DNA from: Candidatus Dadabacteria bacterium
Lineage (GTDB): Bacteria > Desulfobacterota_D > UBA1144 > Nemesobacterales > CSP1-2
Direction of reading: 5' to 3'
Length of the DNA stretch: 64,000 nucleotides
NCBI GenBank assembly: GCA_963805855.1
Contig: CAWDVW010000002.1
Coordinates: 32,001 to 96,000 of the forward strand
Every line of letters starts with the position of its first letter. The first letter of the stretch is position 1. The notes beneath the pieces are model-generated. The model saw nothing but the letters and a program-made list of their open reading frames with translations, ran no database searches and had not been told where the DNA came from. Shown piece by piece: positions 1-64,000 of the stretch. The translations under genes and the position numbers were made by a program.

Positions 1-872
1 TCGATTAGAAACGCCGCCTGCTCCCGATCTTTCGACGCCTTCAGGGTGCCCGCGCCATCGCGCCGCCGATCGGCGATGATGAGCTTGTGAATTGCATATC
101 TTTCGGGGCGTGGCACCTGCACGAGAACACCAGACCTGTAGATGGCCGCTGCCTGGATCGGCTCGGCGATCAGGAAGTTGAGGTAATTCAGCGCTTGCGC
201 GCTGACGCGCAGTGCGGGCAGGTCACGGATGGTTTCCTCGCCGAATGCCGGTGTGAGGAATTCGACCAACTGGCCACTGCCGCCTTGCGCCCAACGCCAC
301 GTTCGGGCTGGGTCGAGCCCGGGCAGGGGGGCGAACTTCAGCGCCGAGAAGGTTTCTGCCAAGCCCGGATTGACCTGATCCTCCAGGGCGACGCTGAGCT
401 TCTCGAATTGGGCGATGTCGATGTCCCCGGTGCTTGCCATCCCGCCCAAAGGCAGGCGGATGCCAAGTTCACCTTCGTACAGGCGAAACGCATTCGTACC
501 GACGACCGTACCGCCCAGCCGAAACGTCCCCGCGCTCGCCATGGCGGATAGGATGGAACCGGTCGCTCGGTCGGTCGGCGTCATGCCCTCCGCCCGCAGT
601 AGCCGGATCAGCCGCGACCGCTCGTCCTGCCGCTCCTTCGCGGTCGCACGCAGGTTCTCGATGCGGTCGATCCGAGCGCGCGTCTCGTCGGTATCTTCGC
701 CGACGTAGAAGAAGCGCATCTCCGATCCGACGCGGCGCGCAGCGTACCAGTAAGCCTTGTTACCGCGCTGTTTGAGGATCGGTTGGCCCTCGACGCCGGA
801 CATTGCGTCGTCCTTCAGGAGCCGCACCAGATCGGTGTACGCGCTCATCGCGATGCTGCTGAGTGGAGTCAT
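1..872 (-). CDS. GSU2403-family nucleotidyltransferase-fold protein, 3'-partial (runs off window)
   Basis: Not in the ORF track. Manual translation from ATG at 872 gives MTPLSSIAMSAYTDLVRLL..., with GGTVVGTNAFRLY, TGDIDIAQF and PRPERYAIHKLIIADRR..K..KDREQA motifs. Open to base 1; GC-rich codons. Confidence 0.8.
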   Translation of the reverse strand, partial: MTPLSSIAMSAYTDLVRLLKDDAMSGVEGQPILKQRGNKAYWYAARRVGSEMRFFYVGEDTDETRARIDRIENLRATAKERQDERSRLIRLLRAEGMTPTDRATGSILSAMASAGTFRLGGTVVGTNAFRLYEGELGIRLPLGGMASTGDIDIAQFEKLSVALEDQVNPGLAETFSALKFAPLPGLDPARTWRWAQGGSGQLVEFLTPAFGEETIRDLPALRVSAQALNYLNFLIAEPIQAAAIYRSGVLVQVPRPERYAIHKLIIADRRRDGAGTLKASKDREQAAFLI

Positions 873-1107
873 GCCTATCATTTTAAGGTTTTGCTTGGCA
901 CGCATATACCTATCAAAATTCAAAATTGCTAGGCATGTTCGGGGAAAACGCCTCCGCGGCGTGGAAGCGGCGTGTCGTCGGTTCGATCCCGATCACCCGC
1001 TCCAATCATTTCAAACGAGCTTGAAATTTCCCGGTCTTCGAGACCCGAGGTCTCGCAGGAGGTCGAGTACGCCGACGGGGGTGCTGGAAACGGCGGACTC
1101 GGACCTC

Positions 1108-1329
1108 TTTGGTGGCTTTTCCTAGGTCGTTGACCCAGTGCGAAGCTGTTGACGCGCTGCCTCCATTTCCTGCGACGTAGATCATTGCACCTATATCGCG
1201 AGCAACACGCAAACGCCGGACGATCCTCTCAATCGCATTAAGGTCCATACTATGCAAAAGCATTTCGAAAGCTCGCAAATAATCGGCAGCGATTTGCTTT
1301 ACGGGAAATTCTTGCCCATCATTCCTCAT
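1108..1329 (-). pseudogene. gmhA: Phosphoheptose isomerase / SIS-domain protein, N-terminal fragment truncated at the GC junction
   Basis: IYVAGNGGSASTASHWVNDLGKATK is the GmhA signature. Similarity ends at about 1105, where GC-rich DNA begins. Confidence 0.75.
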
Positions 1330-1475
1330 ATCAGATATCCTCTATTATTACCGTTTCAGCGAATTCGCTCTTATGACCCATCTCTGTGGCTTTTTTAAAT
1401 TCAAACGCATTAATCTCATTGGGGGGCATTAGCTCTGCTCAACCGTGACGCTCAATCTGACTGGCCCGGGTAGAT

Positions 1476-2441
1476 CTAGATAAATTTAGACATAAGGAAG
1501 GAAATTGGCTTTCGAAGTGGATTATGAATAATCGAAGAGAATTTTCCGTGTAGCATGCGATACCAATTTGGCTGTGGTTGTTTGAATAAAGTAGTTTGGA
1601 TGATAAATTGTTCGGACGTAACGTCAGGCGCTATATAGGGTGGGTGTCTGAGTGGGAAATCCATATCCACGCTCGGAAGATTAGTCCATACACCTTTAGG
1701 CGATTTCGTGTGTGTGGCATCCACCCCAAAACCGATGTTGCTAACAAGGTTTTTACTGGGCGAGATACAAAGTCCGTTCTGCGCCCAAAGCGCAAAAAGC
1801 CACTGGTAGTCCCAAATGTCCTTCACTCCACCATAGGTTAAGTCAAATCTGCTTCGAAAATATTCAGCAGCACGATCGTTTCCTAGAATATTTAACAGTA
1901 AAGGTGTTTCACGGAGTGTTGGCCACAGCTTCATTCCCATATCAAAGTACTTCCACGCCCTGCGCCAAGTAGCCCAGCCCCATACACCTTGAAAGCGCTG
2001 AAAGTAGTAACTGTATCGCGCATCATTCTGACCAAATAGCAAATCGAACCCACTTATAGACATGACCCTAGTATCATTACGGTATCTTTCCAGGAGCTCC
2101 TCACAAAACTGAAAAAAAGTCTGATTAGGTACGCAATCATCTTCAAGGATGATTGCTTCCTCTACCTGTTGTAAAGCCCAGCTTATACCTGTGGCCGGTC
2201 GTATACCACACCCCAAATTCGCATCAGAGGAGTTCTTAAATACTTCACACTCCCAGTCCACACGATCGATTATTCTCCGAGCTGCCGCGCACTTTTCCGC
2301 CTCTCCAGGTCGTTCCTCACGTGGGCCATCTGCAACAACAAACAACTTTGACGGCATGGCTTTGGCGATTTCCGCAAAGACTCGCTCGGTGGTGTCTGCA
2401 CGATTAAATATTATAAAAACAATAGGAGTTTCCAATACCAT
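1476..2441 (-). CDS. GT-A (family 2-like) glycosyltransferase
   Basis: TPIVFIIFNR, VVADGPR, IILEDDC, WGWATWRRAW and NLVSNIGFG motifs. Confidence 0.85.
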   Translation of the reverse strand: MVLETPIVFIIFNRADTTERVFAEIAKAMPSKLFVVADGPREERPGEAEKCAAARRIIDRVDWECEVFKNSSDANLGCGIRPATGISWALQQVEEAIILEDDCVPNQTFFQFCEELLERYRNDTRVMSISGFDLLFGQNDARYSYYFQRFQGVWGWATWRRAWKYFDMGMKLWPTLRETPLLLNILGNDRAAEYFRSRFDLTYGGVKDIWDYQWLFALWAQNGLCISPSKNLVSNIGFGVDATHTKSPKGVWTNLPSVDMDFPLRHPPYIAPDVTSEQFIIQTTLFKQPQPNWYRMLHGKFSSIIHNPLRKPISFLMSKFI

Positions 2442-2444
2442 CCC

Positions 2445-3994
2445 CTAATTAATATTTACGAGTTTTACAAAATTTAAACTGAAACCACCAGTATCCATAT
2501 CTATCCGCATCACCTGTTCACCGCCATTCAATTCTACCCCTTCCACTGTAACTGTCTGCCAGTTCTGCTCTCCACCCGTATTAGGTACTGCTATTGCCCC
2601 AGTCTTATCTACTCCATCAAATCTGATTCGAAACACCTTTCCACTCTCCTCCGATGCCACTCGTGCCTCTATCCTGTAAGTGCCAGAGTTCATGATATTC
2701 ACCGTGTATTCAAGCCAATCTCCAGGTTCTGTCCCTTTAATGTTAAATCCACCCCCTACGTCGGTACTAACATCAAGATTCAGATCAGATGCATCTACCC
2801 GATATACTGGCCATGCTGTAGGAAACGTATTCTTGAAAGCAAAACCTTTACCTCCCCAGTCAAAGTCTTCCGCCTCAATCACTCCTGGAATATCTCTAGG
2901 TCCACCATTAAAAGGAGCCTGTTGTACTACTTCTCCACTATATGCAGCAGGGTCCGATAGAGCTGCCACCATTCTTCCGTTGCTATAGATTCACTAGCGC
3001 TAGTAACTACCAATGCACTACCATTAGGATCATCCTTAAAAGCAGGTACCTTCATGAATGGATTACCAAATGAGTTAGGTATATCTATCCAGTGACTGAA
3101 TGAAACCCTTTTGGTTGTGATCACATAATCAGGCCTCATTAAAGATATGGGAGCAGGACCATCTCCATCTATATCTCCAGGTAGATCAACACCCTGCTGA
3201 TCCTTATCAACCATAAAACGTTTCAGCTCATTTTCGGGTATTTCTGTCCCAGCCAACCTTGATTTTGTAACCTCTGGAGGAGAATGCGGGCTCGGAAATT
3301 GCACGTACCTAAATTTCTGAAGCACAATATAAGCAGCCCAACCGTCTAGCTTTCCGTTATAGTCATTCATATTGTCCTCTCTCCCAAGAACTGAAGCCAC
3401 CACTACTTTGTCAGCAATGCTATTATCCAATAGATAGGCATCCGCCACAGCGGTCAGTGGGCCCCCGGTTACTATAACTAAGGGTTTTTCTGCGGTTGTC
3501 TTATTAGCCTCTTGTACGATCAAGCAACTACCCGGGGTATCAATAGGTTCCGTATCCTCAATTACATCAGAGGCAGGATGCGCAAGTGGTCTTGCAGGGC
3601 CTGGAACCGGATCAAGAATATTAATCATCCCGCTGCGTCGGGCTTTGCCCACTATATCGTTGTACATAGGAGTGTCCCAGATGTCAGGGTCATCCAGTCC
3701 CCCACCTCCCGCATCCGGAACGATCCCTACTAGATTAATGTCTCGAGCACTGGCCAATGCCATGAGATACTCTAATGTGTAAGTATCGATATTCCCGTCA
3801 TTGGTGTGTATGACAGGACTAGTGTTATCGTATGGTAATAGCATAGCGCTTGGTGTCGGAGTAGAGACTGGAGAGGGTTCCAACTTTGAACTATCTCCAT
3901 TGTTATCTGCTCCCCCGCTACACGACATTAACATAACAAACAGTTGAATTAAAAAGATAACTTGTTTAATCCGAGCCATGATAAATCTAATCAT
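2445..3994 (-). pseudogene. Lipoprotein: nucleoside-hydrolase-like domain + CBM6-like domain, one frameshift near 2970
   Basis: Lipobox LMSC and PLVIVTGGPLTAVADA (NH-like). Downstream frame has IPGVIEAEDFD, GDWLEYTV and NTGGEQNWQTV (CBM6-like). Restoring one G joins EEWW to AALSDP. Confidence 0.65.
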
Positions 3995-4475
3995 TGAAAG
4001 ATGGCGAATGCCATATTTAAAGTTCTTGCTTTTAAGATAATAATTTAGGGCATCCGGAAATTAATTTGATAAAAAAACAAAATTTAGTTAATGATCCTTA
4101 GATTCCAATGACTTGTCGGGAGAGCACATTACTCCCATCGAATTCCTTTTAAATTAGCTTTGGAATATTGCTGGCTTAAGTTCATCGAATTTAACTCAGT
4201 ACACCACTTTCATAAATCAATAGTACGGCCAGCATTGCTGTATGAAATTAATATACTAGCAAGAACTACTTTAATCTTGCAGTTTCAGCTTCCGATAAAT
4301 GTAAAACCTCATAGTTTTTGGAAGGTTCAGATAGCTTCATTTATTTAGTTCATACATTGATTTCGAGTTAGCCAAACCTTTAGTTAAATTGGAACAAGGT
4401 TAATGTTTTTGTTTGACGATTGGCTTAGTATCTTAGGTTGTTCCAAGTCTTGATAGTCAAACTAAAACGCTGCAT

Positions 4476-5412
4476 TTATCTCAGCTGAAATTGAGTATAC
4501 AGCTTTCCCAATTTCGATACATGCTCAAATGTGTTCTCGTACACATAGTTCTGAATAAAGGGATATTTTGTACGATCACGCTTGAACACAGCAAATATAA
4601 GGCCATTGACTAACGCCAGGATTATCCTAATCGAACCCTTAAATAGTTCGCGATGGCTGATTACACGTGAAGTGTTATCAAACACACGATGGGTATAACC
4701 ACCTTCTGAAAATCGTTGGCGCATAATCCAACGTAGTGTCATCCTTCACTTTGTACCAAGTGATATACATACAGATTAGGGTCATAGTAAACTAGTTGAT
4801 CTGGCAAAGCACTACCTATCAACTTTAGGAGCGCAGCTTCTTCACCATAAGCAATTTTCTCTCCGCACATACCTAAGTCAGGATCAAATCCCCCCAAGGC
4901 TTGAAGCAACTTAGTGCGAATAACCATATTCATTCCATATATATTTATGCATTCTTTCCCGTTCAAAATTCGAGCTTCTTTATATGGCTCGTGTGAACTA
5001 TAAGAATCCTTGTACCACAGTGGCTTACGTGAGTTGTAAAAGCTATAGGACGGGCCACCAAATACATCCGGTGCTAGACGTTCAATTATATCCTTGGCTA
5101 CGCATAACCAGTGTTTGGGCGCCTTACAATCATCATCAATATAGGCTACATATTCTCCACGTGCTTTTTGAAAACCTGAATTTCGCGCGTATGAGAGCCC
5201 TTGGCGGAGTTCTAAATAATAGCGTACATTAGCATAGTGGTTACAAAATTGCTGCGCTACGGCACGAGTTTCATCTCTGGAATTGTTGTCTACTACTAGG
5301 ATTTCGTAAGCCCGTTTATCCATGCTCTGTTCGCAGAGCGTTTTAGCACTCCGGTCAGCAGGTCTGAGCGATTGTAGGTGCAGACCACTACGCTTATTAG
5401 TGGAAGGCTCAT
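4476..5412 (-). pseudogene. Family 2 glycosyltransferase, two frameshifts
   Basis: ATG at 5412 gives MSLPLISVVVCTYNRSDLL, then shifts into EILVVDNNS...ARNSG...YIDDD, with a second shift near 4742. Both look like single-A losses. Confidence 0.75.
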
Positions 5413-6528
5413 GACACCCCTATACTCTGAAAGATTTCGTTGAAACGATGAACATACGTGTGCTCGCGTAAAGTCCGTTGAAAGCCAGCTTCCGCGATGG
5501 CTGCCCTCTCATCTTCGTGTTGTAGGTAATACGAAGTTTTATCTGTCAGGTCGTCCACATCTTTGTAGGTCGTAACTTCCCCGCCCATTTCATAGTAGTC
5601 TGCAAGTCTTCTACTTGTTCTGTAGAAGGAAGCCACCACAACCAGGGATTTCAAAGTTTCTTCCCTTGATTTGCTGAGGATGCTGCTCGGGAGTGATTTT
5701 GTTGTGAGGTGAGATCGCCGGGATACGTACAAAAGATGCGAACTTCGATAGCCACCGCCTACAAGTTTTTTCCTGCTTTGATCCAAATGGTATGGCATCT
5801 AAAGAGCGAGATACCCGTCTTCGAGCAATTTTTCCTCTCCGCGATTGATACGGTAACACCGGGCACGAAGCGTTGGAAAGGTTAAGGTTCATGCGGCTCT
5901 GATTGAATACCTGGATCATTTCTTCTTGTGACAAACAGCCTAACTCCCAACCATTTCCCCACACACGAACTCGAATGCCTCCATTTCGAAGCGACTGAAC
6001 AACTCTCGCCGGTTGCTATGCGGCTGGCCAACAAAAGTGACATCATACTTGAATGGCAAATCTAGCCTTTCGTATAAATAATGGTTACACGCCCACTGAC
6101 TCTTGATGACATTATAGTATCCCGTCCGTGCACCTTTCGGCAATGCATTTTGATCCGTCGTGACCACCCAATTGAAGCACGGCGCCCAATAGCGAGAGTA
6201 GCTATCAAAGCGATAATGGTCGCTCACAAAACCAATTCAAGGTAATAGTCTCGGTGTACTCAGAAATCTCCCGCACAACACCAGGGTTAATCTGGTCCTC
6301 AAGTGCTAGAACCGTAAACATTAGGTCCGGTTTTTCTCCTTGTACTACCTCCAACAGGTGACGGTTCATCCAGTCTCGCCCGTGCTCGTGGACCAGCGTC
6401 ATAAAATCGAAGTAGAAGATGTCGTGACCCATAGTACGGAGACTATGGTAAAAGTTGTAGTGCTCGTAACTATAGCCTCGTTCGGGTTGACCGTAATCAT
6501 ATTTTAGAGCAACATATAATATATGCAT
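5409..6528 (-). pseudogene. CgeB/YkvP-like GT-B glycosyltransferase, fragmented
   Basis: Four consecutive ORF pieces: MHILYVALKYDYG, NWFC|DHYRF, YDVTFVGQPH, IKGRNFEIPGCGGF and EHTYVHRF. Confidence 0.75.
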
Positions 6529-6611
6529 GTAGTTCACCTCGAAGCTCTGGACAAGCACGATCGAAAATGATTGCGAAAATCTCTGCACTTTTCGCGTTTA
6601 TCTGTGGCACC

Positions 6612-7260
6612 TTAAGGTCGACTTTTCCAAGCCGTTTGATCCACGAAAATCGAATTGATGTATCTGTCACTAAAAACGAAATAACCCTTTGAAAGCATAT
6701 AATCGATCGTATCAGCTATGTTTACCAGTATCTTATCTTCTGTACAAGTCACGGTCTCAATGCAAAAAATCTCTGGTCGGAACGGACCGAAATCAGTTGT
6801 CTTTAATATTTCTGTTTCTAATCCCTTAACATCTAACGATACAATATTAGGACAATGGTCGCACTGTTGCTTAATTATATTATTAAAAGAGATCAAGGGA
6901 ACTTGGATCGACTGTTCAGTCTTAACTGTGCCATAACTTTGATAGCGTTCGCTTTTTTCCTTGGCAAAAGTGTTTAGTCTCTTCGTAATCATCACATAAC
7001 AATTAGCTTTGCTAAATTTGCCACTTCCTACGCCAACCTTTAAACAAATATCTCCTTCCCGCCTTGCGGTTATATGAGCAAAAAGTGTCGGATCAGGTTA
7101 TAAGCAAACCTTTTGACATCCTTTCTGGTAAAGTAAACAGGTATTACTTAGATTCATGGATGCTATGATCCTATATCGAGAGAAGATGGTTTGGAAATAT
7201 TTATAATGTTAAAAATATGGACGATGAGAAGGTTCTATCCACACTGAGACTTGCTTATCT
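6612..7260 (-). pseudogene. FkbM-family methyltransferase pseudogene
   Basis: 3' part has IVSLDVKGLETEIL and RPEIFCIET. Manual reading of the 5' part gives SQCG*NLLI..LDIGS*HP and CL*PDP, with in-frame stops. Confidence 0.7.
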
Positions 7261-7325
7261 GACGAACTTTCTGATCTCAGTTACGGAAGGAGACTTATTC
7301 TATTCTTTTGGAAGAATAACTTACT

Positions 7326-8166
7326 CTAGAGCCAAAGTGCATAATGATGTATAGCTTTCTTCAAAAGGTTAACCAATTTCAAATGCATGCTCTGAACCCC
7401 ACAAGCAGTCCTGAATTTAAAAATAAACATCCGGATATTGATCCCCCTCGGTTCCGAGTTTTTCAGAACAAAAAGCGGCTGAAAATGCTCGCTGGCTTTT
7501 GGGCAACGTACACGTCTCGGGAATATGTCAAGCACTCTCCATCCGGACAAAAGCTTCGGAAGCCGAAGCGATCCGTAGACTCGATGAGAATTCCACACGA
7601 TTGTATCCGCGCCCAACGGAACGGCTAGAAAAAGTAGCCCCCCCCGGCTTGACTACCCCTTTCATTTTTGCCATTGCTTCAATATCTCCATAAGGGTTCA
7701 ATGGATCTCCATACCTACCCAAACCATCATGTTCGAAAGTAGAAATTGAAAAAGCTGCGTCGAATATTACGGGGTGTTCGGTGAATTCATCCACGGTCAT
7801 CGTTCTGATTCGTGGATCTTCCGAAATCACTCTATTGTAATCTATTGTGGTTGGCCTGCCACCGTAAAATAAGCAAATAGACTCGTAGAGAGGAAAAACT
7901 GATCCGATGACCGCCACTTCCATATCTCTAATAGAGTATTTATCTAACGCCTGATATAGCCATAAGTCTGTGTCACCGTAGTAATGCGTCTTTTTGTTCT
8001 TTATCCCATCAAGGTAGGAATCGATATCGGATTTTTTGAAAACGTTCTCATTTCCAGATGAACTGGTGTCATCAAGGTACCAATAATTAACGGGAATTTT
8101 TCCATTTAATGTATAACTATCTAACAAATCACCTGGAATCTGTTTTGGAGGAGACGCATTTTTCAT
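7326..8166 (-). pseudogene. DUF268-like SAM methyltransferase, frameshift in a G8 run near 7640
   Basis: FDAAFSISTFEHDGLGRYGDPLNPYGD and VKPGG|LLFLAVPLGADTIVWNSHRVYG. Confidence 0.75.
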
Positions 8167-8532
8167 GTTTTCTGAGAAGGGTTGAGTGGGATAGGCGCTT
8201 TAGCCGTAGACTAAAATATGTTTCTGCTCATGTGTACGAATTTGCTACCCACAAATTATTAAGTATAAGCCTTTGAGGTAAATTCTACCAGCTGATGTTG
8301 CGAAAATGCGAACACACAGAAACTTGTATTGTAGTATTCTTTGAAGAAATGTCCTATGAATTCATTCGCTTAGAATAGATTCAATCCAAAGAAGCCGCGT
8401 TTCTTGTTACCTTTTCGTGCTGAACGCATTTCAAGAAGTAATTACGGCAAGGTCAATCACTGCGGTCAGAAGGCTAAATCGATTTTAAATCGTGGCGATA
8501 CGCACAGATGTACCAGACAACCATTTAGAATC

Positions 8533-9315
8533 TTACCTCTTGCGTGCTCGAATGTGCAAACCATAGGTGAGCAATTGTTCTGAGCCGGCATTGTTCTGGG
8601 AGAGTCGATTCAAGAGCCCCAATACGATGTTTATACAATTTTTCTCAAGAAAGGTTGCGGCCATGCCCGAATAATCCATACCAATCTCGGGTAACCAGCG
8701 CAACGCCTGCGCCACCCAATCAAAATAATTACCGTTAAACTGCATATCCACGATCTCAAATCCTAATTCACCTAGCCAGTACTCATAGAAATACGGGCTA
8801 TAGCCAGTATAAAAAAAATGAGGAGAAAAATGGGTGAAAGAACAAAAGGGGGCAGTGATAATCAGCGTACCGCCGGGTTTAAGAAGACGCCTCAGTTCAT
8901 GTAAGGCAGCGACGGGATTAGGCAAGTGTTCAAGAACTTCAATGCACATCACTGCATCAAACGAGACATCGCGCTCGGGAATGTTCGTTATGTCGCATAC
9001 AATATCTAACTGCGACTGATTCCATCTTCTGGTTTGAAAGCCCACACCATCGCCCTGCCCATCATATTGGGCAAAATCCTGACTGACATAGTTCAGATGA
9101 GCACAAAAGCGCTTATATTGCAATTCCCCCGCTCCCGCATCTAAAATACGACTCCCGGCTGGGATCTTCGTTAGGGTCTTCTCTAACCAGACTTCGCGAT
9201 TTGCTACGTTTAATGTTCCACATTCTCCTCCCCTACCTGAGGTGAACGCGAGCAGAAGGTGTGTCGCTTTGCGTTTAAACTTGGTTAGAATATGGAAGAA
9301 CGGGTTATGGATCAT
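8533..9315 (-). CDS. Class I SAM-dependent methyltransferase
   Basis: ILDAGAG, FDAVMCIEVLEH and LLKPGG motifs. Confidence 0.85.
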   Translation of the reverse strand: MIHNPFFHILTKFKRKATHLLLAFTSGRGGECGTLNVANREVWLEKTLTKIPAGSRILDAGAGELQYKRFCAHLNYVSQDFAQYDGQGDGVGFQTRRWNQSQLDIVCDITNIPERDVSFDAVMCIEVLEHLPNPVAALHELRRLLKPGGTLIITAPFCSFTHFSPHFFYTGYSPYFYEYWLGELGFEIVDMQFNGNYFDWVAQALRWLPEIGMDYSGMAATFLEKNCINIVLGLLNRLSQNNAGSEQLLTYGLHIRARKR

Positions 9316-10082
9316 CTAAACATTGCATCTTTTGCAAGCTTCGAGATCATCTGCTTCAACTGAACTCGCAAATTCTGACCCACTAGACTCAAACCCTGAT
9401 TAATCAAGGTGCATCCCTGCTTAAATGAAGATGCGTTTAAATTTTTTACATACTCGTCCCATGCTTTCGTATTTATCTTTTGACAATATTCGGAAACGGG
9501 TCCTTTCGCATACTCAGGGAGTGCAATAATTAAGTCTTCAATTAGTACAACGTAATATTTGTGTGTCGAAGATTTAACTGCTTCAATTACCTTGTCAATC
9601 GATGGCCACTGCTCTATGTGATGAGGCATTGGAGGAGGCGAAGTGAACAAGCGTGCATCATCTATAAACAAAAAATGGGTATGTGTAGACTTGTTTATCT
9701 CACCGATTTCCTCAATAAGTGGACATTCATCATTCTCTCCGTAAGTTTGGCCACAACTCCAATGGCCATCTAACCAGAACATGGATGGACGCTTTAATTT
9801 TGGGACAAATTCTTTAAGTACAGACCTCGAATCGCCAAATATGAAGTTTACATTTTGCATGCTATCAAGTCTGGTCTTTGTTCGGTCATAAATCGCTTTC
9901 GAACACTCTACGGTTATAACATTGTCGAAGTTAGATGCTGCCCAGACAGCTGTGTTTCCATAAAAAGTGCCGGTCTCAATAAAGTCTCTTAATTTATATC
10001 TATCCCTAAGTTGCAGCATCAGCTCTTTAGGAGGTCCCATGGTCACTGATCTGGCATAATGGTGTATCGTTCTTTTCGTCAT
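9312..10082 (-). CDS. SAM-methyltransferase-like protein of polysaccharide clusters
   Basis: FIETGTFYG, FGDS, FWLDGHWS and FIDDARLF motifs. Overlaps both neighbours by 4 bp. Confidence 0.65.
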   Translation of the reverse strand: MTKRTIHHYARSVTMGPPKELMLQLRDRYKLRDFIETGTFYGNTAVWAASNFDNVITVECSKAIYDRTKTRLDSMQNVNFIFGDSRSVLKEFVPKLKRPSMFWLDGHWSCGQTYGENDECPLIEEIGEINKSTHTHFLFIDDARLFTSPPPMPHHIEQWPSIDKVIEAVKSSTHKYYVVLIEDLIIALPEYAKGPVSEYCQKINTKAWDEYVKNLNASSFKQGCTLINQGLSLVGQNLRVQLKQMISKLAKDAMFR

Positions 10083-11323
10083 AATACTGATACAGATTCA
10101 CTCATAGTGGATACTGACCAAGTTGGAAAAGGTTGGATCAATGCATTATTAGTAGACGCTCCCACAACAGTAAATACATAACTCTTTTCATGAAAGGCTA
10201 GGATATTATTAATCTCATCCTCTGAAAGAAATACAGAACATAAGTAATTAGAAGGTTTAAAAACCAATTTATTTATACAGAAGTCTATGTATCCAATACC
10301 AGAGAGCGAGGAAAAATTGTAACCATCTCGATTAGAATAACAAGAACAAATACAAATATCCGATGGACCGTAGATATCTACATGAAAGATAGGATTCGTC
10401 AAAGTTCTCATACAATCAAAATGAATCCTTAATTTAAAATAATCCCCGATATTAAAAATATTACAATTCCTGTCATTAGCGTTTAAAAACTCTATTTTAG
10501 TAACTCTTATGGCGGGGTCGAAATTCAACTGAATTCCAGTGTCTGTATAGTGATCTCTATCTTTGTTTAAGTTCGTCGTTTCATACCGATCACAAACACT
10601 CTGTGCTTCACCGGTTTCTTTCACACTCCCATTCTCTAGCCACAGACCTGTTTTACAAACATTCCTAATCGCTTGCATGCTGTGGCTAACTAAGACAGTC
10701 GTTCCACCGTTTTGCCTAAATTCGCTCATTTTTCTATGGCATTTTAATTGAAAAGCCAAGTCTCCCACCGCCAGCACTTCATCCACCAACATAACATTTG
10801 GCTCCAGATGCACCGCCACTGCAAAACCTAATCGTACCGCCATGCCTGAACTATAGCTCTGGACTGGCATATCTATAAATTCTTCAATTCCTGAGAAATC
10901 AATGATCTCATCAAACCTGCGATCTACTTCCGATTTTGGAATTCCCAAAACTGCGGCATTGACATATATATTCTCCCGACCGGTAAGTATCGGATTAAAT
11001 CCCGCCCCCAATGCAATTAAAGCTTGCATCCGGCCTCTAACTTCAATTCGGCCTACATCTGGTTTTATTAAGCCATTCAGCATCCGCAACACGGTGGTTT
11101 TACCTGCACCGTTGGGACCAATGAGACCCAAAGTTTCTCCACGCCTTAGTTCAAATGAAACATCCTTAACAGCCCAAAACTCTTCCTTACGTAAGCTCCT
11201 ATTACCGTTTCTGATTCCGACAAGTTCAGAACTTAAATCTTTGACACCATACCAGAGAGATCGTTTAAGGGTACGACAAAATTTCTTGCTTACATTTTCC
11301 ACTACAACTAAGGTATCCGACAT
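10079..11323 (-). CDS. wzt: Polysaccharide ABC exporter ATP-binding subunit with Wzt C-terminal domain
   Basis: GPNGAGKT, YSSGMAVRLGF and VDEVLAVGD motifs. Likely start MSDTL at 11323, coupled to the wzm stop (TGATG). Confidence 0.9.
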   Translation of the reverse strand: MSDTLVVVENVSKKFCRTLKRSLWYGVKDLSSELVGIRNGNRSLRKEEFWAVKDVSFELRRGETLGLIGPNGAGKTTVLRMLNGLIKPDVGRIEVRGRMQALIALGAGFNPILTGRENIYVNAAVLGIPKSEVDRRFDEIIDFSGIEEFIDMPVQSYSSGMAVRLGFAVAVHLEPNVMLVDEVLAVGDLAFQLKCHRKMSEFRQNGGTTVLVSHSMQAIRNVCKTGLWLENGSVKETGEAQSVCDRYETTNLNKDRDHYTDTGIQLNFDPAIRVTKIEFLNANDRNCNIFNIGDYFKLRIHFDCMRTLTNPIFHVDIYGPSDICICSCYSNRDGYNFSSLSGIGYIDFCINKLVFKPSNYLCSVFLSEDEINNILAFHEKSYVFTVVGASTNNALIQPFPTWSVSTMSESVSVL

Positions 11324-12186
11324 CAGGCACTCATTCTCTCTATAATTATAGGTAAAGAGGTTCGATAAATTAGCCAGGCGATAAACACCCCGATTATCGT
11401 TAAACCGCTTACGATCAAAAATGGCTCTACATTTGTCAGAACACCTTTTGTAGCTAGATCTCGTGCACCTATGAGGAGAGGACTCACAGGATTCAGCGTC
11501 GCTATATGCGAAAAGGGAAAGGATTGAGGCGTAGGATATACGACCGGTGTTGCAAAGAACCATAATTGTATGCCGAACGTCAATCCAGAAGAAACATCAG
11601 TGAATAGCGTCCCAAGGGGAGTGAGGAGCAATCCGAGGGTCATCCCTAAAAGGATTAGCATGAGTATAGCCAGGGGTGTTAAAATTAGCCCCCAGGTAAC
11701 GTGAATTCCGAAATATACAAAAATACCCACAAGAATGACCAATTTTATACTCAGATTGAAAAGCATTTGATAAAATGCAGAGACTATGAGGGCTTCCCGA
11801 GGGAAGTTGATTTTGGCCAGCATGGCTTTTGCACTTCTGACTGAATTCAAAGGTCCGTTAAGGCTCTCGGAAAAGAGTTGCCATAGCGTTGTCCCGACCA
11901 AAACAAAAACTGGATAGGGTATATCGGTCTCTCCGAAATTTACAATTTTGTTTGATTGCAAAACTATAAAGACTAGTCCAGTTAGAATTGGTGGCAGAAA
12001 TGCCCAAAACACACCAAGAATACTCTGGCGATAGCGTGCAGAAATATCTCTTACAAAAAGCCGCCACGCCAACTCACGGCTGTCTTTAAGATCTTGCCAC
12101 ATAGAGGTCAAAAGAATCCCTGGAGTTCGTAACTGAGACTCTGGGGTATACACTACAACGGCTATCCTTTCAGTGTGATTGGTCAT
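11323..12186 (-). CDS. wzm: Polysaccharide ABC exporter permease
   Basis: RDISARYRQSILGVFW, KINFPRE, FFATPVVYP and LNPVS motifs; multiple TM segments. Confidence 0.9.
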   Translation of the reverse strand: MTNHTERIAVVVYTPESQLRTPGILLTSMWQDLKDSRELAWRLFVRDISARYRQSILGVFWAFLPPILTGLVFIVLQSNKIVNFGETDIPYPVFVLVGTTLWQLFSESLNGPLNSVRSAKAMLAKINFPREALIVSAFYQMLFNLSIKLVILVGIFVYFGIHVTWGLILTPLAILMLILLGMTLGLLLTPLGTLFTDVSSGLTFGIQLWFFATPVVYPTPQSFPFSHIATLNPVSPLLIGARDLATKGVLTNVEPFLIVSGLTIIGVFIAWLIYRTSLPIIIERMSA

Positions 12187-12215
12187 GATCTAATATTTTG
12201 CTCCAACCAATTATC

Positions 12216-12779
12216 TTAGGGATTTGCGGCTTGCGTAATTCTGTAAGGCAACGTACACGGCATATATCCGAGCGACTTCAGTGCCACGATGATCTTCTCG
12301 ATGCTTTCTTCGTGGGTTTCTACATTGGTTTCAACTATGACTTCCGGATCATGTGGCTCTTCGTACGGATCTGAAATCCCCGTAAAATTCTTGATCTCCC
12401 CATTTAGAGCCTTTTTGTACAATCCCTTAACATCTCTTTCCATACATTCATCAACAGGGCACTTTACATAGACTTCAATAAACCTTCCAATCTCTTCCCT
12501 TGCTTTATCTCTTATCTGTCGATAAGGAGATATGGCACAGGTTATGGCAACTCCTCCAGACCTTGTAACAAGATTTGCTACAAACGATATTCTTCGTATA
12601 TTTTCATCTCTATCTTCCTTAGAAAATCCCAAACCCTTGGAGAGCCTTAATCTTACTTCATCGCCGTCTAGTACCTCAACATGAAAGTCTAACTTATTCA
12701 ACTCCGTCTCAAGCATCCTCGCAAGAGTGGATTCTCCTGAACTAGGTAAACCAGTAAACCAAACAGTGAAACCTTTCAT
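12216..12779 (-). CDS. cysC: Adenylyl-sulfate kinase with P-loop Lys->Glu
   Basis: [29 protein letters not shown] and [11 protein letters not shown] motifs. Confidence 0.85.
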
Positions 12780-12914
12780 CGTAACGCTCCTTTAACCAGT
12801 CATATTAATTCCGAAATCGTTAACATTTTGAAGGTTCAATTGCGATCGTAAAGTTAACTTGGAATAGATAACAGAAGAACTTAAACATCAATAAGTCTGA
12901 ATTTAAATTCTTAG

Positions 12915-13643
12915 TTATACATAGTCGTTTGTTTCCAAATATTTTAACACTTGCTTAGCTGCTTCTTGAATGGGTTGATTTTCAATATCAATTCTTATTT
13001 CTGGGTTCTTAGGTTCCTCATACTTGATTGATACCCCGACGAAATTATCCAGTTCCCCACTCATGGCTTTATCATATAAGCCTTTGTTATTATTATTTCT
13101 TATACAATAATCAACCGACGCATTTATGTATATTTCGATATAAGTTTTTAGGCTATCACGTAAATAATTTCTAGATTCTTCAAAAGGACTTTCAAATGAA
13201 CCCACAACGCTGGTGTTATTATCCTCAAGGATCTTAATCAAGCTCCCAATCTTTTTGATATGATCTTTTCTATCCTTAGGTGAATACCCAATTTCTGGAA
13301 ACATATCGCGTATTCTTCTGCCGTTAAAATACTCAGCCCTTATTTTTCTCTTAAGAAGATGCTCATAAATGGCCTGTGAAAGTTCGGATTTTCCACAACC
13401 CGATAGGCCAGTAAACCATAATACCAAGGGTTTTTTATCTTCAATGCCAAAATCAGCTTTTGTCCAGATCCTTTCATGGATGTAATACACTAACATTTTT
13501 AGAATAGCTTCAATTAAACCAATTTGAACAGCTATATCTACTCTTTTCGTAATAGCAAAGGCGACTACCATAGTGGTGAAGGTGGCGGTAAGTCTCCATG
13601 ATAGAGTCTTTAACAAGGTCCTTATTTTGGTCTCTATCCGCAT
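12915..13643 (-). CDS. DUF2061-like membrane domain fused to adenylyl-sulfate kinase
   Basis: N-terminal KTLSWR...YYIHERIW, followed by WFTGLSGCGKS, KGLYDKA and YEEPKNP. Confidence 0.8.
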   Translation of the reverse strand: MRIETKIRTLLKTLSWRLTATFTTMVVAFAITKRVDIAVQIGLIEAILKMLVYYIHERIWTKADFGIEDKKPLVLWFTGLSGCGKSELSQAIYEHLLKRKIRAEYFNGRRIRDMFPEIGYSPKDRKDHIKKIGSLIKILEDNNTSVVGSFESPFEESRNYLRDSLKTYIEIYINASVDYCIRNNNNKGLYDKAMSGELDNFVGVSIKYEEPKNPEIRIDIENQPIQEAAKQVLKYLETNDYV

Positions 13644-13669
13644 CGTATAATTTTACAATCTCTTTCCGA

Positions 13670-13795
13670 ATTTTTATCTGCATTCAGCACCTGTATATAA
13701 GGGTTCGGCTCGTTCAACTCATTCTCGACCATCCTAGTAACAGTAGAACCTCCTGAAGTAGGTAGACCGGCGAACGGAATTTTAAAATCTTTAAG
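13670..13795 (-). pseudogene. Decayed N-terminal fragment of a third cysC
   Basis: LKDFKIPFAGLPTSGGSTVTRMVENELNEPNPYIQVLNAD aligns without gaps to [40 protein letters not shown] of the cysC at 12216. Confidence 0.65.
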
Positions 13796-13856
13796 GTGGA
13801 ATGAATCCCCAAGCAGCAAGCTGCAGTGTATCATAAGAGAAACTGAAAGTCTCAGA

Positions 13857-13983
13857 TGTCATGGCGAGAGACTTAAAAGTCTCGATGCAATCTCCTTCGG
13901 CATTGGCAGAGAGTTTTATGATCCATTCCATTATGGCATTTACCCAGCAGATTGCTTCGCGATAAAAACTCCTCGCAATGACA
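13857..13983. repeat. REP-like inverted doublet (GTCATxGCGAG...CTCGCAATGAC family)
   Basis: tgtcatggcgag..gcaatctc paired with gattgcttcg..ctcgcaatgaca. Related copies at 21719-21744 and 49669-49706. Confidence 0.7.
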
Positions 13984-14062
13984 CGATTGCGGAACGCCTA
14001 TAGCAAGCTATAGGGGATTTGCTCGTTAATCGGCTACTAATTTCGAATTTTATGGACAAATT

Positions 14063-15097
14063 TTATGCTGATATTCTAGTCATTATGTCCAGGGCTAATT
14101 TTTCTTTAAAATAACTTATTGTCTTTAATAAACCTTCCTCAATACTAACCCTGGGCTCCCAACCAAGGAGTGTTTTTGCTTTAGAAATATCTGGTCTTCG
14201 AACTTTCGGATCATCAACTGGTAATGGTTTAAATTCAATTTTGCTTCTGCTTCCGGTTAATTTAAGAACCATTTTGGCAATGTCTCGAACTGATAATTCA
14301 TGGGGATTCCCAAGATTTATAGGGTAATGAATCAATTCTTTCTGATTATCCAATTTGCTTAATTTAGTAGAATTTGGTTCAGCAAATAGAAGCGAAATGA
14401 TTCCATTTACCATATCTGAAACATAACAGAAGCTTCTGGTTTGATTACCGTCTCCATAAACTGTTAGAGGTTCGCCCTTCAATGCCTGTACTATAAAATT
14501 AGAAATGACTCTGCCATCATTTGGTCTCATCAGTGGTCCGTAGGTATTAAATATCCTCGCAATTCCTGTATCTAAATTATGATTTCTATAATAAGCCATC
14601 GTAATGGCCTCAGCAAAACGCTTTGCTTCGTCGTAGACTCCTCTTGGTCCCACGGGGTTTACGTTACCCCAGTAGTCTTCCGATTGGGGATTTAACAGTG
14701 GGTCGCCATACACTTCAGAAGTGCTCGCGAGCAGGAATCTTGCACGCTTAGCTTTAGCGAGTCCCAGTGCTTTGTGAGTTCCTAAGGCCCCTACTTTAAG
14801 AGTTTGGATGGGGTATTCGATATAATCTGCCGGACTAGCTGGCGACGCAAAATGGAGAACGGCGTCAACGTTACCCTCAAGATGAAAGAAATGAGTTACA
14901 TCATAGTTAGTAAATTTGAAGTTTATGTTTCCAATTAGGTGTTCTATATTATCAGGATTGCCAGTTATTAGATTATCTAAACAGAGCACCTTATGACCCA
15001 TTTCAATTAGATTTGTACATAGATTGCTACCAAGAAATCCAGCTCCCCCAGTAACAACTATAATCCAGCGCTTTTTAAGATTATAACTGTCTGACAT
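14063..15097 (-). CDS. uxs: UDP-glucuronate decarboxylase (extended SDR)
   Basis: [34 protein letters not shown] and [10 protein letters not shown] motifs. Likely start 15097. Confidence 0.9.
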
Positions 15098-16451
15098 TTT
15101 CACTACCTGCTGTAGCTTTTGCCGATTTGCATACATTTTTAAAATTTCCACCCTGAACGCCCACACCGAAATATTCAAATCCAAGCGTTTCCAGTTTTTT
15201 TGGATCATACAGATTCCTTCCATCGAATATAACGAGACTTTTCATCAGGCGTTTTATTCGTTCGAAATCAGGTTGTCTATACTCATTCCACTCAGTATGG
15301 ATGACCAGCGCATCCGCCCCAGAACATGCATCATAATTGGATTTTGCATATGTTACCCTATCCTTTAGATATTGCTTTACCTTACCAATCGCTATCGGGT
15401 CATGCACTGAAACATCAGCGCCAAACGATAAGAGTCTATCTATTATGAACAGGGAAGGGGCTTCTCTTAAATCATCAGTTTTTGGTTTAAAAGATAGTCC
15501 CCATACACCAATCTTCCTACCTTTTAATTTTCCCCCGAAGAAGATATTTATCTTTCTCCAGAATACCTCTCTTTGCATCGTATTGACTTCATCCGTGGCT
15601 CTCGAGACCTTAAGATCATATCCAAATGTTTCAGCAGTCTTGACAAGCGCTCTGACATCCTTTGGGAAACACGAGCCACCATACCCAATCCCAGGGAAAA
15701 GAAATGAATGTCCTATCCTATTATCAGCCCCCAATACTACTCTTACCTCGGATATATCAGCACCAACGAATTCGCAAAGATTTGCAATTTCGTTAATGAA
15801 TGAAATCCTCGTTGCGAGTATTGCGTTTGCGGCATATTTAGACAACTCAGCAGACCTTATACTCACATTTATGATGGGGTTGCTGGTACGAACAAAAGGT
15901 GAGTAAAGTTCTTTTAGAATTCCAGCAACTGCTGGGTTATCTGACCCGATTACAACTCTGTCTGGTTTCATAAAATCATCGACAGCGGATCCTTCTTTAA
16001 GAAACTCAGGATTTGACGCAACATCAAACGAAATATCAGTGGTTTCTCTTACAGCTTCGGCAACCCTCACCGTGGTTCCCACTGGAACAGTACTCTTTGT
16101 TATGATTATTTTGTAATCATCCAAACTCTTTCCTATCGATCTGGCAACATTCATGACTGAATTAGTATCTGCAGTGCCATCTCCATTCTGCGGGGTGCCA
16201 ACTGCTATAAATACTATAAAAGAATTTTTCACAGCCCGAGGAAGCTCAGTCGTGAAATGGAGTCGACCTTCCTTGAAGTTCTTCGATATAAGGCCATCAA
16301 GTCCGGGTTCGAAAAAAGGCGTTCTACCTTCTTTTAGGGCAACAACTTTTTGTTTGTCATTGTCGACACATATAACGTTATTTCCACTTTCCGCAAAGCA
16401 TGCTCCTGTTACAAGGCCAACATATCCTGTTCCTATGATTGAAATGTTCAT
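15081..16451 (-). CDS. ugd: UDP-glucose 6-dehydrogenase, full length
   Basis: [20 protein letters not shown], catalytic [10 protein letters not shown] and [10 protein letters not shown] motifs. Confidence 0.95.
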
Positions 16452-16699
16452 TTATTACGCCTATGTAATTTGTGGATAATGAATTGGGGCCATGAATAGA
16501 ATGGTCCGAAGCTTCCGCAACTCACTTGCAAAGGAGTGATCTCTCGAAATTTTTGATTTCTATAATTCTTAACATCTTAGGAAGGTAATTTCTGTTGGAC
16601 ATCGGTTTAATTCTAATTAGACCTTAAGTATTACCAAGGATAGGTATTAGGACTTGAGTACACAGTGCTTGAATATACTAAAATCCTAATATACATAGT

Positions 16700-17215
16700 C
16701 GCGGCGATACAACAAAAGAAATATTGCTTCGCGGAGCCTGTACTGAGTAAATCGAAGTGTTTACACTGAGTAGAACCGATTAACTCGCAATTGTAAGTCT
16801 TAGATATTTAGTGGACAAAATCCTAAAGATAATAAATTTCCTGGAAATTTGCTCATCCGTCATCCTCGAATGTTCCTTGCCAGAAACATCCGGGGAGAAG
16901 CGTAATCGGGGATCCATTGTTTAATTTTTTATTTTCTTTGTCTTGATACTGAAACGAGTTCAGCACAGGTACAAAGAAGCAATCCTTCGATAGTTCGGCA
17001 GGCTCACTACTCAGGACAAGGCTGTCCAAATCCTCCTTTACGAAAGGAGGAAATTACCTCTTGCGTAACTTCTGAGAATGTACACTGCAATAGGAAATCC
17101 TCCCCTTTTACAAAGGGGAGTTAGAGGGGATTTTCAACGACTACGTTCCTGATTTTCTTAATACAGAATAGATCCTGCCCTATCGTCAGGACATGGTTCA
17201 GCACAGGCTGCAATC
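16700..17215. repeat. Intergenic cluster of REP/MITE-like palindromes
   Basis: gtcatcctcga..cggggatcca (16859-16916), cctcctttacgaaaggagg (about 17030) and ctcccctttacaaaggggag..gagggggatttt (17100-17134). ttcagcacagg occurs twice. Confidence 0.6.
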
Positions 17216-17438
17216 TTTGGAAGGCCATTAAAGTCATTTTCATTCCAAAAAGGATTAATCAAAATATATTTATCCATTAAATCGTACGAATTTTGTCCCC
17301 GAAATATCTAACGTCTAAAGCAATGACAGTGGGAGCCCTTTCGCGAGCGACCGGGTATTGTCAAGTTAAGACTCATATGTATCTTTTTAACAAAAACCGC
17401 AAATGGAATCTGGCTAAGAACTTAAGTGCCGAGCCACG

Positions 17439-18089
17439 CTAGATACACCCGAGCGCTCTTAATTCTGCTTCACATTGGGAGGGACTCTCAAATCTTATTA
17501 TTTTCATACCGAGCTTAGATGCTGCCTCCAAATTTTCAGGAATATCATCTATAAAGATTGTTGTTTCTATGATGAGATCAAATTTTTCTAGCAAATGTTG
17601 ATATATCTCTAACTCCGGCTTGACCATCTGGATGCGGCTGGATATAACCATACCATCGAAGACATCCCAGATTGGGTATTTCTGCTCGATAAAGTCAATA
17701 GAGTCAATATGCATATTTGACAGCACGAAAACTCGATTACCATTTTTTTTAACAGCGCGGACTAACTCTATAATTTCAGGTTTCGGAATCAACGAATAGG
17801 GTACCAGCTCCATTAGCTTTTTGATTTCAGACTGCGGGAGACCGGTCCGAAAAGCAGCGCGCTCGATAGCTGAATCTCGGTCTAATGTACCCCTGTCAAG
17901 CTCAACCCAATCCGGATGGCAGAAAATTTCGTCCATAACTATTTTTTGAATTTCTCTGTCTTTAAATATCCTCTTTATGATTCGGTCTGGCTTCCAAGTG
18001 AGAAGCACTCCACCGAGATCAAATACAACATTAAAGAATCCCGGTTCATGTCGTATGTAATTATTAACTTGGTCTAACGTTTGATTCAT
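17439..18089 (-). CDS. HAD-superfamily phosphatase
   Basis: FDLGGVL, VLSN, KPELEIY and FIDD motifs. Start uncertain. Confidence 0.85.
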   Translation of the reverse strand: MNQTLDQVNNYIRHEPGFFNVVFDLGGVLLTWKPDRIIKRIFKDREIQKIVMDEIFCHPDWVELDRGTLDRDSAIERAAFRTGLPQSEIKKLMELVPYSLIPKPEIIELVRAVKKNGNRVFVLSNMHIDSIDFIEQKYPIWDVFDGMVISSRIQMVKPELEIYQHLLEKFDLIIETTIFIDDIPENLEAASKLGMKIIRFESPSQCEAELRALGCI

Positions 18090-18120
18090 GATAGTAAAAG
18101 ATAAACTTAGCAATCTTTGT

Positions 18121-19365
18121 TTACATAGAGGCCAGTCCCTTCATCTTACTTCTCTGCTCAAACGAATTGAGCAGATCGAGATATTGTTCCAAAAGGCGCG
18201 GAAGCAAAAACCGTTCCCGAACCGTTTCCTTGGCTTTCTGTCCCAGACGCATCTGCAAATCCTTGTCTCTGATCAGACTGTACTATTCTATCCGCCGCCT
18301 CTTCAACGGATGAAACGAGAAAACCGTTCACTCCATCCTGGATCTGAGAAAGGATCCCCCTACCTTTCCTCCTATGACGGGCTTTCCTTTCCACATTGCC
18401 TCTGTAACTGTAAGGCCAAAGCCCTCACCAATGGACTTTTGTAGAATAACATCAGCTCGTCTCTGGAGGGCATTTACCAAAGTAGTATCATCTCCAGAGG
18501 ATAGGATAAGGATACGCTCCTCTCGGCTGCTCGAGGAGGGATTCGAATATCTCTCTCTCCTTCAGGATCGTCCGTAGCAAAATTACCCAGAAGGACAAGT
18601 GTGCAATCCACTTTTCTTCTTGCAAGTTTGAATGCTCTTATAACACCCTCCGGATCTTTCCAAGGGTCAAAGCGAGATACTTGCGCAATAAGTGGAAGGT
18701 CTGTGGGTATATTATAGCGAGCCAGACATTCATCCATTTCGCCCTCACTCAGTTCCCGATTCTTGGGGGAAAAGGGGTCAATAGCCGGCATGAAGAAAAA
18801 CTGTGGTATCCTAAGTCGTTGGGCATATTCTCTGATAGAAAATATCGCCGCATCATAGCTTTCTATATGCGGAATCAGGTAATTCCAGAGTTCCTTGTTC
18901 GGGTTCGAAAGGTCTAGGTGGCATCGCCAAATCCAGGGGCAGAGTTTTCTTGTTGTAATTTATCATGGGAAGGGGTTGTGGGTCATGAACAATGACAAAA
19001 TCGTGGTCCAGATGGTTTTTGACTGAATTCTCATAGACGACTTCCTCGTAAGTCCGCTTGTTGGAATCGCTAAGCTGGATATGTTTGCCCTGCAGGCCAT
19101 TATGTATATTTTTGGTAATACTGAAGAAATCTAGATCTCCACTTATCGCCCTCCATTCCGTAATAATTCCCAGACTATTCATCAATGGAGTACTAGAGGA
19201 TAATAGCTCGGCCACGCCTCCTGCATTAGTTGTAGAATTCACTTTGGCCACTCGAAAATCAAAAAGTCGCCTTGCCTTCTTCATGAGGCGATCGATGGGC
19301 TCCGGCCCAACGAACTGTTCATAATCTTCGACTTCGACACCTCTAGGATGACTAGCCATGGTCAC
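18121..19365 (-). pseudogene. treT: Trehalose synthase TreT-like GT4, multiple frameshifts
   Basis: VNSTTNAGGVAELL, IVHDPQPL, PAIDPFSPKN, QVSRFDPWKDP, ATDDPEG and [11 protein letters not shown] lie in different frames. Confidence 0.8.
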
Positions 19366-19680
19366 AACCCGGCTCTTGGAGCAGCCCTAATAGCCTTTTT
19401 CCCCTCAATGACTAAATTAATTACCTTTATTTATATCTGTCTATTAAAAACGAAGTTTGACTGCTCGTTCGTTCCTGTAGATTGTTAATTGACTAAGATT
19501 TAAATCGTGAGACCAATCTTCTAGAGAAATTTTGCTAAAACACTCATGGCATAAGTATAGAAGCGGCTCGCATTTTATTTAAAGCTATCAATCTCAATGG
19601 AATTTCTTGACCGATGAAGTTCACACTCGTGAGTTCCTGATGGATTCTAACCAGGAGATAACAACGGTTGCCGGTTCAAT

Positions 19681-20337
19681 TCAGCGGGCATATTCTTGTT
19701 GAAAGTACTGAATTCCATCGTAAGTAGCTAGTTCTACAGATTTTACAGGAGCCAATATAAAACCATCACTAGAAACCATATAGGGTGAATAAAGTTCTTT
19801 TATAATCCTTGCAACCGAAGGGTTATCAAATCCAATCACTATCCAGTCGGGCGTCATAAAATCCTCTATACCCGACCCTTCATTTAAATATTCCGGATTA
19901 TAGGCAACGTCAAACTCTACATCAGTAAATTCTCTTATAATTTCGCGAACCAATTCGGTGGTGCCGAAAGGTACGATACTCTTAATAACAATTATCTTGT
20001 AATCATCGATACTTCTACCTATTGATCTTGAGACATTAATAATCATACTTCGATCCATGCTACTATTACCGTTCATAGCCGTTCCAACTGCTATAAAAAT
20101 TATTAATGAATCTTTCACAGCCTGATGAATGTCAGAGGTGAAAGATAGACGCCCTTCTTTCAGGTTCTTTAATACGAGGCCAACGAGTCCGGGTTCCCGT
20201 AATGGAGACCTATCATCTGGAAATCCCTTGACGTTTTCTCTATCGATATCGACACATATGACATTATTCCCGCTCTCAGCAAAGCATGCGCCTGTAATCA
20301 GCCCGACATAGTTTGTCCCGATTATGGAAATGTTCAT
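19681..20337 (-). CDS. Ugd N-terminal (NAD-binding) domain-only paralogue
   Basis: Highly similar to the N-terminal half of ugd (15081). GTNYVG replaces GTGYVG, and the ORF ends before the catalytic Cys. Confidence 0.75.
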   Translation of the reverse strand: MNISIIGTNYVGLITGACFAESGNNVICVDIDRENVKGFPDDRSPLREPGLVGLVLKNLKEGRLSFTSDIHQAVKDSLIIFIAVGTAMNGNSSMDRSMIINVSRSIGRSIDDYKIIVIKSIVPFGTTELVREIIREFTDVEFDVAYNPEYLNEGSGIEDFMTPDWIVIGFDNPSVARIIKELYSPYMVSSDGFILAPVKSVELATYDGIQYFQQEYAR

Positions 20338-20540
20338 TTGGGTTCCATTTGGGTTTTATATTCCTAAATGATTCAGCCTCCAACAAGGTTGTTACAATTT
20401 TATGAATAGATTTATTTTCATTAATCTTTTTTAGTATGAAAAGAACTTGAACAGCATTACAAAAATTGCTTAACAAAATCAAAAACTACGAGTTTGCAAA
20501 AATTCGCGGGTTGGGGTTGAATTAAATTTTTTAGTCGCTA

Positions 20541-20680
20541 TGTCATCCTCGAGCGCTCCCCGCCACACGCGTGCGGGGACAGGCTCTGGATTCCCGCCAA
20601 CAGTCCGCGGGAATGACAACAAGGGGACAGCCTTGTCCTGAGCGATGTCGAAGGCCCGCTACTGAACAAGTCGAAGTGCC
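20541..20680. repeat. REP-like element (TGTCATCC...GGAATGACA) plus cctgagc..gtcgaagg units
   Basis: Related to copies at 16859, 21679-21710 and 62519-62549. Confidence 0.65.
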
Positions 20681-20760
20681 CGCGATCACCCATCGGTAGT
20701 TATGCAGAAAGCTAATTGGAGTATTGACAACCTAAATAACTCCAAGAACTTTTCTTTATT

Positions 20761-21459
20761 TTAAAGCTCAGCCTCCAAAGCCAACGCAGACCTACCGTCA
20801 GATTCATTAACAACACCCCTTTTCAAATATTCAATATCCGAGTGTTTCGTTAGTTCGGCTACACGTATAGGAACAGAAATAAATCCGTCACTAGACCTGA
20901 CTAACGGTTCATAAAGATCTTTTATTATTTTCTCAGCGGAAGGGTTATCCGCCCCAATCACCATCATATTTTGATTCATAAAATCTTCTATAGCCGATCC
21001 TTCTTTGAGAAATACGGGGTTAGAGACAACGTCAAACTCAACATCAGTAAAGGCTTTTATGATGTCACGAACCAATTCTGTAGTCCCTAAAGAAAGTGTC
21101 CTCACCGTCACAATTATCTTGTAATCATCCAAACTTTTCCCTATCAATCTCGAAACGTTGAAAATTGGAGTCGTATCCACACTACCATCGCCATCAACCA
21201 ATAGCCCTGTGGTTATAAAAACTACAAAAGAATCTTTAACAGCTTGATAAATATCATTAGTAAAAACCAGACGCCCTTCTTTGAAGTTTTTAATTATCAG
21301 GTCAACGAGACCAGGTTCATGCAATGGTGACCTTTTATCCCTAAGTCCTTTGTACTTTTCATGACCAATATCGACCAATTTTACGTTATTGCCAGTTTCT
21401 GCAAAGCATGTTCCTATAACAATTCCGACAAAGTCTGTGCCAATTATAGATATGTTCAT
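20761..21459 (-). CDS. Second Ugd N-terminal domain-only paralogue
   Basis: GTDFVG and NPVFLKEG motifs. Ends shortly after AELTKH, with no catalytic Cys and no UDP-binding domain. Confidence 0.75.
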   Translation of the reverse strand: MNISIIGTDFVGIVIGTCFAETGNNVKLVDIGHEKYKGLRDKRSPLHEPGLVDLIIKNFKEGRLVFTNDIYQAVKDSFVVFITTGLLVDGDGSVDTTPIFNVSRLIGKSLDDYKIIVTVRTLSLGTTELVRDIIKAFTDVEFDVVSNPVFLKEGSAIEDFMNQNMMVIGADNPSAEKIIKDLYEPLVRSSDGFISVPIRVAELTKHSDIEYLKRGVVNESDGRSALALEAEL

Positions 21460-21772
21460 GATAACCTCGCTTAATTCATTAAGGATCTAAACAAAGTAAA
21501 GAAAATTGTTGTTAGCTACAGTATTTACATCACTATGGTTTACTCGAAGTTTCAACCTTTCAATTGATCAAATAACCCTGCAGCAAGTCGCGTGAGACGG
21601 GCACATAATCAGTGATTGCAGTCAATCCCACTGCCTCCTATTCTCAAACGGCATTATATGGAATCTACTAAAAACTTATGGATCCCCGATAAATATCCTC
21701 GGGGATGACAAGGCATGAGATTGCTCGCTGCGCTCGGAATGACACTTCGCATCCGATCGCATCCCCACTGAA

Positions 21773-23611
21773 TTACTCTACGGTTACACTCTTAGCTAGA
21801 TTTCTTGGCTGATCAATGTCGCAACCTCTCTTTTTGGCAATATGATAGGCAAATAATTGTAATGGAATTGTAAATAACAATGGTGAAAGCTCTTCATTTG
21901 TATTAGGAACATAAAATACATTGTCAACCTTATCTTTTATTTCGTTATCACCTTGAGACGAAATAGCAATCACCTTGCCGTCTCTTGCTTTCACTTCCTC
22001 TATATTGCTCAACATTTTTTCATATATTGAGTTGAGAGGAATTAGAGAAATGACTATCATTCTCCTATCCACAAGTGCAATAGGGCCGTGCTTCATTTCT
22101 CCTCCGGCATAACCTTCGGCATGAAGATAGGATATTTCCTTTAATTTCAGAGCACCCTCTAATGCGATTGGATACATAATTCCTCTTCCCAAAAAGAAAA
22201 AACTCTTTTTCTTCCAATATAGATTTGCTAGATGCTGAATTTCTCTTTCCATTGCAAGCACTTGATTAATTTTTTCAGGAATCGCAGCCAATTCATCCAT
22301 CATCTCACGGAATTGAATCATGCTAATAGCACCTTTAATCTTCCCAACATATAGTGCGAATAAATAAAGAGCCACAACCTGCGAGGTGAATGCTTTAGTA
22401 GAAGCTACCCCTATTTCCGGCCCTGCATGGGTATGTATTACGCCGTCTGACTCTCTAGTGGCAGTACTCCCTACGACATTACATATTGATAGCACTTTAA
22501 AACAAACACTTTTGGCTTTTCTCATAGCTTCCAAAGTATCAGCAGTTTCACCGGACTGAGTTATTCCTATTGTTAAGTTATTTCTATCCAAGATGACATC
22601 CCGGTACCTAAATTCTGATGCTAGATCAACCTCTACAGGAATCCTAGCAATTTTTTCAATAATAGATTTGCCGACAAGTGAGGCGTGCCACGAGGTTCCA
22701 CAAGAAACCAAATGAATTTTTGATATATTCTTAATCTCACCGACTGTAAGATTTAACTCATTCCAGTGAATCCTACCATCATCTAGATTTACTTTTCCAG
22801 AATAGGTGTTTCTTGCCGCTTGGGATTGCTCATGAATTTCCTTTAGCATAAAATGGGGGTAACCGCTCTTCTCTGCCAGTTCGGAATCCCAAGGGATTTT
22901 GTATATATTTTCTTCCCTATCGTACCCATTTTCAAGATTGACTATTTTTACGCCATTTACCCTATCTAGAATTACCAATTCATTCTCGTTTACAAAAATA
23001 GCATCCTTCGTACATGTTAGAATCGCCGGCAAATCCGATGCAAGAATATATTCTCCATTTCCCTTGCCGATGACTAATGGACTACCCTTTCGCACTGCTA
23101 TGATTTTATCTGGATCGGTACTACTCATTATTGCGAGTGCGTAGGTTCCCTTTATTTCTCTTAGCGCAGACGTTATAGCTTTCAATAGATTTCCATCTTT
23201 GAGCTTTCTTTCTATAAGATGTGCAATTACTTCCGTGTCAGTCTCCGAAAGTAGGGTATGACCGTCAGCTATTAGGGATTTTTTTAGTAAAGAAAAATTT
23301 TCAATTATTCCATTATGTACGACAGCAATTGTTCCCGTGCAGTCGCGGTGCGGATGCGAATTAATATCACTTGGTTTTCCATGAGTAGCCCAACGTGTGT
23401 GACCTATTCCCACATGACTATCGTAGAAGGAGTTTTCAAGCATGGATTCAAGGTTTTTCAACTTACCAAGTCTCTTCCGCAAAATAACGTTGCCATTTTC
23501 AATAAATGCAATGCCTGCTGAATCGTAACCACGGTACTCAAGCCTTCTAAGTCCCTCTAATAATAAGGGCACCGCATGCCTTTTCCCGATATATCCGACT
23601 ATTCCGCACAT
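21773..23611 (-). CDS. glmS: Glutamine-fructose-6-phosphate transaminase
   Basis: MCGIVG, LEYRGYDSAG, GHTRWATHG and PRNLAKSVTVE motifs. Confidence 0.97.
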   Translation of the reverse strand: MCGIVGYIGKRHAVPLLLEGLRRLEYRGYDSAGIAFIENGNVILRKRLGKLKNLESMLENSFYDSHVGIGHTRWATHGKPSDINSHPHRDCTGTIAVVHNGIIENFSLLKKSLIADGHTLLSETDTEVIAHLIERKLKDGNLLKAITSALREIKGTYALAIMSSTDPDKIIAVRKGSPLVIGKGNGEYILASDLPAILTCTKDAIFVNENELVILDRVNGVKIVNLENGYDREENIYKIPWDSELAEKSGYPHFMLKEIHEQSQAARNTYSGKVNLDDGRIHWNELNLTVGEIKNISKIHLVSCGTSWHASLVGKSIIEKIARIPVEVDLASEFRYRDVILDRNNLTIGITQSGETADTLEAMRKAKSVCFKVLSICNVVGSTATRESDGVIHTHAGPEIGVASTKAFTSQVVALYLFALYVGKIKGAISMIQFREMMDELAAIPEKINQVLAMEREIQHLANLYWKKKSFFFLGRGIMYPIALEGALKLKEISYLHAEGYAGGEMKHGPIALVDRRMIVISLIPLNSIYEKMLSNIEEVKARDGKVIAISSQGDNEIKDKVDNVFYVPNTNEELSPLLFTIPLQLFAYHIAKKRGCDIDQPRNLAKSVTVE

Positions 23612-23666
23612 AATAAATTATCTTTTAACAATATTTTATGAATCAAACAAGATACGCTGAAGAAAC

Positions 23667-24143
23667 CTAATGACGACTCGACAAAGTATTAATGTAGAAG
23701 TCAGACCATCTAAGAATAACTCTTGACATAAATTTTCTTTCGATCCAAACTTCGGATCTCGTTAAAGCCCGAACTGATTTTGCTAATTCTGTGGAGGATG
23801 CATTTTTATTGATATATCCTAAGCAGCCTGCAAAGATGGCCCCCATGATTCTTTCCGGATCATATTTACTTGTTAGTAATAGTACTTTCAGACGAGGAGA
23901 TTTTTCCTTTATAAACTGCATGATTTTTAATATATCTAAGCTGGTCATATCGGCATCAAGAATAAGAATATCCCCTGAAATCGGACCATTTAGGATTTCT
24001 TCAATATCATTGGTCGATGATGCTTGCGCTATTATTTCCAATTCTTTTTCAGAAGTTAAAATCTTTATTATTGCTTCACGCTCTAACGCATACTCACTGG
24101 CTACGATAATTTTGGAGTAGTTTGATAACACACCGATTGGCAT
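23667..24143 (-). CDS. Atypical receiver domain of a NarL/VpsT-like regulator, lacking the HTH
   Basis: IVASEY (no DD pocket), DILILD and EVWIERK motifs. Stops before a LuxR HTH. Confidence 0.7.
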   Translation of the reverse strand: MPIGVLSNYSKIIVASEYALEREAIIKILTSEKELEIIAQASSTNDIEEILNGPISGDILILDADMTSLDILKIMQFIKEKSPRLKVLLLTSKYDPERIMGAIFAGCLGYINKNASSTELAKSVRALTRSEVWIERKFMSRVILRWSDFYINTLSSRH

Positions 24144-24469
24144 GGGGCATTAATAGATATTTCTCGATATGTAATTTGAATCTATTAATTAGGGTTTATG
24201 ATGATTCACTAATATTAGTGGAAAGAAATTTTTGACATATCTAAAAGAACTTGTTTTTACCTTCACTGATTATATCAAAATATATGAATCCCCAATGGGA
24301 TATTGAGGTTAAAGAAGTTCAAACCTTAATAATATAAACATGATAAAAAATCATAATTATCCAAATGGTTTCTATATTGTACTTGAGGGGATCCACTATC
24401 AAGTTCGAAATAATTCAATCCAGAGCAAACTTGCACTATATTATTGTTATACGAAATTATTCCTTTCAG

Positions 24470-25132
24470 CTAATTTACTGCAATACCCTTTCGATAGCCA
24501 TAAAGTATTAGCTCGGATCTGCTCTTAACAGATAGCTTCCTAAAAATTTTATACAGGTGAAACTTTACTGTCTTTTCACTTAAAAATACGTCTCTAGCGA
24601 TTTGCTTGTTGGATTGACCTCTTAAAACCAATTTTAGAATTTTCAGTTCGGTTTTACTGAGGTCATATACAGAGCTGTGTCTTTTCTTACTTATTCTTTT
24701 ACAGTTAGATAGGTGGGCTTCTAGAGCATTACACATTATCTTCCTTTCTACCCAAAGTTGTCCATCTTTTACAGCATGAACTGCCGTCTTAAGCTGATTT
24801 GAATTAGACTCCTTCGACAGATAACCTCTTACACCTGATAAAATCGTATCTGCAAGGTCATCTTCATCGAATTTGTCATCAATAATTAATAATACTTTAC
24901 TGCCATTTTTGTTCCTAAACGACTCCAGGATCCTTGAAAGGTTTAGACCTTGTAGCATTACATCAAGCAGCAAGATGTCAAAGCGGAACTCCTCGCAGGA
25001 TTGAATCAGTTCCAATAAATTAGACACTTCGGCAACTATTTGTATGCCTTCATCCTCATGTAGCATCTTAGATATTCCTTCTCTTAATAACGTATTTTCA
25101 CACGCTACTACTACCCTAGCTAAATCAGGCAT
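24470..25132 (-). CDS. LuxR/NarL-family regulator with atypical REC
   Basis: VACEN, DILLLD and QLWVERK motifs; HTH SNKQIARDVFLSEKTVKFHL. Likely start 25132 after an AAGGGG RBS. Confidence 0.85.
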   Translation of the reverse strand: MPDLARVVVACENTLLREGISKMLHEDEGIQIVAEVSNLLELIQSCEEFRFDILLLDVMLQGLNLSRILESFRNKNGSKVLLIIDDKFDEDDLADTILSGVRGYLSKESNSNQLKTAVHAVKDGQLWVERKIMCNALEAHLSNCKRISKKRHSSVYDLSKTELKILKLVLRGQSNKQIARDVFLSEKTVKFHLYKIFRKLSVKSRSELILYGYRKGIAVN

Positions 25133-25864
25133 TTCATTCCCCCTTATTTTCGAGATAAAGTTATGAGCTGGATTAGAGGGTTGTCGCAATTTAGATTGAT
25201 GATTGAATTGATCGGAGCAAAAAGAGTGTTTTAAGAACTACCAGACATTAGAAACAATTTAGCGAATCAAAGCTACCGCAATCCACTTACATATGTGATT
25301 TCCATTCGAATTTATGATGTTTTCGTATTTACCCCAATGATGTTTTACTATTTATCCCATTTTACGAGTCTGACATCAATTGGACGACAGTTTAATTATT
25401 AAGTGATCATTGGTATTAGTATTAAGGTGAGTCAAGACTTAAGTTAGCAGGCACTCATTAATCTTATAGTTTTTCTTTTAGTTTTTCTTTGCCTAATAAT
25501 TTCGATAAACGGAAAAATTGAACAGTTAATAGCGCAAATGCATTCTCAAATTTATAGCAGGATTTATATAAGGATGGAGTTAAGTTGGGTAGACATTTCG
25601 GTAGAGCTAGATATTAGTTTAGATGAAGAGTTTATGTTGGATTAGCAGATTCGATCTATGAGTAAAATAAAGTTTTAGATCAAAAAAATGATTTTGGAGA
25701 TCTAGATTCTTTACCGGTAGATTAGAAGAATTTCTTAGTTTTCAAAAAAACAAATTAGGCCAACTTAGGGATGTCCACCAATCACATAAATTGTTTCAAT
25801 TTTTTAGTAATCGAAATTTACTAGATCACGAAGGACGACTAGAAATGAGGAGATTTTCCGGATT

Positions 25865-26557
25865 TTAATTCAACATTCCATTGCGAAAACAATGAAGTAT
25901 TAGCTGAGACCTGCTCTTTAAAGAAAGTTTCTTGAAAACTTTATACAAATGAAATTTTACTGTCTTTTCACTTAGGTACAGATTTTCAGCAATCTTTTTG
26001 TTAGAATCACCATTCACAACCATTTTTACAATGTTGAGCTCCGCATTAGTTAAATCATATAATGTGCTTGTTCGTGATCGCCTTCTTTTAATGTCAGGAT
26101 ATAAGAAGGCGTCAAAAGCCTTAGCCGTGATCTTTCTTTCTATCCAAAGTTGACCCTCGTGGACAGCATTTATAGCCTTCCTGAGCTGCATTGAATTTGA
26201 ATCCTTCAATATATAACCTCTTAACCCCGAAGATATAGCATCTACCAGTCCATCTTCATCGTAGTGTTTGTCAACGATCAATATGACCTTTCCACTATTC
26301 TTCTTCTTTACCAACCGCAGAATCTTTTTGAGATTTAATCCATTTAAATCCACTGAAACCAACAATACGTCAAATGAATATTCTTGACAGCTTTGAATCA
26401 CTTCTAAAGGATTAGAAGTCTCGGAGACAATTTCAATGTTTTTATCCTCTTTCAGTATCGTCGCTATTCCCTCCCTAAATAATCTATTATTTGAGGCTAA
26501 AATTATGTTGATTTTTTTATTCTTTGTTGAACTAAGAGTTTCCTCTGATTCTATCAT
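25865..26557 (-). CDS. LuxR/NarL-family regulator with pseudo-receiver (Asp->Ser)
   Basis: ILASNN, DVLLVS and QLWIERK motifs; HTH SNKKIAENLYLSEKTVKFHL. Confidence 0.85.
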   Translation of the reverse strand: MIESEETLSSTKNKKINIILASNNRLFREGIATILKEDKNIEIVSETSNPLEVIQSCQEYSFDVLLVSVDLNGLNLKKILRLVKKKNSGKVILIVDKHYDEDGLVDAISSGLRGYILKDSNSMQLRKAINAVHEGQLWIERKITAKAFDAFLYPDIKRRRSRTSTLYDLTNAELNIVKMVVNGDSNKKIAENLYLSEKTVKFHLYKVFKKLSLKSRSQLILHCFRNGMLN

Positions 26558-26588
26558 AATATATCACCAATAGTTCTCATAAAAAATT

Positions 26589-27101
26589 CTAAAGCATTTC
26601 AATGTCCTGTATATGAACTTCAACGCTTACAGATCTTTTAATCAGATCAACAGATAATACAACAAGATGTTTTGATGACCTTTTGTCTATAACTTTCCCT
26701 ACGATGCCTGCGAGAGGACCATTCTTTATTTCAGCCTCTGCTCCAACATTAATATAGGGGTAAGAATCATATTTGAGATCGCTGTTAACGAGCTTAACGA
26801 CCGATTCAATTTGCTCATTAGGAATTGGGTAAGGCACTCCATTTATGCCAACCATTCTTAATACGCCCTTAGAATAGATGACATTATGTACATCTTTTTG
26901 AAGTATATTTACAAAAACGTAGGAGGGGAAAAGAGGCACAGTAATTAATTTTTTACGATCTTTCCACCTGGATAAAACGCTTCTTAAGGGTAAAAAGGTT
27001 ATAATACCCCCCCTCACGAGAAATTCGTTGGTTAACTTCTCGTGACGACTTTTCGTATAAACTGCATACCAGCGTAGTAAATCAGATTGTGAAGTATTCA
27101 C
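26589..27101 (-). CDS. UpxY/RfaH/LoaP-type NusG-family antiterminator
   Basis: WYAVYTKSRHEK, FLPL..W.DRKK..PLFPSYVFV and KOW motif IKNGPLAG. Confidence 0.9.
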   Translation of the reverse strand: MNTSQSDLLRWYAVYTKSRHEKLTNEFLVRGGIITFLPLRSVLSRWKDRKKLITVPLFPSYVFVNILQKDVHNVIYSKGVLRMVGINGVPYPIPNEQIESVVKLVNSDLKYDSYPYINVGAEAEIKNGPLAGIVGKVIDKRSSKHLVVLSVDLIKRSVSVEVHIQDIEML

Positions 27102-27292
27102 CCCATCTCTCGTTGTAATGAAAATTCAAGTCCCCCATCTCATATAATAAAACAGATTTATAAGTATAACCCACAATACAAATATTTTTCTGTCAGATAT
27201 TCACTGATTCTGTTGTAGGTGTTTGCCCTATAACCCTATGGGATTAAAGCGAAAAAAGTGTTGGCGGAGATTAATTTACTTAAATACCAGGT

Positions 27293-27931
27293 TCAATCTA
27301 CAAGACCGTTTTTCATGCAGTAACGTATAATTTCCGCGTTCGATTGTAGATTCATTTTTTGCAGAATGCGTGCCCGGTATGTGCTTATGGTTTTAACACT
27401 CAGATACATGTTTTCAGCTATTCCCTTTAAGGTCTTCCCAGAAGCAATCAAACACAAAACCTGGTACTCACGGCGGGACAATTGATGATGGAGAGGCTTT
27501 TCAGTATCTGCTTCTAATTCTAAATTAATTGCCAATTTCTCAGCTAATGATGAACTGACGTATTTACCTCCAGCAAGCACTTTTCTTACTGCTTTTGCCA
27601 ACTCCTTAGGAACACTATCTTTTGTTACATAGCCAGCTCCTCCTAACTTCAGAGCACGCACAGCAAATTGATCTTCAGGATGCATACTCAAAATAAGCAC
27701 AGGAAGATTTGGACGTAGATGCTTCACTTCTCTTAGTACATTCAGACCGTTATCGCCTGGCAGGGTAATATCCAATATCAAAACATCCCAATTCTCTTCC
27801 CTTAGACATTTGAGTGTCTCTTCGGCATCTTTAGCTTCGCCAAAACTCTCAAAATCCGGCTCCCCTGCCAGAATTTGTTTTACCCCTTCCCGAACGACGG
27901 CGTGATCATCTGTAATTAGCACTTTTGCCAT
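27293..27931 (-). CDS. Canonical NarL/UvrY-family response regulator
   Basis: ITDDH, VLILD and GYVTKD motifs; HTH LSVKTISTYR. Overlaps its cognate kinase. Confidence 0.9.
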   Translation of the reverse strand: MAKVLITDDHAVVREGVKQILAGEPDFESFGEAKDAEETLKCLREENWDVLILDITLPGDNGLNVLREVKHLRPNLPVLILSMHPEDQFAVRALKLGGAGYVTKDSVPKELAKAVRKVLAGGKYVSSSLAEKLAINLELEADTEKPLHHQLSRREYQVLCLIASGKTLKGIAENMYLSVKTISTYRARILQKMNLQSNAEIIRYCMKNGLVD

Positions 27932-29897
27932 GACTTTTACCCATACTCTTTAGAGGTACCTTTACTGTAATTGTTGTACCTTTTTTTGGTACACCATTGA
28001 TTTTGAGCTCTCCTCTCAACAAAAGTGCTCGTTCTCTCATTCCTATCAACCCAATAGATTTAGGATCTGAAATCTTACTGTTTCTAATTCCTTTTCCATT
28101 ATCCCTAATTTCGAGAATCAGATGTCTCGCATTCTTCCTCAATTTTGTGCTTACCCTGGTTGCATCTGCATGTCGAGCCACATTTGTCAAGCTTTCCTGA
28201 AATACACGAAAGATCGCTGTTGACTTATCTTCATCCAATTCGACATGATCGACATTTGAGCGAATATCACAATTTATTCCGGTTCGCGTATTGAATTCCT
28301 GGGCTTGCCATTCCATCGCTTCGATAAGACCAAGGCCGTCCAATATCCCTGGTCTTAATTCTGTGGCAATCTGTCGTACCTTACGAATAGAGCCATCTAC
28401 CAGTTCGGATATACATTTTGTCTTATCCGAAACGCGTTGCTGTACCTTAAGAGTTTCAGAAGATAATATTCTTTCTATTAGAGACAGCTCCATTTTTAAT
28501 GCCGTCAATTCCTGACCCAGCTCATCGTGAACTCCACGCGCAATTCTGGTTCTTTCCTCCTCCCGCACGGACTGCAAATGGCCGGCAAGTGCTCGCAGTT
28601 GTTCACGAGAATTTCTTATTTCTTTTTCTGCTCGCTTGCGCTCGGCGATTTCTTTTACTAGTAGCGCATTCGCCTTTGCGAGGTCGGCGGTCCTTTCCTC
28701 AACACGCTGTTCCAGGTCGTCGTGCGCTTTTTTCAACGCCTCCGCGTGCATTGCGTAGGTTATGGATGTCTCGATTTGCTGGGCTAGTTTTACAAGCAGC
28801 TTAATCTCTTCCTTATCGAAGACTCTTTTTTTATAAGAATTAACACCTAAGACCCCGATAATCTTACCATCATTTCTCATGGGCATAGTCACATAGCTCT
28901 TGATTCCTAATTCTCTTCCGGCTTGACCGATGATTTTATCTTTATCGGTATCAGGCACGTGCATGAGCTCGCCATCTAAAATAGTTTTCCAAATAAATCC
29001 CTTGGGATAAGGAATTTTTCCTATCCGCTTAATGAACCAAGCGGGCAAGCCTCTATGAGCCTTTAGAACTGCTTCCCTACCCTCTACAAGGAAAACTCCG
29101 GCATTGTGTACTTCATCCATGTTTTCAATCATTGCATCAAGAGCGTTATCAATGACTTGTTGGAAATTGATTGACTGATTGACGCTCTTTGCCACAGCGG
29201 AAATGATTTTTTCATAACTATTCTTTCTTGAAACGTCTTTATACAACTTCGCTTTTGCAACCGCTGTTCCAATTTGATTACCTATTGAAGAAAGTAAATC
29301 TATTTGTTGCTTATTATATTTATGTTCGTTATAACTAGCGAACCAAATGACTCCCATAACCTTTTTTTCCAGAATGATCGGTATCGCCAAAGCGCTCTGA
29401 TGTCCAAGTTTCTTTCCTGCGTGACCTATATCTTTATCCTTTTGAATGTTATCAATATTGACTACTTCCCCTAATTTAATTACTTTCCAAGTGACTCCAG
29501 CGGGATTGGGTATTTCCCCAGCTCTACGGATGTAATCGTCACTAAGGTTTCTATGTGCTTGGAGGACTGCTGTATTTCTATCAACATCTATCAAATAAAT
29601 CATAGCAATGTCTACGTACTCTAATGCTGTGACCTCATCTAATGCGATTTTGTATACCTGTCGTAAGTCAAGTAGCTGATGGACGGCTTGAGAAATTCTA
29701 TTTAATATTTCTAAGTCCTTATTCCTACTGGTTAGATCAAGGTAGAAAGCTTTAAGCTTATCAGCGTGTTCCTGGGATTTCCCAAACAACATGGCGTCGT
29801 GGCAAAATGCCTTCAACGCTTCAAATCTTTGATTCGTATCTGCTAACTCGGTTACGAGTTGATCTTTTGTCTGAGAATCAATTTTCATGTTCACCAC
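27906..29897 (-). CDS. Cytoplasmic GAF-GAF HisKA_3 sensor kinase
   Basis: EERTRIARGVHDELGQ, QESLTNVARHA, DNGKG and GLIGMRER motifs; two GAF repeats. Confidence 0.9.
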   Translation of the reverse strand: MVNMKIDSQTKDQLVTELADTNQRFEALKAFCHDAMLFGKSQEHADKLKAFYLDLTSRNKDLEILNRISQAVHQLLDLRQVYKIALDEVTALEYVDIAMIYLIDVDRNTAVLQAHRNLSDDYIRRAGEIPNPAGVTWKVIKLGEVVNIDNIQKDKDIGHAGKKLGHQSALAIPIILEKKVMGVIWFASYNEHKYNKQQIDLLSSIGNQIGTAVAKAKLYKDVSRKNSYEKIISAVAKSVNQSINFQQVIDNALDAMIENMDEVHNAGVFLVEGREAVLKAHRGLPAWFIKRIGKIPYPKGFIWKTILDGELMHVPDTDKDKIIGQAGRELGIKSYVTMPMRNDGKIIGVLGVNSYKKRVFDKEEIKLLVKLAQQIETSITYAMHAEALKKAHDDLEQRVEERTADLAKANALLVKEIAERKRAEKEIRNSREQLRALAGHLQSVREEERTRIARGVHDELGQELTALKMELSLIERILSSETLKVQQRVSDKTKCISELVDGSIRKVRQIATELRPGILDGLGLIEAMEWQAQEFNTRTGINCDIRSNVDHVELDEDKSTAIFRVFQESLTNVARHADATRVSTKLRKNARHLILEIRDNGKGIRNSKISDPKSIGLIGMRERALLLRGELKINGVPKKGTTITVKVPLKSMGKSHGKSANYR

Positions 29898-30041
29898 CCC
29901 AAATCGGCTTATTATTCATATTAATAATACCTTAATAGGTCGGAGTGAAACAAGTAACGGAGTTAGATCATATAAAAATCCCTCGAAATTTGACTTAGTA
30001 TCTCCTGGTTATCTAGGACTCAAGCCATTGGAGATACTACG

Positions 30042-30727
30042 ATGATTGGAGCCTTTGAATTGCAACTAACACAGAAGCTGGCAAAGGGGTATTAGAAATG
30101 TACTAAGAGGAGGAAGGGTGAGATTCTCAAAAAGTATTCTCTACTTACGGAGGTGAGTAGAAATACCGAATTAAAGAGGCTTTGCAAAGAGATAAGGAAT
30201 ATTTCCCCAGAGTGTTTCCAAAAGAGAACAGTTATACGAGGCGTGGACCCAAGAATATGTTCAACGCTATCCAGAGGGAGATAATAAGGAGATGCTGGGA
30301 ACTGGGCGAGAATATCTGCGCAGTGAGGCTCCATCCTATGTTATCGAGATACATAGATCAACTGGATACAAAGGGAATGCTGAAGATCTGCCTTAGCGAG
30401 GATATAGACATAACAAAGCGCATTTCCCTTGGGATATTAAAGAGGGTTATCTCCTTTCCCAAAACGGGTAGTAAAAAACACAAGGGAATTGCTTCAATTT
30501 ACAAACAGACCCCCATTGCAGCCTACTTCTCTCAATTCGCAGATAGGCCTGGATACGTAATGATAGACTTTGTTGAACGGAATGGAGCTGTATCCTCAGA
30601 TCTATTTGTAGTTACCGGTACGTATACAGATATCTTCTCGGGTTGGGTAGTTAGAGCAGATTGGCTGGGCAGAAATCAACATAGCGTCTCAAGCATTGGC
30701 AAGATAGGTACTAGTCAAAATAAATAA
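30042..30727 (+). mobile_element. Degraded DDE/integrase-core transposase remnant
   Basis: MIGAFELQLTQKLAKGY*KCTKRRKGEILK, then ICAVRL, PGYVMIDFVERNG and TYTDIFSGW. Contains stops and is truncated. Upstream inverted repeat agtatctcc/ggagatact. Confidence 0.6.
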
Positions 30728-31459
30728 TTTGTAAGCGCGCTGACGGCAATAAAGTCTACCATCCCACAAACTTGAAAAAGCGCGAAAAATGAAAAGTTGA
30801 TACTACTATTTCCAGGGGGGGCTAATCGAAGATTTCTAATTAATTTGGTCAAGCATAAAGTGCTCGAAGACTTCTTAAACATTAGGCCAAGCTAGTATAC
30901 AAGAATCCTTGAAACGCGTATTTCCCTATAACATCCTCATTTACTTATATGTTAAATGGAGTTATAAGTATTTGTTATAATTGCAAGTTGATGGGGCTAA
31001 TAATTCATGTTTCAATTTTGGTTGCTTACGTTATCCCATTTTAATTAGGGTGGTAAAGTTTTTATCAAGCAGTTATAGCCAAGAGAAAATGAAAGGATTT
31101 ATGCATAAGAGAAACGGACCTCTTTTACTGTTATAAGTTATAATATTAAAAATTAGATAAAATACCAAGCTTTTCCATAATCTATAATCTTATGATCGTT
31201 CTATGTGATTCAAAAAGCGAGAGCAGTTGTGTTAGAGTTGTAATTTTTGGGATATTTAGGTTGGCAAGTCCAGCAATTTTATCATTCACCATAATTGACT
31301 TGCATCCAGTCAAACTCGATAACTATCTCGATGTATATTCGGAAAAACCATCATAGACGAATTTCTAAAAAGGAAATGAAATAAATAAGAAGTGACTGAG
31401 GATTTTGCTATGGCGGTATTTACTAGCTTGATCGAAAAGGAAGAAAAGAACGTAGCTCA

Positions 31460-34400
31460 ATGAAAGACTTGGAAAGTTTAAAACCTGACAAGTTCCCCGA
31501 CATTACTCACCAAAGGCAGCCTACAAGAATTAGGGAAAAACAAATATCAGATACTATGCAAATCGCTCCCCGCATTGAACCAGATGAACCCAAAACTATG
31601 ATAGGTATTTCAGAACATATTACAAGGCTAAAGAAGGCAGTGGAAAAGCTAACTCAAACTCAAGGTCGTCTAACAATATTGAACACCATAATTAAAACTA
31701 TTGGGTCAAACAAGTCAGTTAATCGAGTTGTCAAACTAACCGTTAATAAAACTAGTGAGTATTTCAAAGATCTTCGCGTATCTTATTCAACGATTGGTTA
31801 TAACGGCAAGATGAATCTGATTTATTCTAGAGAGACTCAAGGAATGTCAGTCTCGAACGGTTTAAAGTTAGACCTCTCAATGACACCAGAATATTTAGGC
31901 TTCTTACAGAGACGAGAACTAGTCATTATCGAAGATATTAATGGTGACCAGAGGTCAGCGCCCTACGGCAAAATATTTTCGGCATTTGGTAGCCGCGCAT
32001 TACTTGGCGCTCCGGTCGCAGATACCAATAAAACAATAGGTTTGCTATGTCTTCACTCCAGGAAAGCTCACAGATGGAGCAATCACGAAAAAAAAACCAT
32101 AAAAGACGTAGCCAAATACTTCGGTATTGCCATAAAAATTGCACGTGCAAAAATAACAAATAAAAAGAACGAAAAGAAAATTAAGAAAAACCTAAAGAAA
32201 TTATCCAAAACAACTAGATATGAAACTATTATAAAAACAATAACTCGCAGGGTCCATCAGTCGATAGATTTACGAAAAGTTCTCAATTATGCAGTTGCAG
32301 CAATGAATAAAACTATTGACGGGGCTGAAAGCGTTTCAATTTACCTTGTTGAGGGAAAAGAGGCTGTTTTGAAGGGCTACAGGGGCTATCCTAAATGGGC
32401 GGTTCAGCGTGTAAAGAGGATTCCATATCCCAGAGGATTTACGTGGAAGACAATCATCGAGGGAAAACCCATTTATGTTGATGATGTGGAAAAAGATCAT
32501 ACAATTGGTGCAATAGGAAGAGAAATAGGGACTAAGAGTTATGCATCAATGCCGATTACAGTTAATGGTAAGCCGATTGGTTCCATAAACATTAATTCTT
32601 ATCATAAAAATGCATTCAATGAAGGAGAGCTCCAGCTACTAAAACAGGTATCACGACAAATAGCAGTAGCGATAAAAAATGCCAGTCAGGCAAATAAGCT
32701 TGAAAAAGCAAAATCGGATTTAGAAAAAAGCATTTTAGAACGAACTGAAGACCTGATAAATATGAATAAAGAGTTGGAGAAAGAAATTACTGAGCGTACG
32801 GAAATTGAAAAACGACTGCTCATCACTCATCATGAATTGGAAAAGAGGAATCGATATGAGAAAATTGTTAGAGCTATTACTCAAAGCGTTCATCAATCCT
32901 TAGCCCTCCGAGAAGTGCTTCAAAATGCTGTAGAATCGATTTGTAGTCATATAGACGTGGTAGAACATATTTCAATATTTTTAGTTGATGGGAGTGAAGC
33001 AGTGATGAGGGCTCATAAGGGTCATCCTGATTGGTTTATTGATAGGGTAGCACGCATTCCCTATCCAAAGGGTTTTACGTGGAAAACTATCATTGAGGGA
33101 AAACCAATTTATTGTCCTGATGTTGAAAAAGATACTGTGATTGGCCCAGCTGGTAAGGAAGTCCGAACCAAGAGCTATGCTAGCATGCCATTGTATTGCG
33201 AAGGTAATGCAGTTGGTAGCATAAATGTACATTCCCTTTTTAAAGATGCGTTTGATAGAGAACACCTCAAATTACTTAATGATGTTGCTAAACAAATTGA
33301 GGTAGCAATAAAACATGCCAAGCAGGCGGAAGCAATCAAGGAAAGTAAAGAAAAGTATCTAAAGCTGATTGAGCAATCAAACGATTGGGTATGGGAATTT
33401 GACACAAATGGCTTTTTCACATATGTAAATCCAAAAGTGCGCGAAATAATTGGGTACGAACCAGAAGAATTAATAGGTAAAACAACATTTGATTTTATGT
33501 CTTCGGGGGAAGCAAAACGATTTTCTGATTTGGCAAACCCCTATTTTTCGGAGAAAAAACCATTTAAGCGTCTTGAAAAACAACTGATTCATAAGGATGG
33601 GCATCAAGTTACCCTGGAAGTTAGTGGAACACCTATTTTTGATAGTCAAGGAGATTTCAAAGGCTATTTGGGAGTAGTCCAGGATATTACCGAACGCAGA
33701 AATCAAGAGAAGACGATACACCATTTTGCTATGCATGATTATCTGACCGATCTTCCTAATCGCCGTCTACTTGAACAGGAATTAGCACGATTAACAAATC
33801 GAAATAACTCCAAACAAAATGATGCGTTGGTCATAATAGACTTGGACAACTTTAAAATAATAAACGATACGCTAGGTCATTTTGCTGGAGATCAGCTTTT
33901 GAAGGATCTGTCAAATGCTTTAGCAAGAATTATGCGCCCTAGAGATTTGCTGGCAAGAATGGGTGGTGATGAGTTTGCTATACTTCTCCAGAACGTTTCT
34001 CAGAAAGAGGCTAAGAAAATTGTTGGTAGGTTATTTAAGTCAATAAACAAGTTTGAATTCAATATCAAAGGTTATAATTTGAATCTTAACTGCAGTATGG
34101 GCATTGCCCTCATCGACGGCGAATCAAGCATAGAAGAAATTTTGCAAAATGCTTATTCGGCTCTTTACCAAGCCAAGACCGAGGGGAAAAACCAGATAAT
34201 CCATCATATTACAAGCAAAAACATCATCAAGATTAAGCAGGCTAGCAATTGGAATATCCGCATCAAAGAAGCACTCAAATTTGATCGATATACAATAGAA
34301 TTTCAACCGGTGGTACGGCTGGATACTGAGAATACGGAGTTTTTCGAGGCATTGATCAGGATGAAAGCCAAAAATGGTGAAATTGTATTTCCAAAAGCGT

Positions 34401-34972
34401 TTATTCATGCTGCTGAACGCTATGGCTTAATATCAGAAATTGACCGGTGGATGTTGGAGAAAATAACGCATTTTTTAGGTAACCATCCGAGTACGAATCT
34501 TTCCATAAACCTTTCAGGATCGAGCTTAAGAGATAAGTCGCTTCTTTCATTAATCGAAAGATATATCAAGGAAGGTCGAATATCTGCCGATCAATTAATT
34601 TTCGAAATCACCGAACTCTCCGCTATTAGAGATTTAAATAGCGTCCAAAAATGGATGAATAAATTGCAGATCTTAAATGCCAGATTTGCCCTGGATGACT
34701 TTGGTACTGGCTTCTCATCATTCAAGCACTTGCAGATCCTTCCAGTTGATTTTGTCAAAATAGACGTTTCCTTTATCTCTAAAATCAAAGAAGATCTGTC
34801 ATGCTATGCGATTGTAAACAGTATCGCAGCTGTAGCACATGCTCTTGGTAAAGAAGTTATCGCCGAGGGGGTAGAAAATCAAGAAATTATTAAAAGCCTC
34901 CGGGAGCTTAAAATTGAATTTGGGCAAGGGAAATTCTGGAAGTCAGCGAATCTGGGTTCTCTAACATCATAA
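31460..34972 (+). CDS. GAF-GAF-GAF-PAS-GGDEF-EAL diguanylate cyclase/phosphodiesterase
   Basis: DYLTDLPNR, RPRD I-site, GGDEF, FEALIR, DDFGTG and IAEGVE motifs. Confidence 0.92.
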   Translation: MKDLESLKPDKFPDITHQRQPTRIREKQISDTMQIAPRIEPDEPKTMIGISEHITRLKKAVEKLTQTQGRLTILNTIIKTIGSNKSVNRVVKLTVNKTSEYFKDLRVSYSTIGYNGKMNLIYSRETQGMSVSNGLKLDLSMTPEYLGFLQRRELVIIEDINGDQRSAPYGKIFSAFGSRALLGAPVADTNKTIGLLCLHSRKAHRWSNHEKKTIKDVAKYFGIAIKIARAKITNKKNEKKIKKNLKKLSKTTRYETIIKTITRRVHQSIDLRKVLNYAVAAMNKTIDGAESVSIYLVEGKEAVLKGYRGYPKWAVQRVKRIPYPRGFTWKTIIEGKPIYVDDVEKDHTIGAIGREIGTKSYASMPITVNGKPIGSININSYHKNAFNEGELQLLKQVSRQIAVAIKNASQANKLEKAKSDLEKSILERTEDLINMNKELEKEITERTEIEKRLLITHHELEKRNRYEKIVRAITQSVHQSLALREVLQNAVESICSHIDVVEHISIFLVDGSEAVMRAHKGHPDWFIDRVARIPYPKGFTWKTIIEGKPIYCPDVEKDTVIGPAGKEVRTKSYASMPLYCEGNAVGSINVHSLFKDAFDREHLKLLNDVAKQIEVAIKHAKQAEAIKESKEKYLKLIEQSNDWVWEFDTNGFFTYVNPKVREIIGYEPEELIGKTTFDFMSSGEAKRFSDLANPYFSEKKPFKRLEKQLIHKDGHQVTLEVSGTPIFDSQGDFKGYLGVVQDITERRNQEKTIHHFAMHDYLTDLPNRRLLEQELARLTNRNNSKQNDALVIIDLDNFKIINDTLGHFAGDQLLKDLSNALARIMRPRDLLARMGGDEFAILLQNVSQKEAKKIVGRLFKSINKFEFNIKGYNLNLNCSMGIALIDGESSIEEILQNAYSALYQAKTEGKNQIIHHITSKNIIKIKQASNWNIRIKEALKFDRYTIEFQPVVRLDTENTEFFEALIRMKAKNGEIVFPKAFIHAAERYGLISEIDRWMLEKITHFLGNHPSTNLSINLSGSSLRDKSLLSLIERYIKEGRISADQLIFEITELSAIRDLNSVQKWMNKLQILNARFALDDFGTGFSSFKHLQILPVDFVKIDVSFISKIKEDLSCYAIVNSIAAVAHALGKEVIAEGVENQEIIKSLRELKIEFGQGKFWKSANLGSLTS

Positions 34973-35177
34973 AACCCTTTCCTCTTATCGTCACTAAAAA
35001 AAGCGCGAACATAATCAATAAATGTTGGTGCAATTTATATATAGCTTCGACAGATTGATAATGCAGTTATCTAATTGAAAAGATCAAAACTAATCACATG
35101 CGCTTCGGTGGTTAAAATTCATCGTCTCTTTAATGCCTAAATTGTGCGATGCGTTTCTATCTACTTTTCACTTTTGT

Positions 35178-37076
35178 TCAGCCCCCCAAAACTTGTGAAA
35201 CGACATCTTTAATTTCATCAATCGTAAAAGGCTTTTTTATAAATGAAAACGCGCCTTCTGAAATTAACTTGTCTACATTGTCTGCTTCAGGCGTACCGCT
35301 AATAATAACTGCAACAGAACTGGGATCAAAGATCTTCATCTCTCTTAAGATTTCAATGGCACCTTTTCCATTGATTGTTAAATCTAAAAAAATAATATCA
35401 TAGTGATTCTTCATGATTAGTTCAATTACGACATCACCACTTTTGGCAGTGTCTACGTTATGACCGGAATTTACAAGTGCCTCCCTTATAAGATCACACG
35501 CAAATTCTTCATCATCTACTACAAGTATGTTCCCTTTCCTCCTCGTTCGTACGGCAGTATCCAAATTTGCTTCATCCGATGAACTGATTTCGTCAGAACT
35601 TGAGATTCGTTGGATATTTGGAAGCCATATGGTAAATGTTGTTCCTTTCCCAAGTTCACTGCTTACTTCAATTCTTCCTCCATGCCTCTCGATTATCGAA
35701 TAAACCACAGAAAGACCAAGGCCTGTCCCGGACCTTGAATCATCGCTTTTCTTTGTCGAAAAAAAGGGCTCAAATATTTTCTGTAGATTTTTCTTAGGAA
35801 TGCCAATCCCATTATCTGAGAATTCTATCCTTACATAGTCACCATCAATGTCAGTTTTTATCGCTATCGCCCCGCCTTCGCTCATTGCATCCCTCGAGTT
35901 GAGCGCCATGTTGATGATCACCTGTTGTACCTCCCCCACGTTCATAATAATAGGAGGAACCTTTCCATAATGACGTATTAATTGTATGCCGTCCGATTTA
36001 AAAGTATGTTCGATTAGTTTGATCGCATCTTCGATCACCTCCTCTAAAGACGCAAGCTGCTTTTTGTTATCCCTATTTTTAGAAAACGATAACAGAGTCG
36101 TTACAAGGTCTGACGCTCTCGCTGCAGCCTTTTCCACAACCTTTAAGTCCTCTCTTATACTCTCAATACTTGTCCTTGAAAAGGCAAAGCTTGTATAACC
36201 AATGATCCCGGAAAGAATATTATTAAACTCATGGGCAAGACCCGTTGCAAACTGACCTACCGCGGACATTTTGGCAGATTGAATCACTTGGGCCTCTAAT
36301 TTCCTTTTTTCAGTTATGTCTTCTGTCACTACTGTCAGACCAAACTTCTCACCAGTCTCAGAATCAACCAGAGGTGAGAGAACTATTTCTAGGTACTTGT
36401 CATCAAACTTTATAATATGATTTGTGCTGTATGAATCGTAATGAAGTATCTGAGGAATAACAGTCTTGAAATTGATACCCGCGATGAGATCGTCCAGTCT
36501 CGAGCCAATACAATCCTTCCCAAAAATTTTCAAAGTCTGAGTGTTAGCACTTTTTATTATCAGGTCCATATCGGTTGTCATTACACTCTCATGGGTGCTG
36601 AACAAAATATTGTTAAGTTCTCGAGTTCTATCCCTGATCTTAAGTTCAAGATTGGCATTAATGTCTTGAAGTTCTTTCATCAGACGTCTGTTTTCCTGAA
36701 GTAGTTCATACTTTTCAACAGCATGCTTTATGATGCTTTTTAGTTTATTAAAGTCCAGAGGCTTGGATAAATAATCAAATGCGCCGTGCTTTACAGCCTC
36801 CACGGCGGTTTCCAGGGAGGCATACCCTGTCATGATGATAACAGGTATGTCCGGATCAAACGTACGGATTTTATCGAGAAGATTTATGCCGTTCTTCTCA
36901 GGCATCCGGATATCTGTAAGGACAACGTGAAAGAGATCTTCTCTCAGGAGATTGAGAGCCCTATCACAGTTCAGAGCGGTAATTACTTCATAACCTTCGT
37001 TTGAGAAGATGTCAGAAATAATTTGTAAAATTAATTGTTCGTCATCAACCACTAAAAGTTTTCTTTTCGCCTTCAC
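35178..37076 (-). CDS. Hybrid kinase REC-PAS-HisKA-HATPase-REC
   Basis: VVDDE, LTDIRMP, GLAHEFNN, FEPFFSTK and GTGLGL motifs; second REC domain at the C-terminus. Confidence 0.9.
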   Translation of the reverse strand: MKAKRKLLVVDDEQLILQIISDIFSNEGYEVITALNCDRALNLLREDLFHVVLTDIRMPEKNGINLLDKIRTFDPDIPVIIMTGYASLETAVEAVKHGAFDYLSKPLDFNKLKSIIKHAVEKYELLQENRRLMKELQDINANLELKIRDRTRELNNILFSTHESVMTTDMDLIIKSANTQTLKIFGKDCIGSRLDDLIAGINFKTVIPQILHYDSYSTNHIIKFDDKYLEIVLSPLVDSETGEKFGLTVVTEDITEKRKLEAQVIQSAKMSAVGQFATGLAHEFNNILSGIIGYTSFAFSRTSIESIREDLKVVEKAAARASDLVTTLLSFSKNRDNKKQLASLEEVIEDAIKLIEHTFKSDGIQLIRHYGKVPPIIMNVGEVQQVIINMALNSRDAMSEGGAIAIKTDIDGDYVRIEFSDNGIGIPKKNLQKIFEPFFSTKKSDDSRSGTGLGLSVVYSIIERHGGRIEVSSELGKGTTFTIWLPNIQRISSSDEISSSDEANLDTAVRTRRKGNILVVDDEEFACDLIREALVNSGHNVDTAKSGDVVIELIMKNHYDIIFLDLTINGKGAIEILREMKIFDPSSVAVIISGTPEADNVDKLISEGAFSFIKKPFTIDEIKDVVSQVLGG

Positions 37077-39579
37077 TATCCCTTCCTGAAATCTCCTGAA
37101 TAATGGGCAGTTCTATTATGAAGTTCGTTCCCTTTTCGGTATCACTGTAAATTACAATGTTCCCATTGTGAGCTTCAATTATTTTATAGCTCACTGAGAG
37201 ACCAAGCCCGGACCCAGTGTTTTTTGTGGTAAAGAAGGGGTCAAAAATCTTGGGGAGGTCTTCTTTTTTGATACCAGGCCCATTATCCGCGAAACTTATA
37301 AATACTTTATTTGAGCTTTCTTTTTGAAATCCTGTATTAATCCTGAGTTCACCGCCACCGGGCATCGCTTGAATAGAATTCATTATCACATTAATGAATA
37401 CATGCCATATGTTATTTAGATCAGCCATGATTTTGGGAACCCCGTAATCCAGATTTTTAATGACTTCGATCTTATTATCAACAATCTGTTTTCTGGTTAA
37501 GGTCAAAACTTCATTGATTAAGCTGTTAACATCAACAAGTTCAAAATTCGTCGATCCAGGCTTTGAAAACTTAAGCAAGGCATCTATCAACCTGTTTGTG
37601 CGATCAACCTCGTGCTTAATGTAATCAAGGTATTGTCCAATTAGCGGAGATTTTTCCCGGGTCAAATTTTGTGATAAATAATACCTTGCACCTTCTATGA
37701 TGTTTAAAGGGTTTCGTATTTCATGCGCAATTCCTGCCGCAAGTTGTCCTACAGCAGACATCTTCTCCGCCTGGAGAAGCTGCGCTTGTGTCTCTTGAAG
37801 CTCTCTATTTTTTTCTTCTAACTTGTTTACATAATCCTCGACCAATTTAAAAGCAAATGCGTTTTCAATAGCAATGGCAGTCTGGTTTGCCAGTGTCTTC
37901 AGTAGCTTTAAATCATAGCTTGTATACATCAGTCCGGATTTCTTTTCTCCCAATGAAAGAACACCTACCAGCTCGTCCTTGAAAAAAAGGGGGATAATTA
38001 GTGAAGCCCTCAAAACAGAGAAGGTTTTCTTCAATTCTTCGCCATACATATAATATTTTGGCTCCGCAATCAAATCCTCTTTAAACACTTCTTTTTTCGA
38101 GCTATTTAATAAGAAAACTAACTTGTTATCGCTCTCGATGCTTAAGCCATTTTTCTCCAAATCATCAATCGTAGTAGAATGAATCTTGTAGCCATTTGTG
38201 CTTCGATCGAAAAGTAGAAGGGAGGCTGAGTTGATGAACATGGTTTCTGTAATAGTTTTAATAACTTTATTGGCTATTTCGTCAATATTGAGAATTGACG
38301 TCATGGCGTCGCTAAGATCAGAGATTGTTTTATTGTAGTCATACCTTTTTCTAAAGAAAGCAGTATCTAAAATGCTCTGGATTCGATTTCTGAGTGGATT
38401 AAGTGCTAACACAAGAAAAGCACTTAAGATCAGAAAGAAAGCGGGATTTTTCCAACCGCCATGTTTGGCAAAAGCAATATTGAAACCAAGAACCATAAGA
38501 GCAAAAATTCCTAACACCAATCCCGTCAGGGAGCCATAGACTAGTGTCTTTTGAATGATAACATCTATATCGAAGAGTTTATGCTTTGCGATAGCATAGC
38601 CTATTGAAAGAGGGAAAAATAAGACGAGTATTGCTATGTAGTTAATATTACTAGCTCCATAAAAAACCACTATCAAAGCGGCTAGAGCAGGCAGAAAATA
38701 ACCTAATACTGCACCTATCAACACCACTTGCGCCCTCTGTTTATTCAACTCAGAATCCGGTTTTAAATAACTTACAGTTACAGAAGCCAGCATTGTCAAC
38801 GCCGCGAAAATCAAATAAAACCACATGACTGTATCTACCCTTATCCACATAGTAGGGTTATTAAGATAGATCAGTTGTAAAATGAATAATAAAGATGAAA
38901 ATAAAAAAGGAAGCAATATTATACGCGGATACTTTTTAAATAATTTCTTCTCATTAGGAAAAACTAAGGATAGATAAATCAAAAAAGAAGGGCTAAAAAT
39001 CTGAGCCAGATAGGACATATTCACTGAATATATGAGCGAATAGTTGGTTTGATAATCAAAGTCTTCTATAAACCAAATCCCGATTGAAGAACAAAGCATC
39101 AAGAAGACCTTACTGGAAAGTAAATTCGGTTTTAAAAGATAAACTAAAGCTCCTATTGTAAGAAAAATTAAGCCAGTAACAAATTCTATCCCAAATACTT
39201 GCAAATAATCGCTAATTGTAAACTTCATGGAAGGAAACGTGGCTTCGATGAAATTATTATCTCTTGAAATTAGATAAGTTATTGGGGTACCTATCGGCTT
39301 CTCAGCGACGATATCATAGACCCCATACGAGCTTGATACTTCCCTTCCATCCACCTTTATAATTTGATCGTAAGATTCCAATCCGGATTTTCCACGCTGC
39401 GACCAACTGGGAAGGGTAACCTGACTAACCAATAAGTTATTATAAAGTAAAAAACCGGGGAAAGGCTTCCCAATCGATCTGAATCCCTGAATTAGGCTAT
39501 TGACACTAAGAGCAAGGGATAAACCAATTATTATATACGCTATAACCCTAAATTTATCTCTATAAAAAAAATAACTCAT
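37045..39579 (-). CDS. Membrane sensor kinase: PDZ-like loop, multi-TM, GAF, HisKA, HATPase
   Basis: SGLESYDQIIKVDG (PDZ-like), about 9-10 hydrophobic helices, LANQTAIAIEN (GAF), GIAHEIRNPL and FDPFFTTK. Confidence 0.88.
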   Translation of the reverse strand: MSYFFYRDKFRVIAYIIIGLSLALSVNSLIQGFRSIGKPFPGFLLYNNLLVSQVTLPSWSQRGKSGLESYDQIIKVDGREVSSSYGVYDIVAEKPIGTPITYLISRDNNFIEATFPSMKFTISDYLQVFGIEFVTGLIFLTIGALVYLLKPNLLSSKVFLMLCSSIGIWFIEDFDYQTNYSLIYSVNMSYLAQIFSPSFLIYLSLVFPNEKKLFKKYPRIILLPFLFSSLLFILQLIYLNNPTMWIRVDTVMWFYLIFAALTMLASVTVSYLKPDSELNKQRAQVVLIGAVLGYFLPALAALIVVFYGASNINYIAILVLFFPLSIGYAIAKHKLFDIDVIIQKTLVYGSLTGLVLGIFALMVLGFNIAFAKHGGWKNPAFFLILSAFLVLALNPLRNRIQSILDTAFFRKRYDYNKTISDLSDAMTSILNIDEIANKVIKTITETMFINSASLLLFDRSTNGYKIHSTTIDDLEKNGLSIESDNKLVFLLNSSKKEVFKEDLIAEPKYYMYGEELKKTFSVLRASLIIPLFFKDELVGVLSLGEKKSGLMYTSYDLKLLKTLANQTAIAIENAFAFKLVEDYVNKLEEKNRELQETQAQLLQAEKMSAVGQLAAGIAHEIRNPLNIIEGARYYLSQNLTREKSPLIGQYLDYIKHEVDRTNRLIDALLKFSKPGSTNFELVDVNSLINEVLTLTRKQIVDNKIEVIKNLDYGVPKIMADLNNIWHVFINVIMNSIQAMPGGGELRINTGFQKESSNKVFISFADNGPGIKKEDLPKIFDPFFTTKNTGSGLGLSVSYKIIEAHNGNIVIYSDTEKGTNFIIELPIIQEISGRDSEGEKKTFSG

Positions 39580-39597
39580 TTTAATTCAAAAAGAGCA

Positions 39598-39675
39598 TTA
39601 ATCCCCCTTTTCTACCAGTTTGCCTGCTGGATATTCATCTACAAAGCCGGTTCCCCCAGTTAACATTGCTTTCAT
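39598..39675 (-). pseudogene. 25-codon remnant of an NAD-dependent epimerase/SDR N-terminus
   Basis: Manual translation MKAMLTGGTGFVDEYPAGKLVEKGD* resembles the MKxLVTGGTGFVG...LVEKG start of extended SDRs. Confidence 0.5.
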
Positions 39676-39913
39676 TTCTGCATCGTTTAAGACTTTGCGC
39701 TAGGACTTACATCCTGAAAATTCACATCCTTTCTTTTCAGAAGATCAAACTCTCCTTTAGCTTATTTAAAACCTCTAGTATCATATCTAAACTATATTTA
39801 GCATAGCAAAGATAGGGAAATAGCGAAAATTCCACCAGCCACATGCAGAAACATCTTAAGAAATTCAATTAGTATCATCGCCTTAGCTTTCTCATTAATT
39901 ATTATGCTTTCTA

Positions 39914-39998
39914 CTTCGGCGACCCGATTAACATCGATTATTTGATCCCTGAGGTGTTAGGCATTGGTCCCCATCCTTTCGAGTAACTCACCGTTTCG
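39914..39998 (-). promoter_or_regulatory. Divergent GEMM-I (c-di-GMP-I / cGAMP) riboswitch-like element
   Basis: RNA CGAAACGGUGAGUUACUC-GAAA-GGAUGGGGAC-CAAUGCC...GAUGUUAAUCGGGUCGCCGAAG follows the GEMM-I order (GGyAAAC..GAAA..GGGACGCAAAGCC..AUGRYAGCCGGGUUGCCGAA), with several deviations. Confidence 0.5.
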
Positions 39999-40179
39999 GT
40001 GGTACGAAATGTACCTCAAAAACTATTGTTTAACGACTAAATAATAATCCAATTTTCGTGACATGAAGAACCCCCGTAGCAAGCTGCAGGGAATTCGCTA
40101 GTTAAATAAGATAAGCTCAATAAATTCATTAATAACGCTAACATAATTCATCAAGAAGACCGGGCAAGAATGTTTTCAT

Positions 40180-41820
40180 TCAGGCAGCAGATGATGGACG
40201 GGGAAAATGACAATGATCCGAATCTAGAATATTGAATTCTTTTCCAACTTTTTCTAAAACCTCTAGAGTCTTATCCAAATCTTGTTTAGTATGGGTCGCC
40301 ATAACGCTTAATCTGAAACGTTCTTCTCCCTTTGGCACAGCAGGATAAGGAACGGCGCTCAGATAAATCCCTTCCTCATATATCCTTTTACTCATTTTTC
40401 TGAGCGTCAAACCATCTCCAATAATGATTGGAATTATAGCCGATTCAGTGTTTCCAACATTAAAGCGCAGGGATAGAAGATTTTCTTTCAAATATTTTAT
40501 ATTTCTCCATAAGTTATCATGAATTTCTGTCTCACTCTCCATAACTTCAATAGCTGCTAGTGCCGCTGCTGCTACAGCGGGTGGCAGGTTTATGGAGAAA
40601 AACCCTGATCTTGCATAGTACCTCAAGTAATTTACAACTTCACTTGAAGAAGCAACAAAGCCACCTACGGCACCTAAAGCCTTACTCAAGGTGCCCATAA
40701 CTATATCTGCTTTACCCTCTATTTTAAAATGACTGGGTGTACCTTTACCCCTTTCTCCTATGACCCCGGTTGCATGAGCCTCGTCGACCATGACTTTTGC
40801 ACCGTAGCGGTGAGCGACTTCAATTATTTGGTCAAGAGGCGCGATATCACCGTCCATGCTATATACACCATCAACTACTACTAATCTACCGTTATATTTC
40901 TTCTCTGTTCTTTCCAACACATGCTTCAGACTATTGATATCGGAATGTTGAAAAGTTCCAAAAAGACCGCCGCTAAGCATACAACCATCTATAATGCTTG
41001 CATGTGCAAGCCTGTCTATAATTACCGCATCTCCTTTCTTTACCAAAGCAGGTATGCACCCTACGTTAGTTGCATATCCTGTGGGGAAGACTGCCGCATC
41101 CTCACAGCCTTTCATCCGGGCTAATTCAATTTCCAGTTCTCTATGCACATCGTATGTCCCTGAAAGAAGTGCTGCACCCTCTGAGCCAGTTCCGTATACC
41201 CTGGTCGATTCTAAAGCAGCTTTTACTACTTTTGGATGCGTTGAAAGACCCAGATAGTTGCAACTCCCCATCATGATCATTTCTCTCACTTCACCAAAGT
41301 TTTTATCAAAAACCTCAACTCTATTTTTACAAGCTGTTATGAGAGGTATTCTGTATTTATTAAAGCCCTTCTGGATAATATCTTCAAGAAATTCGCCGAA
41401 TGGTTTCGTCTTGTAAAATAAGTCTTTGTCTGAATTATCGACAAAATCTGCCAACGAGAAGTTATCAGAATTTATTTTTGTAGAACATTCCACTGTGGAT
41501 TCCTCTAACCTCCTCCTATCTGCTTCGAACATACTCTTAAATTCAACTCCCATCCCGGAATGGTCTCCTAATCTCAATTTCGCGGCATCCTTAATCCATC
41601 TAATCTCGCAATATGCGATTAGGGCTGTAATGTCTTTGGGAAACCTAAATTCAAGGAGTATTTTTGTTCCAGGCTGTAGTAGTTTTTTGGATTCAACAAA
41701 CATTCCATAGGGAGAAATATCCCTTACATGTCCACTTAATTGGCCATCGGCTCTTGACGCAACTTTAATGTCCGAAAAAGTGGTCCTTGTGCACCTTCTG
41801 CGTTCTAAGCTCAATGTCAT
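40180..41820 (-). CDS. PilZ domain fused to PLP-dependent alpha-oxoamine synthase (BioF/Kbl/SPT family)
   Basis: PilZ motifs RRCTR (RxxxR), DISPYG (DxSxxG) and GMGVEF. AOS motifs SCNYLGL, HASIIDG, DGVYSMDGD, DEAHA and GTLSKA (PLP Lys). Confidence 0.88.
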   Translation of the reverse strand: MTLSLERRRCTRTTFSDIKVASRADGQLSGHVRDISPYGMFVESKKLLQPGTKILLEFRFPKDITALIAYCEIRWIKDAAKLRLGDHSGMGVEFKSMFEADRRRLEESTVECSTKINSDNFSLADFVDNSDKDLFYKTKPFGEFLEDIIQKGFNKYRIPLITACKNRVEVFDKNFGEVREMIMMGSCNYLGLSTHPKVVKAALESTRVYGTGSEGAALLSGTYDVHRELEIELARMKGCEDAAVFPTGYATNVGCIPALVKKGDAVIIDRLAHASIIDGCMLSGGLFGTFQHSDINSLKHVLERTEKKYNGRLVVVDGVYSMDGDIAPLDQIIEVAHRYGAKVMVDEAHATGVIGERGKGTPSHFKIEGKADIVMGTLSKALGAVGGFVASSSEVVNYLRYYARSGFFSINLPPAVAAAALAAIEVMESETEIHDNLWRNIKYLKENLLSLRFNVGNTESAIIPIIIGDGLTLRKMSKRIYEEGIYLSAVPYPAVPKGEERFRLSVMATHTKQDLDKTLEVLEKVGKEFNILDSDHCHFPRPSSAA

Positions 41821-42113
41821 TTTAGATATCCCCTCTCACTCTATGTATTCTCAAACATTATAAGAGCGGTTGTTGAAAGCTATTACTCCCCTCTCCGAGA
41901 AGTCCAAATAATTTCGTCCGCTACACCTTCCTGCAACCGTCTATCATAGAAGACAAAGATTCTATATCAAAAATCTTAGAAAATTGCTTCAATTATAACT
42001 TTCTTTTAACTATCAGGAAAGTAATAATTGAAGCTTGTAGGGATATTAAACAAATAATGAAAATCACATTTTCTATAATAACGACAAAAAGTTACATTTT
42101 ACCCAATATCAGA

Positions 42114-43982
42114 CTAAAGTTGCTCTTCGTGGAACCATGCTCTTTGCCTTAGGCTACTGGAGCCGGTCCATGTCTTAATAATTGAATCCAATGTAAACAC
42201 AAATCTACCTTGAATAGCAAATGGAGCTTTTGGAGGATCGGCCGCTCCTATTGATGGAACTACCCCTTCAATAAACGCTCTTTGACTTTGAAGATCATCT
42301 AGACCATCACCCGCTATCACGACGCTACCTATTAGATCAAACCAGAGGTGATCCAATATCTTCCAGGTAAGAGTACCCTCTAACTCGGTGCCCAGAAATC
42401 TATTGACTTTGGGCAAGGGTGTTACAGGATCGAGACTTAAAGCATCTCTTTCATCCACCCATGCGAATAGGGCTTGAGGCGTAAAATAAAGGGGATCAAG
42501 TAATTTCACCGTGGTCCAAGCCCTGACATAGCCCGAGTTTATTACACTGCCCTCGACCGCATATATATTCGGTATCATATGTTTAAATAAGAGGTTATCG
42601 ACTGTATAAGCGTTATTGAAGAAAATTGCACTTCCTTCTAATCTATCAGGGGTTTTTGCATCATCACCACTAGCCCAACCAAATTCAGCAACAACCAGAT
42701 CTATAAAGCTGGGGGCTGGATCATAACCGACCCTGGCGGCAAGAAGAAAATTTTCAGGCGATATATCGATCTCGTTACTGCCTAAGACGAGGGGTAAGGG
42801 TTCTTCCAGGTTATTTACTTTTCCAAAAAGGTCCTGGAATTCGAAAGAAGCAAAAAAGCGATCAAACTTATACTTAGTATATAATGACCAATTTACAGTG
42901 TTATCGAGGTCTCCGGTAAGCCCGCTACTAACATCAAATCCGTTTTGATTTACAAGAAATATGTACCCCCCAAGCTCCAGGCTCTCACCCTGATATAAAG
43001 AAGCGAGCCCGACCTCCCATCCTTTTCCGTCCGCTCCATTAGCTATTGTTTTCCCCTGGCTGAGTCTGTCCAGTACGACGGAAAAAAGTAGATTTTCCCA
43101 GCGCTTATCCAGCAGAGCAAAAGGCGTAGTGTCAAACTCAAATCTATCCACGATACTCCCAAAATCCTGATCAGGCATGCTCCCTGCATTGTTTAAGATT
43201 CCGAGCCCCCAGTCAAAAGGCTGTCTCCCCACCCATAGTTCGCCAATTTTTATCCCCCCGATAGGAATCCCGGCCACCATGTAAAGCGACCTGACATCGA
43301 CCAAATCTATATCTGTATTTACCGGCGAAAGTGTCTCTCCCGTGAACGTATCTGTCACCTCCCTAAGAATTGAACCGCGAAACGAATCTCCCGGGCTCGG
43401 GGCTTCAAAAAATTTTCCTGACACGCTATCATCGCCCAAACCACCCCAAATTATATTTTTTGCAATATCGAACTGACTACGAAGCGACAGATTATCGGTT
43501 ATTTCGATCATGGGAGAAAGAAGCAATCTTGAATCGACAAAAAAAATGTCATCGTCTTGACCGGGAACTGCGCCCGCAAATGTAGCATCTTTAAACACAA
43601 ACCCTCTCGTTCGATAATAGCTCGGAAAATCGGTGTTAAATTTTATTCTTCTCAACAATGGACTCAGGTAATCTAACTTTCTTTTCACAATATCTTCGAC
43701 TTTTTTCTCATCAACTCCCTTTTCGGTTTCCAGATCTTTAATCTTTTCTTTGTCGGCTTCTCTACTGGCTTCGAGTTCCTCAATCTTTCTACGAAGCTCT
43801 TCGATCTGCGCCTGACTCCGTTTCTGTATTTCTTCGATCATCTTCTGATTCTGCTTCTGAATTTCTTCCACCTGCTCTCTAAGAGCATCGATTTCCTCTT
43901 TCGGAGTTTGTGCCTCTGAGCTTCGGTCACATATCGTGATTATTAACAATAAACTGACGGCTAATATTAAAATTACCTTCAT
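42114..43982 (-). CDS. Outer-membrane beta-barrel/porin-like protein with N-terminal coiled coil
   Basis: Signal peptide MKVILILAV at 43982, E/Q/K-rich coiled coil and amphipathic strands. GRQPFDWGLGILNNAG resembles TIGR04551-like barrels. Confidence 0.7.
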   Translation of the reverse strand: MKVILILAVSLLLIITICDRSSEAQTPKEEIDALREQVEEIQKQNQKMIEEIQKRSQAQIEELRRKIEELEASREADKEKIKDLETEKGVDEKKVEDIVKRKLDYLSPLLRRIKFNTDFPSYYRTRGFVFKDATFAGAVPGQDDDIFFVDSRLLLSPMIEITDNLSLRSQFDIAKNIIWGGLGDDSVSGKFFEAPSPGDSFRGSILREVTDTFTGETLSPVNTDIDLVDVRSLYMVAGIPIGGIKIGELWVGRQPFDWGLGILNNAGSMPDQDFGSIVDRFEFDTTPFALLDKRWENLLFSVVLDRLSQGKTIANGADGKGWEVGLASLYQGESLELGGYIFLVNQNGFDVSSGLTGDLDNTVNWSLYTKYKFDRFFASFEFQDLFGKVNNLEEPLPLVLGSNEIDISPENFLLAARVGYDPAPSFIDLVVAEFGWASGDDAKTPDRLEGSAIFFNNAYTVDNLLFKHMIPNIYAVEGSVINSGYVRAWTTVKLLDPLYFTPQALFAWVDERDALSLDPVTPLPKVNRFLGTELEGTLTWKILDHLWFDLIGSVVIAGDGLDDLQSQRAFIEGVVPSIGAADPPKAPFAIQGRFVFTLDSIIKTWTGSSSLRQRAWFHEEQL

Positions 43983-44371
43983 GTCTAAATGTTCTAATCT
44001 CTTAAAAATATAAGCCACTATAATATATTTATTGTATGATTTCAAGCAATACTTTGGTTTCAGTTTTGAATCAATATAGATGCACAACAAATTTTTGTTT
44101 AAGTGCAAAGAGCATGATGCTTTGAGAAACCTCCAGGGTTTTGGCCTTGTGTTAATCATATTTGTGTTGATAAATTATATAATTCATGGAAGCACAGGTT
44201 AGAAACGCGCTAGATTACAAAATCGATAATGATTTTAACATTGATTCCTGCGCTCCCATTGTTACAGCAACCCTATAGTCTTAAATGCCGGCAAAGCGAG
44301 TTTTTATAAATCGGGTTTCTTTCCCGTCAGAATCTTAGTTGATCCTTAATGCCCAGGGAAAAGAGTTTAAT

Positions 44372-45484
44372 TTATGAATTGGTAAGGTTGAATAAAAGAT
44401 TTTTCAGATAATTCGAGCCAGCTCGTTCAATATTAGTTCGAGCCTTTGTCCATACCTCATTGGGGATACTAATAAAAATTTCGATTATCTCTGGATCAAA
44501 CTGCCTACCGGAAGATTGCTTTATCAAATCTATCGCCTCTTCGTAAGAAATTGCTTGGCGATAAGAACGGCTGGTAGTCATAGCATCAAATGTATCAACA
44601 ACTGAAAATATCCTAGCACCTAATGGAATTTCCTTCCCGGATATTTTGTGGGGATAACCGGTTCCATCAAAATTTTCGTGATGACTCAATACTATTTCAG
44701 CCGCTTGCTCCAAGAACTTGAACTTTTTCAAAAGATTATACCCGTCAATAGGGTGTTTCCTCATTATTTCAATTTCCTCGTCCGTAAGCTTTTCGGGCTT
44801 CAATAGAACATGGTCTGGAACTCCTATTTTCCCAATATCATGGAGAAGAGCCCCCTTCGCTATACTCCCCAAATCCGAATTCGGTACGCCAAAATTCTCA
44901 GCAAGGATTATCGTATATTCAGTCACTCGATATGAATGGCGACCCGTTTCACATTCCCTCATATCGAGAGCCGAGATCATTGCTTCAAGTGTGTCTGCAT
45001 AAAGACTGATCAATTGATTTGCCTGTGTTGTCACCCTTCTCTCAAGATTTTCCTGATAATCCTTGATATCACTAATCAATCTCGATCTCTCAACCGCACG
45101 ATTTATTACCGACTTTACACTACTATTATTAAAAGGCTTGACAATATAATCATATGCCCCTTCCTTAAGTGCCAACCTTGCGTATTCGAATTCTTTCGAT
45201 GCAGTTACAATTATTATCGAGATATCGGGATAGAGTTTTTTAAGACTCCTCAGTGTCTCAATTCCACTCAGTTTTGGCATATGGATGTCCAAAAGAACTA
45301 CCTCGTAAAAGTGTCCATCTCTGAACTTTTCTAGACACTCGATTCCATCCGAGACACTTTCACTTGCAAAACCCTCCTCGGCTGCAATTTCCTTCAGCAA
45401 ATCTGCCAGGACCTTTTCATCATCAACGATAAGTATTTTCTCTCTATTCTTATGTCTTTCGTTTGTATGATTTATTTGATACAT
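44372..45484 (-). CDS. REC + HD-GYP c-di-GMP phosphodiesterase (RpfG-like)
   Basis: IVDDE, LLDIHMP, HSYRV, LLHDIGK and HHENFDGTGYP motifs. Confidence 0.92.
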   Translation of the reverse strand: MYQINHTNERHKNREKILIVDDEKVLADLLKEIAAEEGFASESVSDGIECLEKFRDGHFYEVVLLDIHMPKLSGIETLRSLKKLYPDISIIIVTASKEFEYARLALKEGAYDYIVKPFNNSSVKSVINRAVERSRLISDIKDYQENLERRVTTQANQLISLYADTLEAMISALDMRECETGRHSYRVTEYTIILAENFGVPNSDLGSIAKGALLHDIGKIGVPDHVLLKPEKLTDEEIEIMRKHPIDGYNLLKKFKFLEQAAEIVLSHHENFDGTGYPHKISGKEIPLGARIFSVVDTFDAMTTSRSYRQAISYEEAIDLIKQSSGRQFDPEIIEIFISIPNEVWTKARTNIERAGSNYLKNLLFNLTNS

Positions 45485-45688
45485 TGCCGAACATTCTATT
45501 TCATATTATCAATATAAAAATTTAGACGCCCCGTGCCGTGTATTTATAATCTGTTACTCGGGAATTTAAACGTTACCCGCTATCATAAAATGTGAAACGT
45601 CAAGCTCCGTCCCGTCACAAATATAATAAGTTTAATGTAAGATGGACCTGATTGCTAAGAGACCATCAAGAATATAAGCACCCATACC

Positions 45689-46597
45689 TCAACTCTTCTT
45701 TTCGAAAAAACTAATTTGATTTTTCCCCTTTCTTTTTGCATTGTATAGAGCCTCATCAGCCCGAGCTATGATTTCATCCATGGACTGTTCAGTTGCCATT
45801 AATGTGGCTCCAGCAGAAGCTGTAATGTTCACGACAACTTCTTCATCTAGTGTGATAGGCAAGGAAGACAATCCCATCTGTAACCGGGTGATAATTTCTT
45901 GAGCGGTATCCGCGGTTGTTTGCGGTATGCAGATAAGAAATTCATCGCCCCCATATCGACAAATAGAATCATATTTTCTGAGGTTGCGGGTAAGGTACTT
46001 CGCCGCCTCTTTCAATACTTTATCACCCGACAAATGACCGTATGTATCATTAACATCCTTCAGATTATCCAGGTCAATTAACGCAACTACGCACGGCTCT
46101 CCTTTTCTTAATGCTCTCGCATGTTCCCTTGAAAGGGTTTGGAAAAACGGTTGACGAGTAGGAACGCCAGTCAGAAAATCAATCTTAGACATATTTTCAT
46201 GGAGCTTATCTTTTAACTTGAGGAGTAACGTAGTCAATTCTTGTTCCTTTTCACTTAAGACATCGTAATCTTCTTTTGTGATAGTATCATCGAGTTTTGA
46301 TTTTAACGCCAGGACTCTGGCAATATCATGCATTTCTTGATGGGCCTTATTCACCAAGAGAAAATCTTCATCGTTTCCAAAGTATGTAGAAGTTTCGTCA
46401 CGATGCCATATGCCAAAACCGCACTTGAGATAGCCATCTTTCAATAGATACAAATCGCTTATCGGTAATCCGCATAAAAGACTACGGTGCCAATCCTTAA
46501 GGCATTTGCTGTGTTCCGCAAGCCCGTGCTCGATTGATCGAATATGAGATCGCGCTGCATCTTCATTCAACTGATTATCAGAGAGTTGCGGGATCAT
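45689..46597 (-). CDS. CZB-GGDEF diguanylate cyclase (DgcZ-like, zinc-binding)
   Basis: CZB ligand pattern EH..., KCGFGIW and HQEMH; RKYD I-site; RYGGDEF. Confidence 0.85.
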   Translation of the reverse strand: MIPQLSDNQLNEDAARSHIRSIEHGLAEHSKCLKDWHRSLLCGLPISDLYLLKDGYLKCGFGIWHRDETSTYFGNDEDFLLVNKAHQEMHDIARVLALKSKLDDTITKEDYDVLSEKEQELTTLLLKLKDKLHENMSKIDFLTGVPTRQPFFQTLSREHARALRKGEPCVVALIDLDNLKDVNDTYGHLSGDKVLKEAAKYLTRNLRKYDSICRYGGDEFLICIPQTTADTAQEIITRLQMGLSSLPITLDEEVVVNITASAGATLMATEQSMDEIIARADEALYNAKRKGKNQISFFEKKS

Positions 46598-46971
46598 TGC
46601 TGATGATACCTAATTGACAATAAGAACTAAGACCATTTTTGTTTGACACCCATACTATATTATAAGACCTATATCCTCCTCCGATCAACTAATTTGATAA
46701 ATCTGTTATTACGGTTTCAAAAAATGAGTACATAATATAGTTTCCCTGAGATGGCTCGTATTCTGGAGGAGGCGAAACCGCGTGAAATAGCATACCCAAT
46801 AAGAGAAAAATTAGAAGAATAGAAACAGACAGTCAGCTCTGTCGGCCGCACCTACATTATTCGGGACGACACCAACCATGTTGTCATTACAGATAATTCG
46901 ATTCAACTGGTCCTGAGCTCAGCGACGGATCGAAGGGCTCATACTTTCACATCGCCTTTAATTCGCGAGGA

Positions 46972-47628
46972 TTATATATATTTATTGATGGGTACTTTCC
47001 GCAAGTCTGTTACAATCAAATCTGCCGGATAGTTTTGTTCATTTTGATCTCTGACTAAACCGATGCACTGCATTTTTGCCCGTTTTGCGGCTATCATACC
47101 GCTGACAGCGTCTTCAATAACAACGCAATTCTCAGGCTCAACAGATAATCTATTCGCGACTAACAGAAAGAGATCCGGTTCTGGCTTACCCTTGTCAACT
47201 TCTTCCGCACTCGCGATTGCATGGAATCTATGCCTAAGGCCCAATTCTGCCAACACCATCTCTATAAATGCAAGACGAGAGGCTGACCCTACGGCTAAAG
47301 GCAACCCAAAGTTTTCTAGTCGTTCAATGAATTCTCGGGTGCCTGGAATTTCTTTTACATTTCCTCTTACCAACTCGTCCATTATTCTCCATTTCTTTTC
47401 TACCAACTGCTCAATTTCGGGAATTTCTTTTTGCGCCTTGCTAAAAATTTCTCTGAACATTTCCTCATCTCCTACCCCTGCGTATCTCCTTGTTATTTCA
47501 TCTGGGTGCATCGCTATTCCATAACTCCTCAGCAATTCCGATTCTGTCTTTGCATGAATACCTTGCGTGTCGGAAATAACACCATCCATATCAAATATTA
47601 TTGCTTTTATTATTGGCTTCAAGCTCAT
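46972..47628 (-). CDS. HAD phosphatase (beta-PGM-like)
   Basis: IFDMDGV, GKPEPDLF and VIEDA motifs. Likely start MSLKPI at 47628. Confidence 0.85.
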   Translation of the reverse strand: MSLKPIIKAIIFDMDGVISDTQGIHAKTESELLRSYGIAMHPDEITRRYAGVGDEEMFREIFSKAQKEIPEIEQLVEKKWRIMDELVRGNVKEIPGTREFIERLENFGLPLAVGSASRLAFIEMVLAELGLRHRFHAIASAEEVDKGKPEPDLFLLVANRLSVEPENCVVIEDAVSGMIAAKRAKMQCIGLVRDQNEQNYPADLIVTDLRKVPINKYI

Positions 47629-47941
47629 ATTTTTATCCCGGGCCCGTGATCGCATAAAATTGCCTTCGGCAATCACGAAGCATAACACTTTTTGAGATGG
47701 ATCCCGGTGCCTGCTCCACATAAAAGCCTGACGGGTCAAATATTGATATTACATGAAAAATTTAACGTTGCTCATTTCAACATTATAAATTTGAACACAC
47801 TCGGGTAAGTGAATCAATCGATGAATCGATGTGAAAAACAAAACAAAGGGGACGTGATAGTATGAGAGGTGACTCCTCGTAATCTGTTAGACTTGGATTA
47901 ATGGCAAAAGGAGTTAATCCAAAACAGAAGGAGGAATCACC

Positions 47942-49000
47942 ATGAACTATGTCGGAGTAGATCTGCACAAAAAAACATCGTTATTCTACGTAGTAGATTC
48001 CAGGTGCAGGAAACTTGATAGTAGAAATGTAACAAATACTGAAGAGGAATTAAAGGGTTACTTTGAACAGATACCTAAACCGTATATACTCGCAGTAGAA
48101 TCCACCTACAATTGGTATTTCTTCGTAGATTTAGCCGAGCGATACGCCGAGCAGGTATATTTGGCCGACACATACGAGCTTAAGGCATTTGCTAAGAGAC
48201 ATAAGAAGACAGATAAGATAGATGCCAGGCTTATAGCTACAGTATTACAAAAAGGGTTTTCACCAGCTGTAACTATCCCAGATAAACAAACTCGAGAGAT
48301 TAGGGAATTACTCCGTTACAGGATAAAACTTGTACGGGATCGTACCCGCAATATCTCTCGACTCAAATCTTTATTGGACAGGTTAGGGTATCAAAGCACA
48401 GGAGACTTTACTACATATAAACATCTAAAGGCGATTGATACAAAAGACTTACCTGCCATCTACGCCTATATTATAAGAAGGCAATGTGAGCAAATTATTG
48501 AGTTAAACAAAAGGGTAGCAGAGATAGAAGAGCACTTTAATGCTATAGCCGAGGGGGATGAAGACATGCGGAATTTACTCACGATTAAAGGGATCGGGGC
48601 TTTTTCAGCTGCGTTAATAAAGACAGAAATAATAGACATATCCCGTTTCAGGACATTTAATCGACTGTGTGCATATGCGGGGTTGGCGCCGAGAGTGAGT
48701 GCAAGTGGAGGAAGGGTTTATCATGGGCCTTTAAACAAAAATCGTAGAAAGAATCTGCAGTGGATATTATTGGAAAATGTTCTTCATTTTATTAGAGCAT
48801 TACCTAAGTCTAAAGAGAAGTTTGATAGGATAGAAAGGCGCAAGGGATACAATACAGCCAGGGTAGCATTGGCAAGAGATATGTTGAAGATCATTTATCA
48901 TGTTTTGAAAGAAAGGAGGGCGTTTTATCACAGACCAGCAATAGATAAGAGTAAAAGTGGTAGAATTAGAATCCAGTCGGTGGCGGCTACTGCACTCTAA
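47942..49000 (+). CDS. IS110-family DEDD transposase/recombinase
   Basis: YVGVDLHKK, AVEST, KKTDKIDA, TIKGIG and YAGLAPRVSASGG motifs. Confidence 0.95.
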   Translation: MNYVGVDLHKKTSLFYVVDSRCRKLDSRNVTNTEEELKGYFEQIPKPYILAVESTYNWYFFVDLAERYAEQVYLADTYELKAFAKRHKKTDKIDARLIATVLQKGFSPAVTIPDKQTREIRELLRYRIKLVRDRTRNISRLKSLLDRLGYQSTGDFTTYKHLKAIDTKDLPAIYAYIIRRQCEQIIELNKRVAEIEEHFNAIAEGDEDMRNLLTIKGIGAFSAALIKTEIIDISRFRTFNRLCAYAGLAPRVSASGGRVYHGPLNKNRRKNLQWILLENVLHFIRALPKSKEKFDRIERRKGYNTARVALARDMLKIIYHVLKERRAFYHRPAIDKSKSGRIRIQSVAATAL

Positions 49001-49208
49001 AGGGTTTGAAGGGTTCAAGAAAACTATTGAATCGCTTCGCTGGACGCGATTAGTGAGTAGCCGCTTCCGAGATTATCATGCAGGTCCTAGAGAGTGGGAT
49101 GCTGCCGATAGGTGACTGAAGACTGGTAAAAGAAAATCCGGTGCTTCTTAAGATAGAGAAACCGACTGTGCTTAAACAATGTTTGAAAGTAGTTTAATAA
49201 AAAAACTA
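49001..49208 (+). ncRNA. Putative bridge/seek RNA of the IS1111-type element
   Basis: Non-coding 3' end containing GGACGCGAT and GCTGCCGAT, which match the two strands of the reconstructed target site. Confidence 0.6.
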
Positions 49209-49269
49209 GAGGAGTCACCTTATCTTCTATTGACTTTCACCTCTATAGGCAACCCTTTGATTCTTTAAA

Positions 49270-49346
49270 TGGCGCGCCCGGAGGGAGTCGAACCCCCGAC
49301 CTTCGGATTCGTAGTCCGGCGCTCTATCCATCTGAGCTACGGGCGC
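49270..49346 (-). tRNA. tRNA-Arg(ACG)
   Basis: GCGCCCGTAGCTCAG...CT-ACG-AA...GTTCGACTCC...GCGCCA. Confidence 0.95.
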
Positions 49347-49364
49347 ACAGGGTTATTAGAATAT

Positions 49365-49456
49365 TGGCGGAGAGGGTGGGATTCGAACCCACGAGGGAGT
49401 TTTACCCCCCTACTCGCTTAGCAGGCGAGTGCCTTCGGCCACTCGGCCACCTCTCC
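49365..49456 (-). tRNA. tRNA-Ser(GCT)
   Basis: GGAGAGGTGGCCGAG...CT-GCT-AA, long variable arm, CCA end. Confidence 0.95.
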
Positions 49457-49534
49457 CAATTATAACTTCTCGGAGAAAAAACTACTTAAACTATCAGTGG
49501 GTGTCAATGAGGCTTCTTGTAAAAGATTATCAGT

Positions 49535-49599
49535 AGTAGTGGCGACCTTTAGGTCGCCAATAACAAATAAATATGTGGAGGTCTAAAGACCTCCGCTAC
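49535..49599. repeat. GTAG-type REP doublet
   Basis: gtagtggcgacctttaggtcgcc and ggaggtctaaagacctccgctac. Related copy gtagcggaggacttcagtcctccac at 54348-54372. Confidence 0.7.
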
Positions 49600-49750
49600 C
49601 TTTAATGAAGCAGGCCCCTGAAAGTCGCGGAGGAGTATCGTATTAAATCAACGCCCAGAAAGTAGCAGGAGATTGCTTCGGGACTTTTTCAGTCCCTCGC
49701 AATGACGGTAGAAACTTCTAGCAAGCCAGCGGGAAGTCGATTGTTCAAAT

Positions 49751-50692
49751 TTACGGCAACTTCTTTCCCCTTATATTAGCTCGAATCAGGGAATACTTAG
49801 CGTTTCCTTTTGGAGATTTATGTTCATGATAAATAAGACCCACACCCTTCGCATAAACATCCTTAAACCAGAAAACATCATTTTCAGGAATTGTTACTAT
49901 CAGAAGGTCATAGAACTTACCAGCGGGTGTTGTAAATTCTGTTTTTTCGAAACTCTTTTGAACATCAGGGGTGTAGAATGTCTTTACTTCCTCGTCGGTT
50001 GAGACCAGTATGCCGCCTTCAGGGTCGATCCTCATGCCAACGTTTCTCTTCTCGAAGAAATCATCGAAAATCGACCAGCCGTCGGTTAGCGAAATAATTG
50101 ATTGAGTCTCCTCTTTAACATCTTTTCCAGACTCAATCCTGTATGTCCAAACGTTTCCCTTGTCAATAGGGAGATAATCTGGAAGACCCATGCCCTCAAA
50201 ACCTTTCAGCACATTTGAATATTCGGGGAGCTGCCCCATTCCAACGTGAGAAGGAATAGCAGATGTCTCGGAATCTTCAAAGAACTCGCATTTTAAATTC
50301 GTCACATTCGGATGATCAAGTTTTGCAATTAAATAGTGGGACGAGTTTGCTTTCTCCTTATTAGATCCTTCCTTAGTAAAACCAACCCTGTAACCTATTT
50401 CAACGACATTTTCTTCTTTGTTTTCAACCTCTGAAATATCAATATTATTCCCCTTATTACCTGGTTGAATTATCAGAAAAGCAATCTCTTTATCGAAATC
50501 AACCCTCGGAATTGTTTCCTTAATACCCAGGACACTCCAAATCTTTTGGAGTTGACTTGAGTCTCTGATAACTTGATTCTGGCTATTTTGCTGAATCCCT
50601 GTCGCACCTTTTGAGAGTACGGAGTAGTTCAGATTAGAAGAAAGATTTAAGACTGCAAAAATCATTAATATTAAATTTACGGGCATACACAA
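49751..50692 (-). CDS. Exported hypothetical protein, two-domain
   Basis: Long ORF with N-terminal hydrophobic segment and AGGAGG-like RBS. Contains PRVDFDKE and YLPIDKGNVWTY..TPAGKF..YAKGVG. Confidence 0.7.
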   Translation of the reverse strand: MCMPVNLILMIFAVLNLSSNLNYSVLSKGATGIQQNSQNQVIRDSSQLQKIWSVLGIKETIPRVDFDKEIAFLIIQPGNKGNNIDISEVENKEENVVEIGYRVGFTKEGSNKEKANSSHYLIAKLDHPNVTNLKCEFFEDSETSAIPSHVGMGQLPEYSNVLKGFEGMGLPDYLPIDKGNVWTYRIESGKDVKEETQSIISLTDGWSIFDDFFEKRNVGMRIDPEGGILVSTDEEVKTFYTPDVQKSFEKTEFTTPAGKFYDLLIVTIPENDVFWFKDVYAKGVGLIYHEHKSPKGNAKYSLIRANIRGKKLP

Positions 50693-50804
50693 TCCTCCCT
50701 TTGTCGATGTTAATTATACCGGATAAATCGACTATCTCTTACGAAACATGAATGAATAATGGTATCATTTGATGATAGAAATAACTTATTGATAGGAGCG
50801 TATA

Positions 50805-51236
50805 ATGAAAGAGTTATCCGTTATATTCTTATCCCTTATCCTGACGGTTCTGTTTCTTAATATTGGATATGCCGAAAACGACCAGACAGATTCGGAGACT
50901 AAGCCTCAAATAATCAAGAATATAACTGTTGAAGAGGCCCATACGATTATACAGAATAACGAGAACAGCAATAACGTGGCAATAATTGATGTACGAACAC
51001 CTGAAGAATTCAATCAAGAACATATTCAGGATGCATCGAATATTGATTTTTATTCCGATAATTTCAAAGACGAACTTAACAAGCTTGATAAAACCAGGAC
51101 CTATGTGATACACTGCCGTTCAGGTGGCCGCAGCTCTCAAGCCTTAGACATAATGAGAGAACTCGGGTTCAGAGAAGTCTACAACATGGGCGGTATAATA
51201 CAGTGGAAGGAAAAGGGGTTTCCCACTACCAAATAA
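50805..51236 (+). CDS. Exported rhodanese-like domain protein
   Basis: Signal peptide, IIDVRTPEEF and HCRSGGRS active loop. Confidence 0.9.
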   Translation: MKELSVIFLSLILTVLFLNIGYAENDQTDSETKPQIIKNITVEEAHTIIQNNENSNNVAIIDVRTPEEFNQEHIQDASNIDFYSDNFKDELNKLDKTRTYVIHCRSGGRSSQALDIMRELGFREVYNMGGIIQWKEKGFPTTK

Positions 51237-51240
51237 ATAA

Positions 51241-52542
51241 TCAGTTATCTAGAATCTCGCTTTTGGCATCAGAATTAATATCGATATAGTAGGGTATATC
51301 ATCGGCCTCAAGAGATGCTAATTCATCCGGAAGTTTTCTCTGTCCTAGCGCCGACAGGTCGCCCCATCGGTTTATAAACTGCCCTGCCCTTGATGCATCA
51401 CCCGCCGCAAACAATTCCAAGAGTGTGAAGGTCATTTCTTCTATATCCGTTTCCAATTTTTTTGTATCAATCTCGAATTTATTTGATTTAGCATTAAAAA
51501 CTATTGAGCCATGTTCCTTAAAGTAGCTGTAGGTCAGAAAGGCAGAAGCCGAATCGGGATAGTTATAAAATCTCCCCCTTCTGATATATCTTAGCATCTC
51601 AGCAATACAAACAAGGTAAGCCTTCAATAGACTTTCGCCTTCTAATAGGCTATCCGTAAGGTATCTCATGATATTCAATGAGATTAAATCGGACTTAAGC
51701 TCATACAGGATCAGATATTCCCTCTCGTGCTGGGTCATGACTTTTCCAAGATTATCCTCTCCACAGAAATGTCCTATGTCATGGCCTCGAAGCCATATGA
51801 GCAATAATTCCCCAATCTGTTTATATTCGAGACCCTCAATTACTGAATATCCATCGAGGAGCTGTTTTGCGATAGCCATCGTAATACATTGAAACCTAAG
51901 TATGTACAAATTTATAAAAACGATTAGTTTTGTAAGGGCGGAAGTATTGGCATTATCGGTCCCTGAGAAAAAAACACATATTGGCTTATGCTTCTGATTC
52001 AGCTCACCTGCAAGGGCAAAAACATCAATGCACCTCATATCGGGAAATTCTAATTTATCCGGAAACTCGTCGGCAACGTTCTTAAATGGCAACTTCTTCA
52101 GGCACACTCTAAATTTATTATCATATCCCTTTACGAGGTCGTCATAAATATTATTCGCAACTCCGACAGCTCCAGAGTAAAGTCTAAGATCATTTTTTTC
52201 GTATGAGAATATCTTCCCTAAAATTAAATTTACATATTCTTCCCCATTCCTATTCAACGATAACGAACACAGGTCATAGATTCCCCGGGAAATAGATTCC
52301 GCCTGTCCCAAATAATCAGCCCTCTCAACCTCCGGTAAATTATCACCTCCTCGTCGTAACAAATCTATCATTTGCTGGAAAATTTCGTTTTCAAGTCTTG
52401 TGTTCAATTCTCCAGCTAGCTGGAGATCATGCATGGCCTCAGTCAACCGAAGCACTTGAAGAAAGTAACGGACCGGGGCTTTCGACCCGTCGTCTATTCT
52501 CAATGAAATATCGACAACAGCGGTTATCTTATAGCTATTCAT
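51241..52542 (-). CDS. Dipeptidyl-peptidase III (M49)-like protein with divergent metal motifs
   Basis: GHDIGH and YELKSD occupy the HExxH and EExKAD positions; C-terminal YFKEHG and PYYID. Confidence 0.5.
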   Translation of the reverse strand: MNSYKITAVVDISLRIDDGSKAPVRYFLQVLRLTEAMHDLQLAGELNTRLENEIFQQMIDLLRRGGDNLPEVERADYLGQAESISRGIYDLCSLSLNRNGEEYVNLILGKIFSYEKNDLRLYSGAVGVANNIYDDLVKGYDNKFRVCLKKLPFKNVADEFPDKLEFPDMRCIDVFALAGELNQKHKPICVFFSGTDNANTSALTKLIVFINLYILRFQCITMAIAKQLLDGYSVIEGLEYKQIGELLLIWLRGHDIGHFCGEDNLGKVMTQHEREYLILYELKSDLISLNIMRYLTDSLLEGESLLKAYLVCIAEMLRYIRRGRFYNYPDSASAFLTYSYFKEHGSIVFNAKSNKFEIDTKKLETDIEEMTFTLLELFAAGDASRAGQFINRWGDLSALGQRKLPDELASLEADDIPYYIDINSDAKSEILDN

Positions 52543-52572
52543 AAAATTTCGATTAACTTATAAAAGAAGATA

Positions 52573-54132
52573 CTAGAAATCTTGATGCTCTTTCCTTACC
52601 AGGTCCAGTATCGTTTTTACAGGATTGAACGTCACAATAGGCACTTCTATCAATATCGTGATCCAGTTTGCCATCGATCCATTCCAGAGACCAGGAAGCT
52701 CAAGTGCTTTTAAGTAGTTGCCGTCCTTGGATCTTGTCGATATAAAAGCGTTCGAGGGATCCCGAAAGGCCCTTAAATCAAACTGTCTACCTTTGTAATC
52801 TCTGACCCCGCACACTATATCAACCGGGTTAAAATGAGTCGATGATTCCCATATTTTCTTCTGCTCAGGGTTTTCCATATCAACTTGTGATGATTCCACA
52901 ATTTGCAAGGAAAGTGTACCGTCACCGTGTTGAACCCAGAAAGGGCCACCCCCGGGCTCACCCTGATTTTTAACAACCCCACAAATTCTTATCGGTCGAT
53001 TTAGTTTTGAAAATATAAAGTTCTTCATTTTGTCTCTGGAAAGCTTTTCAAAATCGTCTGGCACAAATATAGAAAGCTTTTCCTTTAAAAATCGCACTAT
53101 ATTCCCCATCATTTTCTGATCCAAATCGTTACGAGCGATTATTCCAAGATAATAAAAAATCTCTTTTTGTAATTCAATCAAATAACCAGCCAGGGCCTTT
53201 TTATAAAAATAAATCTCATCTTTAAACGTATCAGGAACCACGTTATCTATGTTCTTTATAAAAATAATATCCCCTCTGAGATCATTGAGGATTTCCAGGA
53301 GGGCACCATGACCTGCTGCCCGAAATAAAAGTTTATTGTCTTCCGCTCTAAAAGGTTTGTTATCCAAATCGACAGCAATAGTATCAGTTGAAGATCTTTG
53401 GATAGAAAAGGCAATATCAAGCGTGACCTCTTCATTCTCATATCTAGTCCTTACGTTTTCTAAATGGTCACCTATTCGCCTCTCATGCTCCTCTGCGACA
53501 GTAAAATGAACTCTGGCAATCCCACTCTTATCCCTTACATAAGCAGCAGCCTCGACGAGATGCTCTTCAAAAGGTGTTCGAGAGTGGTCGGCGTATCGGT
53601 GAAATTTGATCAGACCCTTGGGAAGATTCCCATAGTTCAATCCCCTGGGGGTTAGCATATATTCCATTATCTCTTTAAACTGTCCTTTTGATATATGATC
53701 TTCTACATCCTTTCCGTTAGCTTTCATTTCAGATTTTAAGTCCTCATAGAAAGCGAACCTCTTTAGATTTTCGATGAAATTCAGGAAGGATTGATGAGCA
53801 ATATCACCCTTTTCAGCCTCAGCTCTGATAATCTTATGGTCAATTTCATCATAATGATTGTAAAAGGAATGCGGCAATCTGAACATACGACTCGCTTCAC
53901 CGGACGCCGGAACAAATTTCATCAATTCCCTTTCCGCGGGTGCGCCTGCAAAAATGCCCGCCAGTCTTTCAAGCTCGTATTCATTTATTTTGAGGATACC
54001 ATCGCCAATCGTGGCAGGGCGATTCAGAATCGTAAACGGCAATCCTTTTCTAAAAGTCTCGATTTGCAACATGACTCTATCAAGAGTTAATCCGTGGGAC
54101 TCAATCTGTTTTATGTCATCTTCAGAAAACAT
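52573..54132 (-). CDS. DUF4301 family protein
   Basis: KFVPASGEASRMF, FIKNIDNV, GEPGGGPFW, THFNPVD and LELPGLWNGSMA motifs. Confidence 0.88.
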   Translation of the reverse strand: MFSEDDIKQIESHGLTLDRVMLQIETFRKGLPFTILNRPATIGDGILKINEYELERLAGIFAGAPAERELMKFVPASGEASRMFRLPHSFYNHYDEIDHKIIRAEAEKGDIAHQSFLNFIENLKRFAFYEDLKSEMKANGKDVEDHISKGQFKEIMEYMLTPRGLNYGNLPKGLIKFHRYADHSRTPFEEHLVEAAAYVRDKSGIARVHFTVAEEHERRIGDHLENVRTRYENEEVTLDIAFSIQRSSTDTIAVDLDNKPFRAEDNKLLFRAAGHGALLEILNDLRGDIIFIKNIDNVVPDTFKDEIYFYKKALAGYLIELQKEIFYYLGIIARNDLDQKMMGNIVRFLKEKLSIFVPDDFEKLSRDKMKNFIFSKLNRPIRICGVVKNQGEPGGGPFWVQHGDGTLSLQIVESSQVDMENPEQKKIWESSTHFNPVDIVCGVRDYKGRQFDLRAFRDPSNAFISTRSKDGNYLKALELPGLWNGSMANWITILIEVPIVTFNPVKTILDLVRKEHQDF

Positions 54133-54587
54133 TAGCTCACCTATAATCCATATCCCTCTTGGCCGCTAAAAACGCTACAAAGGTTAGAGATTTTTCAAGT
54201 CTAACCCTATTCAATCTAGATAAGTATACATAACCGATATGAAGTTTCTTTAATTTTGAACCTAGTGTAGATTTCACATTCTAACTCTCTTAATATCTCC
54301 TTCGACTGGCCCAAGGAGTCAAGGACAGGCTAGCCGCGAATAGACATGTAGCGGAGGACTTCAGTCCTCCACTTATCTTCGAATCGATAACGAAAAGAGA
54401 GAACAAGAAAGAGGAAGGACCTGATACCGGAAGTCTGACAGATAATTCGCGAAATAGCGAGGGAGAGCAACAAAAAGAAAAATAACTCATTTACTCACGC
54501 CTGACCCCATCTACTAAAGTCGGTTTTAAGAGTGAAGAAAACGCCACACCGGCTGATTTAACTTCCTCATATCACACAAGTATTGTA

Positions 54588-54666
54588 TGGCGGGGCCGAC
54601 GGGACTTGAACCCGCGACCTCTGGCTTGACAGGCCAGCGTTCTAAACCGGACTGAACTACGGCCCC
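54588..54666 (-). tRNA. tRNA-Asp(GTC)
   Basis: GGGGCCGTAGTTCAG...CT-GTC-AA...GTTCAAGTCC...GCCA. Confidence 0.95.
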
Positions 54667-54675
54667 CCATTCAAC

Positions 54676-54752
54676 GGATACATGATGCATGATGCAGGAT
54701 ACATGATAAAGAATGAAACAGAATCATTTACCCTGCATCGTGTATCGTGCAT
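54676..54752. repeat. Degenerate heptamer repeats in inverted arrangement between tRNA-Val and tRNA-Asp
   Basis: catgatg catgatg caggata catgata facing ctgcatc gtgtatc gtgcat. Confidence 0.7.
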
Positions 54753-54753
54753 G

Positions 54754-54828
54754 TGGTGGGCGGTACCGGTTTCGAACCAGTGACCTCTTGCTTGTAAGGC
54801 AAGCGCTCTCCCGCTGAGCTAACCGCCC
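54754..54828 (-). tRNA. tRNA-Val(TAC)
   Basis: GGGCGGTTAGCTCAG...CT-TAC-AA...GTTCGAAACC...ACCA. Confidence 0.95.
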
Positions 54829-55002
54829 AAAAACAACCTATTTAATATATGCAATATCTCCTAATTTAAAAGGGCTTATTCTTATAACTGAAAATCCCCA
54901 CTTTGTCTAACACTTTACCTGAGAGGAGAAAGATTATATTCATTTTCGCCGAATCAGAGCCTTTCTCGAATTTTAATAAATTCGGACTTCCCTCTAAACA
55001 GA

Positions 55003-55037
55003 AACTCCCTCTTTGTTTTCCAAACAAAGAGGGAGTT
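55003..55037 (-). terminator. 16-bp perfect hairpin downstream of lon (terminator or REP)
   Basis: aactccctctttgttt-tcc-aaacaaagagggagtt. Confidence 0.6.
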
Positions 55038-55068
55038 CAGAAATTATCTCGTAGTAAATCAATTTCCC

Positions 55069-57507
55069 TTACGACAGATTTACATTGGGCCTGACCTCAC
55101 CCTGCGGTATAGTGGTCGGCGGCGGCACGACGATATCGTGAAGTATCGGCTCCTCTGATATTATCGCCTCTCTTAGAACCTCGTCCATGTGCTCTACCAT
55201 CGTTAGCTCTACGTCCTTCAATATATTAGTGCGTATGTCCCTGAGATCGTTCTCGTTCTCCTTTGGTATTATCACCTTCTTCACCCTTCCCCTGTGCGCT
55301 GCCAGGATCTTCTCCTTCAACCCGCCTATCGGTAACACCCTCCCCCTTAACGTTATCTCTCCTGTCATCGCTATATCATGACTTATTGGCTTCTTCACCA
55401 ATGCACTCACTATCGCCGTCGCTATCGCTATTCCCGCTGATGGCCCATCCTTCGGCGTCGCTCCCTCCGGTACGTGTATATGTATATCCACCTTCTGATA
55501 AAATAACCTCTCCAACCCCAGCTTCTCCGCCCTACTCCTTACATAACTCATCGCCGCCTGCGCACTCTCCTGCATCACCTCTCCTAACTTCCCTGTCACC
55601 GTAAACGTTCCCTTCCCAGGCACTATCGATACCTCTATCGTTAATAACTCTCCCCCTACCTCTGTCCATGCCAGCCCAGTTGCTATCCCTACCTGGTCCC
55701 TCTCCTCTATCTCCCCATACTTGAACTTCGGTACCCCTAAGTACCTCTGCCCCTGTATATTATTCGAATTTATCCTTACCCCATGCTCTACCCCCTTCTT
55801 CACTACCTCCTTTGCCACCTTCCTGCACAACGTCGCCAACTCCCTCTCCAATGTCCTTACTCCTGCCTCCCTCGTATACCTCCTTATCACAGCCAATAAC
55901 CCACTGTCCGTTATCCCTATGTTCTTACCCTTCAGCCCATGCGCCTCTATCTGCTTCGGTATCAAAAACCTCTTCGCTATCTCTACCTTCTCGTCCTCCG
56001 TATACCCAGGCAACCTTATTATCTCCATCCTGTCCTGCAGCGCCCACGGTATTGTGTGCAATACATTCGCCGTCGTTATGAAAAATACATTCGATAAATC
56101 ATAATCTACCTCTATATAATGATCATTGAATGTCTTGTTCTGCTCGGGGTCCAATCCCTCTAGCAATGCCGACGCCGGATCCCCCCTGAAATCCACTCCA
56201 AGCTTGTCTATCTCATCCAATAAAAATACCGGGTTCACCGTCCCCGCCTTCCTCATCCCCTGTATGATCTTCCCAGGCAATGCTCCTATATACGTCCTCC
56301 TGTGCCCCCTTATCTCCGCCTCATCTCTAACTCCTCCAAGAGATACCCTCACGAACTTCCTGCCCATCGCCCTCGCTATAGACTTCGCCAACGATGTCTT
56401 CCCTACTCCGGGCGGCCCCACAAAACACAGTATCGGCCCCCTCAGCTTCTTCGTTAGTGCCCTCACCGCCAAATACTCTATTATCCTCTCCTTCGGCTTC
56501 TCCAACCCATAGTGATCCTCATCCAGTATCTTCCCTGCCTCCTCTATATCCAGACTGTCCTCTGTCATCTCATTTGTCCACGGTAGCCCCAAAAGCCACT
56601 CTATATAGTTCCTAACCACAGTAGCCTCTGCCGACATCGGCGACATCATCTTGAGCTTCTTTAGCTCCCTCTTCACCTTCTGCTCAACCTCTTCCGGTAA
56701 TACCTTCTTCTTCAGCTTCTCCTCAAACTCCTGTATCTCCGACTTCAGATCGTCCTTCTCTCCCAGTTCCTTCTGTATAGCCCTCATTTGCTCAGTAAGA
56801 TAGTATTCCTTCTGGGCCTTTTCCATCTGCTTTTTCACCCTTGTCCTGATGCGCTTCTCTATCTGAAGAATTTCGACCTCTGACTGAATCTTTTCGTATA
56901 GCTTCTCGAGCCTCTCGGCTGGGTTGAGTGTCTCCAGTATCTCCTGCTTATCCTCAAGCTTCAGACCAAGATGCGATGCAATAGTATCCGCAAGACGATT
57001 CGGCTCCTGAATCGACGAGACTGTGACCAATACCTCGGAGGGAATCTTCTTATTGAGCTTCACATAGTTCTCAAAAGCCGTGACAATTGTACGCATGAGA
57101 GCTTCGCTCTCAACACCGAGTTTCCCCTCGTCGGTCAGCACCTCAGCGTCAACCAGGAAAAAGCCGGGATTGGGAACATAACTTATGATCTTTGCCCTTT
57201 TCTTTCCCTCGATCAGTACCTTGACGGTCCCATCTGGCAGACGGAGCATCTGAACTATGGTCCCGACAGTGCCAATCCTGTAAATATCCTCTTCTTTAGG
57301 ATCGTTTGTGTTTGCATCCTTTTGAGCAGCGAGAAGTATCTCCTTCTCCTTCTTCATCGCCTCTTCGAGGGCGCGTATAGACTTCTCACGACCCACAAAA
57401 AGCGGCGCTACCATATAAGGGAAAATTACAACATCCCTGAGGGGTAGAAGTGTAATCTTAATTACTTCTTGTTTTTTTTCATCATCAATTTTAAAGAACA
57501 TTGGCAT
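55069..57507 (-). CDS. lon: ATP-dependent Lon protease
   Basis: [27 protein letters not shown] and PIGGLKEK motifs. Confidence 0.97.
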
Positions 57508-57540
57508 TCTTCACCCCCTAAGTGACTTAGTACGCAAAAT

Positions 57541-58815
57541 CTATGTCCCCAACCGCCTCTCTTCTTCATAGAAGAACAAAGGAGTCGCTGTACCGTGGAT
57601 CACCTCCTCCGTTATGATGCATCGCCTAAGACCATTTAACGAAGGAACCTCATATGAGATATCGAGCATAATTGATTCTATAATTGCTCGAAGACCCCTC
57701 GCACCAGTCTTTCTCTTAATTGCCTCCTTAGAGATGGCCTTGAGTGCACCCTCCGTAACTTCTAACTCAACACCCTCCAGTTCCATCAGCTTCTGGAACT
57801 GCTTAATAACCGCGTTTTTCGGCTTTGTAAGAATCTCAAGGAAGGTTCTTTCATCCAGCTCTTCAAGAGTAGCTACAACCGGAATCCTACCAACAAATTC
57901 AGGTATCAAACCGTAATGAATGAGATCTTCCGGTTGAACCTCTTTCAGTAACAGCCCTAAATCCTTTTCCACATTGTTGCCTATATTAGCCTCAAAACCT
58001 ATAGACTTTTCTCCTATTCTCCTCGCTATCAAGTCCTCAAGCCCACAAAATGCTCCTCCGCAAATAAATAGTATATTTGTCGTATCTATATGAATAAACT
58101 CCTGCTGTGGATGTTTTCTTCCGCCCTTCGGAGGAACATTTGCCTTGGTCCCTTCCATAATTTTTAAAAGAGCCTGCTGAACACCCTCGCCCGATACATC
58201 CCTCGTAATCGAAGGGCTATCGCCCGTCTTGCGGGCAAGCTTATCAATTTCGTCGATGTAGATTATCCCCTTTGAGGCCTTTTCTATATCATAATCAGCA
58301 GCCTGGAGAAGGCTTACAATCATATTCTCAACGTCCTCTCCGACATAACCAGCCTCGGTATAACATGTAGCATCGACAATAGTAAAGGGCACATCGAGAA
58401 ACTTTGCCAGAGTTTGAGCCAATAACGTTTTTCCACAGCCAGTGGGACCAATATTCAGTATATTACTCTTTTGGATCTCAACATCCTTACTTCTCTTCCC
58501 ACTGAATGCGGTATGCTCGACCCTCTTATAATGATTATAAACCGCAACAGCTAATACCTTTTTTGCCCTCTCCTGCCCGATGACATATTCGTCTAAAAAG
58601 CTCTTTATTTGGGAAGGCGTTGGTAGAGCCGAATAGCGTTTCTTAAGTTGTCCCTCTTTAGCCTCTTCATCCGCGATTATCTCGTTGCATAGTTCGATGC
58701 ACTCGTTACAGATATATACCGTCGGACCTGCGATCAGCTTCCTAACTTCTTTTTGGCTCTTGCCGCAGAACGAGCAAAAAAGCTTACCTTCTTTTCCGTC
58801 ACGCCTGGTAGTCAC
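57541..58815 (-). CDS. clpX: ClpX ATPase
   Basis: CSFCGK zinc finger, GPTGCGKT and IGF loop. Confidence 0.97.
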
Positions 58816-59411
58816 TTTATAGCCTCCTGCCTATTAGTTATTATAGCATCCACTATGCCATATTCACAGGCATCTTTAGCCGTCAGAAAAAAATCCCTTT
58901 CTGTATCCCTTTCAATCTTGTCTATGGGCTGACCTGTGTGCTCGGCGAGTATGTGATTTAATTCTTGGCGAACCCTCAAAATCTCTCTTGCATGTATATC
59001 GATTTCAGTAGCTTGCCCCTCAAACCCACCTAAGACCTGATGTAACAATACACGTGCGTGTGGAAGAGCATATCTTTTTCCCTTGGTTCCTGCCGCGAGA
59101 AGTACTGCACCCATGCTGGCGGCTTGCCCGATACACATAGTCGCCACATGTGGCTTTATGTATTGTATAGTGTCATATATTGCAAGACCCGCTGTGACGT
59201 GCCCGCCCGGGGAATTTACGTACAGATAAATATCCTTCTCGGGATTCTCCGACTCCAGGACCAGAAGCTGAGCTATTACGGTATCGGCAACCGCGTCTGT
59301 AATTGGTGATCCCAAAAAAACTATTCTATCTTTTAGGAGTCGAGAAAAGATATCGTATGCCCGTTCACCCCTACTGGTCTGCTCAATAACGATGGGCATA
59401 AAATTGGTCAT
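58812..59411 (-). CDS. clpP: ClpP protease
   Basis: [17 protein letters not shown] and AASMG motifs. Confidence 0.97.
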
Positions 59412-59434
59412 ATCGTAGTTTTATTATACAGATA

Positions 59435-60739
59435 CTAACTTTTATTGTCAATTTGATTCTTTTCCCCTAAGACCTCTTCTATCCTTGCTTTTTCGATTAG
59501 AAAATCGACCACTTTCTCTTCGAGAATGCTTTCCCGTAACCCGTCGAGCATACTGTTTGATCGATAGGCTTCCCTCACCTGCTCATAAGGGACATCGAAC
59601 GATTTGGAAATTTCCGACAGTCTTCTGTCAACCTCGCCACTGGTGACATCTATTCCCTCCTTTTTTGCGATTGCCCCAAGAACAATGGATGACTTAACGT
59701 TAACACTAGCCCTATCAGTGATCGACTTTTCAGCCTTTTCATCGAATTTAGGAACCCTGAGCCCCTGTCTCTGGAGATTAAACAGAAATTCGCGCTTAAG
59801 CCTCATAGATTCTTCTTCAACCAAACTATTAGGAATATCAAAGGCCTTGTTCTCGATAAGTTTATTGATGAGATCTGTTCTTAACTTATTACTGGAATCT
59901 GCTTGGTGCCTCTTTTCCAAATCTTCTCGAATCTTTTTTTTCAACGATTCAAGGTTCTCTTCGCCGAGATCCTTTGCAAATTCATCATCCAGATTTGGCA
60001 AGATCCTCTCCAGTATATCCTTCAATCGCAATTCAAAATTGACCGTTTTCCCAGCAGCCTCACGTACCTGAAAATCCTCACCGTACGATACATCAAAGTT
60101 CTTTACTTCCCCTTTTTTCAACCCGATTATAGCGTCTTCAAACTCTGGAATTAATTGACCCTCTCCGAGTACAAACTGAACATCTGATTTTTTAAGATCT
60201 TCTAATGACTTTCCTTCAAGGGTTCCTTCATAATCAATCATTACAACATCACCTTTTGCAGCCTCCCTGTCATTTTCAATTGGCTTAGCATCTGCAGAAC
60301 GGTTTCTGAGTCGATCCAGTACAATGCTCACCTCGTCTTCTTCGACTTCCACCTTTTCCCTCTTTAGTTCAATACCGATATAATCATCAAGCTCAAAATC
60401 CGGGATTATCTCAAAGACCGCGGAATAGTGAAATTCTTTGTCAGTCTCTACCTTGTCCGTAGTCAAATTGGGCCGGGATACCGGAGTCACAGAAGCTTCC
60501 TGAAGCGCTTCTTGAAAAGAATCGGAAACCAATCTGGACGAAACCTCATTAAATATCTGCTTTCCATATACTGATTCTATGACCCTTCTAGGAACCTTTC
60601 CGGGGCGAAATCCCCTAACCTTCGCAGATTTTTGGAATTCCCTAAATACCTCTTCTAACTTCTCTTTCACCAGTTCAGGTTGAAGAAAGACATCGAGCTT
60701 TCTTTCGGTACTGCTGAGCGTTTCTAAATTTACTTTCAT
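59435..60739 (-). CDS. tig: Trigger factor
   Basis: GFRPGKVP ribosome-binding motif and FKBP domain; located upstream of clpP. Confidence 0.95.
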   Translation of the reverse strand: MKVNLETLSSTERKLDVFLQPELVKEKLEEVFREFQKSAKVRGFRPGKVPRRVIESVYGKQIFNEVSSRLVSDSFQEALQEASVTPVSRPNLTTDKVETDKEFHYSAVFEIIPDFELDDYIGIELKREKVEVEEDEVSIVLDRLRNRSADAKPIENDREAAKGDVVMIDYEGTLEGKSLEDLKKSDVQFVLGEGQLIPEFEDAIIGLKKGEVKNFDVSYGEDFQVREAAGKTVNFELRLKDILERILPNLDDEFAKDLGEENLESLKKKIREDLEKRHQADSSNKLRTDLINKLIENKAFDIPNSLVEEESMRLKREFLFNLQRQGLRVPKFDEKAEKSITDRASVNVKSSIVLGAIAKKEGIDVTSGEVDRRLSEISKSFDVPYEQVREAYRSNSMLDGLRESILEEKVVDFLIEKARIEEVLGEKNQIDNKS

Positions 60740-60809
60740 GGGGATTGATCCTCTTCCGATTTATTTTGTTGTCGAAAAATCCAATCATCTAGTCATACAC
60801 AAACTATCG

Positions 60810-60887
60810 TGCATCCTGCATCGTACATCCTACATACTGTATCCTGTATCATGGATCTTGCATCATGCATCCGGCATCCTGTACATA
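60810..60887. repeat. Tandem degenerate heptamer array (about 11 x TGCATCC)
   Basis: tgcatcc tgcatcg tacatcc tacatac tgtatcc tgtatca tggatct tgcatca tgcatcc ggcatcc. Confidence 0.8.
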
Positions 60888-60892
60888 AAACT

Positions 60893-60975
60893 TGCGAGAG
60901 GGGGGAGTTGAACCCCCATGAGCAAAGCTCACTGGATCCTAAGTCCAGCGCGTCTGCCAGTTCCGCCACTCTCGC
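60893..60975 (-). tRNA. tRNA-Leu(TAG), CCA not encoded
   Basis: GCGAGAGTGGCGGAACTGGCAGAC...CT-TAG-GA, long variable arm; typical position upstream of tig. Confidence 0.93.
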
Positions 60976-60981
60976 TGTGTA

Positions 60982-61055
60982 TGGGCTGCGAGGGAATCGA
61001 ACCCCCGACCCGGTGATTAAGAGTCACCTGCTCTACCTAGCTGAGCTAGCAGCCC
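60982..61055 (-). tRNA. tRNA-Lys(CTT), CCA not encoded
   Basis: GGGCTGCTAGCTCAG...CT-CTT-AA...GTTCGATTCC..GCAGCCCA. Confidence 0.93.
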
Positions 61056-61371
61056 TTATTTACAAATGAATTTCTATAGTTATTAGCTCCCAGTGGAGAA
61101 TTTTATTATAAATACGATATCTTCAAAATCAAATCTATGCTGTCCTTCCAGAAGTAATGGCGGTTTGGATTTAATAACGAGAGTGAAAGTATTCATAGAC
61201 TGGTGTTAAATTTGCTGAGTCGAGATCCGCTCCAAAGTTGTTTAGGGCCTAAAATTATATTAGAATGCCTTTAAAGAACCGGGAAGTACTCTCGCGCATG
61301 GCCTTAAATTCTCGCAGTATAATGATTACTGCCCCTTTATTTTACTTAATTTCTGATCGAAACTTATTTAA

Positions 61372-61752
61372 ATGAGTAAAAATAATTGGCTTAGCATAAT
61401 CGGATTAGTTGTTTATTGCGCCCTCATATTTTATCTGTCTACATTACCTGGCGACTCCATACCCGATTTGCCGCTATCTGATAAAATTTTTCACTTTTTC
61501 CTGTACCTGGGTCTTGGGTTACTATTTACATACTTTTTCTATGGCCTGAAGTTTTTCACTTCCCGGCTGAAGATTGTATTAATAACTCTGGCGTTCATAG
61601 CTCTTTATGGATTAAGCGATGAGATTCATCAGTTATTCGTAGTAGGACGGGATTTTGATGTCTTGGATTTATTTGTGGATATAATTGGGGGGTTCTCGGG
61701 TTGTTTAATAATGTCCTATTTATACCCGCATGTTCAAAGTATTTTGTTGTAG
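61372..61752 (+). CDS. VanZ-family membrane protein
   Basis: DKIFHFFLY, SDEIHQLFVVGR and DLFVDIIG motifs. Confidence 0.88.
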   Translation: MSKNNWLSIIGLVVYCALIFYLSTLPGDSIPDLPLSDKIFHFFLYLGLGLLFTYFFYGLKFFTSRLKIVLITLAFIALYGLSDEIHQLFVVGRDFDVLDLFVDIIGGFSGCLIMSYLYPHVQSILL

Positions 61753-62164
61753 TTCTATTAAGACTCATATCTGAAAGGGTGAAAAGGGTGGCGAAATATG
61801 TACTTCTTCACCACTCGAATTATCAGATGCTTACATTTAATATCGAAATGCGAACTGTCAGCAGTGTCAGTCCTTGACCTTTTCCTCTAAACGCTTCCTC
61901 AAGTGATTTCATTAAATAAATTAGATCTCAACCATTTTTGGAGAACCAAGCACCACTTTCATTCATTACGGTACGTCTCTAAGTCTTAAATTAACATAAA
62001 GTTTACAGGCTAACCCCGAGACGTATTTTTTACGGAATGTCAAATTAAGTCTTGATTAACTCAGATAAATTGAGTGACATGTGGTTAGTTCATTTCCAAT
62101 AATCTAGTTGCAACGTGTTGGAAGTAGGGATTATAGAAAGTTATTTCAAAGATTCGGTATAGAT

Positions 62165-62290
62165 AAAAAAAGCGACCCCAAGTGACCTCGAACTTTTTTG
62201 ATTACCGAATTATCTACTCGACTTCCCTCTTTCGACTTTACCCCATTCGGCTATCAAGTCAGCCTTAACCTCTTGGAATCGCTTTGTACT
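62165..62290 (-). ncRNA. Candidate structured small RNA
   Basis: TTGACA at 62326-21 followed by an AT-rich box. 14-bp closing stem with G-U pairs, an inner stem and a U7 tail. Confidence 0.45.
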
Positions 62291-62643
62291 ATTTATATAT
62301 ATGCTGACAATTTCATCCTATGTCAAGAGCAATTTTTGAATTTTATCCCAATCTATCCTTTTTTTCGTTCGATAGCTTTGTAGGAAATTTGTCAGATGCC
62401 GGTTGAAACAACCTGGACGGGTTGTTCCAGAAAGTACCGACCTTCGGGATTTGTGATCGATCCACGATCTTACCGATGGGCGAGGTTTTCAAGCTAGTTT
62501 AATTCTCATACTATTTAGCGGATCCCCCATGAAAGCCCTCGGGATGACAAAGCACATCGACTGTAACCACGGTGCAAATAACATATCCACTTCTAGAAAC
62601 CACCACTATCAAAAAGAGCACCCATGATTACAAAGTGGACCGT

Positions 62644-64000
62644 TTAACTACTCCCCTCAGGCTTGACGATCGCGAGAGTATATTTGTCGAGATCTATGTA
62701 CTTATTAGCAACCCTTTTTACATCCTCTCTTGTCACGGAGAAAATCTGCTCAGGATATCTCTTATATTCATCCCATCCTACACCATAGATCTCATCAAAC
62801 GCCATTTTCCCAGACTGGGCAGAGTTTTGCTGCAGACCTATTTCAAAATTGCCGACAAGATAATTCTGCGCCCGCTTTAGCTCATCTTCGGTTATGCCTT
62901 CTTTTAATATACGCTCCAGCTGTTCCTTGATACCTGCTATTGCATCATCCTGCTTATCCGGGGCACTTCCGATATAGACGCCAAAAAATCCCGGCTCCAG
63001 ACCCGCGGTCAGAAACGACGTAACCGTATATGCCAGGCTCTTCTTATCCCTGAGTTCGGTAAACAGTCTGCCCCCTTGACCGGAGAGCACAGCATTCAAC
63101 ACTTCAATGGGATACTGATCTGGATCTTTCAGGCTCGGCGCACGAAAGCCCATGATCATATGGGTCTGGGCTTTTTCCTTCTGATCAACTACTTTGGTCC
63201 TTATGTCAAGAGGCGGAGCTTCAGGCTTTACATCAGGCGCCGATAATTGTCCCTTTTTCATCTTCCCGAAATGCTTCTCAACTTCCCTCAAGACTTCCTT
63301 TTCATTTACATCACCCACAATCGCAATAACCATATTTTCAGGACGTGCGTATTTTTCATAAAATGAAAGCAAATCCTCTCGATTTATCCTGTTAATTGTC
63401 TCCGGTGTGCCAAGGACATTAAATCTATAGGGATGAACTGTGTAGAGCGTACTGAGGAAGTAATTAATAGTAGTCCTTACGGGGTCATCCTGTTCACGAT
63501 TAATTTTTGAGATTATGTCTCTCCTTGCACGCTCGATTTCAACCGGGTTGAAAGAGGGACTCACAATAACATCGGCAAATATATCCATAGCCTGGGCGAA
63601 ATATCGACTAAGGGCTTCAACAGTCACGCCGAAGCTGTTTCTCCCGGAAAAACCGCTTACGTCACCCGCAATTGACTCGATTCCCCGCGCGATATCCTCT
63701 GCACTTCTCGATTGAGTTCCTCTCGTCAAGGTCTCCGACACAAAATTCGATACGCCGTTTGTGTTCTCATCCTCATATCTCACACCGCCAAGAAAAACCG
63801 CCCTGGCTGCAAACAGAGGCACTGAATGATTTTCTTTTACCAAGACTGTTATACCATTATCCAGAATGACTTTGCTAACCTTGTCGGATGGTTCGGTAGT
63901 CATAGGTGACAACTCTTGCGCAATAGCCACCGAAGCCTCATCTGCTACTTCTTCTATCTCGTTCTGATTCAGCACGACCTTACCGGTGGGGAATAAGATC
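62644..64000 (-). CDS. M16 (pitrilysin-family) zinc peptidase, C-terminal half, 5'-partial
   Basis: LDNGITVLVKE, ETLTRGT and RLFTELRDKKSLAY motifs. Frame stays open to the window edge; no HxxEH in this half. Confidence 0.88.
   Translation of the reverse strand, partial: ILFPTGKVVLNQNEIEEVADEASVAIAQELSPMTTEPSDKVSKVILDNGITVLVKENHSVPLFAARAVFLGGVRYEDENTNGVSNFVSETLTRGTQSRSAEDIARGIESIAGDVSGFSGRNSFGVTVEALSRYFAQAMDIFADVIVSPSFNPVEIERARRDIISKINREQDDPVRTTINYFLSTLYTVHPYRFNVLGTPETINRINREDLLSFYEKYARPENMVIAIVGDVNEKEVLREVEKHFGKMKKGQLSAPDVKPEAPPLDIRTKVVDQKEKAQTHMIMGFRAPSLKDPDQYPIEVLNAVLSGQGGRLFTELRDKKSLAYTVTSFLTAGLEPGFFGVYIGSAPDKQDDAIAGIKEQLERILKEGITEDELKRAQNYLVGNFEIGLQQNSAQSGKMAFDEIYGVGWDEYKRYPEQIFSVTREDVKRVANKYIDLDKYTLAIVKPEGSS

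Follow-up and report, generated by a model that had tools for sequence, protein, structure and literature searches.

A conserved family of PilZ–alpha-oxoamine synthase fusions linked to a sensor-kinase pair suggests that a second messenger controls a lipid or signal pathway

Fusions of a PilZ domain to a PLP-dependent alpha-oxoamine synthase (AOS) form a conserved protein family, and their association with sensor kinases suggests that a lipid or signal pathway is under the control of a second messenger. The member analysed here, P0001, is encoded in a 64-kb window (the whole stretch of DNA that was analysed, 64,000 nucleotides of a Candidatus Dadabacteria contig), and comparison of protein sequences places its AOS domain in a large uncharacterised clade that is sister to the bacterial serine palmitoyltransferases (SPTs), the enzymes with which sphingolipid synthesis starts. 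By examining the domains and conservation of the fusion, the phylogeny of its enzyme domain and the genes that accompany it in the window and in related loci, we hypothesize, with about even confidence, that PilZ-AOS is a c-di-GMP-gated, SPT-like synthase of long-chain (sphingoid-type) aminoketones working inside a two-kinase regulatory module. The features on which the analysis rests are collected in Table 1.

Table 1. Position, strand and supporting evidence of the features discussed, numbered along the window.
Feature	Position	Strand	Evidence
GAF-PAS-GGDEF-EAL protein, convergent with the kinase genes	31460..34972	+	Pfam
Hybrid kinase REC-PAS-HisKA-HATPase-REC, 632 aa	35178..37076	-	Pfam
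Polytopic sensor kinase, 844 aa	37045..39579	-	Pfam, hydropathy
600-nt gap, no recognised RNA	39580..40179	-	Rfam, fold test
25-codon ORF with TGGTGF Rossmann start	39598..39675 (stop 39600..39598)	-	tblastn
PilZ::AOS fusion gene P0001, 546 aa	40180..41820	-	ORF and translation, Pfam
AOS (PLP) domain, residues 180-522	40255..41283	-	Pfam PF00155 Aminotran_1_2, E 8.6e-57
K380 codon, predicted PLP-binding lysine	40681..40683	-	Aligned with E. coli BioF K236, Kbl K244
Loop GSEGAALLSG, residues 212-221	41158..41187	-	Alignment; lacks the Arg seen in SPT, BioF and Kbl
PilZ domain, residues 6-108	41497..41805	-	Pfam PF07238, E 7.8e-12
DxSxxG motif, D34-G39	41704..41721	-	Translation and alignment
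RxxxR motif, R8-R12	41785..41799	-	Translation and alignment
Outer-membrane protein	42114..43982 (ORF to 44159, 681 aa; likely start Met60)	-	TIGR04551, model
REC-HD-GYP response regulator, predicted c-di-GMP phosphodiesterase	44372..45484	-	Pfam Response_reg and HD_5
GGDEF protein, predicted diguanylate cyclase	45689..46597	-	Pfam GGDEF, E 1.4e-44

A sequence-only reading of the locus had described an intact PilZ domain joined in frame to a complete AOS, and this description is borne out by Pfam, by both PilZ motifs and by the presence of all catalytic residues. The reading frame is open throughout, and the AlphaFold2 model of the protein has a mean pLDDT of 86.1. The motifs that define PilZ domains are RxxxR and (D/N)xSxxG. 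The PilZ domain of P0001 scores 45.9 bits against a PF07238 cut-off of 22.5, and is predicted in the model to form a six-stranded beta-barrel (block pLDDT 69-89; strands at residues 13-22, 28-36, 39-43, 53-58, 67-77 and 89-97, then a helix at 99-113). A conserved linker (NSDN..LADF..DLF.KTKP) leads from PilZ to the AOS domain, in which H273, D346, H349, K380 and R503 align with H133, D204, H207, K236 and R361 of E. coli BioF; all 128 AOS rows share the first four, and 127 of them have Arg at the fifth position. The altered GSEGAALL loop, which had been remarked on in this protein, is real but is a property of the whole clade: the loop Arg is present in 44/46 SPT-like, 15/17 BioF and 4/4 Kbl rows, and in 0/23 PilZ-fused rows and 0/35 rows of their unfused sisters. 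Pro, Ala or Ser takes its place in the PilZ-AOS clade.

The fusion is not confined to the window. PF07238 and PF00155 occur together in 67 of the 120 best database clusters, down to 45% identity, and both PilZ motifs are retained in 59 of 73 N-extended relatives; the fusion on which the earlier proposal was built is thus conserved, with the motif positions for predicted c-di-GMP contact under selection. R8, R12, S36 and G39 are among the best-conserved N-terminal positions: across 22 fusion proteins R8, R12 and G39 do not vary, and among the 73 N-extended relatives R8 and R12 are found in 66, G39 in 71 and S36 in 62. The PilZ domain can also decay while the enzyme persists, since 14 of the 73 miss one motif by the strict pattern and Pfam PilZ was not found in five relatives with a long N-terminus. 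In P0057, P0062, P0065, P0067 and P0072 the N-terminal domain is kept and one or both motifs are lost. A search of a representative library with the PilZ domain alone returned 133 generic PilZ matches, the nearest being generic small PilZ proteins. PilZ-AOS relatives are annotated in their source as glycine C-acetyltransferase or 8-amino-7-oxononanoate synthase, and the literature searches turned up nothing relevant that pairs PilZ with SPT, BioF, aminotransferase or sphingolipid.

Phylogenetic analysis associates the enzyme with the SPTs. In the trees presented here (LG+G4 model), the PilZ core clade (support 100/99) is nested in a 30-row clade (87/96), and a support of 98/99 unites this larger clade with an Atribacterota pair and with an SPT-like clade of 17 rows (100/99). 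The SPT-like clade includes Bacteroidota SPTs that score above the NCBIfam cut-off, and PilZ-AOS is sister to it, outside the clade of recognised SPTs, rather than to BioF, Kbl or CqsA. BioF and Kbl rows fall outside this grouping, and the 128-row tree agrees. Among solved structures, the S. multivorum SPT is both the top relative of the P0001 AOS domain by sequence (292 bits) and its top fold match (TM 0.96, 38% identity); Thermus BioF/Kbl is almost level with SPT by sequence (290-292 bits), and solved CqsA reaches 113 bits. Against curated models, P0001 lies below the cut-offs of the SPT equivalogs NF047600 (372.3 vs 640), NF047599 (343 vs 500) and NF047603 (282.7 vs 670), of BioF (TIGR00858, 384.2 vs 426.45), of Kbl (NF005394, 380.2 vs 460; TIGR01822, 331.3 vs 493) and of CqsA/LqsA (NF005526, 202.1 vs 428), and it scores 393 bits with the gly_Cac_T_rel model. 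Scores under the curated cut-offs and a place apart from BioF and Kbl in each tree distinguish the enzyme from a plain BioF or Kbl. Its amino-acid or acyl substrate may differ from that of SPT, because it misses the SPT cut-offs and is without the loop Arg.

Relatives of P0001 supply a further connection to sphingolipid-type chemistry. A C-terminal GNAT acyltransferase of about 370 aa is fused onto 27 of the 67 PilZ-AOS clusters (hereafter long forms), and in the ESM Atlas this module matched 'GNAT family' clusters of about 370 aa and nothing else. When 26 long forms were used to build an HMM of it, this picked out a full-length ORF of about 370 aa close to the AOS gene in 18 of 46 SPT-like loci, with E-values from 1e-27 to 1e-73, and gave matches in none of the 22 BioF, Kbl and Atribacteria loci. 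Among 10 of these SPT-like loci that were scanned, an epimerase-family SDR comes directly afterwards in both L042 and L028; in L047 it is just upstream, on the other strand. A PAP2_3 gene is close by in L042, L028 and L016; the order AOS-GNAT-SDR-PAP2 is the layout of a sphingolipid-type cluster. Passages of one paper describe Spt, bCerS and CerR as often clustered [PMC11334938], and passages of another have Spt and then bCerS acting sequentially, both in the cytoplasm [PMC11087976]. From the gene order and these passages, we infer that the GNAT module is bCerS-like. With a clade sister to SPT and 27 relatives that carry an acyltransferase of the type found beside SPT-like genes, the aminolipid or sphingoid base that had been put forward as one possible product gains support; the CqsA/LqsA-like autoinducer put forward as the other loses it, in view of the low scores with the CqsA-type model and solved CqsA.

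P0001 itself is a short form. The window holds no homolog of the GNAT module (64 kb searched by tblastn and with the HMM) and no intact adjoining SDR; no downstream lipid pathway is visible in it. Ten loci of the unfused sister clade revealed no common neighbourhood theme: L004 contains an SDR and a GGDEF gene, L014 a divergent GNAT, L007 a set of glycosyltransferase, AMP-ligase and MFS genes, and L002 a REC protein with a PAS-HK.

The genes around the fusion had been read as a co-directional series, with an outer-membrane barrel, an HD-GYP protein and a diguanylate cyclase upstream and a membrane kinase and a hybrid kinase downstream, and this series is confirmed, all on the minus strand. The membrane kinase consists of a TM helix, a PDZ-like domain, about 8-9 further TM helices, and GAF, HisKA and HATPase domains, and the end of its gene is overlapped by the start of the hybrid kinase gene. 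Linkage between AOS and kinases is conserved, and many uncultured bacteria carry it. In locus L001, the sole PilZ-fusion locus among the 80 related loci listed (most others have unfused AOS), a fusion gene (56% identity) is followed by a membrane kinase (51%) and a hybrid kinase (58%) in the order seen in the window. At a larger scale, 15 pairs of PilZ-AOS and kinase clusters share a contig, on contigs down to 7.5-19 kb, vs 0 of 43 unfused AOS clusters; contig sharing was read from identical longest-contig size and source, and shows a shared contig rather than adjacency. Long forms make up nine of the 15 pairs. The sensor module of the polytopic kinase also occurs with PP2C phosphatase outputs.

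The upstream genes are associated with the fusion less uniformly. No HD-GYP, GGDEF or barrel gene was found near the fusion gene in L001, where an extended SDR gene adjoins it. The barrel protein and the fusion are on a shared contig in seven pairs (by the same matching of size and source), all of them short forms. This outer-membrane protein comprises a signal peptide, a long coiled coil and a beta-barrel; it scores 82.9 bits with NCBIfam TIGR04551, under the cut-off of 300, and its barrel model (pLDDT 79.7) has AlgE as the closest solved fold (E 3e-17, TMt 0.61-0.64). Neither bio genes nor tdh turned up among the scanned ORFs of the window; the lack of bio genes had been stated before.

For the gap between the fusion gene and the kinase genes, the sequence-only reading had proposed a GEMM-like RNA, and this proposal is not supported: Rfam gave no match at gathering score in the whole window, covariance models of the c-di-GMP riboswitches GEMM-I and GEMM-II found nothing in 39400-42300 even at E<=10, and the gap folds no better than shuffled sequences (z = +0.62). 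A promoter-like site at 39809-39780 is a consensus match only. The SDR stub that had been reported survives in weak form as the 25-codon ORF, which in tblastn against the gap alone aligns with no more than the initial 21-25 residues of an extended SDR (E 0.001-0.05; the queries were five extended SDRs, one from beside the L001 fusion gene and four from SPT-like loci), and no further SDR remnant was detected in the gap by these searches. The ORF may be the vestige of an extended SDR gene, or may have arisen by chance.

In the mechanism that we propose, PilZ-AOS would be a cytoplasmic two-domain enzyme, with PilZ at the N-terminus and the PLP-dependent AOS at the C-terminus. The AOS would condense a small amino acid with an acyl thioester, either acyl-CoA or acyl-ACP, into a long-chain 3-keto-amine, the committed step towards a sphingoid-type aminolipid, and in the 27 long forms the fused GNAT N-acyltransferase would perform the next step. 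PilZ is predicted from its RxxxR and DxSxxG motifs to bind c-di-GMP and thereby to set the activity of the enzyme post-translationally. We infer this allostery from the motifs, and likewise the substrates, the product and the direction of signalling. The module would consist of PilZ-AOS, the PDZ-TM-GAF kinase and the REC-PAS-HK-REC kinase, to which the short forms would add the AlgE-like barrel. Given this kinase module and the REC-HD-GYP and GGDEF genes just upstream in the window, the simplest circuit would run from the kinases through REC-HD-GYP and GGDEF to the level of c-di-GMP, and from there through PilZ-AOS to an envelope lipid output; this direction, from kinases to REC-HD-GYP, c-di-GMP and PilZ, fits equally well as the one originally suggested, in which the kinase senses the product. 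A more ambitious version, which we hold to be unlikely, is that c-di-GMP directly gates the step that commits anaerobic Thermodesulfobacteriota-like bacteria to a sphingolipid-type lipid pathway, with the dedicated kinase pair reading the product or the state of the envelope and setting c-di-GMP through REC-HD-GYP. If true, second messenger and lipid synthesis would form a closed loop of a kind undescribed for bacterial lipids.

Conserved adjacency of an AOS to a membrane kinase is also what would be expected of a circuit of the CqsA/CqsS or LqsA/LqsS type, in which a diffusible aminoketone or hydroxyketone is produced by the AOS under gating by c-di-GMP and has the polytopic kinase as its receptor. 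With about 9-10 hydrophobic segments the kinase could bind a hydrophobic ligand, a short form without the fused acyltransferase would release free aminoketone, and an outer-membrane channel is linked to the short forms. We nonetheless consider such a circuit improbable: P0001 is far from the CqsA/LqsA model (202 vs 428 bits) and closer to solved SPT than to solved CqsA (292 vs 113 bits), it stands beside SPT-like enzymes in the trees, and its 27 long-form relatives, whose fused acyltransferase is of the sphingolipid-cluster type, keep the kinase linkage (9/15 pairs). The kinase, moreover, has PDZ-like and GAF domains as well, and its sensor module is paired elsewhere with PP2C outputs.

An AOS of ordinary metabolism (Kbl, BioF or a promiscuous enzyme of the Thermus type) with an incidental PilZ domain, making a small amino-ketoacid and having no lipid or signal role, would agree with the source annotations, with bit scores for bioF (384), Kbl (380) and gly_Cac_T_rel (393) that equal or slightly exceed that for SPT (372), and with the near tie of Thermus BioF/Kbl and SPT among solved structures. 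This is very unlikely, in our judgement, for a protein that is under every curated cut-off, groups with neither BioF nor Kbl in either tree and is without their loop Arg, in a window with neither bio genes nor tdh among the ORFs scanned; neither biotin nor threonine metabolism has room for the GNAT fused in relatives or for the kinase linkage. There is, finally, the question of what PilZ does. It may serve for docking or localisation, for example at the membrane or the kinases, or it may be a degenerate receptor, with the enzyme controlled otherwise, as the five relatives that keep the domain after losing motifs and the generic small PilZ proteins nearest to it would allow. The strong conservation of R8, R12, S36 and G39 and the c-di-GMP turnover genes that flank the fusion gene in the window make this a decidedly unlikely account, and we retain the c-di-GMP-gated, SPT-like synthase as our preferred reading.

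c-di-GMP acts on polysaccharide synthases, motility and transcription. To our knowledge, its direct control of a PLP-dependent, lipid-forming enzyme is undescribed, and we know of little on how bacterial sphingolipid synthesis is regulated. In the PilZ-AOS family, regulation and chemistry are joined in one soluble, expressible protein, which comes with a conserved pair of partner kinases. Metagenome surveys that call sphingolipid producers from Spt homologs may misjudge the large SPT-sister clade marked by this family, a clade that is without the loop Arg and is currently annotated as Kbl or BioF.

Each of the known systems most similar to this one shares part of its design. SPT (S. multivorum, PDB 3A2B and 8GUH; Bacteroidota, NF047600) has the same fold and the same H/D/H/K/R set as P0001, but has neither the N-terminal PilZ nor the conserved linker, and keeps the loop Arg. 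The Spt-bCerS-CerR system of Caulobacter, as far as the passages cited above describe it, has the same logic of AOS, soluble acyltransferase and epimerase-family reductase as the SPT-like loci here; PilZ-AOS long forms fuse its first two steps, whereas the gene in the window is without the acyltransferase module and is accompanied only by the 25-codon SDR vestige.

Among signalling systems, CqsA/CqsS and LqsA/LqsS likewise have an AOS-family synthase encoded beside a polytopic membrane histidine kinase; they differ in that CqsA and LqsA belong to another AOS clade, and that the system here has PilZ, PDZ-like and GAF domains in the kinase, and a hybrid kinase as a second one after it. In the Rpf/DSF system, RpfF is the synthase, RpfC a hybrid kinase and RpfG a REC-HD-GYP protein that lowers c-di-GMP. 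By analogy, the window may be seen to bring together a lipid-type synthase, a hybrid kinase and a REC-HD-GYP protein in one neighbourhood, although the synthase families are unrelated and the HD-GYP linkage is not seen in L001. BcsA (cellulose) and Alg44 (alginate) are PilZ-gated synthases, and the PilZ domain of BcsA is C-terminal. PilZ-AOS would resemble both, by analogy, in having a c-di-GMP receptor domain built into a biosynthetic machine and acting post-translationally on its output, and the linked barrel resembles AlgE in fold. BcsA and Alg44, however, belong to membrane glycosyltransferase systems that produce polysaccharide, whereas PilZ-AOS would place the receptor on a soluble PLP enzyme whose chemistry is that of lipids or aminoketones.

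The product of the fusion gene, P0001, carries a PilZ domain (residues 6-108; Pfam, 45.9 bits, cut-off 22.5) joined in one open frame to an Aminotran_1_2 domain (residues 180-522; Pfam, 193 bits), the alpha-oxoamine synthase (AOS). Both PilZ signatures, R8-x-x-x-R12 and D34-I-S-P-Y-G39, are intact, as the sequence-only reading had claimed. When P0001 is aligned to the E. coli enzymes BioF and Kbl, its H273, D346, H349, K380 and R503 correspond to H133, D204, H207, K236 and R361 of BioF; the first four positions are invariant in 128/128 AOS rows, and the fifth is arginine in 127 of the 128. An AlphaFold2 model (42 relatives used; mean pLDDT 86.1) predicts the AOS fold preceded by an N-terminal six-stranded barrel and a helix. 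The closest solved structure is the serine palmitoyltransferase (SPT) of Sphingobacterium multivorum (TM 0.96, 38% identity by fold), which is also the top match by sequence among solved structures (292 bits).

Features at and around the fusion gene in the window
Feature	Coordinates	Strand	Remark
GGDEF protein	45689-46597	-	upstream of fusion gene; Pfam
REC-HD-GYP regulator	44372-45484	-	upstream of fusion gene; Pfam
Outer-membrane protein, 681 aa	42114-44159	-	directly upstream of fusion gene
PilZ::AOS fusion gene	40180..41820	-	open ORF, 546 residues
Gap, 600 nt			between fusion gene and GAF histidine kinase gene
GAF histidine kinase, 844 aa	37045-39579	-	downstream of gap
REC-PAS-HK-REC hybrid kinase	35178-37076	-	downstream of GAF histidine kinase
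GAF-PAS-GGDEF-EAL gene	31460-34972	+	convergent with kinase genes

The fusion is a family and not an accident: by precomputed Pfam domains, PilZ and AOS occur together in 67 of the best 120 clusters of the protein collection, down to 45% identity. Their sources, where named, are metagenome-assembled genomes (MAGs) of Thermodesulfobacteriota or "Deltaproteobacteria", and automatic annotation calls the proteins glycine C-acetyltransferase, 8-amino-7-oxononanoate synthase or class I/II aminotransferase. Among 73 stored relatives with a long N-terminus (P0001 counted in), 59 retain both PilZ motifs under a strict pattern, and R8, R12, G39 and S36 rank among the best-conserved positions of the domain; the receptor signature, intact in P0001, is under selection. 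The receptor can nonetheless decay, since Pfam PilZ was not detected in five relatives bearing the N-terminal extension (P0057, P0062, P0065, P0067, P0072). Long forms of at least 900 aa make up 27 of the 73 and interleave with short forms in trees. A GNAT-family Pfam domain is present in 25 of these 27 (PF00583, plus PF13508 or PF08445 in some; precomputed, with P0042 and P0010 checked); P0055 has no C-terminal domain listed, and P0061 (933 aa; also checked), which falls among unfused AOS proteins and not in the core fusion clade, has a FemAB-like C-terminal region (PF04339) in place of the usual module.

An Ala-Ala C-terminus (for example ...SSAA, ...SRKAA, ...STLAA) ends 23 of 45 short-form fusion proteins, among them P0001 (window 40180-40188) and examples within P0004-P0023, but 0/27 long forms and 1/43 unfused relatives. 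These ends resemble ssrA-like ClpXP degrons, a likeness hinting that short forms may be under proteolytic control.

Every NCBIfam curated model tested on P0001 scored below its cut-off: gly_Cac_T_rel (393 bits, cut-off 535), bioF (384, 426), Kbl (380, 460), SPT of the CFB type (372, 640) and the CqsA type (202, 428). For phylogeny, 76 of the 80 AOS genes fetched from genomes were typed with NCBIfam models as tree labels, and E. coli BioF and Kbl were added. In a 128-row LG+G4 tree from a quick search, fusions with PilZ make up a 30-row clade (SH-aLRT 99) within a 58-row unclassified clade, which joins, with support 99, a 46-row SPT-like clade that includes nine Bacteroidota SPTs above the NCBIfam cut-off; BioF and Kbl lie outside. 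A 63-row tree from a careful search agrees (SPT-like 100/99, PilZ core 100/99), and unites the SPT-like clade, the PilZ/unfused clade and an Atribacterota pair at 98/99. P0001 therefore does not count as a recognised SPT, BioF, Kbl or CqsA; its AOS domain is intact and belongs to an uncharacterised clade that is sister to SPT. The altered G-S-R loop is real, and is a signature of the whole clade, fused and unfused: its arginine is kept in 44/46 SPT-like, 15/17 BioF and 4/4 Kbl rows, and occurs in 0/23 fused and 0/35 unfused sister rows.

Several loci of unfused enzymes were also seen. In a Clostridiales MAG (L004, 3581-6793) a classical SDR overlaps the stop codon of a sister-clade AOS gene, with a GGDEF protein encoded next, an association of AOS, reductase and c-di-GMP without PilZ. 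In Streptomyces alboflavus (L013, 9320-20933) a 645-aa sister-clade AOS adjoins an 8-kb ORF containing a second AOS-like region (218 bits), probably a natural-product cluster. Two Bacteroidales loci (L030, 4714-7216; L072, 4018-6472) each hold one AOS of a long-branch pair, preceded by a TetR regulator and followed by an overlapping ORF of about 406 aa without Pfam match, which looks like an uncharacterised two-gene unit.

The long forms are fused to the acyltransferase of sphingolipid-type clusters. An HMM of the GNAT module (C-terminal ~385 residues of 26 long forms) matches a full-length ORF near the AOS gene in 18/46 SPT-like loci (E 1e-27 to 1e-73), roughly 370-470 aa long (most 369-386) and usually directly downstream of the AOS; it also matches one unfused sister locus (L014), and 0/22 BioF, Kbl or Atribacteria loci. 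In a Pfam scan of ten matched SPT-like loci, the order AOS, GNAT, epimerase-family SDR, PAP2_3 occurs in L042 and L028, an SDR lies just upstream on the opposite strand in L047, and a PAP2_3 gene stands beside the AOS-GNAT pair in L016. Genes for Spt, the acyltransferase bCerS and the reductase CerR are reported to be often clustered, and "Spt-like" proteins were defined using co-localisation (PMC11334938); Spt and bCerS are reported to act sequentially in the cytoplasm, and CerR in the periplasm (PMC11087976). By gene order and these papers, a PilZ-AOS-GNAT protein can be read as joining the two opening steps of a ceramide-type pathway in a single chain. P0001 is a short form, and no homolog of the module was found anywhere in the 64-kb window.

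The outer-membrane barrel, HD-GYP and GGDEF proteins, membrane kinase and hybrid kinase of the sequence-only reading are all present on the strand of the fusion gene. The outer-membrane protein belongs to a small family: 94 proteins at E<=0.001, which lack Pfam domains but for one partial match. Seven of its clusters share contig size with fusion clusters (5431, 12030, 18275, 27192, 51292, 94210 and 313010 bp), the partners being short forms in 7/7, and 0/27 long forms match; short forms are thus linked to an outer-membrane channel. Its predicted structure comprises a signal peptide, a long coiled coil and a barrel (model pLDDT 79.7), with the alginate exporter AlgE as best solved match (E 3e-17, TMt 0.61-0.64), ahead of general porins; the modelled fold suggests a channel and says nothing of its substrate.

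L001, the one PilZ-fusion locus among the 80 related loci listed by a genome scan, holds a long form with 56% identity to P0001, its GNAT module broken by frame changes (HMM match), and has chorismate synthase upstream instead of the outer-membrane protein. Downstream, a PDZ-like ORF and a GAF-HisKA ORF together form a broken membrane-kinase ortholog (51%), followed by the hybrid kinase (58% identity), in the gene order of the window. With the kinase sensor part (residues 1-600) as query, a tight family was retrieved, 15 clusters of which match fusion clusters in source and exact longest-contig size (7573, 8273, 13535, 13948, 16780, 17618, 18741, 19686, 27192, 33649, 38155, 57328, 71826, 94210 and 139407 bp); the partners are nine long and six short forms, and 0/43 unfused AOS clusters match in the same list of best 120 clusters. 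A shared contig of 7.5-19 kb places the genes within a few genes of each other, direct adjacency being seen in the window and L001 alone. The fusion's linkage to both kinases, polytopic and hybrid, is therefore conserved. HD-GYP and GGDEF genes are absent among the 14 L001 ORFs scanned, and their linkage to the fusion gene is seen in this window alone.

In the membrane kinase, a single TM helix and a PDZ-like stretch precede some eight or nine hydrophobic segments, with GAF after them; the protein weakly resembles PrsK (120 bits, cut-off 300). More distant relatives couple the PDZ-polytopic-GAF sensor to a PP2C/SpoIIE phosphatase output (PF07228) replacing HisKA-HATPase (P0212-P0214, P0218-P0220; 28-34% identity), and therefore the same sensor is wired to partner-switching outputs.

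The GEMM-like RNA proposed downstream of the fusion gene found no backing: Rfam at gathering score returned tRNAs and nothing else over the whole window, no c-di-GMP riboswitch was found in 39400-42300 even at E<=10, and the 600-nt gap shows no folding beyond that of shuffled sequence (z = +0.62). Of the proposed SDR stub, a 25-codon ORF (39675-39601, minus strand) stands, which starts MKAMLTGGTGF and matches extended SDRs over their first 21-25 residues, no further; the remainder of an SDR gene is absent from the gap. Gene fragments also lie at 18853-21459, namely the N-terminal domain alone of a UDP-glucose/GDP-mannose dehydrogenase in two ORFs (19681-20337 and 20761-21459), beside a full-length copy (15081-16451), and a trehalose-synthase N-terminal fragment (18853-19365). 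Gene decay or frame errors are evident in this stretch, in keeping with an SDR vestige in the gap. An IS110-family transposase gene (47942-49000) sits between the c-di-GMP cluster and a tRNA gene pair (49273-49456), a possible rearrangement point at the cluster's upstream edge, and 24470-29897, between polysaccharide genes and the c-di-GMP cluster, holds three REC-LuxR (GerE) regulators, a NusG-like gene and a double-GAF HisKA_3 kinase.

We infer that binding of c-di-GMP to the PilZ domain alters AOS activity; the product would be a long-chain 3-keto-amine, passed on to an envelope aminolipid, and in this window the kinases would act, through REC-HD-GYP and the GGDEF proteins, on the pool of c-di-GMP sensed by the enzyme. 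Possibly the kinase instead senses the enzyme's product, as in CqsA/CqsS, the alternative raised by the sequence-only reading; such sensing would be compatible with a feedback loop, but is weakened by the enzyme's distance from CqsA and by the existence of long forms.

In its main text, the Black Sea sphingolipid paper (PMC11334938) mentions neither PilZ nor fusions. A full-text literature search, in which subscription journals are mostly not covered, returned no paper on a PilZ-AOS fusion. By that search, no description exists of PilZ combined with AOS, of the clade or of the kinase module, although enzymes gated by PilZ and enzymes of the AOS family are each well known.

What the first reader, a model, noticed from the sequence alone, without database searches (positions are those of the whole stretch)
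49001..49220. Readable target guides in the IS non-coding end (bridge/seek RNA)
Seen: GGACGCGAT (49042-50) matches the left target GGACGTGAT at 8/9, and GCTGCCGAT (49101-09) matches the bottom-strand right target GTTGCCTAT at 7/9. Knowledge: IS110/IS1111 recombinases are guided by such an RNA. Inference: an intact programmable recombinase-RNA pair whose preferred target may differ slightly from this site. I could not identify the donor guides confidently.
Basis: partly seen in the sequence, partly recalled or inferred. Interest (0 to 1): 0.7.

Follow-up and report, generated by a model that had tools for sequence, protein, structure and literature searches.

The report
IS1111-type insertion sequence with bridge RNA

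Summary
The window holds a 1395-bp IS1111-type element (47855-49249). It has a DEDD transposase (47942-49000), 11-bp subterminal inverted repeats, and a conserved RNA of about 195 nt (about 48974-49168) that starts inside the last codons of the transposase gene.

The first, GGACGCGAT at 49042-50, is the real left-target guide. It sits on the 3' strand of a conserved internal loop and covaries with the left flank in 49 distinct homologous loci (0 of 20,000 permutations reach the observed match).

The second, GCTGCCGAT at 49101-09, is not a guide. Four of its bases form the 3' strand of a covarying hairpin, and a 7/9 match arises by chance about 20% of the time. The right-target guide is more likely AAAGGGTT at 48999-49006, which overlaps the stop codon and is complementary to AACCCTTT at 49251-58.

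Candidate donor guides are ATAGGTGA (49108-15) and AUUAUCA (49072-78).

The target is a host REP-like hairpin, AAAGGG-GACGCAA-CCCTTT. Seven unoccupied compatible copies lie elsewhere in the genome, two of them flanking an IS200-like (Y1) transposase gene.

Joining the element's ends would give TTGACT-N17-TAGTAT.

Verdict: a new member of a known kind. No expression or activity data exist.

The parts
47844..47854 (+). Left half of the target (CAAAGGGGACG). This is the left arm and the first loop bases of the interrupted REP-like hairpin. GGACG (47850-54) is the part read by the left-target guide.
   Evidence: The same left flank occurs at two other independent insertions: L002 and L187.
47855..47857 (+). 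TGA, the donor-type copy of the crossover (core) trinucleotide at the left junction.
   Evidence: TGA precedes the -10 box in 39 of 41 distinct left junctions. Unoccupied targets have CAA, CGA or CTA here.
47858..47863 (+). TAGTAT, a -10-like hexamer at the left end and half of the predicted circle-junction promoter.
   Evidence: Homologues have TAATAT, TAGTAT or TACTAT at the same place.
47868..47878 (+). Left subterminal inverted repeat, GGTGACTCCTC.
   Evidence: In the leader fold it pairs with 47931-41.
47931..47941 (+). GAGGAATCACC, which overlaps the Shine-Dalgarno sequence and is complementary to the left inverted repeat. It probably sequesters the ribosome-binding site.
   Evidence: The fold of 47858-47950 gives -32.4 kcal/mol with z = -5.77. 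The pairing partners change together in homologues.
47942..49000 (+). Transposase/recombinase gene, 352 aa. Domains are DEDD_Tnp_IS110 and Transposase_20. D7, E53, D91, D94 and the GLAP....SG motif (S255) are present.
   Evidence: Weak similarity to the ISCro4 and IS621 transposases in the PDB.
48974..49168 (+). Predicted bridge/seek RNA. P0 is 48974-81 with 49161-68; P1 is 48982-96 with 49052-65; H1 is 49008-18 with 49027-38; H3 is 49080-89 with 49095-49105; H4 is 49118-26 with 49138-47.
   Evidence: The single-sequence minimum-energy fold is -73.2 kcal/mol with z = -3.63. RNAalifold was run on 59 sequences. Of 46 pairs, 94.1% of cells are paired against 81.5% in shuffles, and 33 pairs show compensatory change. 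The transcript ends are not known.
48999..49006 (+). Right-target guide (RTG), AAAGGGUU, on the 5' strand of the target-binding loop. It overlaps the stop codon (48998-49000) and is complementary to the top strand at 49251-58.
   Evidence: homologues have GGGGTC at the same position against flank GACCCC, and L034 has AGGGTC against GACCCT. An 8/8 match here has P = 0.0086 by chance.
49042..49050 (+). Left-target guide (LTG), GGACGCGA(U), on the 3' strand of the target-binding loop. It has the same sense as the left target plus core, so it pairs with the bottom strand.
49069..49079 (+). Candidate right-donor guide (RDG). AUUAUCA (49072-78) is complementary to the top strand TGATAGT at the left end (47855-61), with one U.G pair.
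   Evidence: Based on its position 5' of H3 and on complementarity. The core-proximal part is invariant, so covariation cannot test it.
49101..49109 (+). It consists of G49101 (a bulge), CTGC 49102-05 (3' strand of hairpin H3), C49106, and GAT 49107-09 (G49107 in the linker, AT 49108-09 the first two bases of the left-donor guide). It is not a target guide.
49108..49116 (+). Left-donor guide (LDG), AUAGGUGA(C). It has the same sense as the right end plus core (ATAGG + TGA in relatives; ATAGGCAA at 49245-52 here, where both differences are wobble-compatible).
   Evidence: At the one variable position, 19 of 24 distinct pairs are identical, 5 are rG.dT wobble and 0 are incompatible. The loci with ATTGG are shown.
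49209..49219 (+). Right subterminal inverted repeat, GAGGAGTCACC.
49230..49235 (+). TTGACT, a -35-like hexamer facing outward. It lies 17 nt from the end of the core, so end-joining would give TTGACT-N17-TAGTAT.
49245..49249 (+). Last bases of the element (ATAGG), the left-donor sequence read by the LDG.
49250..49259 (+). CAA (the target-type core copy) followed by CCCTTTG (the right half of the target and right arm of the REP-like hairpin).
   Evidence: The closest right end with a normal core is L191...CTCTATAGGT GA CCC.
49270..49346 (-). tRNA-Arg(ACG). The interrupted hairpin lies 10 nt beyond its 3' end.

Best explanation
Positions 47855-49249 are an IS1111-type insertion sequence. Its DEDD recombinase is guided by an RNA encoded at the 3' end of the element (about 48974-49168).

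The RNA folds into a closing stem (P0) and a long stem (P1). P1 carries an internal loop, the target-binding loop, around hairpin H1. Beyond it lies a multiloop holding hairpins H3 and H4.

The loop around H1 reads the target. [quoted passage not shown] The single strands on either side of H3 read the element's own joined ends. [quoted passage not shown] The target is a host REP-like hairpin, AAAGGG-GACGCAA-CCCTTT, and the element sits in its loop. Excision as a circle would create a TTGACT-N17-TAGTAT promoter that drives the transposase and, by read-through, the RNA.

Shown here: the family assignment, the conserved covarying RNA fold, the guide-flank covariation for the left-target and left-donor guides, and the existence of unoccupied targets.

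Inferred: the right-target guide (moderate covariation), the right-donor guide (complementarity only), the promoter, the RNA ends, and all activity.
For: **Protein.**
- Pfam finds PF01548 (E = 7.5e-23) and PF02371 (E = 9.3e-17).
- D7, E53, D91, D94 and S255 in GLAPxVSxS are invariant in 20 aligned homologues.

**RNA structure.**
- On 59 sequences, 94.1% of cells are paired against 81.5 +/- 0.4% in shuffles.
- 33 of 46 pairs show compensatory change.
- Slid controls give at most 48.4% paired.
- The single-sequence fold reproduces the same architecture, with z = -3.63.

**Left-target guide against left flank.**
- 250 of 294 positions are identical in 49 distinct pairs, against a permuted mean of 195.6.
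- 0 of 20,000 permutations reach the observed value, with or without the window.
- 31 of the 44 mismatches are G.T or U.G compatible.

**Right-target guide against right flank.**
- 205 of 276 positions are identical against a permuted mean of 195.1; 191 of 20,000 permutations reach it.
- The window changes positions 1, 6, 7 and 8 of the 8-nt guide (AACCCTTT against the relatives' GACCCCnn), and all eight match its own flank.
- L034 shows a matching single change.

**Left-donor guide.** At its variable position, 19 distinct pairs are identical, 5 are wobble and 0 are incompatible, out of 24.

**Target.** The predicted empty site, GGACGC(A/G)ACCCTTT, occurs unoccupied 7 times in the same genome. 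Two copies flank a Y1_Tnp gene (E = 6.7e-11).

**Independent insertions.** Three insertions share the left junction AAAGGGGACG-TGA-TAGTAT with different sequence further out.

**Guide order.** The top-strand guide lies 5' of the bottom-strand guide. Siddiquee et al. 2024 report this order for IS1111 seekRNAs (PMC11187229; abstract and sections 6, 8, 9, 10, 13 read, plus search passages from sections 7 and 12). A donor site in a multiloop is what Durrant et al. 2024 note for IS1111 (PMC11208160, passages).
Against: - No RNA data exist. No listed sequencing run is RNA, so expression, RNA ends and protein binding are untested.
- Covariation for the right-target guide is modest once the window is left out: 695 of 20,000 permutations reach the observed value. 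One locus (L186) has a guide change that its flank does not match.
- The right-donor guide rests on an invariant 5-7 nt complementarity. Positions further into the left end do not track the guide in several loci, for example L165/L167 and L157/L158/L160.
- P0 is weaker than the other helices, at 80-84% paired.
- Homologues are related to one another, and the tool itself warns that shuffle controls overstate significance for related sequences.
- All junctions were found by my own regular expressions. Loci with atypical ends are therefore missing: 73 of 105 sources gave a target-loop hit.
- The genome holds only one full copy and one truncated copy, so current activity is unproven.
Confidence: 0.85

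Rival explanations
1. One reading: the two target guides are 49042-50 (left target) and 49101-09 (bottom strand of the right target), both inside 49001-49220.
For: Both matches exist in the sequence, at 8/9 and 7/9. The first is confirmed as a guide.
Against: - A 7/9 match has a chance probability of about 0.20.
- 49102-05 pair with 49080-83 in hairpin H3, which is 97.7% paired with 6 of 8 pairs covarying.
- The segment is GCTGCC or GCCGCC in nearly all 59 aligned sequences, although their right flank (GACCCC) differs from the window's.
- A better candidate, an 8/8 match at a homologous position that changes together with the flank, lies at 48999-49006.
Confidence: 0.05
2. The conserved 3' region is not a guide RNA. 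It could be a regulatory or structural untranslated region, or a set of DNA sites bound by the transposase. Under this view the resemblance to the flanks reflects a shared DNA motif preference or internal copies of the target.
For: No transcript has been observed. Most relatives share one target consensus, A(A/G)G(A/G)yyT-GA-CCCC, so much of the guide-flank identity is constant.
Against: - Compensatory base-pair changes in 33 of 46 pairs point to a structured RNA.
- The variable positions of the left guide track the flank (0 of 20,000 permutations). Mismatches are biased towards G.T and U.G (31 of 44), which is a signature of RNA-DNA pairing and not of DNA identity.
- In L044 and L047 the ORF stops earlier, yet the segments corresponding to P1 and the right-target guide are kept downstream of the stop.
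- The mechanism has been shown experimentally for relatives (PMC11187229; PMC11208160).
Confidence: 0.05
3. The element is a dead relic. The architecture is as described, but this copy can no longer move. One possible reason is that its right junction carries CAA instead of TGA; another is that the RNA is not made from the integrated copy.
For: The genome has one full copy and one truncated copy. The linear scan found two promoter-like sites in 47700-49400 (expected 3.7 by chance): one on the + strand inside the gene (48063-48090) and one on the - strand. None lies upstream of the gene or just upstream of the RNA. No contig from four metagenome runs joins across the element or shows a circle junction.
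Against: The ORF is full length and all invariant residues are present. All RNA helices are intact. Seven compatible empty targets remain in the genome. Assembled contigs cannot show rare circles or excisions.
Confidence: 0.25

Closest known systems
IS1111-family seekRNA elements ISEc11, ISPa11 and ISKpn4 (Siddiquee et al. 2024, PMC11187229)
   Same: - A DEDD transposase of about 340-350 aa with the GL-P----SG motif.
- Subterminal inverted repeats.
- A long non-coding region downstream of the transposase gene that encodes the RNA.
- The top-strand match lies 5' of the bottom-strand match, and the two overlap in the target.
- Insertion without duplication into a short specific site, often a foldable one (REP for ISPa11, attC for ISKpn4).
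- A promoter formed at the circle junction.
   Different: - Protein similarity to characterised members is low. The only PDB hits are ISCro4 (E = 4e-7) and IS621 (E = 5e-6).
- The relatives found come from uncultured bacteria labelled Scalindua, Omnitrophota and others.
- The RNA's 5' stems and right-target guide overlap the last codons and the stop codon of the transposase gene. I could not see whether the published seekRNAs do the same, because figures and supplements are not held.
- Donor-reading segments are proposed here. The parts of that paper I read describe only target matches.
IS621 bridge RNA (Durrant et al. 2024, PMC11208160; Hiraizumi et al. 2024, PMC11208158, seen only as a search listing)
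   Same: Four guide segments (left and right target, left and right donor). Left guides pair with the bottom strand and right guides with the top strand. The core is included in all four. The target loop is an internal loop around a hairpin.
   Different: - The RNA is at the right end instead of the left.
- The order of guides within each loop is reversed (right guide 5').
- The donor site lies in a multiloop between two hairpins and not in a closed internal loop.
- The core is (T)GA, not CT.
- The inverted repeats are 11 bp long.
ISPpu9 and ISPpu10 of Pseudomonas putida (PMC12288879, abstract; bioRxiv 10.64898/2026.03.19.712850, abstract)
   Same: IS110-family elements that insert into repetitive extragenic palindromes or stem-loop targets. 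ISPpu10 forms a hybrid junction promoter.
   Different: The host lineage and target sequence differ. Whether the hairpin shape of the target contributes to recognition here, as reported for ISPpu10, was not tested.

Membership tests
IS1111 group of the IS110 family | DEDD (RuvC-like) transposase with PF01548 plus PF02371 | tested here: met
   E = 7.5e-23 and 9.3e-17, both above the curated cut-offs.
IS1111 group of the IS110 family | Catalytic D-E-D-D residues and the GL-P----S(T)G motif | tested here: met
   D7, E53, D91, D94, G247, L248, P250 and S255 are invariant in 20 sequences. The window has S255-G256. Assigning these as the catalytic residues is by analogy (PMC11187229, section 6).
IS1111 group of the IS110 family | Subterminal inverted repeats of 7-17 bp | tested here: met
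   An 11-bp perfect repeat lies at 47868-78 and 49209-19, which is 13 and 30 bp inside the ends.
IS1111 group of the IS110 family | The longer non-coding region lies downstream of the transposase gene | tested here: met
   The left end is 87 nt (47855-47941). The right end is 249 nt (49001-49249).
IS1111 group of the IS110 family | Site-specific insertion without target duplication, with uninterrupted targets identifiable | tested here: met
   Joining the flanks gives CAAAGGGGACG + CAACCCTTTG. GGACGCAACCCTTT occurs 6 times unoccupied, and the CGA variant once.
IS1111 group of the IS110 family | A circular intermediate with a junction promoter | tested here: inconclusive
   The sequence predicts TTGACT-N17-TAGTAT, and relatives predict TTGACA-N17-TAATAT (the 17-nt spacing was built into my pattern). 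No circle junction was seen in the contigs of 4 runs. This needs PCR.
seekRNA / bridge RNA | A structured RNA from the non-coding end, supported by covariation | tested here: met
seekRNA / bridge RNA | Loop segments that covary with the target half-sites on opposite strands and overlap at the core | tested here: met
   The left-target guide is strong (0 of 20,000). The right-target guide is moderate (191 of 20,000). The two overlap at the G/A-A of the core.
seekRNA / bridge RNA | Loop segments complementary to the element's own joined ends (donor) | tested here: inconclusive
   The left-donor guide is supported at its one variable position. The right-donor guide is invariant and cannot be tested by covariation.
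seekRNA / bridge RNA | The RNA is expressed, binds the recombinase and is required for movement | not testable with these tools
   No RNA run is listed.
Rfam families | A match to a curated RNA model | tested here: not met
   Searching 47600-49600 at E up to 1 gave 6 matches, all in the tRNA region 49272-49470. None falls inside the element.

The most novel reading that the evidence does not exclude
This element may be a natural, fully documented retargeting event within one bridge-RNA family, and three features may not have been described before.

(1) The right-target guide is written in the last two sense codons and the stop codon of the recombinase gene. Relatives read ...GGG GTC TGA; this copy reads ...TAA AGG GTT TGA. 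Retargeting therefore rewrote and shortened the protein's C-terminus.

(2) The two target guides disagree at one core position (the left guide reads CGA, the right guide reads AA). Through one G.T or U.G wobble each, the RNA can accept both the CAA and the CGA variants of the host REP.

(3) The donor core (TGA) and target core (CAA) differ, so the junctions record which DNA supplied each core copy: donor-type on the left and target-type on the right. This implies a crossover region of at least 3 nt and a fixed strand bias.
Probability: 0.45. Interest if true: 0.55.

Novelty: new member of a known kind. Interest (0 to 1): 0.45.

Why it matters
Bridge and seek RNAs are a recently discovered class of programmable recombination system. 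Most detailed knowledge comes from IS621 and a few enterobacterial or pseudomonad IS1111 members.

This locus adds a well-resolved IS1111-type example from an uncultured lineage. All four guide positions are proposed, the ends are exact and the natural target is identified.

About 100 relatives mostly aim at one site (AGGTCT-GA-CCCC), whereas this copy has been redirected to a host REP hairpin. That contrast gives a natural test set for the rules of guide length, wobble tolerance and core choice in IS1111-type RNAs.

It also shows that a guide can overlap the recombinase coding sequence, which matters when such systems are re-engineered.

For genome annotation, it corrects the element's boundaries and flags a REP/Y1-transposase repeat family in this genome.

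Tried and rejected
- **Expression.** No RNA holder is listed among the 24 runs returned.
- **Empty site or circle in metagenomes.** Contigs of runs X1-X4 were laid on 47300-49800. They are short and of low depth. Some bridge the left junction (X1 record 2) and reach 49258 on the right (X1 record 6). No contig joins across the element and none shows a circle junction.
- **Closest protein relative.** L118 (91% aa identity) loses similarity downstream of residue 338, so it gave no RNA or right junction.
- **Taxonomic relatives.** 21 of 61 genomes, counting the window's own, have an IS110-family hit. Identity is at most 31% outside the window's own genome, which is useless for covariation.
- **Guide-to-guide pairing.** RNAalifold paired the right-target guide with the left-target guide, and UCAU with GUGA around H3. 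None of these 10 pairs has a compensatory change. Such pairing is expected simply because both guides of a loop contain the core, so I left them out of the model.
- **GGUGAC (49111-16) as a reader of the inverted repeat GTCACC.** Rejected. The repeat varies among relatives (GAGGAATCATC, GGGGAATTGCC and others) while GGUGAC is invariant.
- **The segment after H4 (49148-60, UUAAGAUAGAGAA) as a donor guide.** It shares only GATAG with the left end and does not track it in relatives. Its role remains unassigned.
- **Extending the right-donor guide beyond about 7 nt.** Not supported.
- **Papers.** One paper search with a badly formed term failed; I read section 8 instead. Supplementary files and figures could not be seen. 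They may show where the published seekRNAs start relative to the stop codon and whether donor matches were drawn.
Full report
**1. What is there**

The ORF at 47942-49000 (+) encodes 352 aa. Pfam finds DEDD_Tnp_IS110 (PF01548, E = 7.5e-23, residues 4-147) and Transposase_20 (PF02371, E = 9.3e-17, residues 210-293).

An alignment with 19 relatives of 54-70% identity shows D7, E53, D91 and D94 invariant. The motif G247-L248-x-P250-x-x-x-x-S255 is also invariant. It fits the GL-P----S(T)G motif described for IS1111 transposases (PMC11187229, section 6).

The only solved structures with detectable sequence similarity are the ISCro4 transposase (9t56, E = 4.2e-7) and the IS621 transposase (8wt6, E = 5.2e-6).

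An 11-bp perfect inverted repeat, GGTGACTCCTC / GAGGAGTCACC, lies at 47868-78 and 49209-19. tRNA-Arg(ACG) (49270-49346) and tRNA-Ser(GCT) (49365-49456) lie just to the right on the minus strand. Rfam matches nothing inside the element: the 6 matches at E up to 1 all fall in the tRNA region.

**2.

Both matches are real. In shuffles of 49001-49220, a match of at least 8/9 to the left 9-mer appears with P = 0.031. A match of at least 7/9 to the right 9-mer appears with P = 0.20. Neither is decisive alone, so I turned to homologues.

**3. Homologues**

Taxonomic relatives were no help. Of 61 genomes, 21 (counting the window's own) have an IS110-family hit, but identity outside the window's own genome is at most 31%.

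Scans of genome contigs and metagenome contigs gave 87 and 206 relatives, of which the best 80 each were kept. About 100 of these have 50-70% protein identity. They come from assemblies labelled Scalindua, Omnitrophota, Brocadiaceae, Melioribacteraceae and others.

The window's genome has one full copy and one 5' fragment (G000:C5:482070-482463, 92% identity).

**4. The RNA**

The region downstream of the gene is strongly conserved, and the conservation starts upstream of the stop codon.

On 59 distinct sequences (alignment A2), RNAalifold predicts 46 pairs, 26 of them with compensatory change. These 59 are the window plus 58 of the 72 loci that gave a target-loop hit. The other 14 were duplicates or too close to a contig end.

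I scored a structure of my own. It used four of those helices (P1, H1, H3 and H4, with the base of H1 re-registered and one pair added to H4), left out the guide-to-guide pairs, and added a closing stem P0. The results are:

| Measure | Result |
|---|---|
| Cells paired | 94.1% |
| Cells paired in 500 shuffles | 81.5 +/- 0.4% (0 of 500 reach the observed value) |
| Pairs changed on both sides | 33 of 46 (22.4 in shuffles) |
| Cells paired with partners slid by 1-3 columns | 34.8-48.4% |

Per helix, P1 is 97.5% paired (9 of 13 pairs covary), H1 92.7% (7 of 10), H3 97.7% (6 of 8), H4 97.2% (5 of 8) and P0 80-84%. The tool warns that related sequences can beat shuffles without any structure. The slid controls and the number of pair types argue against that here.

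The window's own sequence 48968-49175 folds into the same architecture at -73.2 kcal/mol with z = -3.63.

Window coordinates of the helices:

| Helix | 5' strand | 3' strand |
|---|---|---|
| P0 | 48974-81 | 49161-68 |
| P1 | 48982-96 | 49052-65 |
| H1 | 49008-18 | 49027-38 |
| H3 | 49080-89 | 49095-49105 |
| H4 | 49118-26 | 49138-47 |

P0 and P1 use the codons for the C-terminal ...IQSVAATAL. In L044 and L047 the ORF ends earlier, yet the segments corresponding to P1 and the right-target guide are kept downstream of the stop. This indicates that the constraint acts at the RNA level.

**5. Guides**

Definitions follow Durrant et al. (PMC11208160, passages). Left guides pair with the bottom strand, right guides pair with the top strand, and the core is included in each.

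In 56 loci with both the guide and the left junction (49 distinct pairs), 250 of 294 variable positions equal the flank, against 195.6 on re-pairing. None of 20,000 permutations reaches this value, and the same holds without the window (245 of 288). Of the 44 mismatches, 31 would be rU.dG or rG.dT. Clear co-changes are L041 (GACTCT against flank CACTCT), L127 (GGAGTT = GGAGTT), L119 (AGGTGT = AGGTGT) and the window itself.

*(b) Right-target guide, 48999-49006 (AAAGGGUU), on the 5' strand of the same loop, directly before H1.* Relatives have GGGGUC there, and their right flank reads GACCCC. L034 has AGGGUC against GACCCT. The window has AAAGGGUU against AACCCTTT (49251-58), an 8/8 match with chance P = 0.0086. 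Over 46 distinct pairs, 205 of 276 positions match against 195.1 on re-pairing. This is reached by 191 of 20,000 permutations, or 695 of 20,000 without the window. Support is therefore moderate. L186 has a guide change that its flank does not match.

*(c) Left-donor guide, 49108-15 (AUAGGUGA), 3' of H3.* It has the same sense as the element's right end plus core (...ATAGG-TGA). Its one variable position gives 19 identical, 5 rG.dT and 0 incompatible among 24 distinct pairs. Loci with AUUGG in the RNA have ATTGG at the end.

*(d) Candidate right-donor guide, 49072-78 (AUUAUCA), 5' of H3.* It is complementary to TGATAGT at the left end, with one U.G pair. The core-proximal UAUCA is invariant, so covariation cannot test it. 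Positions deeper into the end do not track the guide.

In both loops the right guide is 5' and the left guide is 3'. This is the reverse of IS621 and is the order Siddiquee et al. report for IS1111. The donor site lies in a multiloop, as Durrant et al. remark for many IS1111 members.

**6.

The segment 49101-09 breaks down as follows. G49101 is a bulge. CTGC (49102-05) is the 3' strand of H3. C49106 and G49107 are linker bases. AT (49108-09) is the start of the left-donor guide.

It reads GCTGCC or GCCGCC in nearly all 59 sequences although their right flank differs from the window's. It is not a target guide.

**7. Ends, target and core**

Relatives fix the ends:

- Left: ...LT-TGA-TA(A/G)TAT...
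- Right: ...TTGAC(N)-N14-TGA-RT

Joining the ends would give TTGACT-N17-TAGTAT here and TTGACA-N17-TAATAT in relatives. The 17-nt spacing was built into my search pattern, so exceptions would have been missed. A junction promoter is a known feature of this family (PMC11187229, section 7 passages).

The window's flanks join to CAAAGGGGACG + CAACCCTTTG. This is a hairpin with stem CAAAGGG/CCCTTTG.

A pattern search of the whole genome finds GGACGCAACCCTTT unoccupied six times: C5:2667, C5:174082, C7:293041, C7:293783(-), C8:3349 and C8:4089(-). The CGA variant occurs once (C5:401841(-)). CTA and other variants also occur.

On C7 two inverted copies lie about 740 bp apart and flank an apparently frameshifted gene. 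Its first ORF matches Y1_Tnp (IS200-like, PF01797, E = 6.7e-11). That arrangement is typical of REP sequences with their associated tyrosine transposase; the name is recalled from general knowledge. Insertion of this IS family into REP sequences is known (abstract of PMC12288879; reference list of PMC11208160).

The target-binding loop fits the 14-nt site GGACGC(A/G)ACCCTTT at every position. For CAA the left guide has one rG.dT pair. For CGA the right guide has one rU.dG pair.

It disappears against the uninterrupted target, which has C.

Three independent insertions all read GGACG-TGA-TAGTAT on the left: the window, L002 and L187. The window reads ATAGG-CAA-CCC on the right. Its nearest relative with a right end, L191, reads ATAGGT-GA-CCC.

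Across loci, the left trinucleotide is TGA in 39 of 41 distinct junctions. At least one of the two exceptions is a false pattern hit. The right trinucleotide is TGA in 54 of 60. The exceptions are CAA, CGA, TGG twice, TTG and one false hit.

My inference is that the left junction inherits the donor's core and the right junction inherits the target's. This is expected if the top strands are exchanged 5' of a core of at least 3 nt and the heteroduplex is then fixed by replication. Top-strand-first exchange is described for IS621. Point mutation, or a T-containing target variant (GGACGTAACCC exists at C5:336687(-)), remains a possible alternative.

**8. Other regulation**

The leader 47858-47950 folds at -32.4 kcal/mol with z = -5.77. 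The left inverted repeat pairs with GAGGAATCACC, which overlaps the Shine-Dalgarno sequence, and the two arms change together in relatives. This probably blocks translation of read-through transcripts.

In the linear element the scan found two promoter-like sites in 47700-49400 (3.7 expected by chance). One is on the + strand inside the gene (48063-48090) and one is on the - strand. None lies upstream of the gene or just before the RNA. That is consistent with the RNA being made from the transposase transcript, as proposed for ISEc11.

**9. What is not shown**

No RNA run holds the locus. Metagenome contigs show neither an empty site nor a circle. Expression, RNA ends, protein binding and mobility are all inferred.

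**10. Verdict**

This is an apparently intact IS1111-type recombinase-RNA pair. It is a new member of a known kind, retargeted relative to its family from AGGTCT-GA-CCCC to a host REP hairpin.

I searched the paper library for 'IS1111' + 'bridge RNA' + 'stop codon' (2 papers; the one listed is not on this point) and for 'IS1111' + 'REP' + 'RAYT' (1 unrelated paper). I found no description of a guide overlapping the recombinase stop codon. Figures and supplements of the key papers were not available to me.

Noticed in passing
G000:C7:293041-293801 (locus L194 342-1102); also G000:C8:3349-4089 and C5:2667: The target hairpin AAAGGGGACGCAACCCTTT occurs as inverted pairs about 740 bp apart. They flank an IS200-like Y1 transposase gene that appears to be split into three ORFs of 109, 83 and 65 aa. 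This looks like a REP/Y1-transposase unit present in several copies.
   Followed up: partly
G000:C5:482070-482463 (L002): A second copy of the element, 92% identical, is cut off after about 300 bp of the transposase gene. It sits at another copy of the same hairpin's left half (TTAAAGGGGACG-TGA-TAGTAT).
   Followed up: partly
window 47858-47950: The left inverted repeat pairs with the ribosome-binding region in a very stable leader hairpin (-32.4 kcal/mol, z = -5.77). The element therefore carries three copies of the repeat motif: the left repeat, its complement at the Shine-Dalgarno sequence, and the right repeat.
   Followed up: partly
right flanks of L034, L035, L038, L039, L049, L056, L121, L123, L172: The 10-18 nt just outside the right end are often tandemly repeated. 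Examples are TGACCCTGTAAACTT twice in L034 and an 18-nt unit three times in L038. Six of 52 distinct right flanks have a second GACCC 10-16 nt downstream, where about 1.6 would be expected by chance. The window copy lacks this. The cause is unknown.
   Followed up: partly
G000:C2:116099-117115, C7:152421-153437, C7:641179-642195: Three matches with identical scores (E 1.8e-30, 28% identity to this one), each in a 363-aa open frame, look like copies of another IS110-family transposase in the same genome. Presumably this is a second, multi-copy element with its own RNA.
   Followed up: no
window 48974-49000: The last nine codons of the transposase (IQSVAATAL) double as the 5' strands of RNA stems P0 and P1. 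Relatives change these codons together with the 3' strands, for example A-T to A-P with AGTAG to AGGAG.
   Followed up: yes
G000:C5:174082, C5:401841(-), C6:104769, C2:263701: Several copies of the hairpin are followed within about 10 nt by a second shared motif (CAGGATGCA...GATGCA). The REP may therefore be part of a longer repeat unit.
   Followed up: no
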